This document shows positions 1 to 64,000 of a stretch of 64,000 bases of DNA, one piece after another. The notes under the pieces were generated by a model. The model was not told the DNA's origin and did not search any database. It saw only the letters and a program-made list of their open reading frames with translations. Each line of letters opens with the position of its first letter. Position 1 is the first letter of the stretch. This DNA comes from Laetmonice hystrix (lineage: Eukaryota). The stretch is taken from assembly GCA_965235115.1 (NCBI GenBank), contig OZ249436.1:37326001-37390000 (forward strand). The letters are read 5' to 3'. Both the position numbers and the translations under genes were made by a program.

Positions 1-1141
1 AATGAGGGGGAACTTGAAATCGTTACACTGGTTCAAATGGCGTCCAAATGCGCGACAACAGGTCAGACGGAGAACGACTGACCAATTTATGATAATTTGT
101 CCAGATTATATTTATCAGGGGGGAGATGTTCTCAGCTAAAAGGCACGTATTACCTATGATATCGTTTCTGTTTGACGTTGAAAGCGTTTGAGAAAGTATA
201 GGCCTAGATAGGAAGGAATTGTCAACATTGGAAGCTGTTATATTGATTGGTTTAAATCTCTTCTTATGATAATTACCACCATGATAGGCGATGGAAGTCG
301 TGATGATGACGACGTTAACAAAGTTATTTTTATCGTTTTTCCATGCTGAGAGACAGTCCACACTTTAGTACATGGCATGTCTGTCATACATCCATCAATG
401 CATAACCTTTGTCTCGCGATAACGTGATTCTTTGTCAGCATTTTCCGCTGTATGATCAATGCGTCATGTGCTAAAATTCTCCTGTCGAAAACGACGAGTA
501 TAGAATACAAGGTCTACAGATGCCGAACTGACGTGATTAGCCCCTTACATTCGCTTCACCTAAAAAGACACTTTGGTCTTAAGTGGCATGCACGGCAGGC
601 AAAGGCTTACGCTTCCAAGGTGACCCTTCCCGCTGAGGACGTGCGAACGTACTGGCAGGCGGAGCCGGAGGAGAGAAGGAGCTGGTGCCAGGGTTCCAAT
701 TGCACTAAGTTCCATATACGTGGACGTAAAATACATCATTGTAGAGACCTATACTGATTACGTTGAGATTAACGAGTCATTTAATCAATGGCAACATGTA
801 CAAAGATTTATGACCGATACGAATAGAAAGGCGTGTACAGCCGTTGATAATCATAATAAATTTGTATGTGGACGTACCACAAGCATAGTACCGACGGAAT
901 GATAATGCAACATAGTGGATTATAACGTATACAATATATATTAGCTACTTGGACTAAAATCAGAGAAAATGCACACCGGATGGCAAAACTACAGAAAATA
1001 TATTAGAATATAAACGACGTGCAGCACAAGGCTGTATAATGGTAACTGCTTGCAAACATATCCGGAAGTCTTAACCGTCGTACAGAAATACCACATCGGT
1101 GAAAATAAAAGTCTTCTATTAATATAGAACCCACTTGCTGA

Positions 1142-1502
1142 CAGGGTTTCCGCCAGAGGCTAAAATAGGTAAAATTCCGTACCCTAATTTTTTTCCAGGG
1201 TACGGATCCGTACCCTCAAAATCGTTGGGTAGTCTGGAGTTGGATAGCCCCCACCCCCCATAACACTGAAATTTTTCTCAACGGATTTGTATCGATCTCA
1301 AGAATGACCAAAATCACTTGAAAAAAATCAGAATTCCGCCATTCGGCGGAAGATTCTCATGCCTGTAAAAACTCCTGATGATGCCTCGAGCAATGGGGCC
1401 TGCGAGCGCATATATTTGGAATATAGATGGCAGCACTGGCGCTGGACCCCTCCTCTAGTCCGTACCCTAACGGCCTAATTTTATTTTCTGGCGGAAACCT
1501 TG
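1142..1502. mobile_element. Non-autonomous DNA transposon (MITE) with CAGGG-type (hAT-like) termini
   Basis: TIRs cagggtttccgccaga (1142) / tctggcggaaaccttg (to 1502); internal repeated ccgtaccct; flanked by direct GCTGA (1137-1141, 1503-1507). Confidence 0.75.
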
Positions 1503-4500
1503 GCTGAGGACGGTGGTCTGCCTTTTCATATATTTTCTTTAAGTTTATCGATACCAACAAAATCGGCTTGGTTAAGTTAACTCATGGCACGGCGGCACTT
1601 AGGCCTATCACTCGCTGGTTTCGTCATATTTCAGCAATTGTCTGTTTAAACCTTTGCGGATTTGAATGTTAGATGGACAGAATATCATGGATCGGGAAGG
1701 TCCCAACTGATAGATTTCCACCAGTTCTAATTATAACAGGAACGTTCTTTTCCAGTAGCCGAACCATGACCATAATTAAAACGTTACGACAACATGCTAT
1801 GACTAATGAGTAACTTACTTATAAGCCTTTCGGCAAAAGGTTATGTAATATTGAAGAGTATACGTAACGTCACACTCCCCCTCTTGTCTCATTGATATTG
1901 CATAGTCGACTACGTTATATAATACACGGCTTGGAGCTAAACCCAAGGTTGACGTCATTGCTCATTCAAAATTCTTTATCTTCTACTTCTAAGTTCTAGC
2001 TTTACTTACACTCCAAACTAAATTATAAACTTATAAAGTGATACACTAAAGACTACCCCCATATCAATCATCGGAGCGAAAAGCCGGTGATCCTACCATA
2101 TAACATCGGCCGAACCCAATACACCATGTTCCCGTCATTTATAGCAATGTAAATATAATTTAGCTAACACTGTTACTCGTCGGCAGCCAAGTGGAATTAC
2201 CGTCTGTCGAGTTTAACGTTAGTTTGGTGTCCGTTACGACGAAACATTGTCACTTCCTATTGGCACCCACTCAGGCGTGTGAATGTCCACCAGTCTGGTG
2301 ATTAATTACGTCGTGTGAAAGCACGTCTACTAATGGTGGCATCTGCTTAACAAAATTGCCGACCAACTAGGCCCGACAAATAAGTGGAAAAGATGACGTA
2401 AAAGGCTTACTCCGTGAGAGCCCGCCCGTTCCTAAGGATCGGTAAAAAGGAAGTGTACGACACTCAAAGTTCTACCTGTTGTAAAGTAATGTAATAGGCA
2501 AAAAGGATGTGGCGGTGGCCAGGTTTCCATTAGATTTTGGCTGCCACTTTGTGGGCAATAATATAATGTCCGATGGTGCGCCCAACCCCAGCGGTTCTGC
2601 CCTGCAGCTATGCGCTGTCCGCACTTCGAGACCCAGATGGTGGCTGGCTGCATTCTACTGATGAAACTGGTGAACTTGGGAGTCGTATCCAGTCGCCACC
2701 GACGTCTTCTAATCAGAAAGAATGGCCAAAAACAACTACTCCTCTCTTTAAGAAATGGAAAAAGACCCCCCCCCCCCCCTATTTGCTGAACAACGTCCAC
2801 GGCGCCCAAAACAGAACTATTTTTGGATACGGTACCACGCTGACGACCAAAATGACGTCAACGCTCTCCTGTTAATGATATATTGGGATGGAACATTCCA
2901 GCTTCCAAATCCAGGGGTACTGACTGGAGGTTGGGTTCAGGCATAGAGTTTTTATTACATCACGCTACCTGTTATATCTGCCTAAGTTTGCATACATGGT
3001 GGTGAATTTCAAAGACATATTCTCGTTATGTACAGACTTTGTCAAAGATTGTTTGGAAGGTTCGGTTGTACCAGCAGAAGGAAAGAAGAAAAGTGCAGAA
3101 GCTTTCTGTCAAAAGATTTCTGGTGCGATCAAAAAATAGAATAAAATTTGGCCTTTGTGCTGGGCGCCACGAATTATGCATTGTTCGATATAGTATCCCC
3201 ACAAATTTCCAGGTTGAACACTATTGTGCGCCTGTGCGCACATTATTAAGGGTAAAAGCAATGTAGCCTGAGCGTTTACCAGCAAATGGTATTGTATTGT
3301 TCCACAGGGACGATACTGACGTCGATATTTCCTAACGCGCCACCTTCTCTAACATAAAGAGGTGCATTCGTATAATAATATAATATAGTTAGTACTACCT
3401 TTGTGCCTCTCGTAAAGTTGACTGAGACTGAGTGACAGCAGTTGTATACATATATCTTACTTTTTTTGTAGGCGAAACCAAACGAACTAGGAGTTAGACG
3501 GATACACAGTTAGACGGACTGCACCAGTCATATTTTTACCTACACGTGTCAAATTGTGCACCAAACGCCCTCTCCTGTCGTATAGAATATTATTAATGTA
3601 CGTACCAGTTTGATCCTATAAAAATCATGGCTTTACGTGCTCCAGATGAAATTCTTTATAACATATCCACCAAACCATGCAACAAATGTAGATATGCGAT
3701 ATGATTTTCATGGCACATAATTTGTTCGGGATTCACATGCTGAAGTCACATGATGGCGAGGTTTTACTTCAAGTTCTTTTACCAGAGAAGACACAGAAAT
3801 CAACATTTAAAATCTCTCCCCACAACCTTTTATGCGGGTAGGGCAAGCACAGAACACATGCGCCAAGTAACACCGTTAAAGTAAGCGGTTAGCGAGTTGA
3901 GGCTACATTATGGAAGAACATTCAGTATACTGTTACAGTGTATACTCGGAGGGTTCATATAACCATAGTCAGTCAGTGCTGCACAACCTGACGCCTCAGA
4001 TCGTCACGCAATACAGCTTCCCGGCTGCTTTCATCTGAGACCACAGATAAGTGCAGCTAGTTCCTTCACGGGCTATAAACTATACGGATAGCACCGTACG
4101 TATTATTTGTACAATACGTTATAGTATATGCACTGCCACAAGGACCCGTATGCCCACCCCACAGCCCCTCCATCAACACCCCCCTCCCCCGTATCGTTCC
4201 CCGGTGACATTCAGCCCCCACCCCCACCCCCACCCCCACCAGCCCACGGACGGAGTAAGGTCACCTTCCGTGTCGGCGCACCTGTATTACTGGAAGAAGA
4301 CCATACTGTGACGTCTATCGCACCTTTACATTACATATAACCGAGGATACACCCACATGCCATATGATAAACTGTTATATGAAATGAGAAAGGAAGGCCA
4401 CAATGTGATTCCAGAAAATATTGTTAGACGGTGTATGGAAAGCTACATGTTATATAAGGACGCTTGCTTTTAAGATTCAGTGTTTTAAACTACGTGAATG

Positions 4501-6151
4501 CAGTACATTTATTTCTACACTCCAGCATCGATCAAAACAAAAAGGGAACATCTCATCTGAGACTGTGAGTTGCCCACGTGCCAATACCTGAGGGCATTCT
4601 TTGTGTCAGCGCATGCGCATACAAAATGGAAAAGTTTGGCAGCCACAAGGTCCAGGATGTGGCAGACAGAGAGCCTAAAGAACGCGAATTAATTGTTTTA
4701 CTTTGATGAATGACGCACGCGTGTATAACCGTGAGATTGTGCAATGCCTGTGTTTCTAAATCTGCTCTCATCATGTGCTTCGGTTGGTGGGGTTTCCCTT
4801 TAATATGGAGTGCCGAGATCATCGAATGTGTCACTATAGTCGCTCCATCAATGTCAACGTAAATTTATGGCATGACAAAGCACTAAACTAAAGCATGTAC
4901 ATGGGAGAAGTTTTCACGGCAAGTTATTCTGATAAGTGCTGTTTACTTGCTTGCATGAGTATAACGTGAAACGGTCTGTCCTGCAGCGAATACATTTATA
5001 GACTGCTGTGGTTGTGTTGGATCCTGTCATTCAGCGCACCGAAAAGTGTTGTGTTTGATTTTTGTTTGTTTTTGGACGATTGTTTGTGAAGAGAAAGGCC
5101 CCTTTCCTATGCACTTGGTTCTCGTTCATTATGTCATCGTCACCGACGAATTGAAGAAATGTAATTTTTTTTATTCTTCCTGGATAAATAAGGTCGATCA
5201 ACAGCACGTAAAAATAAATAAAAAAAATTAATCAGTCTTTTGTTTGCGTAAAGTCGCTGGTTTTGAACAATTTAAATTGAACGTTTTCGCTTTCACCGGG
5301 ATTTCGAGACCATCAGTCTCCACGGGGAAGCCTGCTGGTCTGGCGGGAAAAACACTCGACTTGACTTCCACCTTTGCGTTTTTACCATCTTACTACTGCT
5401 GTTTGTATACAATGTACTGCTGGAGTCCCTCGCTGTGCTCTACTTGATAACCCGCCAATGGCTAGCCGTATTCGCCTCACACAGACCTGCGAACTAAAAA
5501 AACGACTTTCAAACGCATGCTCAGCGTCAAGTGGGATTGCGATGTTTCGTGTCGGCTTCGCATTTCAATATATCACCGCAAAGGGCTGACATGTAGGGCT
5601 ACAGTCGCTTACAATGTGCCACGATGTTGTGCCAGCAGATTTAATCAGCGTGAACGTGTCTGGCTAGATTGTGTATCGTGGCAGGTGCGCCTTCAACTTC
5701 TCATTGTACATCTCATCCCGATGTAATGTTACTTCACCGCGTGACGCTTCTAAATTAGAGTTTACGTAGACGCTCCACACAGCGGCGCACCCGGCTACAG
5801 GAACATTACCTGCTATGGTGAATCATTTCCTTATACTACTTACAACCTTCGCGACTTGGCTCGATACAACATACAGTCTCGGTCTTTTTCGGTCGTAACG
5901 TGTGAGGTTACTTTTCTTTAATTCCTCTTCAGATGTCTGTCTAATCTGCAAGGAAATCCTTACGAGATTCTAGGTGTTTCTATTAAAATTACCAGTGCTT
6001 TAAGAATCACCATAAAGCCCATCAAAGGAAGAAAGACCATCATGGTCGCAGCTTTCTCTGTGCACCCGTAATAAAAAAAACTGACGGAGTCCTTCTTGCA
6101 CTTTCATCGCTAAACCAATAAGTATGGAATAAAGTGGAAAAAAACACTTAC

Positions 6152-7128
6152 CTAAAATTACTGCACGGATGGATCACCCAGTTACCGGCTGCTTTTTGCC
6201 TCATCTTCTCTTTCATTAATGCATTCTTGTTACCAAAGAGTTTCATTGCCAGTTTATTATCCGAAGGTTGGAAGAACGATATAATTTGATCCTTCAAATA
6301 ACTTGTAGAACTGGACGCCTTACAGTCAACCTCCTTGAGAGGGGACAGTTCCTCCTTCGGAGTGCCATACAAACTTACATCATCTCCTATAAAATGTATA
6401 CGCGCCTCTCTCCTGTAATTTTTATCCGGGCTTAGATAATCCGACATGATGGATTCCCTATCCTCATCCATTGTTATCGTTATGGTGGGATTATGTTCCT
6501 GGTTAGGCGTGTTAGGTTCGGAATCGTAATTTTTGTTTGACCTTATTGAGCCCATTCTGGTACGTTTCAGTTTCAAACTTGGAAACCTTTTGATGCCGAC
6601 CCCCTTACCGTTGGCGACGCGCGTTCTGAGCGGAGAGGGCGGAGGAGTTATGGCTCGGTCGATCTGAGGCACGTTGTTTTCGTCCGTCGGAATCAGCTCT
6701 CGGCTGTTATACACTCGATCTGCCGACGTTCGCTTCCGTAACTTTTCATGCCAGATGCCCTCGGCGCTGTCGTACTTGTCTCGACCGACATGGCCAATGC
6801 TCGAGTCCCTGGAGTCCGTTGTGTGCGGCGTGCTGGCTACCGTGCTTGCCGTTACATATCTCTCCCGCGTGTTGGCCAGGCCATCCTTGCTGTTATAACA
6901 CTTATCAGTCGACGAGCTGTTATCAATCGACGTCCGGCTGCTACTATAACTGCTGGTCGCTGTGTTAGTACCTGCAGTACGTTCAGGCTCCGAGCTTGCC
7001 CTCTCGAGGGGGGGTCGGGTTATGTGTTGGTATGACCGACCCCGCATGGCCTGTGGTAGTTTGGGCGGACCCGGAGCCGTGGCGATGGAGTTCGTGTCCA
7101 TTTTACTCATGGGTGGTGACACATCCAT
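6152..7128 (-). CDS. HCN: First coding exon of an HCN/Ih hyperpolarization-activated cyclic nucleotide-gated cation channel (long N-terminus plus HCN-domain region, up to ...HPCSNFR)
   Basis: ORF ends in SFFQPSDNKLAMKLFGNKNALMKEKMRQKAAGNWVIHPCSNFR, the HCN pre-S1 signature, preceded by SLYGTPKEE as in invertebrate Ih proteins. The ORF 'stop' is really the donor AG|GTAAGT at 6152/6151. An in-frame TGA lies just upstream of the ATG at 7128. Confidence 0.92.
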
Positions 7129-7148
7129 TTTCTTTTCTACTCAATGGA

Positions 7149-7172
7149 CTGAAAGAAAAAAGAAAAGACATA
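7149..7172 (-). other. Splice acceptor (polypyrimidine tract + CAG) 20 nt upstream of the HCN ATG
   Basis: Minus strand reads a long pyrimidine tract ending ...ctttcag|tccattg; exon would start at 7148. Confidence 0.7.
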
Positions 7173-8205
7173 TGACAGTGCGCACCGCGTGCAACCAGTC
7201 ACCCCTACTTTTGCCGTCGAATGGTTCGTTCCTCACCTGGCCCCAAGACAACCAAAGTGCTGATCGTTGAACAACCGCTAGGGCCTTCCCACTTTTACAG
7301 TAGCGTCACCTACCTTTGAACGAGAAAAGCTTTGCGAAAGAATCTGGGGTTACCCGTTTACAGGTGCATTTAATTTTATCCTAAACGTAGCCACTCGTTT
7401 CTTACGACACGCATCAATGAATACCATAATGAAGAACATTTTTCCCCAAAAAAGCGCGCCTTAGAGTTAGAACTGATGTCGCCACAACTTTCAACCAATA
7501 GGGTTTGCGGTTACACACATCTTGAGTTGTCAAGGGGCATCGCGCATCCTGCCTTCTACCCCTTGAGCTCAGCCCAGGCTAAACTGCCCGAGGTTGACCT
7601 TAAGGTCAACGTTATGATTAATAGGACCTCGCATCGTCGTCATACACCAACACTGAACGGTCCTCACCGTAGGCTTACTTCTCCCGAAAATGCCAGATAG
7701 CTTTGCCCAGTTCGCTGATAAACAAATGTGTCCCTGCAATACAGTTTGTAGCACTCTTGTCTTGACTAATTGATACGGGTTAACACGCGAAATTCCAAAT
7801 TTTAGCTCCCCTGATTTCAGCATCGGCTGGCATCCAAACACCGGCCTGCTCAGCCCGGTGTCGCCGGCGCTGGCTGTCGGTCTCGGCCTCTGCCGTGCCC
7901 TTGGGTTAAGGTTAAAGGTTGGGATAGGGGTATAGTTGTGTGTGCCCTGTCAACTCACGGATGTTCCTCCTACTGTCAGGATTAAATGTCTACCCGTTGC
8001 TGCTATCGTTGGCTTCGCCATATTGCTTCGACAACAATTTAACTTTTACTGGGGACGTTCCTATTGGCTAACCGGAAATGCAAGCTAATTTTTATGAATC
8101 GCGCCTCAGGCAGTGCTGTAATCTGATTGGTGCTTGCGGTACTGCAAGTAGGCCGCAAGGAGAATAACTAGGTGGAAAGCAGATGACGCTGCGAAGTACT
8201 CTCCA

Positions 8206-8565
8206 GTGCCTCGGCCTATGAGTGAACAGTTTAAAAAGTCAATCAGATATCAAGGCCCGGTTTATTGGAACAAACTACCAACCAGAATACGATCATTGAC
8301 GGATAAGAATGATTTTAAAACTGCAATTAAAAACTTTTACTTTGAAATATTTTTAACATAATTATGACCAACGATGAGTGATTTATGAAATCGTTATTAT
8401 TAGGTTGCTCGTCTGATAGTGGTTGTACCTGTATGTATTACTTGTCTAGAATCTGTATTTGTTCATTAAACTGTATGTTCGCCTGTACATATATTATGTT
8501 ATAGATAGGATCCTGCATTTATGATGGCGTCTTATAGCCGAGCGGGATATCCTGTTTTTTTTTTA
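8206..8565 (+). mobile_element. Extreme 3' fragment of a non-LTR retrotransposon (ORF2 C-terminus + 3'UTR)
   Basis: Translates VPRPMSEQFKKSIRYQGPVYWNKLPTRIRSLTDKNDFKTAIKNFYFEIFLT* (stop 8359-8361), aligning by eye with the C-terminus of the RT ORF at 17.8 kb (FYNRSPMHRGLKLWDRLHTDVQS...FKRAI); AT-rich UTR follows. Confidence 0.7.
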
Positions 8566-9409
8566 AAGTGCTCTAGCAAAATCAGTTTTCAATATTTATA
8601 TTTGAAATTTGGCAAATACATAGTCGATGGGGAGTTCTTTTAGGAAAATATTATAAAAGTGCCCAATTTTTATTCGATTTTTAATGAAGTCTCATCAAAA
8701 TAGCAAAAATATGAAAATTTGGAATTGGACCCCAAATTATTATGAAAAATTGTCACTCATGTGTACATATCCCAAGAAATGGCTTTTAGAAATTAAAAGT
8801 ACATCATTCATACTCCATTTTAAAACAACCAGTCACCCTGAAGAACGAAGGCGCCTGCTGCCAGGTGGCGCTGAAGTAGACCAAATTGGGCAATTTTGAC
8901 AACTTTAACGCCACCTGGTGGCTTGCGCATGCGCAATCCCAATGTTTTTTACCTGTAATGGGTAGCCCTACCTATCACCTATTTAATGTAATAATAAAAG
9001 GCTTGGGATAAGGAACCCGCAAGGAGCACAAGGGGGCCAAAAAGTGAAAAAAATGGCTTTCAGCCATATTACAGTGCCCCCTATTGGTCACGCCAATTAT
9101 ATCCCAGACCGAAAATCGCTGAATCCACAGACCGTCATCCATATAATAGAAATATCAAAATATAATGTTGGGATAAAGATGGCGCAAGAAATAAAAGCCA
9201 TTTGAAAATCACATTTTGGTTTTTGGCCCTTTTTAGGTCTGACCTTGAATGACCTCTAGCACCCAAACGAGGCAGCGTCGGGCCGAAAAAATCTGGCATT
9301 TTTCTAGGCTTGGTACAGACATCACATCACCAAATTTTCAACAAAATTGGCGAAGGTGACTATCACACCCTCAATGGTAACTGCCTGAACTTCTCAGACA
9401 ATGGCTCTT
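8566..9409. mobile_element. Partial DNA-transposon-like element (only one terminus recognisable)
   Basis: Ends in ttctcagacaatggctc (9391-9407), the exact reverse complement of gagccattgtctgagaa at 30394-30410; lies between two pieces of a repeat that is contiguous at 45.3 kb. Confidence 0.45.
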
Positions 9410-10349
9410 ATAAAAAAAAAATATGATTAATAAAAAAATTAAAAAATAGGCGGGCTGCTGTCGTGTGGGGATCAATGGAAGCGGTTCAACCCCGAGCGTA
9501 GGTTGAATGTCAGTGATTTTTCAGTGACCCGTATACGGTTCCTTCGGTTCACGTCCTCGGAGAGCCACGTGGTTGGCGCGTGTGATTGAAAATGTATCCA
9601 AGTCAGCCAAACATGCTTGAAGACACGCAAGGTCCGCGTTAAGAACCTACGCTTTGATTAGTGTTTAAAAGGGGGCGACCCCGGCCATGTTAGCCCCCAC
9701 AGCGGACGGAATGCCATGAAAGGGTCACTGCTATTAACCAATTACTGCGCCTTCTGGAGACGAGATGAGATGGAGACTCGGGCCTATTCATACCGGAGTT
9801 ACAAGGGATAACACATCCGGTCGGCATCATTCTTGTCAAGTTTGAAGGTCAATATTGGTCAGCATAAACGCTGTGCAGACTCGGCAGACAAGGATTGTCC
9901 CGCGTGCCGTAGTCCACACTAATAGAAAAAAAGATCATGATCAGGAATCCGATTAAAACGTTGTGAATAGGAATTAGATTTAAAATATTTGATTTATTCG
10001 GGATTTGATAATGACACGTTTCATTATGTGAACCGTCACTCAAGAGGAGGTAAAGGAATAACAGTAACGTAAACAGGTTTCATGAGAATAATTTCAATAA
10101 GACATTGGTCTGTTGTTTGGGTTTGATGTTGTTGAACATTTGTTGTTGTTTTGGGTGTGTTTTTAGTGTGTGCGTGTTTGTTTTGGGTGTCCTATTTATT
10201 TTGGGGTGGGGGTGGGGTGGGAGTGGGGGTTATCCACGGTGACAATATAAAAGTTTAATACAAGACTACCTCAGTCAGTCCTGAACGAACTCAGATCACC
10301 CAGAGATTGGCACCTGAAAAATTTATCACATTTAAGTGACCAGGCGCGA

Positions 10350-10424
10350 AGGGGAATCAATCCCACAGGGGAGAAGCGGTGTGATCATGAACCCGAGGCT
10401 GAGATCACTGCGCCACCGGAGCCA
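10350..10424 (-). mobile_element. Degenerate tRNA-derived SINE head
   Basis: Minus strand ggctccggTGGCGCAGTGatc...gggattgattcccc: A-box and decayed B-box; shares gcggtgtga with the 11.6-kb SINE. Confidence 0.4.
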
Positions 10425-11552
10425 CACCACAGCTGACAACACACTGTTCACTGCTGACTGTATTAACTTTATTAATTCAGTCGTCACATATCATAATTAG
10501 ATATTGACTACAAGAATCAATAAACTCTCATGATATTCTGTTACCACATACTACGAGTAGACAGCTGTGAAATTTTTCCTAATGTAGAAAAATGAATAAA
10601 ACTAGCTGCAACGTCAGCAAAGTGCGATGAATCCGCCATTTTGGCCCCCTTTGGCTGCCGCGAATCGTTTGAACGGGTCCCATGATCACGTGACTCTCGC
10701 TGTGATTACTCGAGATGTACACGGGACCATAATGGCCCATCTGCCGATCGTTTTTTTTTTTTTTTACAAAAACCGGCCAAAGCTACATAAACAGGTAGGG
10801 GACCTTTGGGGCATATCAGAGAACCGCAATGCAGACATATTTTTGCTGAAACACGAGGTATTATTTGAAATTCGTGACATATTACCTTTAACTTAACTTG
10901 TCTTAAGGCGCAGAATGGCGCTTAACAAAAGGCAAGTAAATTGTAAATTAAGAATCGATTCAAAATAACTGAGAAAGAAACATCCTACTATTATACTACT
11001 GGCAACTTACACATTTAGGGTCAGTCCTAGCTATAGCCTAGGGTCTGGGTTATGTTAGACATGATGAAGACCAGTAGTTGGGAGGTGATGGGCCTCAGAA
11101 TGTTCACCATGCAGATTGCACCAAATTAACCCTTTTTTCAAAAATTTTATCAAGCGGAACCCTTCGCGCGTCACAATTATAATTTATACGTACCGATCTG
11201 GCACTATAACTGGAAGTTACTCCCACGTTGATATTTTCTTCTAACGAAAACAGTTTTAATATTATGCTGGTGCGAGGTGATGCTAAGATGCCTTGTTTAT
11301 TTGGAGCATTCAGTCCCCCCCCCCCCATGGCATTTTATTCTATGAATATTCCATTTTCAATTACTCTCGCTGTTAACCTTGCGTCAGCATCACAAAGAAT
11401 TTTTTTTAAAGACTTAGTTAGTAGAGCAATTTCATTAAATTCACAAGTCATCGGGTTTCAATTAATTGTTACCCGGCGACCAAGCCAAGGAGCTTCCCAA
11501 GAGAGATGAACATCCAGCCAGCTTCTTTAGTTTAATAAATGTCCACTAGGTG

Positions 11553-11830
11553 GGTGGGTGGGTGGGTGGGTGGGTATTTGGGGTTTTACGCCTTGCAACA
11601 GCCAGGGTCATATCACGGCGGTGAAGATGATGATGAAAGTCAGTTTTTCTTGGTGGAGGAAACCGGAGTACCCGGAGGAAACCACTGACCATCGGGAAGG
11701 AACTGACTGACAAACCTTTCACACATGCAGCCCAGGCCGGGGATCGAACTCGGATCGCAGCGGTGTGAGGCGATGGTCCTAGGCGTCATGAGCCAACACC
11801 TTAGACTATTCGGCCACCCGAGGCCCCCTC
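11553..11830 (-). mobile_element. Full-length tRNA-derived SINE (V-/Meta-SINE-like core) with (ACCC)n tail
   Basis: Minus strand: A-box TGGCCGAATAG, B-box GAGTTCGATCC, core ctccgggtactccggtttcctccacc, (accc)n tail; 11-bp TSD tccactaggtg at 11542-11552 and 11831-11841. Confidence 0.88.
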
Positions 11831-14541
11831 TCCACTAGGTGTACCTTCAAATACTTTGTAATTGCCTTTTCCCCCTTCACGGTTTTTGCACCGATGTCAG
11901 ATCGTGGCAGGTCGTAGGGAAGACTTGAGCGTGTCTTTGGTGTAGTTGTGGGGGAAGTCCTGAACAATTGCAAAAGTTAGCAACAAAGTCGTTGTCCCAT
12001 TTTCGTCGTGGTGCAAGTTTCAAAATGTTCAAAAAGATCGTGGCGCTTTACACGCTCGCCATGGATCATCATATGTCATAGACAGTGGTGTTGTAGTAGT
12101 GTAGTGACGTCACACGTCGTGTAAAGCCTACCTCACACAGTTAACACTACACGATTTTCAAACGACATGACAATATATGTGAGACACGACAAGACAGAAC
12201 AAATTTTCTTGTGTTATCGTAAAGCCGCCTCACACATCTAATACTATTTACACCTAACAACTAGAAAGTTATCGCCCTATTCGCGCCTGAGTAGGGGAAT
12301 GCTATACAGATGGCCGTATGATCTGCATCATCATTATTTAAAACCCATGGTTGGCCTTTAGTAATCTACCCCACTCGTAGCAATCCCACCTCAGTTGAAT
12401 CATAAGCAGGCTCATAACTTCAGCAACGGCCACTAGGGGGATGCATTTTACTGTGACGCCACCTGGTGTGATAAATGTGCATCCACTCACCTTGTGTTTG
12501 AACCGGCCGCGCAAAGCTCCGAGGGTGTTGCGGTCAGTAGCTTCAAGGAAACGCCGCCCTTCTCGTACTAGCATGAGCTGTACGTACAATCTCTACAGCA
12601 AACGAGTCACTAATCGCTTATCATTCACGGAAGTCATTTTTTTCTATTTTTAGGAGTTCACTCCTGTTTAAATTAATATATTTTAAAATTCTGTATTTGG
12701 CACACACACCCAGGCACTGGTATAGTCACTGCAGTTAGAATCAAAATGTATGTTCATTCACGGAGGCATAGATCCTTGGGATGTACACACACGCCGAGAG
12801 TTTATTTTCTCACCGTGTTGTTCCTGTCGCTCCGACACGTATCAAAAGCCTGCTAAGTTCGGAGTGCTGGTACAACCAAGGTATAGTAGATGTTGGCCTC
12901 AAGCCAGGGCAAGGCTCGCAGCCGTGGCTCAGATCCACATTGGCGACAGGCAGCTGGCTTGGGGGGATCTTCTCAGATCTCTTTGCACCGCCGTTGTGTA
13001 AATTCTCCAAATTATAGTAATATATGGTAGTAATGTTTACATGATGGAAATGGTACTCCAGTGGAGGTCAATGGTACAGTAGGCGAGGCAATGGGACCAC
13101 TAGGAGATGTCTGCTCTCAGTAATCAATACGAGCCTGGATTTACCGGGTTGTCTCAAGCGAGGCGGACGAACGATGGTCAGAAAGCCAGGCTTAGAGGAT
13201 GAGTAGAGCAGCTCGGTGGCCGGTCGTTGTTAGGTGATAATGTCGGTGCCACGGTGGGCTGGGAGGCCGGCTAGCCACGTGCTTCGTTGTCGGTCGCAGG
13301 CCCGAAATCTCTGTTATGGAGGTCGTAGTGCTCAGCATCCGAGGCGGTGGCAGCAGCAGCAGCGGTAGCAGCGGCAACTTCTGCTGAAATATACGGGATC
13401 AATGCTTGAGACATTGAGTATGCCTGTGAACTATTACAGTCACAATAGTGGCTGACGAGATAAGTTAATCCCGTTACCCCAGTGTAATATTCATGATAAT
13501 TAGACCCGCACGTAAATTACTTTCTATGTCACACTGAGGCTGAACTTGCAATGGTTATACCATTAATTGGAATGTAAACTCTTTTCTCCATATATTCGCA
13601 CCACGCCCAACAAATCTCTGGGGGTTGTCATGGGAACAGGCCCATGTTTACGTTAAAGGGATGTAAACCGCAAACGTTACGGAACATCATTTTGTTGGAT
13701 TTCACTTTCTACATTTTTGGCCCTCTTATTTTTTAAGCGGGGCCCTCGAATTCTGCTTTCTACCTCCCCTATACCAGTACCTTCTAGTTCTTCTAAGTTC
13801 TAGCTAAAATGTAGGAGTGACTCTACTCTCCTATAAATTATAATCCTTGGTCAAAATACCGGGCACGTCATCAATCCGGAGTTTGTCAGTAGTATATGAA
13901 AATGGCAGTGTTAATACGGTTAGCTAAACGTTACGCAGGACTATCAATATGTAGACTATATTGATTTTTGTTATGTTTCGGGAGGGGAAATTTAAATAGT
14001 AAGTAAAATATTACATTTGTTACAGTCAAAGTTGGTAGACTTAAAGATTAAAAAATATATAATATTGTTCAAAACGTTACTGACTTCTGAATTTTATGCA
14101 GGCCTAGGCCTATAGGTTACTGAACATTATTTTACATCTCCGGAAGAGCCGGGAACCAAACCAATCCTCCTTTAAATTTTATCGTTTTTCTTCATCAAGC
14201 TCAGAGCAGGTAAATCGACACTGTGGCTAATGGCCAATTCGTGTTCGTGATCCTAAGCTTTCGATACCACAGATCTGGAGGCCATCACATCCAGGAAAAC
14301 TCTGATACCCTGGGTAAAATTTGAACCTCGAAGGTTGCCAATTTCATGTTTATCGATTTGATCACTGCATCAAACAGGACCTAAGCCTAAGCCTAAGTAA
14401 GGTCAGACAGCCGACCCTATCATGTGAACAGATTCGAGGCCGAAAGGGCCTTTTGGCAATATTGCGTAGCAATCTGCATTCTAGTTCTCCCACACACATT
14501 TCAGGCACGGCAGAAGCAATTTCGGATTGGGGGGGGGGGGG

Positions 14542-15267
14542 CAGGCGCGGATCCAGGAAATGTGAGGGGGGGCCCATTGGGCTAAGGCCAACCTACGAGC
14601 GCCGAACTGAGGCGCAAAGTCCCTCCCCCAAACAATTTTGAAAAATAGGTACTCAGAAACTCGTTCATATGGCGTTTTGGGACCCAACAGAATCTCTATG
14701 AATAGCTAGGCTGATTTTTTCACAATTTAGCCGGCCTATTCAGAAACTTTCTCTGAGGAAGAAATTTTCAGGCTGATTTAAAGGATTTAATTCAATTATT
14801 TTATATAAATTTTACAAATTGGCGAAACTATTGTAGATACGATTATGTTCCGTAACACTGCCTACTTGCCTATTTCAATTTCTTAAGTACTTTTTTAAAA
14901 CATGTAAAAAAAAAAAACCCAGAAAATCTCATTCTGGAAAGATCGACATAGGCTACGTCTTTTTTCAGATCTGCAGACAACATTTAACCTTCTTCACTTG
15001 CCAGAGGCTGAACTGAAGCTGTAAAAGCAGAAGTTGGAAGATCTCTGCCTAGGCCTACACCAAAGAGCGTATGATAAATTCATTCATCGGTCTTTGCCTA
15101 ACCACGCCCCTGGCCATGTGACAGCCAGGATACCAGCAAAGATAGATCTACTGCTAGGACCTAACGTTAGGGCTAGGCTGTTCAGTCCACACTGTAAAAT
15201 TATTTTTTGATCGTCGGGGTGGGGGGGGGGGGGGCTGGCCTGGGCTCCCCCCGTGGATCCGCCACCG
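14542..15267. mobile_element. hAT-like MITE with poly-G/C subterminal tracts
   Basis: Imperfect TIRs caggcgcggatcca / tggatccgccaccg; related ends at ~15.3-15.45, ~21.17 and 29.52-29.68 kb. Confidence 0.5.
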
Positions 15268-16300
15268 CCACCGGGGGAGCCGAAGGGGGCCTTGCCCCCC
15301 CCCCCCCCTCCAATTGCCCCAATAAAGATTGAACTTTCATTAGGCCTATACAAACACTTGAACAGTGAAACACAATGACTCATGTCATGAGACGACTGTG
15401 TCGCGGATCTTGCCCCCCACCCCTTCAGAAAAACCGGCTACGCCCCTGAGTAGGGGGCCTAATCTAACGCTAGGCCTAACGTTATAAAGTGGTTTAGATT
15501 AGAGCCTAGAGAGTCGCCAAGTCTCGACATACCCGCTACGTGAAATCATTCTATGTCTATGGTGAAATGTAAGCGTCCTCACCACATCAGCCTGATCAGG
15601 CTCATTCATGAATCATGTTTACACTTGACGCCCGCGGCACACTGTGTAGTGGAGGCGGGATCAATACGTCATACCACGTGCTGATTCATGGTTTGTGACG
15701 TCATAGGCCGATTGTAATCACGATGATTGTGTGACGTTAAGACGTTCGTTTGTCAAGTACTATGACGTGTCATGACAAGCACATTGTCACTAACCACAGA
15801 TGCACAGATGATTTGCTGGGGTGAAACGGGCGGCAGAGCTGGCCACCCACAAACGCCGCCCGCTTTTCATAATGCAGTCTTAAAATTAGGCAGGTTGGGA
15901 AAATCAAATATAATATTAGGCCTAAGTAGACCTAGCCACACCTCTCCTTTAGGCTTTATTTCTTCGTTTATTTGCACTAGGCCGGTGGGTAAGGTCGGGT
16001 AGTATGGGCACCCTTTTTACATATAGTCTAGGCCTAGGCCTATTTGGTTGTCGAATGAAAGAAACGTATGAATTGATAGTAGGGCCTACATCCGTCTAAA
16101 GTTTATATGAAACAGTTTTGATTTCTCAAGAACATAAGCTATTCATAAACTCGTTTACTGTTCGCTTTTTTTAAAAATCGAAGATATAAAATTTCGTCAA
16201 ACATGCCCATATTACCCGAGAGCGTGGGAAATATGGGCACCCGTGCTCATATTACACTCTCAACGGGATGCCCATAACCTATTTGTTATGGGAAGGAGTA

Positions 16301-16926
16301 GGGGAAGGTGGGGTAAAATGGCCTAGGCGGGTCATATGGCCCACCCCATTATCTGAGCTGTTAGCTGCTGCCATCTAGCGTTGACTATATGTACTGTTAG
16401 TCTATGTGATGTACGTCTTGGAACAAGCCATGCAGACGACGTCAGTTCATCCAGTGCCCGACAGATGATCGAAGTCAAAAAGTGACGTCTCTGACCTAAG
16501 ATAGGCCTTAGTATGGCAGACTAGATGTCATCACTTGTAATCAAGACAGCCTGGAGTGATTGTACCCATTGATAAGTCAGTTAGTAAATTAATTTATAGG
16601 ATAAAAGAATCCAACTCTCTCATGCGTACCTCTTGTATGACATTTACAGAACATGTGAGTTGGCAGGTGGGGCAATATTAATTTTACCCCATATAGGTGG
16701 GCCATTTTGTACCCATTGGGCAAAATGGCCCACTTTGGCAAAATATTTCTTGGCCGCAGATTTTCCTGGAAATGGCTTGTAGGATTCATGTTCACTTCAT
16801 CTATGTTGCTGCTGATAAGGTCATGTTTCAATTGCATAGATCTATAGTCAGCTCCTCTTCGTAGTGCATTAACTTATGTAAAAATCACCCTGAAGCTTAA
16901 GGTGGCCATTTTACCCCACCTTCCCC
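16301..16926. mobile_element. MITE with perfect 23-bp TIRs and TA TSD
   Basis: TA-ggggaaggtggggtaaaatggcc ... ggccattttaccccaccttcccc-TA; empty site reconstructs as agTAct. Confidence 0.88.
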
Positions 16927-17388
16927 TACTGTTGAAATGGAAAGGGCGCATAATCCAGTTGAATACCTAAAACCGCTATACCCTAAATTTAACAGACCAC
17001 AACATGATCCAATTCTAGAATTTCAGCAGACCTAGATCTACATTAGTAGGCCTAACCACATTCGAATATTTCTGAATAATATTGATAATCGAATGTTCAG
17101 TGTGCCCATATTACCATTAACCGTTTATAATGTAGGCCTAGGCCTAGATCTATGTATGGAAGACAAATGGAGGGTAATAATTATGAGCATCGTATAGCCG
17201 CCTTTAGCCTACATTATGGTCTACTTCAAGTGGACCGTGCTCGGACCGGACCGGGTCCACCTGAGTGGCACCGTTTACACTACACAGTTTGTAGGGCCCC
17301 CCCCCCCCCCCTACTATCTGGGCCGGGGACGATGAGTCGCCTCGAGTCACGACCGGAAACCTCACTCGCCGCGTTTACATCACGGTCC

Positions 17389-17390
<2 letters not shown>

Positions 17391-17421
<31 letters not shown>

Positions 17422-19076
17422 TTCCACAACAATCGCCTAGTCGGCGTTCTTCCTTGTGTGCGGGTGGTCAAAGGAGTCATACATGATTACAGGATTACCG
17501 TTCATACATGTGACAAACATTAAACTCCCAATAAACAAATCAAATCAAATCAAATCAAACAAATCTAATCAAAGCAGAACTCAAAATGTGAGAGGACTCA
17601 TACATGATCACTACTATTCATACAGACGCTACTATTGTAATGAACTCCCATTAAACAAATCAAAATCAAATCTAATCAAACAAGTCCAATCAAAATATAA
17701 TCAAAATACAAACAAATCACGAAACAAACATAAGTCGAAATGATCAACATAATGGATATAACACAGATGATTAGTTGGGTTTCGGGTGTGCGGTTGCGTT
17801 TAAATAATGTCTCAGGTATTAATAGTTAATCAAGGGATTACAGGAATTGGGCTATTGCTCTTTTAAACGTTTGTGAGCAACGAATACTCTGTACATCAGT
17901 GTGGAGCCTGTCCCACAGCTTTAGGCCTCGGTGCATGGGGCTTCTGTTATAGAAGGCATTAGTGGCTCGCCGGTGTACAAAATGTAATTTTCGGTCTCCA
18001 CGTGTTCGTAGTCTGGGGTTAACAACTGCCTCCCCCAACATGGCTTTTTTGTGCATAATCATTAACATTTGTCGTTCTCTTCGGACTGATAGGTAATCAA
18101 CTCTATTACATGTATGTAGGTCAGAGACAGAGAGCTCGCGCGTTCGCACTCGCAGGCAAATGCGAAGTGCTCGATTTTGTAATTTTTGTAATCGTTCATA
18201 CTCCACACGGTTGGCACCTTCATGAACGAAAGAACAATAGTCAAAGATTGGGAGAATAGTTTGCTTGTACACTGCTTGACACGCTCCTTTTGTTAAAGAA
18301 TTCCGTAGTTTACTCAATTTAAAGATTCTATAGTTTGCCTGTTTAGCAACTTTGTTTATATTGCACTTGAACGTGAGTTCGCAATCAAGTTCAACCCCTA
18401 AATAGCAATATGTCGTTGTGGTAGGTAATAACGTATTACCCATAGTAATTTCTAGTTCATCTGGGTTATGGAACTTATTTAATGACCCGAACCACATGAC
18501 CATGGTTTTCTTCTTATTAACGGTGAGGCCATTTTTGACCGTCCAGTAGTGTAGGCGGTTAATGTCTTCCTGTAACATGGCTTCTGCTGTCGCAGGAGTC
18601 TCAGCACTTACATATAACATTAAATCGTCTGCAAACATGGGACCTTGACAGTGTATAAGTACCTGCGTTATCTCGTTTATAAACAGGTTAAACAGAAGCG
18701 GCCCCAGGGTTGACCCTTGCGGTACACCGAATTTGACGTCTCTTACCGCTGATCTCTCATTGTTAACTAGTGCACACTGTTTTCGATCACTTATATAGCT
18801 AATTAACCATTCCAACACGTTTTCGGGAATACCAATTTGTGACAGTTTGCGTGAAAGTAATGTGATAGAAACACTATCAAAGGCCTTTTGGAAATCCACA
18901 AATGCTGCAGCCGTTATCAGGCCCTGGTCTCTTGCAGTGTAAAGGTCATTGGTAACTTTAAACACGGCCTCACTCGTACTACGCCCTCTGCGAAATCCAT
19001 ACTGTTGTTTTGGAAAGAAGTTCTTCTCCTCGAGTAATGTAGTTAAATAACTATGTACGATTTTCTCCATTATTTT
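17391..19076 (-). mobile_element. 5'-truncated non-LTR retrotransposon (L2/CR1-group-like LINE) with poly(A) tail
   Basis: 29-nt T run at 17391-17419 (minus-strand AATAAA running into poly-A), ~420-bp 3'UTR, uninterrupted RT frame. Confidence 0.92.
17838..19076 (-). pseudogene. LINE ORF2 reverse transcriptase domain and C-terminus (endonuclease lost by 5' truncation)
   Basis: Motifs QYGFRRGRST, FVDFQKAFDSV, GVPQGSTLGPLLF, MFADD, N.KKT, YCYLGV, ILPIFDYC; no internal stops. Confidence 0.92.
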
Positions 19077-19766
19077 CAAGTGGACCGTGCTCGGACCGGA
19101 CCGAATTGCGCGCATGTGCAGTACCGTCTCACTGCAGACAAGTTGACTGGGCCCGGTAGGCTACCCTGTGTGACACGTTTACACTGCCACTTATGGGCGG
19201 GGTACCGTCCTCGGTCCGCACAGAGATCACCTCCTTCTGGGGTATATCGGACCGGTCCACTTTAGGTCCAGACTCACAGGTAAATGTAAACGGGGCTGTC
19301 ATTTAGGTAGTAGTGTCGGGGTCCCATTTTTTTCAAATTGATCTGATAGTTTTGTATGATATAAAGTCCATTCATGATTGTCAGTAACCTCCGACATAGG
19401 CCGTCTAAATTGCAAGAATACCAAACGTTTAATGCCTTATGATGCATGGAGCACTTTAATTTCACACATGTTGACGCAACCACATGTCAACTGTAGGCCT
19501 ACTATATTTTATAATCTGTCTTACTTTTACCACAACAACGAAAGTTCTCACGACTAAATGCTACCAGTGTTCCTATACTCACCAGGACGGACCGTTGTAG
19601 ACGGATTGTGGACCCTTTTTCTCTTTCCGTAGACTTAAGGAAAGAGAAATGGGTCCACAATCCTGTTAGCGGCAAGTAGGGCCTACAAGACTGTGCGGCG
19701 GAATAAATTTGTACATGTTCTCCCGAGGACACCTTTGCAACGCGTAGACTCTATGATCAAAACTTT

Positions 19767-20203
19767 TTAACACAAGTCACATTGAAAGGAAAATTGATCT
19801 TTTCCGACGCCGGCACATTCACCGTGCATCAATGCTTTGCAATATTAGGCTAACACTATAGGCCTATCCAAAACCGTCCAAAACTCTGGCTTCGTTGTTG
19901 AGAATGTTTTCTCTTCCCAGTCTTCGTTATTTCGCCCCCTTTCTTGTCAGTAGCTTTGGGCCCACTTGGCTGGGTGTTTCTTGTTTTTTTGTTGGATGCA
20001 CACTTAATTCCATCAGTAGATATTTCTAGGCCTAGATCTAGGCCTATAGGCCTCTTCTTCCTACACACCATCTCAGATTTTGCTTTGGCACTTGATCTTT
20101 TTTTCTTTGCCTCGACTTCCAGTTTATGGGGAGAACTTGTTATAATATAATGTATAGCATGACGGATCTTTCGCTTTTTGGTCGTTGCTTTGGGTTGAGC
20201 CAT
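19767..20203 (-). pseudogene. Remnant of pogo-like transposase C-terminus (IITSSP + K-rich tract + PHD-type Zn finger)
   Basis: ORF has KKRK...IITSSPHKLEVEAKKKR; after frameshifts 19844-19767 reads YCKALMHGECAGVGKDQFSFQCDLC*, preceded by FWI. Confidence 0.65.
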
Positions 20204-21355
20204 TGTCCTTGGACATTGTAATCAGATCATGGAATGACACTGCATCATTAGGAGTAGGCCTAGACCTCTCTATAGGCCTACTATAGGCCCTAAGTGCAAT
20301 AAATTCAGCGCGGATAATATGGGCACCACTTGGGGTAATATGAGCACCGTGCTCATATTGGATTTTTTCGTGGGGCCCATATTACCCAGCGGGATAGCGC
20401 GCCAAATTCTTCGCCGGCATCAAATACACGATCGGTATTCGCCTATTATCGTCATCGCTGCTCTTTCTTCGGAAGGTTTGCAACCTCTCAAAACTCTAAT
20501 GACCACCATACTCCAATTTCTTCAGAATCTAGAAGGCATCATGTTCATAGAAAAATCTTAAGGAAATGAACAAAAAAACAGGCAAAGCGACTCACCTCAA
20601 CGATCTTAACAACCTTGACAATCAAAGACGCGCGTCATCAACGTCATAAACCGAACTACAGTGTAACGCAAGGTGGCAGCACCAATTCTGCATAGATTAT
20701 GAAATATGCGGGGTGCCCACATTACCCGCTATGCCCATATTACCCGACCTTACCCTACTGCGGTAGGCTTTTCGAGCTTGATCTATCCATTTCATTTCAT
20801 TGGAGGAAGAAGGAGGTCGAGGTGGACGCTTTTTGGCCTTCCTAATTCAAAAGTTTTCTGGGGAGGACCCAGAGCACACCCCCCGCATGCTATGGATAGG
20901 CTAGGCCTAAATGCTTTGAGAAACTTCAGATGCCAGAACTTCTTCAGATGCCAGGAAATAGCGGGGGGGGGGGGGTTGGGGGTTGGCCTTCTTTTAGCCT
21001 AGGCCTAATTCAAATAGCCTATCTTCTGCCAGAACTTCTGGGGAGCCCCCCCCCCCCCCCCCCCACGTAGCCTATGCACCATAGTCTGACCTCACGTGCA
21101 TGACATCATTAGGTCATAACATAGTCTAGACCTATTGGACCCCCCCCCCCTTCAAAAAACTGGATCTGCCCTTGAGGAGCACCCCCGTTTGGCGTTAAGG
21201 GGGTGGGGGGTAGGCATCTGGTAGGCAGGGGACCAGGCTATGAACACCCCTCTAGATTCTTTGTTTACTTTCAACAATAATTTATTTACATAAGAAGTTA
21301 ATTTTGGGTCTAGAACTCCTTGGTTTCTTTCGAGAAAAAATAATCAACCGAGGGG

Positions 21356-21403
21356 TGCTATCAATAAACCCCCTCGCTATCACTCGGGGGTTTATTGATA
21401 GCA
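21356..21403. repeat. Perfect 18-bp hairpin with 12-nt loop
   Basis: tgctatcaataaaccccc / gggggtttattgatagca. Confidence 0.85.
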
Positions 21404-21450
21404 ACACGAGCAAAAACAGTATTTCAACCGTACAAAATACAAGTTACAAG

Positions 21451-21515
21451 CGTGGCCGAATGGGCAGAGAGGCAGACCTATGATCCGGACATCCACTGTT
21501 CGAATGCCACCAGCA
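21451..21515 (+). mobile_element. tRNA-like SINE head fragment
   Basis: A-box TGGCCGAATGG and B-box-like GTTCGAATGCC at tRNA-like spacing; no convincing cloverleaf. Confidence 0.45.
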
Positions 21516-22012
21516 GCGCCCAAAAGGCATACGGGTCTCGGAGTCAGTAACCACTCAACCATACCGGCGATATCATGGCTAAAATAAAATGGACATATCC
21601 AAGTGGATTACTCTTTTAAATTACATACAGGCGTATTCCACGGGTCATATCCACGTGTATTCCACGGGAAATCCATGAGTTTCGCCTGCTGGGTATTAAC
21701 CAAAATAATGGTTGTGATGACGGTGCATATTGGTCAACAAACCACCAATCCACATTTGGTTAATAGGGTATAACGATATTGGATTGGTTATTTTAACCAT
21801 GAGATCGATTGGACACATATCCATGCAGAAGATTGGTTGATTTTAACCAGGATCCTGGTTGTTTTAACCAATCTGTTTTTAGAGTGTAGGCCTATAACAA
21901 AAGGTTTAGCCTAAAAAAAAGTCACCCTCGAAGCTACACTGCCGTTACAGTCAGGCATGAGCTACAGTCAGGCTGCCATTGTGAGTTTGTCTTGACTTTG
22001 GGTCCGCCCCTC

Positions 22013-22258
22013 CTACAAACCTATAAAGATTAGGCTAAACCCAACTTGTATTTTGCCCAGTTGTCGGAACAATTGGCAGCACAACGTACAACAGGCTTGT
22101 GCCAAGTTGTGGGCGGTGGCTCCCAGACCCAGTGGCAGAGCGCTCTCTGGCCGTGACAAATATTTTTCGGATGCTGCTGAGTGCTGATTACTCCAAGGAA
22201 ACTCAAATAATTTGTTGTCCTGGTGGTCACAGAACATAGCTACACACCGTCGGGACAT
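22013..22258 (-). pseudogene. Frameshifted THAP zinc-finger remnant, probably transposon-borne (Kolobok-like)
   Basis: MSRRCVAMFC...LFEFP, then in another frame W.PPP...C...NWAKYKLGLA; upstream TGACGTCA and a TTAA-AGATG terminus at 22515. Confidence 0.55.
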
Positions 22259-25200
22259 TTTTTTTAAAATGTATTTTATAAAATGAATATCACTCTAGAT
22301 CACAGGCTACGTAACGCCTCGGGCAGTGGGAATCCCCAAACGTCTGAAAGACCGTTCTCGATTTGACGTCATTATCTGGTGCGGGTTTTGAATGGCATTT
22401 CGTTTCTAGGGCCGTTGCTATGGGCCGTTCTAATTAACGGGTGGACATAATAAAACGCACATTCAGTACATATCATGAGATGCCTTCTAAATGACAGGTG
22501 ACGGTACATCTTTAAACTAGTTAAAGGCTATAGATTCTACGTCGAGACTCCTTTGCTATAGCCTATTGAACAATAATTTGTTAGCAAAGTAATGTTATGA
22601 AAACCTGACTCACTAGGTCCATGGTACCCGTTGCTATGGAAATCTGCTTTGTCAGTCTATAGTTGCTAGGCGACAACATAGTTGCAGTCAAACACAATTT
22701 CTCGAGGCCAACGGAAGCCATCAGAGTGCATGCATGGAATTGGTCAACAAATAATTTGGTGAGGCCAGCCGATGATCGGGAATTCTGCTTGGCTGTTTAG
22801 GCTATGTCGGGGCTTCCGGGGCTTCCGTTGCTAGGCATATATGGGCCATAAACGTAGGCCTACTAAATACTGTTAGGCAAGGGTAATGTAATAAATATTA
22901 TGTCAATGAGTCAATTGATAACATAGAGTTCAAATAATATAGTTCGCATCCTCTTGAGGGCAGATTTATTTGGTTCATAATAGGCCCGTTTTTTAGGGAA
23001 GTCTGATTTATCTGGGCGGTTGCTAGGCAACAACACAGTTCCCACGTAAGTTAAATGACAAATTATGATATTCCGGAGCGAACGGAGCGAACGGAGCGAA
23101 CCATCTAGCTCGAATTTGTGTCGCGCATGGGGACTGCAAAAAGATCGTTCTTAGTCTTCGTTATAGGCCTACATAGGTTGCAGGGCTAACCTATATATTG
23201 ATTTTATAATTATAGACCCATGCATAGGCCCTATTATCCCAAACTATTCTCTCGTTTTCCGACCAAATATCATGCTAAAACGTAATATCATACCGGCGGA
23301 GGGCTTTCATGTTTTAAATAGTCGCTTAAATATTTTGAGGTGAACAATTTTTGGTATCGTACAGCCTGATGTCTGTGCACATTTCATAAAATGTGTTTAC
23401 GATTCCAATCATCGTGTCGAAGTCTCTCTCAACCTGATTTGCCTTAGCATGGAATCATGTCTCGGCTGCCTTGTTTTTGGCAGGGATATCATTTTAGTCA
23501 TTACAACCATGTCTCCCTCGATCGGCAGATATGAATAATTCAGCAATGAACAAACCTTTAAATAAGGCAGCTAGCCCTTTTACTGAATTACTGATGCATT
23601 AAACCTTCAAATCGACTACCCTTCAGATCCATAAACACGAGTGAGTTGTCTATGTCGCCAAATGGCGAAGATTCCAGATATGTGGTGGCTGGAGCCGTCT
23701 GACATCAATCAGGCTCGTATTGCCGTCTTGGAGAATGATGATGGAGCACCTTCACGGAACCGACGCCAACTCCATCCGGGCACACCTCCGATGGCCCGAT
23801 GTACAGGCTGACCGTTTCTTTAGCGACTCTTGTGGGAGTGATCGACAAGAGACGATGACAAGCGTAGTACCTCAGGATATTTGTTATATCAGTAAGGATC
23901 ATCAGCTGCTGTTCGGGAGGATGTCTGCTATTGGATCATAAAGAAATAAGTTTTGTTGGCTTAGACTGAGCCAGCGTCTTGAGTTAACCCCTAGGAATTA
24001 TGATCGATGCATGGCACTCGTATAAAATTTATGCTGAATGTTGCTACAAGCCTCTCGTTTTCTTAACATACTGACATGACGCAATGGTATCACTCACTGC
24101 TTTTGCAATTACGTTCCTCTTCTCGATATTAACTCCCATGACCCAAGAGTGTCATTTACATTCAAGGACAGTTCATGTTCGCCATATTATTAGGTAGCCT
24201 TGTCCTTTTGTGGCCTTTTATGGTGATACGTTATATAATGACCATGAATGGATCAACGTTAGATTTTTCGAGAGAAATTTTTGTTTTAAGCTGACAGGAC
24301 GACCCTACTTCCGGTGACTTTTCGATTCTGATGAATGATGATAGTAATGCAGCTACTGTATCCATATAGCGCTATATACAACAGCTGGAAATTGGGGATA
24401 TGGGATATGGTTATAAAAGTGTTACCTACGAAAAGGTGCGCCTCCGTATGGAATATGGCCTTATTGGCTTACTTTTTCGGCCAATTACGATCAAAGGCGA
24501 TAGCTTTATTTACATTTTTACATCATATTTAATTAAACTGATTCTAAATTAGATTCAAGCAACCACGTTAATGTACATTCTCTGGTGTGTTGTATCACTG
24601 ATAAAATAAATCGATATCAGCTGAGGAGAGAGGATACATGAAATATATCCAATTACTATGCGCTGAATATGTGCTTAGTATTGTGTATTATTATGCCTGA
24701 AAGTGCAAAAGGAGTTTATTGGACCACTACCCGAGTTCTTAATAATGGGTTTTTAGAGAAGATATGAGCCGCTGAGAGCTACTCTAGTTTTTTATGTCCT
24801 TACTACGTGTTGTAAATGTGCTTCCATAAAGAGCATTATCTTGTATGTTCGACGTATTAGTACACCGACCAGATTTAAGATCGTTTACTCTGCAACACGT
24901 TACTCTGTAACGTCTCAACACGAGAGGTCCGCCAGATTGTTAGGTTCTTTATCTCAGCCCAACAAAACATCTCTATCTCCTCTATATCCTTACGGGGTTT
25001 TTTCCATTTTTTAAAAGACCCATAGTTATAAGACCTGCAGCTGCTTTGATCTTAAGCTAAATGCAGGTCTTAGATTTTCAAAAAACGGGCACAGGATAAT
25101 TATTACATCTCGAATATTGTTCTTTTTATGGTGGTGCATGGTGTGGGTGGGGTGTTGGGGGAAGGGGGTGCCTGCTCGTGCCTTCGTACCGAAGCACCAT

Positions 25201-25642
25201 CTAAAATGATTTGCTGGAGACACCACCTCGTGAAGCACTATTCTTCAAATCAAGATACTGGATCTAATCCCTAACGACAGAGAATCGAATATCTGCCCAA
25301 GGAATCAAGAACGAGCGCAAAGACTAATAAATGGAAACGTCAAAATTTAATTTTCGGATAGGCGCGATTGAATCAACTACGGATCACAGAATGGACGACG
25401 ACGCGTCTGAAGGCAATGCAAACCGACTCCAGGCTTTGACTAGTTGTCTCCATCATTATTTTCTACTGGACTCCCACGTTCCTTGCAAGTAATTCAGAGA
25501 TCTCAAGGACAAACCATCCTCGGCCCAAGCCTCCGTGTTTTGTTACGAAATATAAGAATGTCTTGCCTCGAATTGTTCCACTCTGAACGGTGGATTCCGA
25601 GCGACAAATGTGATTATTTCTACAACTACTCTGACATCAATA

Positions 25643-25798
25643 AAGCCGGGTTTCTATGTGTCCGTTTCCGTCATACGTTTCCGTTATCTGTTTCCGATTA
25701 GATCGTGTATGCCTATTTTCTGTGGGAGCGTTTCCATGTGTACGTTTCGTAGATCGAATCGGAAACGGATAACGGAAACATACATGGAAACCTGGCTT
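25643..25798. mobile_element. Palindromic Harbinger-like MITE
   Basis: TIRs aagccgggtttctatgt / acatggaaacctggctt; internal inverted gtttccg/cggaaac arrays. Confidence 0.7.
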
Positions 25799-28700
25799 GG
25801 TAAGGTATAGGTCGATCTTGTTATGTTTCAGAGTCTACCTATAACCTCAACGCTTTGATGTTCCCATCACTTATAACTGACTGGAAAGATTTTGTCACAA
25901 AGTAATAATTTTTTTTTAAAAATCTTGTGGTCGGCAAAACAACAAGGAAAAATTGATTGGCTAAGGATCTTTTTTTAACCAGCATACATAAACGAGCCAA
26001 ACCATGCATAGAAATAAATTAATGAGACTTCAACTCCCCAAAAGATTAACGACATATCATTTATACCATAGAATAATAGGGAAAGAATAAGAACTGTTTT
26101 TGCATAACTACATTTTTTTTAGGTGAATGCCTGGTTTGATGCCTTCTCCACTTAATCCCAGATTCTAGTCTCCACAACTTCTTCCTCATAAAATAGTAGA
26201 ATACTTCCACGTTCAACAGCGATAATACGCGGGATGAAATATAATCCTCTTTCTCCATGAATCGTACTATCTCGAGAATGCATGGTTGAATGTTCATTTA
26301 TATGGCGTAATCTTCAAATAAATAGGTGTGGTTTTTTTCGAGCATATTGCTAATCCCAATCTTCGCTATTTTCCTCCATACGATGTACGACTCTTAACTG
26401 ACGCTATTTACAAAGTTGATGGACGACGATGTGTTACAATAAGGACAGATAAGCGTTATCTATAAATGCACTCTAAATAGCGCCACGGGCAATATATTAC
26501 GTCATGACATGTCCTTGAGTACGGGATGTACTTTAGTTCGAAGTGTGAATTAAGAATCGGCAGCTTTAGCCTAATAGAAAAAAAACCGTGTAATGGACAA
26601 TATTTTGATGCCCATACATGACCATTTGTATACATAAATTGAGTCACGGATTGTCATTTGTTTCAGAATTCAGTGATTAAAATATTGGTCGCATGCCAAA
26701 AAAAAAATTCATTCGTAAAGTAAGGTTTTAGGATTTCATTAACTAAAATTACATGGATGGCCGCCATGCAACTCATGTGTTGATTTCACCAAAGCACGGG
26801 ATTGAACAAATTAAAATCGTGTCCGTGCCATCCTTGACTATGTCCGTCAGATGGCGACAGTGTACACAGCCACCATCCACCCACACACAACACCCACAAC
26901 CAGCAGCCTGGGGCTCTGTTTGTCGCTTTCTATTTTGTGAAGTGCTAAAAATAGCAGAAAGCCCACACCAGCCGAAACATTCTTAGCACTGTTTCAGACC
27001 AACTGCAAATTACGTTTCAAATTGTATCCCTTCAAGCAATAATCTTTTCACATCTCCCGAGACATCCACCTTTTGCCAGTAATAAATATGTCTACGGTAA
27101 ATTATGTGGAATGGAAAACGGCAGTTTGCCAGTGTTCTTTGTTAATAGAGGTAGCCCTTCCAGACGAGGCAACAACACAATCGTCCGTAGGGGGTACGTG
27201 GAACGAGTATGTGGATTAGAGATAATCCCAGTGTATCTAGCCTAACTGGGAATCCTTGCGACCTCGGGGGATTAATCAGCCATACCGGCAAAACTTCCCT
27301 TTTATGTTAGCTGGGCGTACACAGGACCTGCCAAATTGTATTCATTGTCGCCATGGGAGAGATAGAGTTCTGGGGAGTGGGAGGCGCGACCACAATGTAG
27401 GCACAGCGCGTCCACACTGCATCAGTGTGAAGTCTAAATCAAATTAAAACCTTAATTATACTTAAGTGCATCTACAGACGATTGTTCTATCGCGTAGGTC
27501 TCTTATGGGTTGGAGTTTGTAGCAAAGCACCCGATAATAAGGTGTTTGTACAATCAAACAATCTTCAAGTGATGACAGCATGGTTCATATCCCAGATGCT
27601 GTGCATATTTCCTCCAAAGTAAAAATAAAACCGGATATGTATTTAATCTGCAAATTTTAGGGAAGAACCAACTTCAAAATGGTAAAGAGTTTACTTTGAG
27701 CTCCTGAGTACACACTTGCCACTATGAGAATTCCTTTTCTTTTTTTTATCACGACCAGTCACCCCCCCCCCTTCCAACACCAAAAAACGAAGTATTCGCT
27801 GTCGATAATATCCTCTTTTTCTGATGAGGGTATTGTCAATTTTATTGGATCAGAAGAAACACTGACTTATCCAGCTGGCTGCTGCCAACTGCCCTTCAAA
27901 TCACAGTCTTTTACATCGGCACCGCACCCTTACAGTGGATCAGTCTCAGTTTGGCCGAAGCTAAAATTAGATAGTCCATTGATTTGGCTCGGGGCCGGAT
28001 GACTCTGCCTCGCTCCCCCTAAACCTGATACGAATACGGAAATCTGAATACCAAACGCTTAATATGTTGTTCATTGATGGTAGAAACCATCATTACGGTT
28101 CCCGAACACGGACACGGCATCAATACACTAATACACGTTAACACCTTGTTATATATCCCATATCATGTTCATAATGACCATCCGCATCATTACACATATT
28201 AATTTTCTGACAAGGATACGTCATGTTAATTACTGAAGGAGGAACAGATCCTGCATATAATATTCTTACTCCAGTAATCCTGGAAACTGTGAACGCTCAG
28301 AGAGAACAGATTGCTGCGTGCCTCTTGGGACCACATCTTCGCTTTATAAAGTAGATTTTAATTCTATAATATCTTAAAGTCCTCTGACAAAGGTTGATTA
28401 TCGAATTGAATGCAAGCGACCCCTAAATTCCTCATTTTCTGCCATTCGAATCTATATAGCGCTTATTATTGATGTCAAATGGGCAGACCAGAAATTTGCA
28501 TTTTTCCAAATAAAACGTCATCTAAATGTATGGGAGGGACGTTTTTACCTCAGGTATCGACGCTGAGCAGCAATAGAGTTTACGGCCCCTTTTTGCTTCA
28601 GTTTGGCGCAGCGATCCCAAGTCGGGAAAACACGCGCCGCCTCTAACCGATAAGGGAGACTCTCTTTAGTTCAACGTGCGTTTAGGGCCGTTCCACCGGT

Positions 28701-28844
28701 GTTTGTCTGAACCCCAAAGTTTATGGTCTCATGTTAACCGCCCATCCTTCAGTCCTCTCGAGATTCTACCGTTTGTTCAAAGTCTGCGCACGTCCGGTTG
28801 CATTACAACGGAGAAGAAACAGTTCAATACATGTACTTGTCTTT

Positions 28845-29016
28845 ATGCGGGGTTCTCACTTTCACGGTTCGTTGTGCCGGAAGTCCACGATTTATATCCG
28901 TCATTATCCGTGGTCGATCCGTTCTGCGCACGTGGACAGCCAAATCACACCGGTTTTACCACGGTTCAAAACTGTAGCAATCCGGCACCGAAACCGTGAA
29001 AGTGAGAACTACGCAT
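28845..29016. mobile_element. Inverted-repeat element (MITE-like)
   Basis: atgcggggttctcactttcacggttcgttgtgccgga versus tccggcaccgaaaccgtgaaagtgagaactacgcat. Confidence 0.6.
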
Positions 29017-31308
29017 CACTCAACTGAATACATGTTGATGAAAACTGCTTTATTGGAAAAGTGTAAAGATCTGATATTACACGACTTAATATATTTTTTT
29101 TTAAATATTGTCATATCATGGAGATAATATTCTGAATTGTGTTCATGTACGTTAAGTGTAAAAGTTTAATCATTAAATTAAAAAAATAACATATCAAATA
29201 GCACTCTCATGACCTTTAATTATGTATGGCGGATTAACAATGGCGTTATTGTACTGATTCCGCCCAACAAGAGTGAAAACTGGTAACGTTATCCCCGTAT
29301 CAACTTTTAATAATAAAGGTTAATATAATATTTCTCCACTATAATAACGGCACAAATATTGGCAAACAGAAGCCAGAAAACTACTAATGTAAGCAGGTCA
29401 GAGAAGAACACTGAATATAGAAAACAGAACAAAACCTACTTCAGGTTAGGTACCCAATAAATATTGTCCTGTCATAATCTGCTTAATACCAGAGCGAACT
29501 GTCAACCAGTCATCAACACTGGCGGATGGGGGGGGGGGGTCAGGGGGTTCCATGCACACCCCTTGTGGCAACACTTTTCCCTATAGAACTTTCTGAATTG
29601 ACCATGGTGACCCCCGCTCCTCCTTTAGGAAATTCTACCACTGCCCCCCCCCCTTTACCAAAATCCTAGATCCACCCCCGATCAGTGTCTAAAGTAAATA
29701 TAGATAGTTTGGCGATCCATATCATTAATTAATAGCCCCCACCCGCTATGACATAGCGATTTTAGAATGCTATTAATGCAGACTCAGATAAAATATGCCT
29801 GTGATTACCGTGAAAATTTACGGTAGGGGAGGGCTAGAAGGTCAGGCCACCGAAAAAACAAAAATATCTACTCCACCCCCTCCGACTGACTATACATCTT
29901 CGCGAGACGAAAAAAAAACGACCTTTGGAAAACAGTTTTACTCTAGCAGCCACCGAGGTTAAGGATTCTATCCTTAATCACTCACGACTGTAAACCCGAT
30001 TCGGAGACCGATTAGCCCAGTCTGATCGATCTTAGTAAATGGACAAGCTCAGTCCGGGGTTTAATTGATGGAATTTCCAACGTGACGGGAGATGTGGTTG
30101 AGCGCCACTGATAGCAGCCAACCAATCACCGTCCAGAGAGTCTACATTCTCCAGAATGCCACCAATTCAATCTCTGTTAATTGGCAGTTATTGTTTTCAA
30201 TTGCAATTAATGATGAACAGTTGCCTTGGGGCGTAAATCACTGATTAACAATCTATTTAGAAGGGATAGGAATACTGCTACGGAAATGGGAATACTAAAA
30301 CCACGCTAGATCCACCAGTCGCCTAATTTCCTGTCAGATTACTGGTGCAATGGAAGCCGTGCATATCGTGGTTTCCTGGCAGGGCTAAGTTATGAGCCAT
30401 TGTCTGAGAAAGAAAATGAAAATTTAATTATGTGGATTATGACACTTACACACATAATAATACAGGAATAAAATTACGCCAATTTAATGGGGTGAGGGGG
30501 GATGTTTTTACCAGGATATTTCAAGAAGGTGTCGGATGATACATTCAAAAACATATTATACATTGACGACATTAAGCCATTGCCTGCTGAAGCAGTTACT
30601 ATATGCTGTTCATAAAAACAAGTTGAAAGTAAATTCACCTGCTATTATTATTCATTATTTTTTAATCGAGAAATTACCTTAACATTATAGTTAGGTACAG
30701 AAAAAATGGTTTAGTTAGTATTTGTAAATCGCAACTTTCATCTTGATTTGTTTAGAATTTTAAGTTATTCTACTTAGTCGGTTTGTTGGTTATTTTCTAC
30801 ATTTTTCTGTTTCAGGAGTCCACATAAAACCCCCACATGGATGCTGCCAACAGCTCAATAGGGACTCTGTCTAACCATCTTCACCGGTTTCGGAAACAAT
30901 ACATAGCGAAAATAAAATGGATCCGTGTCCAGTGAACCCCAAGTATAATATATATATCGTCGTTGATGTCGGTCGTGTTGTGAATTCTCTGTAAACTACT
31001 TAGAATGATAAACGATGGCCTGGAACATTTCTCTGTATTTTATGTATAGAATTAAGTATATTTCTACTTTTCTTTTAGTCCATATATTACTACTAAATTA
31101 TGTCTTAAAGTTCTTCTTAACATCCATCAACACCTTCACGTCCTTCAGTAGATCACTGAAAAAGACTGCTGCAAGTAAGTGAATGGGATATAGAATATCG
31201 ATTACATTTTTTGCAGACTTATTTTGCGTTAATAAATCAATAGGTATACTGAAATCACGTACTTTTTTCAAGCCTATATATACGTAGGAATTTCCATAAC
31301 TCTCACTA

Positions 31309-31404
31309 AATATAGTGTCAGGTGGATTAAGCTAGATATCTGAGTATTACTTTTTTAATATAGTGTCAGGTGGATTAAGCTAGATATCTTAGTATTACTT
31401 TTTT
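31309..31404. repeat. Tandem duplication, 2 x 48 bp
   Basis: aatatagtgtcaggtggattaagctagatatct(g/t)agtattactttttt twice, one mismatch. Confidence 0.9.
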
Positions 31405-32532
31405 ATATAGCCATGAATTCATTAAAACGCCAGCTCCAGCTACTCAGAGCAAAGAGGCCTTGATTTCTTTTTGCTATTAAACTCATTGAAATTTGCACAA
31501 GTATGATAATGGTCTCTGCAACGTTATGATTGATCTGCTATATCTCACCTGGCGTTGACCGTGAAATCCAACGCTTCCTTCATTACAGTGTGCCAGATGA
31601 CCCTCCCATTAGCATAGTCAATCGTTTCATTAATTGCCTATTCAGATTCCATGGAAATCAATGCCTCTCAGATCTTTTATATCTGGCTGCAGTGTTTATT
31701 TTTTAAATCCAGTCAGTTTGGAGTTGATAAAGCTCTTTAGTCTGTTTGTGTCACAGTTGGCCAGGTGGGCCGTCGTTCGGGTGACCATCTCAAGGTCACC
31801 CATGTCCAGGACAGGACATACTCCTCCGGATGGCCTTTGCCCTGGCAGCACAGCTGGGAGTGCTGTCCACTTGGGTACACAATAATGCAATCAGGCGGAC
31901 GATTAGGTTAATTTCCATTGGCAGCCACGGACAGAAAAACTATTAACATGCATTGGACGGGCAGCTGCATAAATACACCGCAATGCCTCAAACTATCTGG
32001 TCAGAGTATTTGTATTTGCATGTACTTTCGTTGCTCAAACATTTTCACTGCCGGTGCCCTGTGGATGGGCCTCTGTGCAGGTATAGTAGGTCAGACGTGT
32101 ATATTCAAAAATATCTTCTGAGGTATGACACACTATTTATCACCGAAGAGTTCTCAAAATTGAGGCAAACTGGAGCTGTGTCTGGTAGTTTTTAGCGTTT
32201 TCCTTTTTTTGGAATATATACAAGAAAACGACCATCCTTACATATACACGTATTGCGGAAGAGACAACTCGCTAGGGAAATCCATTCTTTGACTGTGAAC
32301 TCTTCTCTTCTGGTTACCCCACGAAAACACGTCGCGTGAAATTAAGAACTAGAGTAACATTACAAGGACCTTTCGACCAGAAAAAACATGTGCAGCTTCA
32401 AAAAGTACTGATAACCAACCTAATTTCTCATGACTCTAATCAGAGACCTGGGTAGGCCAACTCCTATAGATTAGGCAAAGAAAAGCTGAAATGATGTCCC
32501 CTTTCACATAATTATAAAACAAATAGCCTTTA

Positions 32533-32536
<4 letters not shown>

Positions 32537-32618
<82 letters not shown>

Positions 32619-32647
32619 GCTCTCACTCTCTCCCTCCCTCCCTCCCT
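32537..32647. repeat. (CT)n microsatellite; a second degenerate tract at ~32810-32895
   Basis: Direct reading. Confidence 0.95.
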
Positions 32648-33403
32648 ATATTGAAAGTCGGGTGTTAACCCTGATCACGTGTGCCTACAGCTCCTTAGAA
32701 TTGCTCGCGATTGCTATCACCTAGCAACACGCAGGACCGATTGATATTGTTTAGGGTGTTGAGACCATTGAGACTGATGACTTAAATTTGGCCCTCGTCT
32801 CTCGATGACTCTTCTCTCTCTCGTCGTCGCTCTCTATCTCTCTCTGTCTCTCTGTTTCTCTGTCTATCTCTCTGTGGGTCTCTCTCTGTCTCTATTCTCA
32901 TTTGACTAGGCGGCCGACCTTGCCCAAGTTTCGGATGTGACAGATCAGGTCTGGCAATATCGCCTCCCGGCTCAATCCGCCTGAACGTGGAGGCCCTTGT
33001 AGACGGTGCTCTCAATAGTTCTTCTATTGTCACGATACGAACCTCCGCCTCGGGAAATCCTACTCGGGAAAAGGTCGACAGTCAATGCCTGAATTCCTGA
33101 GCGGATTGCACGAGGAGCAGAGGGCGAAATAATAAATCGATGTAGCCTGCAATGACCCATGCATTCTCCAGGTCAGGTCAAACCTCTCGCCTACCCATTC
33201 CAGGGGGAGTTTCTGTTTTCCGTGTTGTAACTTGCTGGCGTGGATCTGACTCTTCGAGTCAGGGAGTAGAAAGATTCGACGTCGTGCAATCAAAACGACA
33301 GCCAGGAAACTATTGATCGCAGTTCAGGGATAGGGTAGTCGGTCTGGTGGAGGACATGGGTGGTTTAATTGTGATATGGTTGCCTTTTAAAATATGACGA
33401 GTT

Positions 33404-34189
33404 GATATCAGACCGACAAGTTGTGGCTTATGGACCGTTTCATCTGTGGAATCCATAACGTGAGATATCAGACCGACAAGTTGTGGCTTATGAACAGTTT
33501 CATCTGTGGAATCCATAACGTGAGATATCAGACCGACAAGTTGTGGCTTATGAACAGTTTCATCTGAGGAATCCATAACGTGAGATATCAGACCGACAAG
33601 TTGTGGCTTATGAACCGTTTCATCTGTGGAATCCATAACGTGAGATATCAGACCGACAAGTTGTGGTTTATGAACCGTTTCATCTGTGGAATCCATAACG
33701 TGAGATATCAGACCGACAAGTTGTGGCTTATGGACCGTTTCATCTGTGGAATCCATAACGTGAGGTATCAGACCGACAAGTTGTGGCTTATGAACCGTTT
33801 CATCTGTGGAATCCATAACGTGAGATATCAGACCGACAAGTTGTGGCTTATGGACCGTTTCATCTGTGGAATCCATAACGTGAGATATCAGACCGACAAG
33901 TTGTGGCTTATGGACCGTTTCATCTGTGAAATCCATAACGTGAGGTATCAGACCGACAAGTTGTGGCTTATGAACCGTTTCATCTGTGGAATCCATAACG
34001 TGAGATATCAGACCGACAAGTTGTGGCTTATGGACCGTTTTATCTGTGGAATCCATAACGTGAGATATCAGACCGACAAGTTGTGGCTTATAACCGTTTC
34101 ATCTGTGGAATCCATAACGTGAGATATCAGACCGACAAGTTGTGGCTTATGGACCGTTTCATCTGTGGAATCCATAACGTGAGATATCA
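33404..34189. repeat. Tandem array of 13 near-identical 60-bp units
   Basis: Unit gatatcagaccgacaagttgtggcttatg(g/a)accgtttcatctgtggaatccataacgtga; one unit is 59 bp; array starts and ends on gatatca. Confidence 0.97.
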
Positions 34190-35042
34190 CAAAAGGAACA
34201 ACCGGTGCTCAAAGTAGGCGGAGACGCACGAGGATGGGGAGTGTGCATTTACGGGTTGGAATGGGTAAGTAAACAGTCCAGCCGCCATGGGAACGTGTCG
34301 TTAGAGATAGGCCTAGAGTTATTCCGAGTAGGCCTGCCTTTAGTCCGACAGACTCTTATACCTATCTACTATAGGGACCTACTACCTCGGAGGACACCGG
34401 AGTGGGATAGAGCCTCTCGGTCTAGCCTGCCTTTTGAATACCGACAGACAGGTCTAGTTTTCAGAGCGGTCGGATATAGTATAGAACTAAAATCTGCCCA
34501 CACCGTGAAACATTGTAGGCCTAAATGTTTCCCCGTGACTGAAAAATAAATCTTGATTTGTGAAGGTCGCTTTATACGTTCTTTCAAAAGTGAAACAATT
34601 GTTTACGTGTTTTTTTTGGACTGCAAAAATAGGTTATATTTCATAGATTGACTATCATATTCGGCAAACACGGATGCAAATTGTTTACATAGTGTCTCTT
34701 ACAGGGTTCGAGAGTGCCATTTCAAAATGAACGAGGTCGAAATAATCTGGCCCCGTCTCCGGCAACCTCGGATCGGTCATACTATAAGCTGATTTACCCA
34801 ATGTTACTTCTTGATAGTGCGAGGAATAGCTTGGCAATCGGATCATTTATCTTAATAACATAGAATAGTACCTACATAATTATTATGAATCTTTAACCCT
34901 GCCAGAACGGGGTTTACAAATCCCAATACCCAATGACCCTGAAAGTGCCCCACGGCCAATCGTTCCTAGGCTGGCCAACGGGAAGAAATTATTGATTCTC
35001 GGGCAAAAAACGCACCCCCTCCCCCTCTTAAAGAGGCGCATG

Positions 35043-35617
35043 AAGTGTATCCGCGAATGTACTATCCGCGGATGTTCCCGATTCTAAATTGTCCAGGAAA
35101 TGAGTATTTTTCTCTCAATTTCACGTGAACCATAGTTGGAGCTTCAAATCTTTCTCCAGCATCAATGGATCCAGAAACTCGATATTCAGTGCAGGAGAGG
35201 GTCAGGATTGTCGTTGTCTATTTTGCGACGAAATCAATCGACTCGACGACAATTAAGGAGGGACTTTCCAGAAAGAAATGCTCCTAGTAGACTCAGAGTT
35301 AGGCATCTCCTGGATAATAATAAAGGTGACAGTGGCCGGCCACGGTCTGCTAGGACGGCAAACAACATTGAGACTCTGAGACAACGTTTGGCGGAATCAC
35401 CAAGGAAATCAGGAGGCAAACACCTCGATTTTTGATTTCCTAAAATAGGCCTCAACAATCCTGACCCTCTCCTGGACTCAATGTCGAGTTTCTGGATCCA
35501 TTGACGCTGGTCGATAAAACTTGGAAGCTCCAACTATGGTTCGCCTGAAATTGAGGAAAGAAATTGCTGGAAATGACAACAATTTAGAATTGGTAACATT
35601 TTCTGGACCACCCCTTA
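35043..35617. mobile_element. Foldback Tc1/mariner-derived element carrying a transposase N-terminal remnant
   Basis: Inverted arms ~35072-35237 / ~35432-35599. From ATG 35165: MDPETRYSVQERVRIVVVYFATKS, then frameshifted RRQLRRDFPERNAPSR...SGRPRSARTANNIETLRQRLAESPRKS (DUF4817-type HTH). Right end tggaccacccct-TA. Confidence 0.8.
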
Positions 35618-37334
35618 TGTTATTTGTGTTTTGCCATTGCATTCGTAGTCATTAATGAATGCAAGCATGTACACCACCTTTATAATATTATGTTGTTTTG
35701 ATTTCATTCCCAAATCTATACTTCTCATAAAATATCACGGCGATTATTCAGATCCGAACAAATAAAAATATTGAACCAAATACAAATTGAAACAATAATT
35801 ATCCATCTTGCAAAGCTAGCTTTCAATGGAACAGGTGGCCACCTCCACCATCAACAGAACGTACGAATCCTGTTCACTCTTCAAGATATTTATTCAATTC
35901 TGACTGCATCTATTTAACTTTAGTTTGTATACAGCTTTAACTTACCAGAGATGTGTAACAACACTAAAATGCACCTTTCATCCATATCCAGGCTGCGTTT
36001 TTTTAAAGTTCTACAGAAGCCAGAAACTTACCATATGATTTGGACATTGCTCCCCGCCGACATCATAAGTACAGATTTAATTAGCAGTTTGGAGCATGGA
36101 CTATTGGACGAGTCTATATATAGTCAATATGTATATAATTACATGACGGTTTGTCTAGATACACCCCGGGGTTATTGCGACTTTCCTTTTGTTAATATGA
36201 AAGATAATGAGTTTCCTGCTGCCTTATTGCTTCAATATACATTAATAACACGAAGACGGTTCGAACTATTTTTGACGTTGTATCAGAAACACACCGGTAA
36301 TATTATATTGGGCCAGTGATCCCAGAAAACCTGTTATTTCAAGTCACATACAGTACTATATCAAATACCTTTATCCTAATGTTACCAACATGTACAACGA
36401 TACTTTCTCCCGGCTGTATGTGTATTTTATAGTGATGTATTACTGGGGATGCTCATCTGGAACATTTTACGACCTTCCTGAAACGATCCATAGGGGCCAT
36501 AACCCCATATTTTTGTTAGTATAGGCTGTAGATGCACATACCCGTCCAATCCGTTAGATACATGAATATCACATCCCTACTACAAATCACGGTCCCTGTC
36601 GTGTTAGCCTACTATGGTTGTGGGAGAGAAGCTTTATCCCCTCTCCACCAACGACTGCCATGTAGTCTCAGTGAGATTCTCCGTTCAAGCATAGACCTGA
36701 AGTCTATGGTTCAAGCAATAGCAGTTGAACAGACATAGAATTAGGTCGGAATTCCGTCTCCTGATAGAAGACTTAGAATGGAACTGGTTTGTGTCCCATT
36801 GGCAGCAGGAACGAAGTATAAGATAGTGACTTCGTGTTGTTTACCATATATAGTATACGCTGCCGTATAGTAGTAGTTTACGTTGGCTGTGCAGATACAC
36901 AGTGGCATAATCCGATCGATATAATAAAAAAGACCAAGTCCGAACGTGTCGCTTTGAAGTTGCATTGCGGATGATGAATATATGACCTTGCCAGAGATCG
37001 ATTAGTAGCATTCTGAAAGGCTGTCAGAGAAGTAAAGTAAAGGGGAACTATTATACTGACGTGTCTATACACATTCAAATGCATACCTGTAACGATGAGT
37101 CACTGAATGAATTGGATGTGTGTGGGGGGGGGGGGGGGGTGGGGGTTACGCCAAATGAGGATGAACTGAAAACAAAAAACTGCAAACCAGAGTCGATCCC
37201 CTTGTCTTTTTTTAAAAAATACTTGGTAATGCGTGTTTTATCGCACAGACATTAGCGGCCATGCCAAAGCCTTTGCGACCCATTTGTAGAGCACTGGGGA
37301 GGGTCACACAGTGAGAGAAACGGTACTGGAAGGA

Positions 37335-37410
37335 TCCCCATTGGTCGCCTCTTACGAAAGGAGCCAGAGGTGGAGCCGAGGATCATTCTTTTCCCTGATA
37401 CCCACAGGGG
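37335..37410 (-). mobile_element. Fragment resembling an RTE-related/SINE 5' motif
   Basis: Minus strand cccctgtgggtatcaggg...cgtaagaggcgaccaatgggg; assignment from recalled similarity only. Confidence 0.3.
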
Positions 37411-38903
37411 TTGTCTTATTTAATTTAATGATGTTTCCGCTTATTCTTCAATACAATATGCATTTCTGAACCATTCGGTCTATTGGAATAATTTAATTGC
37501 TACTCCCGGTAACAAAGGCTATTCTGGTTTATGTCTATTATCATTTCTGTTACATTTCAATTCATTACATTTCAAAACCTCAAAATTTGCAAATTCGGCA
37601 TCTTTGTACTGAAAATATCATTTCCATATTGCACTTAAACACACCTTCACCCATAAACTGTTCTATTTTCAACACGCCATATTTGAAGGTGCATTATAGC
37701 AGTTGCATGCAAGAACGCAAGAGCAGTATTTTACGTGCATGCTACCCAATCTTACTAAGAATATCTCCATCGCGCTTAATTTTCTGCGGTTCAAAGCCTG
37801 CACTGTTCTACCATGAACACCAGCAGCCTCTTTCTGCCCTTCGCCTTAAGTGCACCAAAAACAAGGTCGAATATGACTGGCTTCAAGGGTGAAATGCTGA
37901 GGCAGTTGTTTCTTTCGACGTATTATTGTTGCAATCGTTTCCACTGAACTGTTAATACAATTGTATGTTGACCAACATCTCGCGAATTGAATAGGGGCAA
38001 CATAGATTATTTATTGCAATACAGATTGCAAAAACATTTATAGACCCGTAAGTTACTGCACTCCACTCAATCAGGCCGTTGTTCATAGAAAGTATACCAC
38101 TGGGGAGTCACTCTCTACTCCACCTTCCCTGGATGTCACAGTCCCCAGAATGGCTTCCCCACAGTTTCGTCGCGTTCATGTTGCCTTTTCACGCAGGGCT
38201 CGCAGATTAAGTGAGAGGGGCGAGTGAAGCATGTGCGAAGGTGTTGTTTGTTATCTTAAATCCCCTTGGTAACGGCGCGACAACTTCAGCGACAGCAAGG
38301 ACAGGATTACTATCCTCAACGCCCATTTCTAACACCGTAATTACTTCAAGCACTAGTGAATCCTTCCCTCTCCCGACTGTCTGAGGAAACTAATTATCAC
38401 TTCATACGAACGGCCTTTTACAACAAAAACCTTAGATTTAATATCGGATAGTGACAAGCATATTATGAGATTCCACGTTTATTCTGTTGGCGGCTCAACC
38501 CTTTAAACTTTATGTGTTGGCCAATAACAAGATGCGAAGCGAATAATCTTACTTTATAAGACCTTCTAGTCAGTATCAGGAATGCTGACAGTATGTAACG
38601 ATTCGTTAAAGAGGCACATCACATATATCATGAACCAATCTAAAAATACAACTCCTGTTTGGCCAATGAGTGTATGATTATACATTGGCATATTATTATT
38701 TTGTTCATAGTGGCTCCAACCCTGAGAAACAGATCCTTACTCCTTCCCAAGCAGTGAAGTAGGAACATAATTTTGATTACATTACTAGAATTAAGCAAGA
38801 CCAAAGATGCATGCCAACGTATTTATAACCATCATGGCTACGATAGAGGCAGTTATTTTGGAAGGTTGGTTTATACAAAATACTGTGCCGCTTTAAACAT
38901 TAA

Positions 38904-39243
38904 AGGTGCTATTCGTCTCGCAGAGAATGGCATTTCTCCTATCATACATTGTGCACATAGTACTAGAAAAAAATCCTACCGATACCATTGGCCTGATAAA
39001 CCTTCTATTAGTTTGTGTGCAGCATTTGAAACCTATCTCGGTGCGCACCGAGATAGAGCCATTTCCTATGGTGGGGCGTGCCAGGGTCTCCACAGGCCTT
39101 CTGAGAGAGCCACATTTGTGCCGTTATCCATGAAAAATTTTGGTTTCCTTTGTTGTGAATCTATTTCCATGATAGGTGGGATCACATAAACGTCAACAAA
39201 ATTAAAAATAAAAAAATTGAACTTTTGTTCACGAATAGCACCT
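38904..39243. mobile_element. Kolobok-like MITE with TTAA TSD
   Basis: TTAA-aggtgctattcgt ... acgaatagcacct-TTAA (perfect 13-bp TIR). Confidence 0.82.
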
Positions 39244-40584
39244 TTAAAATACTCGTTCTCTGCTTGTGAGATTCGGCGTCTCGGGCAAATTGAGAAAGGA
39301 CGACGTCAAATTGAGAAAGACAGACCTGTGTGACCAACTGGTGATGGATAGGTCGTCTCAGTTACGTACAAAACATTAATCCTAACCCACGTAAGGGGTC
39401 CTCATGGTCAATCATATTTGGCCATCACCCGTCCCTGGCCTGTTGTTAATTTCTCGACCTATTCTGTAGTATTGATTCCATATTATCCTCCTGCATCAGT
39501 GAGCAATTACTTTCTCTAAATCACATAAATTACATTTCTGTAATTGTGACATAAATTATTGTCTTTCTTCGATTTCTGCTGGTGGCAGAACTTTAAGTTC
39601 CTTATCGATCACCATCGGAGACGTCAACAAGTACGTCAAAACGTTTCTTTCATAAATTATGAAGAACCAACAGAGATACCTGTTGAAATATATCGGATCT
39701 CTAATTTTTACAAGGAGCGTTCATGTAGACGTAGAGGTTGTGATTAATTAAAGATTGTATCGCACGAATTTCAAGTCATACATCTTATTTCAGTCACTGA
39801 AAATGACCTACATGGCTTTCGAAGCAAATTAGAAGCTCTTCTGTCAGTATTCGCAATATACATGAATAGATTTCACAGCTGTCTACCCGTATATGTATCA
39901 ACAGAATGAAAAACATTCAGTGCCATAAAGTACGACAGTGGGGAGTAGTTGAGCATATTAAATATACATGAGGTCACCGACCTCCAAAGGGGGTCATCTT
40001 CGCTGGACACATTTCTGATGCGAGTACATAACATTCCATACACGCTCCTGATAACATGGGCGAAAGGCGCAGTTGCTAACTTAATGCTAACAAAAACATG
40101 TCATTCAATCCATTAATCTAAATAAACGAGGCATATAAACATAATGTAGCATCTATGGTGATTTTCTTCGGTGATCTTGTCGGCTTGAGCGGAATGTATG
40201 TGCCTGGTATATCTCATCATAAACTATACAAAATGGATATTATTCGGAAAAAATTACATGAAATGGCACATGGAGTAAATATATTAATAAACAACTTTAA
40301 TTGCAAAGATGTGCCCTTTGAGGGAAAAAAATCACAATGCTGTTCCACATGGTTCACATAGGAAAAATGGCTCCCCCCAGCCCTCCCTCCCCCCTACACC
40401 CCCCCCCCCCCCACACACACACACACCCCCACACACCACCACCACCTCGCTTGTAGGGGTGTAACTCGAGGACCTTTGAGACTTTTGAGGGGAAATTTCA
40501 GAAATATTCTTCAGATACATAGATCTACAGGCTAAATTAGAGGAGGAAAAGCGGAGTCGGTCACCTGGGAAGATTTCAAAATCT

Positions 40585-43500
40585 AGACTGGCCGTCATCC
40601 CAAATTACAGACTGGCCGTCATCCCAAGGTACAGGCTGGCCGTCATCCCAAGGTACAGACTGGCCGTCATCCAAAGGTACAGACTGGCCGTCATCCCAAG
40701 GTACAGACTGGCCGTCATCCCAAGGTACAGACTGGCCGTCATCCTAAGGTACAGACTGGCCGTCATCCCAAGGTACAGACTGGCCGTCATCCCAAGGTAC
40801 AGACTGGCCGTCATCCCAAGGTACGACTGGCCATCATCCCAAGGTACAGACTGGCCGTCATCCCAAGGTACAGACTGGCCGTCATCCCAAGGTACAGACT
40901 GGCCGTCATCCAAGGTACAGACTGGCCGTCATCCCAAGGTACAGACTGGCCGTCATCCTAAGGTACAGACTGGCCGTCATCACAAGGTACAGACTGGCCG
41001 TCATCCCAAGGTACAGACTGGCCGTCATCCCAAGGTACGACTGGCCATCATCCCAAGGTACAGACTGGCTGTCATCCCAAGGTACAGACTGGCCGTCATC
41101 CCAAGGTACAGACTGGCCGTCATCCAAGGTACAGACTGGCCTCATCCCAAGGTACAGACTGGCCGTCATCCCAAGGTACAGGCTGACCGTCATCCCAAGG
41201 TACAAATTGGCCGTCATCCCAAGGTACAGACTGGCCGTCATCCCAAGGTACAGACTAGCCGTCATCCCAAGGTACGACTGGCCGTCATCCCAAGGTACAG
41301 ACTGGCCGTCATCCCAAGGTACAGACTGGCCGTCATCCCAAGGTACGACTGGCCGTCATCCCAAGGTACAGACTGGCTGTCATCTCAAGGTACAGACTGG
41401 CCGTCATCCCAAGGTACAGGCTGACCGTCATCCCAAGGTACAGGCTGGCCGTCATCCCAAGGTACAGACTGGCTGTCATCCCAAGGTACGACTGGCCGTC
41501 ATCCCAAGGTACAGACTGGCTGTCATCTCAAGGTACAGACTGGCCGTCATCCCAAGGTACAGACTGGCTGTCATCCAGAGGTACGACTGGCTGTCATCCC
41601 AAGGTACAGACTGGCCTTCATCACAAGGTACAGACGGGCTGTCATCCCAAGGTACAGACTGGCCGTCATCCCAAGGTACGACTGGCCGTCATCCCAAGGT
41701 ACGACTGGCCGTCATCCCAAGGTACGACTGGCCGTCATCCCAAGGTACAGACTGGCCGTCATCCCAAGGTACGACTGGCCGTCATCCCAAGGTACAGACT
41801 GGCTGTCATCCCAAGGTACAGACTAGCCGTCATCCCAAGGTACGACTGGCCGCCATCCCAAGGTACAGACTGGCCGTCATCCCAAGGTACAGACTGGCCG
41901 TCATCCCAAGGTACAGACTGGCCGTCATCCCACGGTACAGACTGGCCGTCATCCCAAGGTACAGACTGGCCGTCATCCCAAGGTACGACTGGCCGTCATC
42001 CCAAGGTACAGACTGGCTGTCATCCCAAGGTACAGACTAGCCGTCATCCCAAGGTACGACTGGCCGCCATCCCAAGGTACAGACTGGCCGTCATCCCAAG
42101 GTACAGACTGGCCGTCATCCAAAGGTACAGACTGGCCGTCATCACAAGGTACAGACTGGTTGTCATCCCAAGGTACAGACTGGCTGACATCCCAAGGTAC
42201 AGACTGGCCGCCATCCCAAGGTACAGACTGGCCGCCATCCCAGGGTACAGACTGGCCGTCATCCCAAGGTACCACTGGCCGCCATCCCAAGGTACAGACT
42301 GGCCGTCATCCCAAGGTACGACTGGCCGTCATCCCAAGGTACAGACTGGCCGTCATCCCAAGGTACAGACTGGCCGCCATCCCAAGGTACAGACTGGCCG
42401 CCATCCCAAGGTACGACTGGCCGCCATCCCAAGGTACAGACTGGCCGCCATCCCAAGGTACAGACTGGCCGTCATCCCAAGGTAAAGACTGGCCGTCATC
42501 CCAAGGTACAGACTGGCCGTCATCCCAAGGTACAGACTGGCCGCCATCCCAAGGTACGACTGGCCGCCATCCCAAGGTACAGACTGGCCGCCATCCCAAG
42601 GTACAGACTGGCCGTCATCCCAAGGTACAGACTGGCCGTCATCCCAAGGTACAGACTGGCCGTCATCCCAAGGTACAGACTGGCCGTCATCCCAAGGTAC
42701 AGACTGGCTGTCATCCCAAGGTACAGACTAGCCGTCATCCCAAGGTACGACTGGCCGCCATCCCAAGGTACAGACTGGCCGTCATCCCAAGGTACAGACT
42801 GGCCGTCATCCAAAGGTACAGACTGGCCGTCATCACAAGGTACAGACTGGTTGTCATCCCAAGGTACAGACTGGCTGACATCCCAAGGTACAGACTGGCC
42901 GCCATCCCAAGGTACAGACTGGCCGCCATCCCAGGGTACAGACTGGCCGTCATCCCAAGGTACCACTGGCCGCCATCCCAAGGTACAGACTGGCCGTCAT
43001 CCCAAGGTACGACTGGCCGTCATCCCAAGGTACAGACTGGCCGTCATCCCAAGGTACAGACTGGCCGTCATCCCAAGGTACAGACTGGCCGCCATCCCAA
43101 GGTACAGACTGGCCGCCATCCCAAGGTACGACTGGCCGCCATCCCAAGGTACAGACTGGCCGCCATCCCAAGGTACAGACTGGCCGCCATCCCAAGGTAC
43201 AGACTGGCTGTCATCCCAAGGTACAGACTGGCCGTCATCCCAAGGTACAGACTGGCCGTCATCCCAAGGTACAGACTGGCCGCCATCCCAAGGTACGACT
43301 GGCCGCCATCCCAAGGTACAGACTGGCCGCCATCCCAAGGTACAGACTGGCCGTCATCCCAAGGTACAGACTGGCCGTCATCCCAAGGTACAGACTGGCC
43401 GTCATCCCAAGGTACAGACTGGCCGTCATCCCAAGGTACAGACTGGCCGCCATCCCAAGGTACGACTGGCCGCCATCCCAAGGTACAGACTGGCCGCCAT

Positions 43501-43942
43501 CCCAAGGTACAGACTGGCCGCCATCCCAAGGTACAGACTGGCCGCCATCCCAAGGTACAGACTGACCGTCATCCCAAGGTACAGACTGCATGCTGTCATC
43601 CCAAGGTACAGACTGGCTGTCATCCCAAGGTACAGACTGGCCGTCATCCCAAGGTACGACTGGCCGTCATCCCAAGATACAGACTGGCCGTCATCCCAAG
43701 GTACAGACTGGCCGTCATCCCAAGGTACAGACTGGCTGTCATCCCAAGGTACAGACTGGCCGTCATCCCAAGGTACGACTGGCCGTCATCCCAAGGTACG
43801 ACTGGCCGCCATCCCAAGGTACAGACTGACCGTCATCCCAAGGTACAGACTGCATGCTGTCATCCCAAGGTACAGACTGGCCGTCATCCCAAGGTACAGA
43901 CTGGCCGTCATCCCAAGGTACAGACTGGCTGTCATCCCAAGG
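40585..43942. repeat. 24-bp minisatellite, ~140 units
   Basis: Unit agactggccgtcatcccaaggtac with frequent 23-bp (ggtacgact) and gccgcc/gctgtc variants. Confidence 0.98.
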
Positions 43943-45013
43943 ACCCCAAGCATGATCATCGCCATCAAGCGGACTCGTGCTCAATCTGTGAACCGGCTCT
44001 TATTATTTCAGCGACATTTTCCCCGTTTTTGTTGTGGATGATTAGGTGTTCCGTGTTTGTCATTTATTGCATTTACTTAGAATTATAAGCAAGTGACGTG
44101 AGGATACAATGAATGACCGGGAATGCCTCTGAACTAATAAACGGCGTCTCTCGATTAGAGATGAAATTAATAAATCTGTTCTGCTCTAAACACAATAACT
44201 GTGACATTCAGAATCGCCCCCCCCCCCCGACCGCTGTACATGTGGCGCGAATGGATTCAATCAGCTATTTGTCTTAGGAGACATGTTTTTGCCAAGTGGC
44301 ACTGGAAACCACGCGTGGTCTACTAACGCCATCCAGTGCCGTATTCCAAAAGCGAAGCTGATTAAGTACATCCTTTCTATACTATCTAACACTTTCCTAT
44401 ACTGTTGAATCATCTGGGATTCAAAGTCCATGAAAGATTTCCACATCTACTACAGTCCAGACACACATATTGGAGCACTGCAACTTTGTGGTGGCGGTGT
44501 TATGCCATTACATACCAATGTCATTGTGTGGATAGAAATGAAAGCTTTGTTTGTGACATAATAATTATATGGTGGAGCTTCACGCCTCCGCCGATGACCT
44601 CAATCCGAGAAGGTTACTTTCTATGTAATTACGGATTCGGCAGAAAGATGACGGTTGACGTCCATAGTCCACCGTCAGCTAGTTATAATTATCATGTTTT
44701 CTGGCGGCCCAGTAATCGTAATGTATTGTACGTACAAATGGCTTCCTTTGTGTCTGGACCTTGGCAGTAATATCATTCCTAGATATTGATCCGGAGCCTC
44801 GATCTGAAGATTTCCTAGTTAATTCTCCGCCAGGTGGCATTGCCATCCCCCTAGGTAGCATTACTATCGCAACTTAAGCACCTTCTCAAATATAATAAAT
44901 CCCATTATTACATAATGTCTTATTTAACATTTCTGAAAAAAAAAAAACATGGGAAAATCGTGCCAACTTGTAGGCCCTACTAGATTCCTTTGTCTCAGTG
45001 CCATACACCCCTG

Positions 45014-45189
45014 GCCCTGGTTTTTAGTTCGTCATTTTACCAATCTTAAGACTGGAATTTTAAGACTGACTTGTGTTATGGTCTCTCATTGGCTGACTTC
45101 ATTTGAAGGACCAATCAGAAGCTCCGAAACAAGGATTCAATCTTAAGATTTGAATCTTAAGACTCAGTTTCCAAACTAAAAACCGGGCC
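45014..45189. mobile_element. Harbinger-like palindromic MITE (CWG flanks)
   Basis: ctg-gccctggtttttagtt ... aactaaaaaccgggcc-cag; internal tcttaaga palindromes and ccaatcag. Confidence 0.7.
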
Positions 45190-45226
45190 CAGGGGTGCGT
45201 TTCATACACCAAAAGCATCCTCCCAC

Positions 45227-45453
45227 CTCGGGGTTGAACCGCTTCCAGTGACCCCACCCCAACCCCCCACCCCACCCCACGACTGCCCGCCTATTCTCAG
45301 AAGCGCGTATTCGCAGCGCCATCTGTTTTCAACCTACTTTCAGTACCCGCAAGTAAACCGGAAGCAGTCAAGATCAACTTCCGGCCGTTTAGCCTGGGCT
45401 GAGCTCAAGGGGTAGAATGCGGGATGCGGGATACCCCTTGACAACTCGAGATG
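45227..45453 (-). repeat. Compact copy of a dispersed repeat found inverted and split at 7.5-9.5 kb
   Basis: 45372-45453 matches the reverse complement of 7518-7598; 45310-45353 that of 8133-8195; 45227-45295 that of 9445-9496. Confidence 0.75.
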
Positions 45454-47635
45454 CACCAAAAGGTGTCTAATACCATAGCAACATAATGTTGCTGGCCTTT
45501 GCTGGCGTCTGGTGTTTCACTAGAGAGCCTACATGCATTCATTTAACACTGCCGATGCAAGGACATAATCTTCCCCGAAACCTCTATGTCAACATCTTTA
45601 CTTTAGTGGCAGGCTCATTCGTAAATTGCTATAATCTGTGGGGAAGGCTGGGGATAGGGGAAAATGCCCAAGGGCGAGATGTCCGAGGGGGGATTTCCCC
45701 GGGTATACATTCAAGGCAGGAAGATGCTCAAAGGGCAAGATAATGCCTTCATTAGCTCGCCAATTCTGGGCCCAGCAAGCGGCCCTGTCTGGCTACCCCA
45801 ACGTAAAAGAAACGTATAGAGGCGTAGTTCAGACACGGAATCAGCACATACAGTCAGGGAGGCGGCTGCCGGATACTGGTGGGACAGGGGGAGTAGGGCA
45901 GACAAGCAGACGAAGTCAGCGGGAGAATGTCTCTATATTTGATTATTCTTTTATTAAAGATCAAACCATCACAGGATTGTAGGTAGGAACACGCTTGTTC
46001 ATGCTGAACACCCTTATATTGACATTTTGAACTTTTTCAGGACCTTTAAAACTATACCTCCAATGCGAACTCACCGCTGTGTACAATTCGTCGTGAATCA
46101 TGCTGTTTGATCAAATTGGTGTAATCCTTCTCATCAAATCGCTCCACTGCTCACTTTTTTTCTTTTTATCCCATATATTTAATAAATCAGACGTTTGAAA
46201 ATGCGAACCGAGCAGTTTGATTTTCGTTGCTGCAATGTTGTTAGTCCTAATGCGCATACGCACTGAAGGCCAGTAGGGGAGCATATCATCACTCAAGGAG
46301 CCAAGCACTCCTCCATTATGGCCCGAGATCCAGGCGCCCTTCTCAGATAATAGCTGCTCCCCTCGTTTATTTAAAATGGCCGCCGGCCGTGACGATATTG
46401 GAGTGCCCGCTTGGTTTGAAAAATCATCTGAATCTGCTTTGTAGAAGGACCTGAGCTAAATTCATTGGACTCAATGGCTGAAGGTGAAGGCAAAATTCCA
46501 TTTGAAATGATTGGCTATATGCGCTATACCATCCCATTCTGCGCGTTTTACAATTTTCTCATTTGTGTAGCTTTGGCAATAGGCCGAGTATTACGAGGCC
46601 TATCACAGAGGCAATCCCGCGCTAGGCCGGATGTCGCCGATCTATGAACTACTTTGCGCACTACGCGATTTGTGATGTGCCGGCACCCGTGGAGTCTACC
46701 AAATATCTCTACATCTTGCGAGGGCTGAGACTACAACAGTAGCGAATCGACCGGAAGTCGAGGTTTTCCGAGTGGGAATCATCACTAGGCAGAGGGTTAT
46801 AACTTGAGGTCTGTAGATCGCTCCGTTAAAGCGAGGGTCTCGTCCTTCAGCATTGTGCGATAAGGGGTCCACCCTAACGATAGATGTGCTATTTATAGAT
46901 GTCAGTTCCTATGCTACAGCATAGGATGGACGTGAAATAGGTCACTAGGCCAAGGTGGTTGCGAGCAAGGTCTAACGGACGAGACTGCTGCTTTAACTGA
47001 CTCGCCTGTCCTCGGAGGCAATGCGGTGAGCAATTCCGCAAGGTTGGCAGTAGTTCGAAGGTAGCCTTTCATTTTTAACCACTGAACCTAAAAAAGCGCT
47101 AAAATGGTTGGTGCTGCGTTAAGCATAATGTGTAGTAGAGGAATTAGAAAGTAACTCCACGCGGCCTACTTGGGTATTCGCGAATTCCATTCGCAACCCC
47201 CGAAAGCGTCAAAATAACGACAGGGAAAATACAGAAAAGGAGTTATAACCTCAGCCCCCCCCCCCTCTGTGCCCCGCCCACAAGGCCGGGTAAAGGTCAG
47301 ACAGGTCAATGTGTGACCTAGCATCGAACATTGATTGGCCCTGCAGGCGCGTGTGCAGCATGACACTATAGCTCTATGTGTGTCGTCATAGTGCCACAGG
47401 TCGAGGTTCTACGGTAAGAGACCTTATCACAGCGTTCAGGTTCAAGGTTATAATCTTGGCCAAGCTGAAGGTCGGTCAGAGAAATCAGTGTCCTTGTGTG
47501 ACCTTGTGTGACCTTGTGTTCGAGTCACCAAGTGCGACTTATCTAAGCAGGGCAAAAAGAGGTAGAACGTATTGGTTTCTTTCATCATTATTATCATAAC
47601 TGTGATGTTGATGGTCTAAATGGATCGTTGTAATG

Positions 47636-48008
47636 CAGGGTTCCCAGCTTTTTCTGAACATCAAATTCCCTGAGTTTTCCCTGAGAATTCGCTGAGAAAT
47701 TTCGAAAATTCCATGAGAAATATTTTGTGTTTTATAGGTAGCATAACCGATGGTCTGGAGAGGTGTATTCTTCGCACTCTATGAACACTAAAAAGCCACG
47801 ATACTAATTAGTCAATGGATACAAGTTCGGACACACTAAAGATGGGCCCACCAAATTGAATACCTTTCCCATCTGGGTCACTGTCAAATTCCCCGAGTTT
47901 TCCTTAATTTTATAAGTTTTTCCCTAATTCCCTGAGTTTTTCCTGACTGGAAAAATGGAACTCCAATTTCAAGATTTTCCCTGATTTCCAGAGTGGCTGG
48001 GAATCCTG
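47636..48008. mobile_element. hAT-like MITE with ttccctga subterminal repeats
   Basis: TIRs cagggttcccagc / gctgggaatcctg; no TSD recognisable. Confidence 0.7.
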
Positions 48009-49119
48009 TATATCCTACATTCTTAAAATTATTTTCTCATTATACCATATATGTATTTTTTAACCTCTTTAGAATGCATTTCGCTACAGGTACTTTCTGC
48101 ACCATGAAGGCGCATTTCGCTGTAGTTGGGGGAGATGTCATGCTAAGTATTCATAGCATTTAGCACCAGATGGTGAGCAATGGTCGACGAGGTAGAGACA
48201 TGAACTTGGGAGATCTAAAAAATATAGTGGTATATTATATATGGCTTGATGAGACCACTCTTCCCTGCAGAGATTCTTCCCTGCAGAGATTGTTCCAGTC
48301 AACCTCTGCACGCCAGAACATTAACAATACCATACACTAGAACTATGGAGACAAATCAGTGTCATTATGATTTATACATTGAATGTGCTCGCTATAGTTA
48401 TGTACATTACCTTGCATAACGTAAGAGTATTCAGCCTTTCTCGCAGTATGATGCATTGTTACTTTAGTGAATCAATAATGTGATAAACTTACAATCTAAT
48501 AATATTCTTTCCTCTCGAATCATCGCAGGCCTACTCGACAACAAAACTCTATGACATTCCAAATCTGCCAGGCCATTATTCCTTTAAATCCGACGGGTGT
48601 CTCTATAGTGCCGTTAGAATGTCATTATGATCTGCTTTAAAAGAAGGTTGCGTTTAGAGACCTAGAATACAATGAAGTAAATAGGCGCCGGAAACGATTC
48701 AGTAAAATTCTGTGCGACGAAGGCATTGCTAATAGTTACGTCATCATCCGCCATTCGAAGTTTTGTCCATCGAATATTTTGGCTGTTTTGCCACAAGTTC
48801 TGGCTTATGTTTGTCAGTAGCGGATCCAGAGGATGATAGTTAGTCAGACCCTCATTTGTGCCTTTTTCTCCCGAATTGACCATGTATGTTTGGACACACA
48901 TCCTTTGCCAGGTTTTGAAAACCTTAACACCTTTCCAATATGGATCCGCCGAGGGGGGACTGTTTCGTGTGCTTGAGGGAGACTGTGATAGGCCTTACAA
49001 TGTCATGTTATTAATTCCGTGTGATTTATTCGGTTTGTGACGTAATAATATGATCTAGAATGGAAAATATTCACCGCTTCAAAATGGCTCGAAAATTATC
49101 TATATCAAAAGAATGGAAG

Positions 49120-49508
49120 ATAAATATCCTAGGTCCCAGATCCTGGGTCACATAAATATCCTAGGTCCCAGATCCTGGGTCACATAAATACCTATAGGTC
49201 CCAGATGCTGGGTCACATAAATCTACAGTGATTTGGAAAAACCTAGTAAGTCGAGTTTTTGTCCAATTTGAGGTAGTCTCATTTTTGGACTTATTAGGTT
49301 TTGCCCTTTCATATAGTCCTATACAAGTGATCAGAACTCTACGCAATTCATAGTTTTTGACCTGGAAAACCCTAGCGTTTGCATGCACCTCAACGGGAGG
49401 AACGGTTCGTTTGTCCCAGTTTTCTCAAAAAGAGGCAAAGTGGACTTGCTAGGTTTTTACAGATCACTGTAGAAATATCCTAGATCCCATATCCTGGGTC
49501 ACATAAAT
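49120..49508. repeat. ~32-bp minisatellite (4 units) split by a MITE
   Basis: ataaatatcctaggtcccagatcctgggtcac three times (49120-49222) plus one unit at ~49473-49508. Confidence 0.85.
49226..49469. mobile_element. Tc1/mariner-type MITE with CAGT termini and TA TSD
   Basis: TA-cagtgatttggaaaaacctagtaagtc ... gacttgctaggtttttacagatcactg-TA. Confidence 0.85.
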
Positions 49509-52099
49509 CCTTTGTATATCAGACAAAAATAGCACGGTGTACTGTCGGTTGGATATCAACGTCTGGAGGCAACCGAACAAATCCAATCAATAATGAAAAC
49601 ATTATTGATCCTCATCAGATGTCCTCACACTTCCTCAGGCGTATAATTAGAGCCACAATAGGTCCTTCTCGGTCCACCACAAATAATAGGTAATCAGCAA
49701 GCAAAGTCTCACTGTAAGTGCGCTTTTACAATGTCATGGCGCACCACTAGGTCAAGTGACGCGAGCGGGGCGAGTTCTCCATATAAAGGAGATGGGAGAT
49801 TCAAGGTCGTGCAGTGCGCCTCGTATATTTCCGTGCATCATTTTGTCTGGGGCAGAAAAAGGTGCCTGCCGATCACGACCCCAGAGCTACCGTCTGGGCT
49901 CTGTTTGTGTGCGCCCACGAGGTGGTCGTGTGGGGAGCATATATGTAAAAGGCGGTCAATAGGAACGGCTGGCGCAACGCTTGTCTGGAGGAACTGCAGC
50001 AGGCAAGGTCTGGCGTGCCAGGCTGGTAGCGGGTCTACGTGACGGAGATGGTGAGGGGCGGGGGGGGGGGGGGTAACAAGGGATGCCAGAGGGACGCCCA
50101 CGACACAGGCAACCACTCATGAAACGTCGCGTTTTGTAGATAGGCGACATGTTATACCAATTTATCTATAGAAGTTGTTATTATACAAAAGAGCCAGTGG
50201 TGGTGATGGTGATGGATCAGCAGGAACCGCTGGGTTGGTCTAGAGAAGGCAGACATGCAGGGAGAGGGTCTATTTAACCACTTGGCACCGTCACCTGCAC
50301 TGATAGTACAGCTCTGTTTGCAAATAACACCCTCATTCAAATATGGCTTGCCCGTCGGTCAAACACTTTAGTTCCCTTGCTTTCCTTGGTGTCACATATG
50401 AACGCTCCAAGAATTTAAGCCTAAATTACAACGCGATTATTGGCATATTTGAGATCACATCCTCGCTGATGCTGCTTCTAGACTTGCCTACAAACTCACT
50501 ACTATGATGGATTTGGTGACCCCTCGGAAGGTAGCTCTACTGTTGGGGTAAAATGATTTCACTGGCAGCAAATTGTGCTGGCTATATGGAACAAACCATC
50601 ATTGGGAGATGATTGTGCAGAGCGAAACACTTACAGAGGATGAATATTATATATGTTGGCGAGGGGAGTATAGCCTTAGATCATTGAGCGATATCACTGA
50701 GCCAGATCCATTAGTCTATCGAATCAAACCTATATATAGCACAAACAACATTCAGCAGATCTGGCAAACAGCAATAGATACCACAAGAAGACAGCGTACA
50801 TTAAAGCTAGGACAGCAATCGCATCCATTTGATTGCACGCAATCGAACCCAATGCCCAAGCATAAGCCTTCAGTAATGGCAGACCATGATGAAATGTTGT
50901 ATTATAGAACAAACCTGTAAGTCATAATGGTCTTTGATGTAAAAGAGAATTCTTTAACAGGCAGCCAAAGTACAAAGTCTATAAGTATTTCCTTCGCGTA
51001 TGCACATCTGCAGGACAGACAGCAGTTGAGAAAGCCTTGCCCGCACGAATTGATAGCACGAACGCGAGACACTGCTCAAGTGGAAAAAGTTATGGGCCCT
51101 AGCACTGAGTAGAATTTAACTCCTACGTTAGTATCGCTGTTCCTCTTTGCAATATTCTTTCTTGTGTGTCCAGCCAAACAGGACTTGTAGACGATACCGT
51201 AGCTTTTTCTTGAGAAAGCTGCTCATTATACAATTACAAAACACGTCAGTATTTGAAAATTATCATATTATTTTTCATAAGTGAGCAACCCCACTGGTCT
51301 CATATTTCCAAGAAGCTGGCTCTTACTGACTTTTGAACAACTATCTTACCTAGCCAGCGTTACCTCAATTAGTATTTTTTGTACTCTCCAAAGCACGTTT
51401 TATGACAGATCTTCCCTGATCGTTGTAAAGATGTGACTTTCAGGATCACGAAATGTCATTTATATGATAACGACACGTAGCAGTGAGGGACTGGCGACAA
51501 CTCATATTACACTCCAGAGAAGCGTGACAGTGAATGCCAATATCTCATCAATATACAGGTCGTTCTTGATGAGCCTGTCAGAAGCTCAGGGTTTTGGAGG
51601 CGTATTTTTTACATCCTCGAATGATCAATGATGCACCAATCTTATAGGGTTTCCCACGTTATTCATCAGTATCGTGCAACACCTGTCAACACATTTATCT
51701 TCTATCCTAAAAGTTTACTTGTCATCTCGTATACATTTGACTGTCGTTTTTCTACGGGTAAATTCCTTTTTAAAGGGCGTGGCTTGCATATTAATAAAAT
51801 ATACAAATGTGCTTGCATACCGTTACGGCAATTATAGATGTTTGCTTTGTTGAATTCACTAAATTAACACTATGAATCCAACACCTCATAGACCTGTAAC
51901 TAAACATTTTATATATGTGTTCTCCTTTAAATTTCCTTTTATTTACTACACTATAAATGGTGTAGGCCTAACGGAATTATATTGAATCTTACACATTTGC
52001 AGAAAAAACGGTTTACCTGAGCACCAGAAGATAAGTATAAACTTTTTATTTCAATGAAATAGTCAAATATGACGTCTGACCGGTATCATGATACATCTG

Positions 52100-52181
52100 G
52101 ACCCGGTTCCTAAAATCTTAAGATCTTACTTAAGTTTAGGCTTAACGCTTCTGATTGGCTGGTCGGCTTAGAAACCGGGCC
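52100..52181. mobile_element. Short Harbinger-like MITE, CTG TSD
   Basis: CTG-gacccggttcctaa ... ttagaaaccgggcc-CTG; contains ctgattggc. Confidence 0.65.
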
Positions 52182-55100
52182 CTGGGGAACACTTGCTTGT
52201 ATTCAGGCATGAGAGTATTCCGATTTTCCTACGATTTTCATTCAAATTTATGGTAAACAACATCTATGCAAATCGGGGGGGGGGGGGGGTTAAACCTTTC
52301 CGACCCAGAACTTGCCGGCAAACTGGAAGCAGCAACATGGCAACAACTGCATGTTCTCTTTTGGCGGTTACCTGGACGCTGGAATTGGTGCCTGATCACG
52401 GTGATCCTGGTAGGCAAACTGTCACCCTGCATGGTTGAGCGTTCCGGGAAGCCAGTTCGGCCTGGTTTCACGCTTACCTCGTCAAAATCTATGCACCTTC
52501 TGTCCCGAGGATACTTCCTCGGTTTAATAGACGTATGTATTGTAAACAGACACCAGCAAAATGCACGGTCAGCTTCACATTCCACATTTCTTGTCGGGAA
52601 CACTCAAAAACAACGCTGCTTTCCGCCATCGGGAATGTCTGACCTGGAGACAGCGTTTCAACGGGTGAGATGATCACGTGATTGCGGCTATATTCTCGCG
52701 TTCTGTTAAAAGGGTGTATAGTCGCCCGGCCAAAACTCTATCGCGTAGGTTGGCTGCAGGTCTAGAAAAACACGCGTGTCATTCCAAATTTGCTGGTTTT
52801 TTAAAAATATTTTTAAAAAATAGTCACGAAATCCGATCAGGCAAGTAGGCAGTGTTATGGAACATAATTACCAGACCATATACAAGCAGTATTTTCGCCA
52901 ATTTGTAAAATATATATAAAATAATTGACATAACCCCTTTAATGGAATATTGTGAAAACTCTAGGGTACCTGACTTTATTTGCTCAGCAGACAGAGGCTT
53001 GCCCCTTGATCCGAATGGGGTCTCGCCATCCTTCCATGTCCCCAGGAATTTTTAGATTTTTTTTCCAGTCGTCACTATCTTGCCTGATGTATCCTAAGAT
53101 TCGGCTCGATCAATGATCTCTTTAAAGACATTATCTCCGCCCTAGGCCTGGTTCACAGGCACAGACAAAATTTAATCAACTTCCAATAGCTTGGGGGCCA
53201 ACTACGCTTGAATTTCACTGCTTGAAATTGATTCAAGCAAATTATATTTAGTTTGACTTTGATTGTTGTCCCTGATCTCCGGTCCTACTGGACTTGAAAG
53301 CTGGACAGAGCTTCGACCTTTCAAAGATGGGGTGGGAGTGGGTGGGGGTTAAGAGGGGCTCATACCCTAACGAACTCGTCTCGGGTTTGATTCAATGCTA
53401 ACGGCTGGTATGTCTTTTGCATCTCAGCATGTACATTACCATTTTTATTCCTGACAAAAATCTGCCTACGCCAGCAAATGAAGAAGAAGAAGAAACCTTC
53501 GCTTCCCTGACACTGGCAAAAACTAATGGGGCACAGAGACAGACAGAGAGACGGACAGTAACGGACGGAAGGCCCTTTAGATAATATAAAACCTACCAAC
53601 CAACCTACCAACCACCTACCAACTCATCAGTGACACCTAAAGGAAAATGTATCTCTGTAGATATCTTTCTGATGTTCTTTGCCCTGACCTGAATTACTGG
53701 CTAAACTAGGTGGCACTCACCTTAAGCAAAGATCAATTGACGGAGTGCAAGGGTCCACCGGTAAGTAAGGACATGGTACCTTCCTTCCAATGTGGACGCA
53801 GGAGTCCTCATGGTCTCACTAACATCGCAATCCACAACAGATTATTAACTGAAATGAAGAGCAAAGAGAAAAACATGAAAACATGAGGAATAGACCAAGA
53901 TATGTTATACAGGAATAATGCACGACGACTATAATTTTCTTTTTATTCAGTATGGCCCCCGGCAACCATGATGGATTCAAACACGCGACTTTGAGCTAAA
54001 ATAAAAGTAGACACATACTAGGGGCAACATGTTTACGAGTACTTACTTTGTAGGTCAAAAGGGACCACACATCTTTTCTATCGTCTGTTCCTTCAAGATA
54101 TTACAAAGTGACAACTGATGACTAACGTCACATCAAACGACCCGACACATATTAATCCTGGGTCTATCACAAAAAACCATACCCTTATTCGGACACGTTA
54201 AATCTAATGCACAACATTGTCCCAGTTACTCCCCCGTGGTAACTTCCCCACAAATTATTGGACAGGGGTTGGCTTAAGGTCAGAGATAGGGACAGAGATA
54301 GCATAGGGATATGTTTTTGGGAGGTGTAGGGACCGGGGTTAGGGGTTAGGCATAAGGTCAGGGCTATGGCTCTTTACTTTCAACCAAATTTCGTGGGGTT
54401 TAAGTTATCATGGACAATGTACCCACATCTGAGGCGTCCGAATTATGCCAATAATGCATTGGAACATAACTGATATTCCCCACATAAATAGCCATCGAAT
54501 GTTTTCAAGAACAGGGCTAAGGTCACGTATCCTTCCGAGCAGCCGATCAAAATATTGCCTTCGGTGCTGAGTCCATTGATACCAATGAGTGTAGTCTTGC
54601 AGCGATCAAAGCTACCGCGGATGGCATGTTGGTGTGTACTTAAAATGTATGCACACACACCCTTGGGCACGCCAGCTTTGCGACATGAGCTAGCATCGCA
54701 GTTATATAAGGTTGATTGGCCATTTGATGAGTGAATAAGTGTTTTTGCGCCGCGTCGGCAAATAAAAGCCTTCTTAACGGCGATCTGTTCCATCGACATG
54801 TTTTGCAAACTTCCGCATTGTGCATCATGTATATGCTCAAAGGTATAAAACTGAAGCAACTGAAGTGTTAAATGATATGATTTCTTGCAAACCACTTTAC
54901 TTTGCCCGATCTTATAGCTCAACTAATAAAACTGGCATGACGACAAGAATAGCGGACTATAGTGTCATTTGATGGCGTTATTCAGCAAGGTCCTCCCCCA
55001 GTGACCCTTCGGTAATAACATTGACAGAGGGCTTCCATTTCACTAATCATGAGAGTGGGTCCGGGTTTATTCAAAGGTGCGGGCCCCATCTGGTCCGGCT

Positions 55101-56562
55101 TTTTATACCCTAACCGATGGTAAGATCCGGGGGCGGCGACCGGGGCGAAAAGGATTATTACCGGCTTTGAGGGCCCCACCGTCGACCGGCTTCTGGCCAA
55201 GCCCCACCCGGAGGTAGGGCCGCGCCTTAATGTCATACCGTCGGCTTAATTGTCTTATATGACAGGAACAGCGGCGCCCCGCCCCTCGCCACGACTGGAC
55301 TACTGTTTCCGTGCTCTCACAGGAGGTCAGCGACCCATGCATATGGAAACTATACAATTCTACCCCCGATCCTCCATCTCTGGTCAGACAAAAAAAAATC
55401 AGATTTTCTTTTTCATTTTACTTCTGTCCCGAATGTGTATTTCTTTTTAAACTGTTAAGTATTCCTGCCAAACAAAACCGTTAATATCAGTGGGGTCATG
55501 TACTATGCACAAAAGACGAGTTATTTTTGGAGTGTTCCGTTTTCCATTTTAAGTATAGATGAAACAAATAAGAAACATCGACCGTGTGGTTGTGGAGGTC
55601 TAAAAGCATCTGAGACACGGAATATCGATCCCATTTTAATGGGATATCATAATTATCATATTCGTTAATTTGGATCCCGTTTTGTCATTGTCATCGTCGT
55701 TATTATACCACTGCAGTTTTCATCGCCTCCGATCAGGATTTTCTTTAATATTGTTATTATATTTACAATTTGATTTTTAAACATTAGCGTCGGTTCTGTA
55801 ATGAATTAATATTTCACGCAGAATTACGCCCTCTATAATAGAAATAATGCTGTTCCCGTCCATTCACTTTTTTCTGACTTTTCTTCAAGCCGCCAGTCTG
55901 CCAGCATCTGTCTTGACTCCTTTTTTTATCGAGTCCGGCGCGCCAGAGACGCCTGAAGGTGAGGCTCCCATGCACTCCTTTGCGTGGTCGGAAAATTCCT
56001 ACGAGCCCTTCGCGATTTACCCTTTGCCCTTACCTTTTCCCCGGGTCGTCACGCGTCCCCTGCTTTGCCAGCCACTTGGTCACGGAAACCGCCCAGAGCA
56101 TTTCATCAAATTCTCCTAGCGGTGAATATATAAATTTCACAAGAGTGACCTTCAATCGTCCGTGAAATGAGATGACAAATAAAAGCGTCTAGACCAGCAC
56201 GCGTGTCCCGCTCCTGTTTCAACCGTTCCATCCACCGGTTGCGGATACGTCATAAAATTTCAAGGGCGCCGAGACGGGGGCACCCCCCATATAATAAGAA
56301 AATAACACCCTGCACGGACAATCTGAAAGGAACTCTGTCCAGGATCAATAATGTTCGCGGAATAAAAGCATTAGAGGCTGGCAGAACACGTGAGGTGTGT
56401 GCCTGACGGTGAGAACTACGAAACACCTGAACATGCATTGGGAGCGCTAAGATTAATGCTTGACTCAGGGTATAATCAAACAGTTTAAGCTACAAGATAA
56501 TAAACCATGAAGGATTGTAATGTTAGAAAGGATGATTAATAGGATTCGACAACTCATTTTAA

Positions 56563-56722
56563 AAGGTGCCTTTGAAGAGTTTCGGTATCCTTCCCTATAA
56601 TGCAATTGTTCGGCAGTCTTTTCCTTGCACCAGCTTTTCGCTACTCTGTATTGATTTCAAGGTAGGCAACGAGAGGAAATTTCTTCTTTGAAATAAACAC
56701 TCGGCGACTTCAAAAGCACCTT
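56563..56722. mobile_element. Small TIR element
   Basis: aaggtgcctttgaag / cttcaaaagcacctt. Confidence 0.5.
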
Positions 56723-57955
56723 AAGCTATTACAAAGCGTCATTTTCACATCTTTCATTAGGGATCCAGTCGAGGTTCCATCCTAAAAATGTCATTAGAAC
56801 GATCTATAGTCTTTAGCTTATAAACGTAGGCCGGCTGGGGAAGGCTTCCTGATTTGTGGAACAGTTGGCCGCCTGGTAAATGGTCCAATCACGTGACACG
56901 TTTTATCATGTCCCTTTTCCCCGCCACGTTAACCTCCTGCAATTATTTCTAGCGGTATCCAACCGTTGGCGATTGAGATATATTGAAAGCATCATCCTTC
57001 TATAACATAATGCCGGTAGTTATATGTTTGCCCCAGCTACATTATGTCCCACCGACGGATTTGGCTGACGGTGCTGGCCATCTAAAAATGCTCCAACTCG
57101 CGAACCGGGTTCCCGCATTTTATTAGAATGTGCCATTTACCATGATCAAATCAAATCCCTGTAACGCACAATGGCGCGTTCCCCTTCCAGACTGAGGGCA
57201 GTAATGAAACCATGCAGTTGTTGCCTGTGGAGGACGAACCATAATTGTTTGGTCACGCAGCCGTCAAGTCTGCACACATGGTTATATGTATGGCGCGCCC
57301 TCTCCAGTTCAGACATGCTTTGTCGTGTTCCTTATCTAGGAAAACAGTATCCTCCTATTTGACAACGGTAGTGTACATTTTGTGAAGGGTCGAATTGTTG
57401 GCATAATCTATAAACGGTTCCTGTCTGGCCTGGCGATAGAGGCCGACGCCCTTTTCGGCAGAGGGCTTTTGTATAGGCCGGCCCGCGCAGCTGGCTGCCT
57501 CACATTGTCAGTCCAGCCCTGAGCGTGATTGGCCACCACTTCGATACACATTTTGAGTAATTCCCTAGACGCAAAGTCCGTCCCTGGAACTGGCAAAAAC
57601 ATGTCCAGTCACGGAGCGGTTGCTTTGGTATACTGTCTCTGTGTTATACGTACAGAGTGTATACAGTATACCAAAGCGGATAATTAAACAAAAACTGATA
57701 ATACTTCAGTCGAATCTCTATCTCTCGAACTTTTATAGACAGCCCCTCCCCCCCCCCCCCCCCATGTGCTTTGGCTAAGATCCCCTTGTCACTATTACGA
57801 GGCGGCCCGGGTTTGTTTTTTTTGTATTTACTTATTTTTATTCCATCAACATCATCGTCCATCATCACTCTAGTCACAGAACTATAACTATAGTTCTGTG
57901 CTCTAGTCGTCATACTCCTTGGGACCCGAGGAACAGTCATTTTGGACCCGTCCAG

Positions 57956-58081
57956 GGCCCGGTTCACAAACAAAGTCAAGTCAATTTTAATTAACTTGAA
58001 ATCCCTTTTAACCAATCAGATTCAAGTAAAATTGACTTCAAGTCAATTAAAATTGACTTGACTTTGTTTGTGAACCGGGCC
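57956..58081. mobile_element. Harbinger-like palindromic MITE, CAG TSD
   Basis: CAG-ggcccggttcacaaacaaagtcaagtcaattttaatt ... aattaaaattgacttgactttgtttgtgaaccgggcc-CAG; central ccaatcag. Confidence 0.88.
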
Positions 58082-60451
58082 CAGGACTATTAAAGCAAGA
58101 TTCAAATAAAACGTTGTATCCCTGAAGACAACTCATGTTGGAATACAAAACGTAAAACCAACACTCTACTTTCAGAGACGGTTTGACACTACGTCTTCAG
58201 GAACAAGAACAAGGGGGTTGTTTATGGCAGCCATTCGGACCATAAGGATGTATTTTGTCTATTTCACCATTAACACAGTTCATATACAAAACGACAACCG
58301 CCGTGCCCACTCTTCACCTTGTCAGTCCTCAGACCATTATAAAGGTTCACTTCACAATAAAAATAGTTTTTACTCGTCCTTTTCCATCGGTCCTAGGGCA
58401 TGGGATGGCAGTAGACTCGGGCGTTTGTCGACATAAAAGTTTGATTTATACGAAGAAACATTCCCCACCATTTATATAATGTCTATCGATCGCTTACTTA
58501 GAGCCAGGGTCTTTGCCAAAGAGTGTTTGATCTATTACATCCTAGGGGGGAGGGCTAAACGCTGACGTCAGAAGTCAATTTTTACTAGCCGACCTTTTCG
58601 TTTCGCGATATCAATTTAGGAGTTGTAAGCATCGTTCAAAGCAATGGAAACCTTCCGCGGAAATGTTCCAGGACGTAGCTGGAGAAGATCATCCTAATTA
58701 AGACGGAGATAGGAAGGACTATGGAATAAGCAGCGGGAGGTTGGTTAATCAACGGACGCACAGGATCAGATACTGAGGCAATACTTTTAATGTGTATCCC
58801 ATCATGAGCCTAGTGACTATACGCTCCGGAAGGGAAACCCTATCTTACTTCTTTAATGGCTGTAAGTCCCGCATCTACATTTCCTGGGAAGCCTTCCCAG
58901 ACTCCGGCGGAAGCAATATCAAGCGAAGTCTCAGAGACATTTGATGACGAGTTTGGTAATGGTAAAAGTCCATATTAAAGTTAAAGCTTTCATTTGCTCA
59001 GTAGCTAAGATCAAAGGAGCACTACCATAATATTCATATCACTATAATTAGTGCCTTGAAGTGTCATCAGTTCCCACATTTATAATTTTAGTCCAGGCTA
59101 TCTACAGCTCTAACTTCTAGTTTTTTATTTTCTATAATAGAAACATATACATACATAATATTAATTTTTCAATTTAATTTATCCTTTGATTAACCTTTGA
59201 ACTAAAGCTAAAACAAAAACTAAAACAAATCAGGATTACCTAATTCGCCGACATCAACGTATGGGCTCCATGGTATTTCAACTCATAATTGAGGAATTCC
59301 CGTAGAACACCAAACTAGGTTGCCTTGGCAAGCCAATCACCAGGTTGAATTTCAACGTAAAAGAAACTGACATTTTTACATCAGTTGGGATGAAGTGGTC
59401 CTTACAGATTATGCTCAGCACATAGAAACCCGATATAATCCGCCAGTCCGCTACTCGTATTACCATCATTAATCCAGCCTTCTTGATTCTCCAAGAACAC
59501 TACCTAAGGCGATTAGTCTCCAAAGAAAGGAAGATGTATATTCAATGCAGATTTCGAACATGAAACCTGATAATTCAAGGAACGCCGACAGTTGCCAACT
59601 CTGTTAGATATCTTCATACAGTGATACTGGTCAAGCGGCTGTAAAAGCACGTCTCCGAGCAATTTATTTTCATCAGACTCTGGCAGACATGAAATAACGC
59701 ACTGAGACTTTCCTAAATCCTTCTCACTCTGGCTCCCAAGCGGCGATCATATGAATCACCACTGGTGCATCGTGAGTTTGGGACCCCCCCCCCCTACTTT
59801 CACAACTGCAGTTGAGCCGGAATTTAAAGATTGTAAGTATTTTTGCCAAAACTTGAAATAACAAAGTAGTGAAATGCATTCAATGATGATTGCAAATTAG
59901 AAATTCCGGTGACGGAAATGGCCGCCGGCAACTTCCGAAGCCGAAGGTGGCCTAAAAGTTTCAACCGGAATGGAGCGTCTAAATGGAATTTCAGTACCTC
60001 CACATAATCAGCTTTTCCTAGCAGATCCTGCACATAAGAACCATAATTCAAATTGCATGTAATATGGAAACTATAATATTCTCCTGTGGGCTATATTGAA
60101 AGACTGTTTACTGCTCTTGAATTCGGGCCCCTTTATTCACCCCTGCTCAGGAGGTAAAGCGTGGTATACCAGATCAGTCGAAACTTCTGACGTCATTTCC
60201 GGTTCAGAAATAACCTCGGCTGTTACGGTGGCCCATAAGGCATGTATTATTTGCTATTTCCAAAGAAATCACTATGTCTTTCGGGTTTTTACTTTTAAAT
60301 ATCGACCATTTCGCTTTCTAATGGCGAATAGAGGAGAACGAGCTAGGAATAACAATTGAGAAGGCAGAAAAGATTGCGATGAAGACCAAATATTACCTGA
60401 CGAAACAGGAAAAAGTATGAGAATCCAAGAAACTCAAATGAAAATGCAAGA

Positions 60452-60527
60452 AAAATATTTCCACCGCCGCGGAAATATTATCACTCCGATGGAAATATTA
60501 TCACCGCGGTGGAAATATTTCCACCGC
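60452..60527. repeat. Short ~20-bp tandem of palindromic units
   Basis: ggaaatatt(t/a)..cac units, including the perfect palindrome gcggtggaaatatttccaccgc. Confidence 0.7.
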
Positions 60528-60814
60528 ATCCCAATAAGTCATAGTAATAATCGGACACCCTCCAGAAGGTCTTCGACAATATGAAGAAGCGTGTCCGGAC
60601 ATGTCCTGATGCCCGTGGGGAACATTTTCAACATCTGCTGTAGGAACAACTGCAACTGCTAAGCCGTAAGTGAGATTTTACTGCACGGTAACTTTTGGGA
60701 CACCCAGTATTTTTCTAATTGGTCCATTTCAGCGCTCCACAACTGCATCATTAAAGGTATTGACATGTCAAGCCGTCGTCTGTGGGATTAGGAGACTCGC
60801 CCCCGACCCGACTT

Positions 60815-60895
60815 TCCTCCCCCTCCCCTCCTCCTCCCGCTCCTCCTCCTCTTCCTCCTCCTCCGTCCTCCTCCTCCTCCTCCTCCGCCCTCCTC
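60815..60895. repeat. (CCT)n low-complexity tract
   Basis: Direct reading. Confidence 0.9.
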
Positions 60896-63639
60896 ATTAC
60901 TTTCTCGTTGAAAAGCCTAGACCCAAACCGAGGCAAGTTAGAAAGGTATTTTCGCTCTGAATATGGCGCAAATACTGCATTACAGAGAGGGCGTATAAAG
61001 GACCTAATTAACTACTCCGTTTTTGACCTATATCACGAAATTATTATTGGAAAATAGATTTACGTACCTTTAAGAGATCTCTTTTTTTATGTAATTGCCT
61101 TCGGCTGTTCCGAAAGTTGATACGGTATGTGATAGGGCTGATACGGTATGTGATAGGTCCTATTTGGACTGGGACTCCTGAATAGCCTGACCCGTCCGTG
61201 GTCCAGTCAGTAAAGGAACCTTAGTATTCTCGTTCAACGTAGCGGGTATTGTGCTCAATTATAATGTTACTCGATCCACCGGAATTCCGATAATTGACTT
61301 AGGCTACTAAAGTGTTAAGACGTTAGAGGGAGCATGTCACGCTTCGTCGGAGATCAGGCACGTCCTGCGTCCACTTCGAATCATTCTGAAATCCGTTTCC
61401 TAAAATGAAAAACCCGCCCGATGTAAAGACCCACCGGCACTTGGCTGTACCAGAGAAAGCCAAACAGCGACTAGGTTTTTTTTCTATCTAGGGCCTAAAG
61501 AATGCTTGTTACATCTGCGTGTTCGAATATTAATAGCCTAGAAAGAAACTGTACATGTCTTCAAGGACAAGATCGGTGTATGCAAAGCAAATATCTGCAA
61601 ATGCGTGCCGTCTAACAGTATTTGCACGAAGGTGCACATAAAGTTGACAAAGTAGACATTCAGTCCTTTATTACAGTACTTCTGTCGTCGGTTGACTTTG
61701 TTGCACGGGCCATGAAATGGGGTTGTCGTTTGACTATGGTTGATGTAAAACCTGCGGAAAACGACACATTTCAATCAAAGCAATACTCTCACTGTGGGGA
61801 GAAACGTATTTGTCTAGGCTAGTTTATGCAGTCATTGATGACCGTCTAAGTTTCTGTCTCTGTGCCTCTCTCTCTCTATGTCTCTCCTGTCTGTGTCTCT
61901 CCCTCTCTCTGGAAGGTGGTCTATATTTAGAAAGTCAGGAAGGGTAGAAGTCGCCTGAGACTTTATCTACTATAGTCAATCTCAACTACCATGACACAAT
62001 GCCCTCTCATTACGCTACTACATATTTATATACACTTTCTCCGCCGTTAGTTATGTCTAATATGACGGCATGACGTGCACTGTATGGCTGCTTCCTCAAG
62101 ACCACCAACCTCACCGTGTTTGAAAGGTTATTTCGCCTTATGACGTAAAACGATGGCCATGCATTTAACACCACCATGTTACCATGTTTTTTATGACCAG
62201 AGATCTCCTGGACGGAAAGATTGTGTATAAATAACACACGCCCGGCGCCAGACTGGAATAGCTCCTTCCCTAAGGACGTCCCACCATAGATCCCAGTAGA
62301 TAAATCTCATCAGTCTTCGGTCAGTAACGCCTCCTCGTTAAAAAAAACTCGTAGTCGGACATTGTACTAGAAAAAAGAGTAATACTAGGCGAAGAGCAGT
62401 GTGCTATTGAGAGATCTCTAATATGATGAGATGACCAGATAGAAACCTCCCTCCCCCTCCATGTTGTAATTCTCTAGATATGAATCGTTGATCTTCGGAT
62501 CCCCTGTCGTATAAATAATCAGAGCATAGGCCTGGAATCTGGCAGCATGACGTCATCGCTCCCGACCAATGGGCTTACATCATTAACGAGCGCCTGGTAT
62601 GTCCTAATCGGTGTCCATGGGTGGCATGGGGCACGCCCCTGTTTTCGTGAATGTGCTCGTGGGTATAATCCAGTAGATAATGTCGATAACTAACTGGTCT
62701 GCGAGTGCGACATTTCCTTTCTTGCCTTTGCTTGCTATCAACATAAATGGTTCGCGGCAGTTCTATGGATTGGATCGCTGACATTCGTTTGACAACCTAG
62801 CTTTCCTGTCAGCCATTTAGGTTAGGACTTTGGCGATTGCGCGTCAATTCAAGAAAGTTATTCTGGCAGTAAAAGTAGCCACCCTTGGGGTTCAATCCCA
62901 TCGTAAAGCAACACCGTGAAGATGATCTAGTAACGTTTGAGGTACAGATGAGACATTGAGTTTCTACTGGCTCGGGGAATTAACGATGCTTCCTAAATCT
63001 TCTTGAATAAAGACAAATTGAGTTGACCGCGTTTGTCTACCGCAAGCACGATCAACGACTTTAGCTTTCCACTTTTTTTCTGTTCTTATTTTCCTCCTAT
63101 ACAAACAGCCTGGGAAATCTAGGCTATATGTATAATGTATCATAGAAAATGACGTCAGCCAGCGGTACCCCAGGGGGGTTGTAAATCCGCTGTGTAGTGT
63201 CCACGCAAATGTCCATCAGATGTAGTAAAAGCTGGGCGTGTTTCCGTCACGTTATCCCCGTACCATGCCAACCGACACCACCACGGCTGCACACAAGTCA
63301 TATGAGATTTGTATCGCCTTTCTTCAAGGTGTTCATGTTTCCGCAACCGAGATGAACACAGGTGATGTGTAGGCGTAATTGAGTTGGACCCATTCTGGTC
63401 CGAGAGTCTTGGATCTTGGACATACAACACGATTGGAAATCGTGTCGAAGCAAGAGAGGCCACATCAGATGCCAAGTCCCAGAAGGTATGTCATTGTCAT
63501 TCATGACGTTAAACGTGAATCTAATTATACCATGTTCTGATAGGTTCCTGTGTGTGTTCCGGTTTATTGTTCACTACCGGCGTCAGGGACATGAACACAC
63601 CTCACGCTCAGATCTATTAAAATCAGGAATCCATGTGTC

Positions 63640-63737
63640 CGTAGTGCGTATTGCGTAATGAAAACACGTATGACGCACACATGGAATCACTCCAACTTGT
63701 TTCCATTCATTTTGAAGAATACGCATTACGCACTACG
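63640..63737. repeat. Small inverted-repeat element
   Basis: cgtagtgcgtattgcgta / tacgcattacgcactacg (1 mismatch in 18). Confidence 0.65.
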
Positions 63738-64000
63738 AATTAGGCCTATGGTGAGGTGAGGCATTTTTCAAAATACAACACCGGCAGCGAAGTGGTCACA
63801 TGACCTTGCATGCCCTGACTCTGAACCAGAGACCGAGACAGGTCTATTGCCGAATCCCTAAACCAGGATTCCAGAGGGACTATATCTGGCAGATATAACT
63901 CCGCCTACGAACAGTGTTCAGACTGAGGTAAGCTGGCGGTCTTTAGCCTCCCAGCCGATACATCGCTGTCTGAACACAACATCAGATAAAGTGACGGCCG

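Follow-up and report, generated by a model that had tools for sequence, protein, structure and literature searches.

A cluster of TA-bounded modules upstream of an HCN channel gene in Laetmonice hystrix, with features of transposon excision scars

The 64-kb window of the Laetmonice hystrix genome analyzed here, the whole stretch of DNA under study, contains a dense cluster of short modules in which a G...C core stands between two TAs. We consider it probable (roughly 60%) that the 21 copies of the 8-base palindrome TAGGCCTA and the 25 related modules in this cluster are scars of excised cut-and-paste transposons that target TA and end in GG...CC, and that they are clustered because insertions were repeatedly drawn to a small regulatory region. 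For two variant modules, at 16837 (+6 letters) and 17205 (+5), insertion at TA was established.

14099..23232, unstranded: cluster of TA-core-TA modules, 46 of them in 14099–23171 plus one GGCCC at 23225

The original prediction counted about 21 copies of TAGGCCTA by eye inside the cluster and about six elsewhere, where a random 8-mer was expected well under once. Exact search of the window gave 27 copies, 21 in 14099–23171 and 6 elsewhere, and recovered all 13 coordinates that had been listed. Markov models of orders 1–3 placed the expectation within 14099–23171 at 0.10–0.23, with an excess of about 150-fold over the order-2 value, and among the non-tandem 8-mers of the region TAGGCCTA seems to be the most frequent. 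When the 27 motifs were placed at random on the TA sites of the window, 21 in 9,073 bases was never reached in 100,000 trials, nor was 17 in 9,073 bases when 23 independent loci were placed in the same number of trials.

By core, the 46 modules (approximately 5 per kb) comprise 21 GGCC, 12 GGC/GCC, 5 GATC, 3 GGGCC/GGCCC, 3 GTC and 2 GACC. Enrichment in the cluster was clear for GGC/GCC (12 observed, 0.87 expected), GATC (5 vs. 0.13) and GGGCC/GGCCC (3 vs. 0.07), and marginal for GACC (2 vs. 0.24), ACGT (2 vs. 0.14) and GAC/GTC (3 vs. 0.92), with none for GG/CC (5 vs. 3.65), GC (3 vs. 1.37) or CA/TG (11 vs. 6.3). It was confined to G...C cores 3–5 bases long. The CpG ratio ranged from 0.55 to 0.96 per kb and did not clearly single out the cluster. 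The flanks of the modules showed a weak palindromic bias, with C at +1 in 22/68 (background 0.19) and A at +2 in 32/68 (background 0.32; p ~0.006 for each, uncorrected). Harbinger elements follow the target rule TWA. Fot duplicates TAA, according to the available part of one account (PMC7386202). A three-base duplication of the PIF/Harbinger or Fot type was rejected, as A, the base that TTA/TAA flanks would require at +1, was found there in 14/68 flanks vs. a background of 0.30.

6148..7140, minus strand: first coding exon of an HCN channel gene (Pfam Ion_trans_N, E = 1.8e-25)
22630..23031, plus strand: four RFX X-box-like half or full sites, at 22630, 22662, 22827 and 23019, in single-copy DNA

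The HCN exon, on the minus strand at 6148–7140, has its best named matches in Dimorphilus and Capitella, and tblastn with 120 relatives revealed no further HCN exon. The cluster sits 7–16 kb upstream of the HCN start codon, as was proposed. The X-box consensus for RFX served in the motif search; five of the window's eight half-sites fall at 22414–23027, where 0.011 would be expected per 450 bases, and the X-box-like cluster at 22630–23031 is a candidate promoter or enhancer. As read from sequence, the module hotspot probably reflects open chromatin.

16301..16926, unstranded: non-autonomous MITE with a duplicated TA and perfect inverted repeats, GGGG...CCCC at its ends
15987..20755, minus strand: outer non-autonomous element, 24-base inverted repeats, GGGT...ACCC
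17196..19297, unstranded: element 2, short inverted repeats, second left end at 17368–17390, LINE inside
17391..19076, minus strand: LINE truncated at its 5' end, with an open RT frame and a poly-A tail

Two GG...CC-ended elements had been named as examples of the source of the modules, and both exist, the MITE with TA on both sides and the outer element with TA on the right and T only on the left. At the MITE insertion point (joint 16276–16927) the host family has an empty site with a single TA, and the MITE differs by ~0.8% from a family piece. The outer element, with inverted repeats 96% complementary, has some tens of copies as judged from contig depth and lies ~2–3% from family pieces. 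It is a deletion derivative that carries a basic region and a PHD remnant (Pfam PHD_2 at 19770–19841, E = 0.004, below the family cut-off), a combination that fits what we take to be pogo-type transposase architecture and is likely the 3' end of such a gene. The pogo-type label draws on the weak PHD match and the general architecture of such genes, because no homologue of the element's ORF was found: 0/105 candidates for 19859–20221, none in 1.84 billion representatives, and no usable Atlas match for 20050–20221. Neither the DDE_1 catalytic domain with its DD29-56D triad nor the HTH DNA-binding domain of the pogo superfamily was found in the window, where the outer element shows the basic region and PHD remnant only.

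The resident elements resemble the pogo superfamily and Passer, as these are described in the available text of PMC7386202 and PMC9976928, in TA duplication and inverted repeats shorter than 40 bases; the nested MITE has both in full, and the outer element has its TA on the right side. Unlike pogo, the window is without a DDE domain, and GG termini do not appear in the pogo descriptions in the parts of those papers that were available. A metagenome scan for an autonomous GG-ended element gave two loci (L001 and L002) with one end each, the MITE terminus being followed by TA in both; a viral scan gave five, none with an inverted partner (best 6–7 mismatches of 18), and prokaryote genomes gave no match. 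The GGCC, GGC/GCC and GGGCC cores match the ends of the MITE and the outer element. For GATC, no GA...TC-ended counterpart was present among the 25 longest TA-flanked inverted repeats of the window.

The LINE, which differs from a family contig at 3 of 1,644 bases with no gaps, contains 0 modules in 126 TA sites, in agreement with the prediction that it lacks TAGGCCTA; we attribute this to its youth. The LINE has no module at 0.2% divergence, the MITE one local module at 0.8% and the outer element 20 at 2–3%, so scar number rises with element age.

16837..16844, unstranded: TAGATCTA, a six-letter insertion into the MITE at one of its TAs, made up of GATC and another TA
17205..17211, unstranded: TAGCCTA in element 2, five extra letters within its left terminal repeat
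19846..19866, minus strand: TAGGCTA (19846) and TAGGCCTA (19859), inside the PHD-finger coding remnant
19494..19501, unstranded: TAGGCCTA, common to other family copies and not a local insertion

Individual modules were compared with contigs of their own repeat families, all from one sample that is possibly the window's own. At 16837, the six letters were missing from family contigs in 4/4 runs, a single TA standing in the family in place of the window's TA-GATC-TA (618 letters over 624, 6 gap letters), and there was no template for the insertion within 40 bases. At 17205, the five letters were missing from the inner copy at 17368, from the right end of element 2 and from four contigs of one run, whose evidence there ends loosely at 17210. 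In a PHD finger, the usual spacing from W-I to the second Cys is four codons. The remnant has 23 bases, an excess of 11, and we infer that TAGGCTA at 19846 and TAGGCCTA at 19859 are insertions that lengthen it by exactly 6+5 bases. TA on both sides belongs to every module by definition, and extra bases at TA relative to the ancestral site were found at 16837 and 17205 but not at 16398, 19494, 19677 or 22031. These last four of the six judgeable modules were common to their own repeat family among the alignment rows listed. The one exact TAGGCCTA among the six, at 19494, is shared by family copies; in two family pieces the gap letters were all put in (30/30 and 22/22) and none left out. No exact TAGGCCTA was directly demonstrated as an insertion among the rows listed of the family-contig alignments, where just one of the 12 indel rows listed is a TA module; the alignments have 195 further rows. 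The original prediction had held that motifs ancestral in the family would speak against it: they are ancestral at the four shared modules and not at 16837 or 17205. Its insertion/excision reading is supported in part by the two inserted variants and by resident GG...CC ends that duplicate TA, and is consistent with the spacing at 19859 and 19846, but does not extend to the inherited modules or, in this window, to a matching element for GATC. The TAGGCTA at 14949 has an in-window paralogue at 52797–52942, which is strongly diverged.

Since four of the six judged modules are family-shared, some of the cluster came in together with repeats. It is possible to go further and suppose that the modules are scars, but that the cluster was mainly imported as a nest of repeats with pre-scarred master copies and no special local process. 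About three quarters of the cluster stretch is multi-copy by contig depth and the outer element carries 11 of the 21 cluster copies of TAGGCCTA, which would suit such an origin. We nevertheless find it unlikely: the single-copy DNA in the cluster is itself ~19-fold enriched (5 TAGGCCTA in 2,168 bases vs. 6 in 50,599 outside; p = 4e-5, post hoc), the GATC insertion struck the present copy of a young MITE, and the family piece of the left arm is shorter than the window. The single-copy enrichment supports the predicted locally permissive domain, of which open chromatin would be a candidate cause.

Three single-copy contigs over 22531–23210 had 0–1 gap letters, with no scar polymorphism there, a point against the scar reading. 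An assembly artefact was rejected, as these contigs, from a sample possibly the window's own, carry the modules of 22559–23164. Elsewhere, single-copy contigs had 16, 32 and 27 gap letters with 3, 6 and 4 substitutions over 13800–14465, and 23, 6 and 31 gap letters with 1, 2 and 1 substitutions over 15283–15986. These totals hint at an indel-rich region; as their gaps are not itemised, they were excluded from the evidence.

16024..16042, unstranded: stack TA-GTC-TA-GGCC-TA-GGCC-TA, within the outer element's left arm
17133..17152, unstranded: stack TA-GGCC-TA-GGCC-TA-GATC-TA
20027..20046, unstranded: stack TA-GGCC-TA-GATC-TA-GGCC-TA, in frame within the basic ORF remnant

Three stacks of modules on shared TAs had been described, and their sequences are as written. 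The first is probably local: the family piece over 15987–16276 is 33 letters shorter, and the modules there total 24 (gaps not itemised). The second may, with some uncertainty, be largely common to its family, as end distances of 17 and 101 imply that at least 84 of 87 letters are kept in the family contigs of one run. The stack pattern had no match in viral contigs. Within the cluster there are 9 stack junctions vs. 3.2 expected (p = 0.002–0.003), a result that falls to p = 0.09 without the three junctions that slippage could make.

Those three junctions, as possible tandem duplications, bear on an origin in the host, in which templated insertion or slippage (polymerase-theta-type repair, short tandem duplication, palindrome correction) would act on fragile TAs without any transposon. 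At 17205 the extra letters match the five that stand 10 bases upstream, from which they could also have been copied, and 5 of the 23 GGCC/GATC entries have a template nearby. The other 18, including 16837, have none within 40 bases, the same core returns in unrelated flanks, six of the nine junctions join mixed types, and we know of no host enzyme that adds a fixed GGCC; we regard host-made insertion as improbable. Pure slippage was rejected. Footprints of hAT hairpins, which are inverted flank copies and vary between sites, were rejected on the single core in unrelated flanks and the 18/23 entries without local template.

Under the excision-scar reading, an element would insert at TA and duplicate it, as demonstrated for the MITE. 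Transposase excision would then leave two terminal bases on each flank, by analogy with Tc1/mariner chemistry, in which 2–3-base overhangs are repaired to a footprint (PMC3878927, available sections). The core spectrum suggests that end joining keeps both overhangs to give TA-GG-CC-TA, with GGC/GCC arising where one base is trimmed and GGGCC where a third G is kept. The extra TA of each scar might become a new target, giving stacks, although the case for this step is weak. Scar-bearing repeats would later be copied with their modules ready-made, as demonstrated for four sites. The GATC class would require a second family with GA...TC ends. With ~40–50 modules and two resident GG-ended elements, nearly every insert would have to have been excised, a further point against this reading. 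The one-overhang product TA-GG-TA was not enriched in the cluster, which counts against the scar reading, as it is the analogue of the one-end product that makes up 78% of Tc1 footprints in the accessible part of a recent preprint (bioRxiv 2025.10.09.681459).

Alternatively, the scars could be a trace of resident elements hopping locally, and not of open chromatin. The cluster is centred on two GG-ended elements, and local hopping is documented for Tc1 and Sleeping Beauty in the sections available of PMC3878927; but such centring is also expected if elements landed in a pre-existing hotspot, published hopping ranges far exceed 9 kb, and two or more core types (GGCC, GATC) require two families. 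We rate this very unlikely.

The modules share with the footprints of Tc1/mariner elements (Tc1, Sleeping Beauty, Himar1) a duplicated TA with a few terminal bases between the two copies; taCATGta is named as a rare Tc1 footprint in the available text of PMC3520976. They differ in their GGCC core and in the dominance of the both-ends product, and in being natural, dense and stacked where the known footprints come from laboratory assays. Passer, a pogo element, leaves footprints of 0–4 bases and is biased to TSS, promoters and enhancers (PMC9976928, as far as available), both of which resemble the reading proposed here. A literature search, chiefly of open-access main texts, found no paper on massed TAGGCCTA scars; local concentration, several module types and partial inheritance with repeats are what this locus adds.

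A counterpart of another kind is TACATGTA of Phytophthora, likewise a TA-bounded 8-base palindrome, very abundant and upstream of genes; in the available portions of the two reports it is the commonest promoter motif, judged not a footprint (PMC3520976), and is bound by PsMyb37 (PMC11134190). By the same token TAGGCCTA, a palindrome clustered upstream of a gene and adjoining X-box-like sites, might be a dimeric transcription-factor site accumulated by selection in an HCN regulatory region. For TACATGTA, however, factor binding has been demonstrated, whereas in the window insertion has been demonstrated for variants. Module origin as insertions in young transposons and a dead coding remnant, together with a GATC core and varying lengths (5, 6 or 7) that poorly fit one site, makes this very unlikely, and selection would leave the origin unexplained; later co-option of modules as binding sites is compatible with these data.

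Footprints are the textbook outcome of single laboratory events, and here they seem to be piled up around a candidate regulatory element. Tentatively, and with more doubt than confidence, we suggest that hit-and-run transposition, in which TA-targeting transposases place elements in open regulatory DNA and remove them again, ranks among the major sources of germline mutation in this animal: scars would outnumber residents ~20:1, the rate per TA would be near or above that of point mutation (one scar per 48 TA sites vs. 5 substitutions in 618 bases, a ratio of 2.6 that, from a single event, indicates an order of magnitude only), TAGGCCTA density would map germline-accessible chromatin, and TA-bounded promoter palindromes of other eukaryotes may follow suit. 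If so, counts of resident copies badly underestimate transposon activity, the regulatory DNA of such animals changes through insertions of 5–7 bases, and among the abundant palindromes described as "promoter motifs" some may have begun as mutational scars and become binding sites later. The scars would then be a readable record of where elements have struck.

By exact count, the palindrome TAGGCCTA (a GGCC core between two TAs) occurred 27 times in the 64-kb window, with 21 copies inside 14099-23171, where Markov models of order 1-3 gave an expectation of 0.10-0.23. This bore out the cluster and coordinates of the original prediction, whose three stacks of modules (TA-core-TA units) sharing TAs, at 16024-16042, 17133-17152 and 20027-20046, also read as described. 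When copies were placed at random on TA sites of the window, 100,000 trials each never brought together 21 of 27 copies, or 17 of the 23 independent loci, within a single 9,073-base stretch. Observed against expected numbers in the cluster were 21 vs 0.14 for GGCC cores, 12 vs 0.87 for GGC/GCC, 5 vs 0.13 for GATC and 3 vs 0.07 for GGGCC/GGCCC. The variants noted earlier held in part, as GACC, ACGT and GTC/GAC were only in marginal excess there and GG/CC, GC and CA/TG were not enriched. Outside the cluster the GGCC core was also above chance (6 vs 0.78). Ten cores pooled gave 46 modules on 644 TA sites in the cluster and 21 modules elsewhere in the window. The module cluster is real and unusual. 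Two minor groups lay at 61300-61830 (four modules) and 34308-34523 (two), and a telomere-like hexamer doublet, TA-AGCC-TA-AGCC-TA, was seen in the cluster at 14376-14401, the AGCC core being marginal (2 vs 0.23).

The cluster holds nested repeats, with an ion-channel (HCN) gene downstream:

15987-20755: outer element, 24-base inverted repeats beginning GGGT; contains the MITE and element 2
16301-16926: MITE, ends GGGG...CCCC, TA on both sides; inside the outer element
17196-19297: element 2, inside the outer element
17391-19076: LINE, 5'-truncated, inside element 2
6148-7140, minus strand: HCN channel first coding exon (Pfam Ion_trans_N)

In the contig comparison, other copies of the MITE's host family had an empty site, 16276 being joined to 16927 across one TA, and a TA followed the MITE terminus at both of two metagenome loci. 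The MITE's flanking TAs, this empty site and the metagenome ends establish that TA-duplicating GG...CC elements are present in the genome and the cluster. The terminus recurred nearly letter for letter (L001 54-78, L002 394-416) on contigs that look animal-derived, each carrying single copies of TAGGCCTA and TAGCCTA over some 3 kb. On its minus strand the outer element carries remnants of a basic ORF and a PHD finger (a sub-threshold Pfam PHD_2 match, E=0.004), a layout that we take to resemble the C-terminus of pogo-type transposases. Three homology searches returned no homologues of the ORF remnant, and no transposase was found in window, metagenome, viral or prokaryote searches. Element 2 has two tandem left ends (17196-17390), and a 29-base exact repeat lies on either side of the LINE (17196-17390 / 19075-19103 region). 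Presumably Harbinger-like hairpin MITEs at 45006-45197, 57950-58087 and about 52105-52183 end in GGCC/GGGCC; their flanks are CAG/CTG rather than TA, and they were not taken as a scar source. Tandem satellites of 60 bases (33404-34189) and 23-24 bases (about 40587-43950) were also seen.

Contigs of four public runs were compared with 13800-23500 at 80% likeness; they come from a single sample and study, possibly the very sample behind the window, and give no independent support. Tallies rest on the rows listed: 12 of 207 for indels, 40 of 333 for substitutions, 15 of 76 for joints, 24 of 1,431 for loose ends and 32 of 7,049 for pieces. Among these, six letters at 16837 were missing from family contigs in all four runs (depth with/total 2362/2362, 2102/4853, 856/2084 and 222/222). 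A full-length MITE family piece differed from the window copy only by this gap and five substitutions, and no template lay within 40 bases. These data place the gain of GATC+TA, at a TA, later than the copying of the MITE. The module at 17205, within element 2's left end, is also an insertion at a TA, its five extra letters being absent from the inner copy (17368), the right end and four contigs; it is possibly a copy of local letters, as the five match those 10 bases upstream.

Four other modules, one an exact TAGGCCTA, were common to other family copies: among the pieces listed, pieces 5 and 26 span 19494 and 19677 with zero letters left out, piece 20 spans 22031 with zero gaps, and piece 23 spans 16398 with its sole gap elsewhere. 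Thus, the expectation that modules in repeat copies are insertions stood for two of the six judged and failed for four, which are inherited or, for short cores, chance; no exact TAGGCCTA was directly demonstrated to be an insertion. Of the 12 listed indel rows, 11 were not TA modules. At the 17133 stack the family seems to keep at least 84 of 87 letters (from_end values of run X3, which depend on that column's definition). Over 15987-16276 a family piece fell short of the window by 33 letters; the window's modules there sum to 24. By from_end values, family contigs are seemingly six letters longer at 19512-19581, which could be a scar kept by the family and absent from the window copy. At 19397-19410 one X3 contig reads TAGGCCTAG before 19403, a two-module stack of which the window lacks three letters. 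PHD fingers usually have four codons between W-I and the second cysteine; the remnant has 23 bases, 11 above this, and the spacer holds TAGGCCTA (19859) and TAGGCTA (19846). As the excess equals their 6+5 bases, we infer that both are insertions.

Contig comparison showed 14.4-22.5 kb to be mostly multi-copy, with about 2.2 kb single-copy (13800-14447, 15420-15986 and 22548-23500). The single-copy stretches held 5 TAGGCCTA in 2,168 bases vs 6 in 50,599 outside (19-fold, p=4e-5, post-hoc bounds). Single-copy contigs over 22531-23210 had their modules, with 0-1 gap letters, a result that speaks against the original prediction. At 13800-14465 and 15283-15986, single-copy contigs of three deeper runs had 6-32 gap letters and only 1-6 substitutions against the window, an indel-rich pattern in total gap letters rather than individual gaps. 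Module load rises with repeat age, from the LINE (0 modules in 126 TA; 3 differences in 1,644 bases against its family) through the MITE (one local scar; 5 in 618) to the outer element (20 modules; 7 in 382, 8 in 360 and 8 in 257). The reported absence of exact copies from the LINE was therefore confirmed, and is explained by its youth.

After Tc1/mariner excision, end joining of the 2-3-base 3' overhangs yields a footprint flanked by the duplicated TAs (PMC3878927). Excision of a GG...CC-ended element would give TA-GG-CC-TA with both overhangs kept, a GGC/GCC core on loss of one overhang base, and GGGCC if a third G were kept; these predicted cores are the three enriched classes. We infer excision by this repair pathway as the module source. 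The one-overhang product, 78% of somatic Tc1 footprints (bioRxiv 2025.10.09.681459), corresponds to the GG/CC core, which was not enriched in the cluster. For the GATC class, no GA...TC-ended element was found among the 25 longest TA-flanked inverted repeats listed. Module flanks leaned weakly towards a palindrome, with C at +1 in 22/68 and A at +2 in 32/68; T-TA-A flanks were not favoured, which argues against three-base target duplications. The stacks share nine TA junctions vs 3.2 expected (p=0.002-0.003); three could be slippage products, and without them the remaining six are not significant (p=0.09).

The modules would behave like an ITm excision footprint. Most pogo families are described with TA duplications and short repeats (PMC7386202), and the pogo element Passer with 0-4-base footprints and a preference for TSS, promoters and enhancers (PMC9976928). 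The nearest published parallel found was TACATGTA, an abundant promoter palindrome of Phytophthora, for which a Tc1-footprint reading was raised and then set aside by its authors (PMC3520976). Since a MYB protein binds TACATGTA (PMC11134190), TAGGCCTA may serve as a binding site, as a later use. A literature search of incomplete coverage found no papers on massed TAGGCCTA scars.

The top named relatives of the HCN exon were from Dimorphilus and Capitella, pointing to an annelid as the likely source, and tblastn of 120 listed relatives found no further HCN exon in the window. Five of the window's eight X-box-like half-sites (the consensus being, we assume, the RFX X-box) fell at 22414-23027, four in single-copy DNA, vs 0.011 expected per 450 bases. 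Four such sites occupy 400 bases of single-copy DNA at 22630-23031. This stretch, which lies 15.5 kb upstream of the HCN start, is a candidate for a distant promoter or enhancer, perhaps one active in ciliated or sperm cells. A second candidate regulatory patch is single-copy 15540-15860, where words resembling what we take to be CRE, E-box and GC-box consensuses were seen by eye, with modules on its flanks.

Without its nested repeats, the region comes down to a 2-3-kb core in which both elements and scars have accumulated, and open chromatin presumably caused the clustering. The hotspot reading is supported by the single-copy enrichment and two insertions, but four of six judged modules were family-shared; we give a probability of about 0.6 to an excision-scar hotspot, some of whose scars arrived within repeats. 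A bolder reading, of low probability, is that scar density maps germline-open chromatin.
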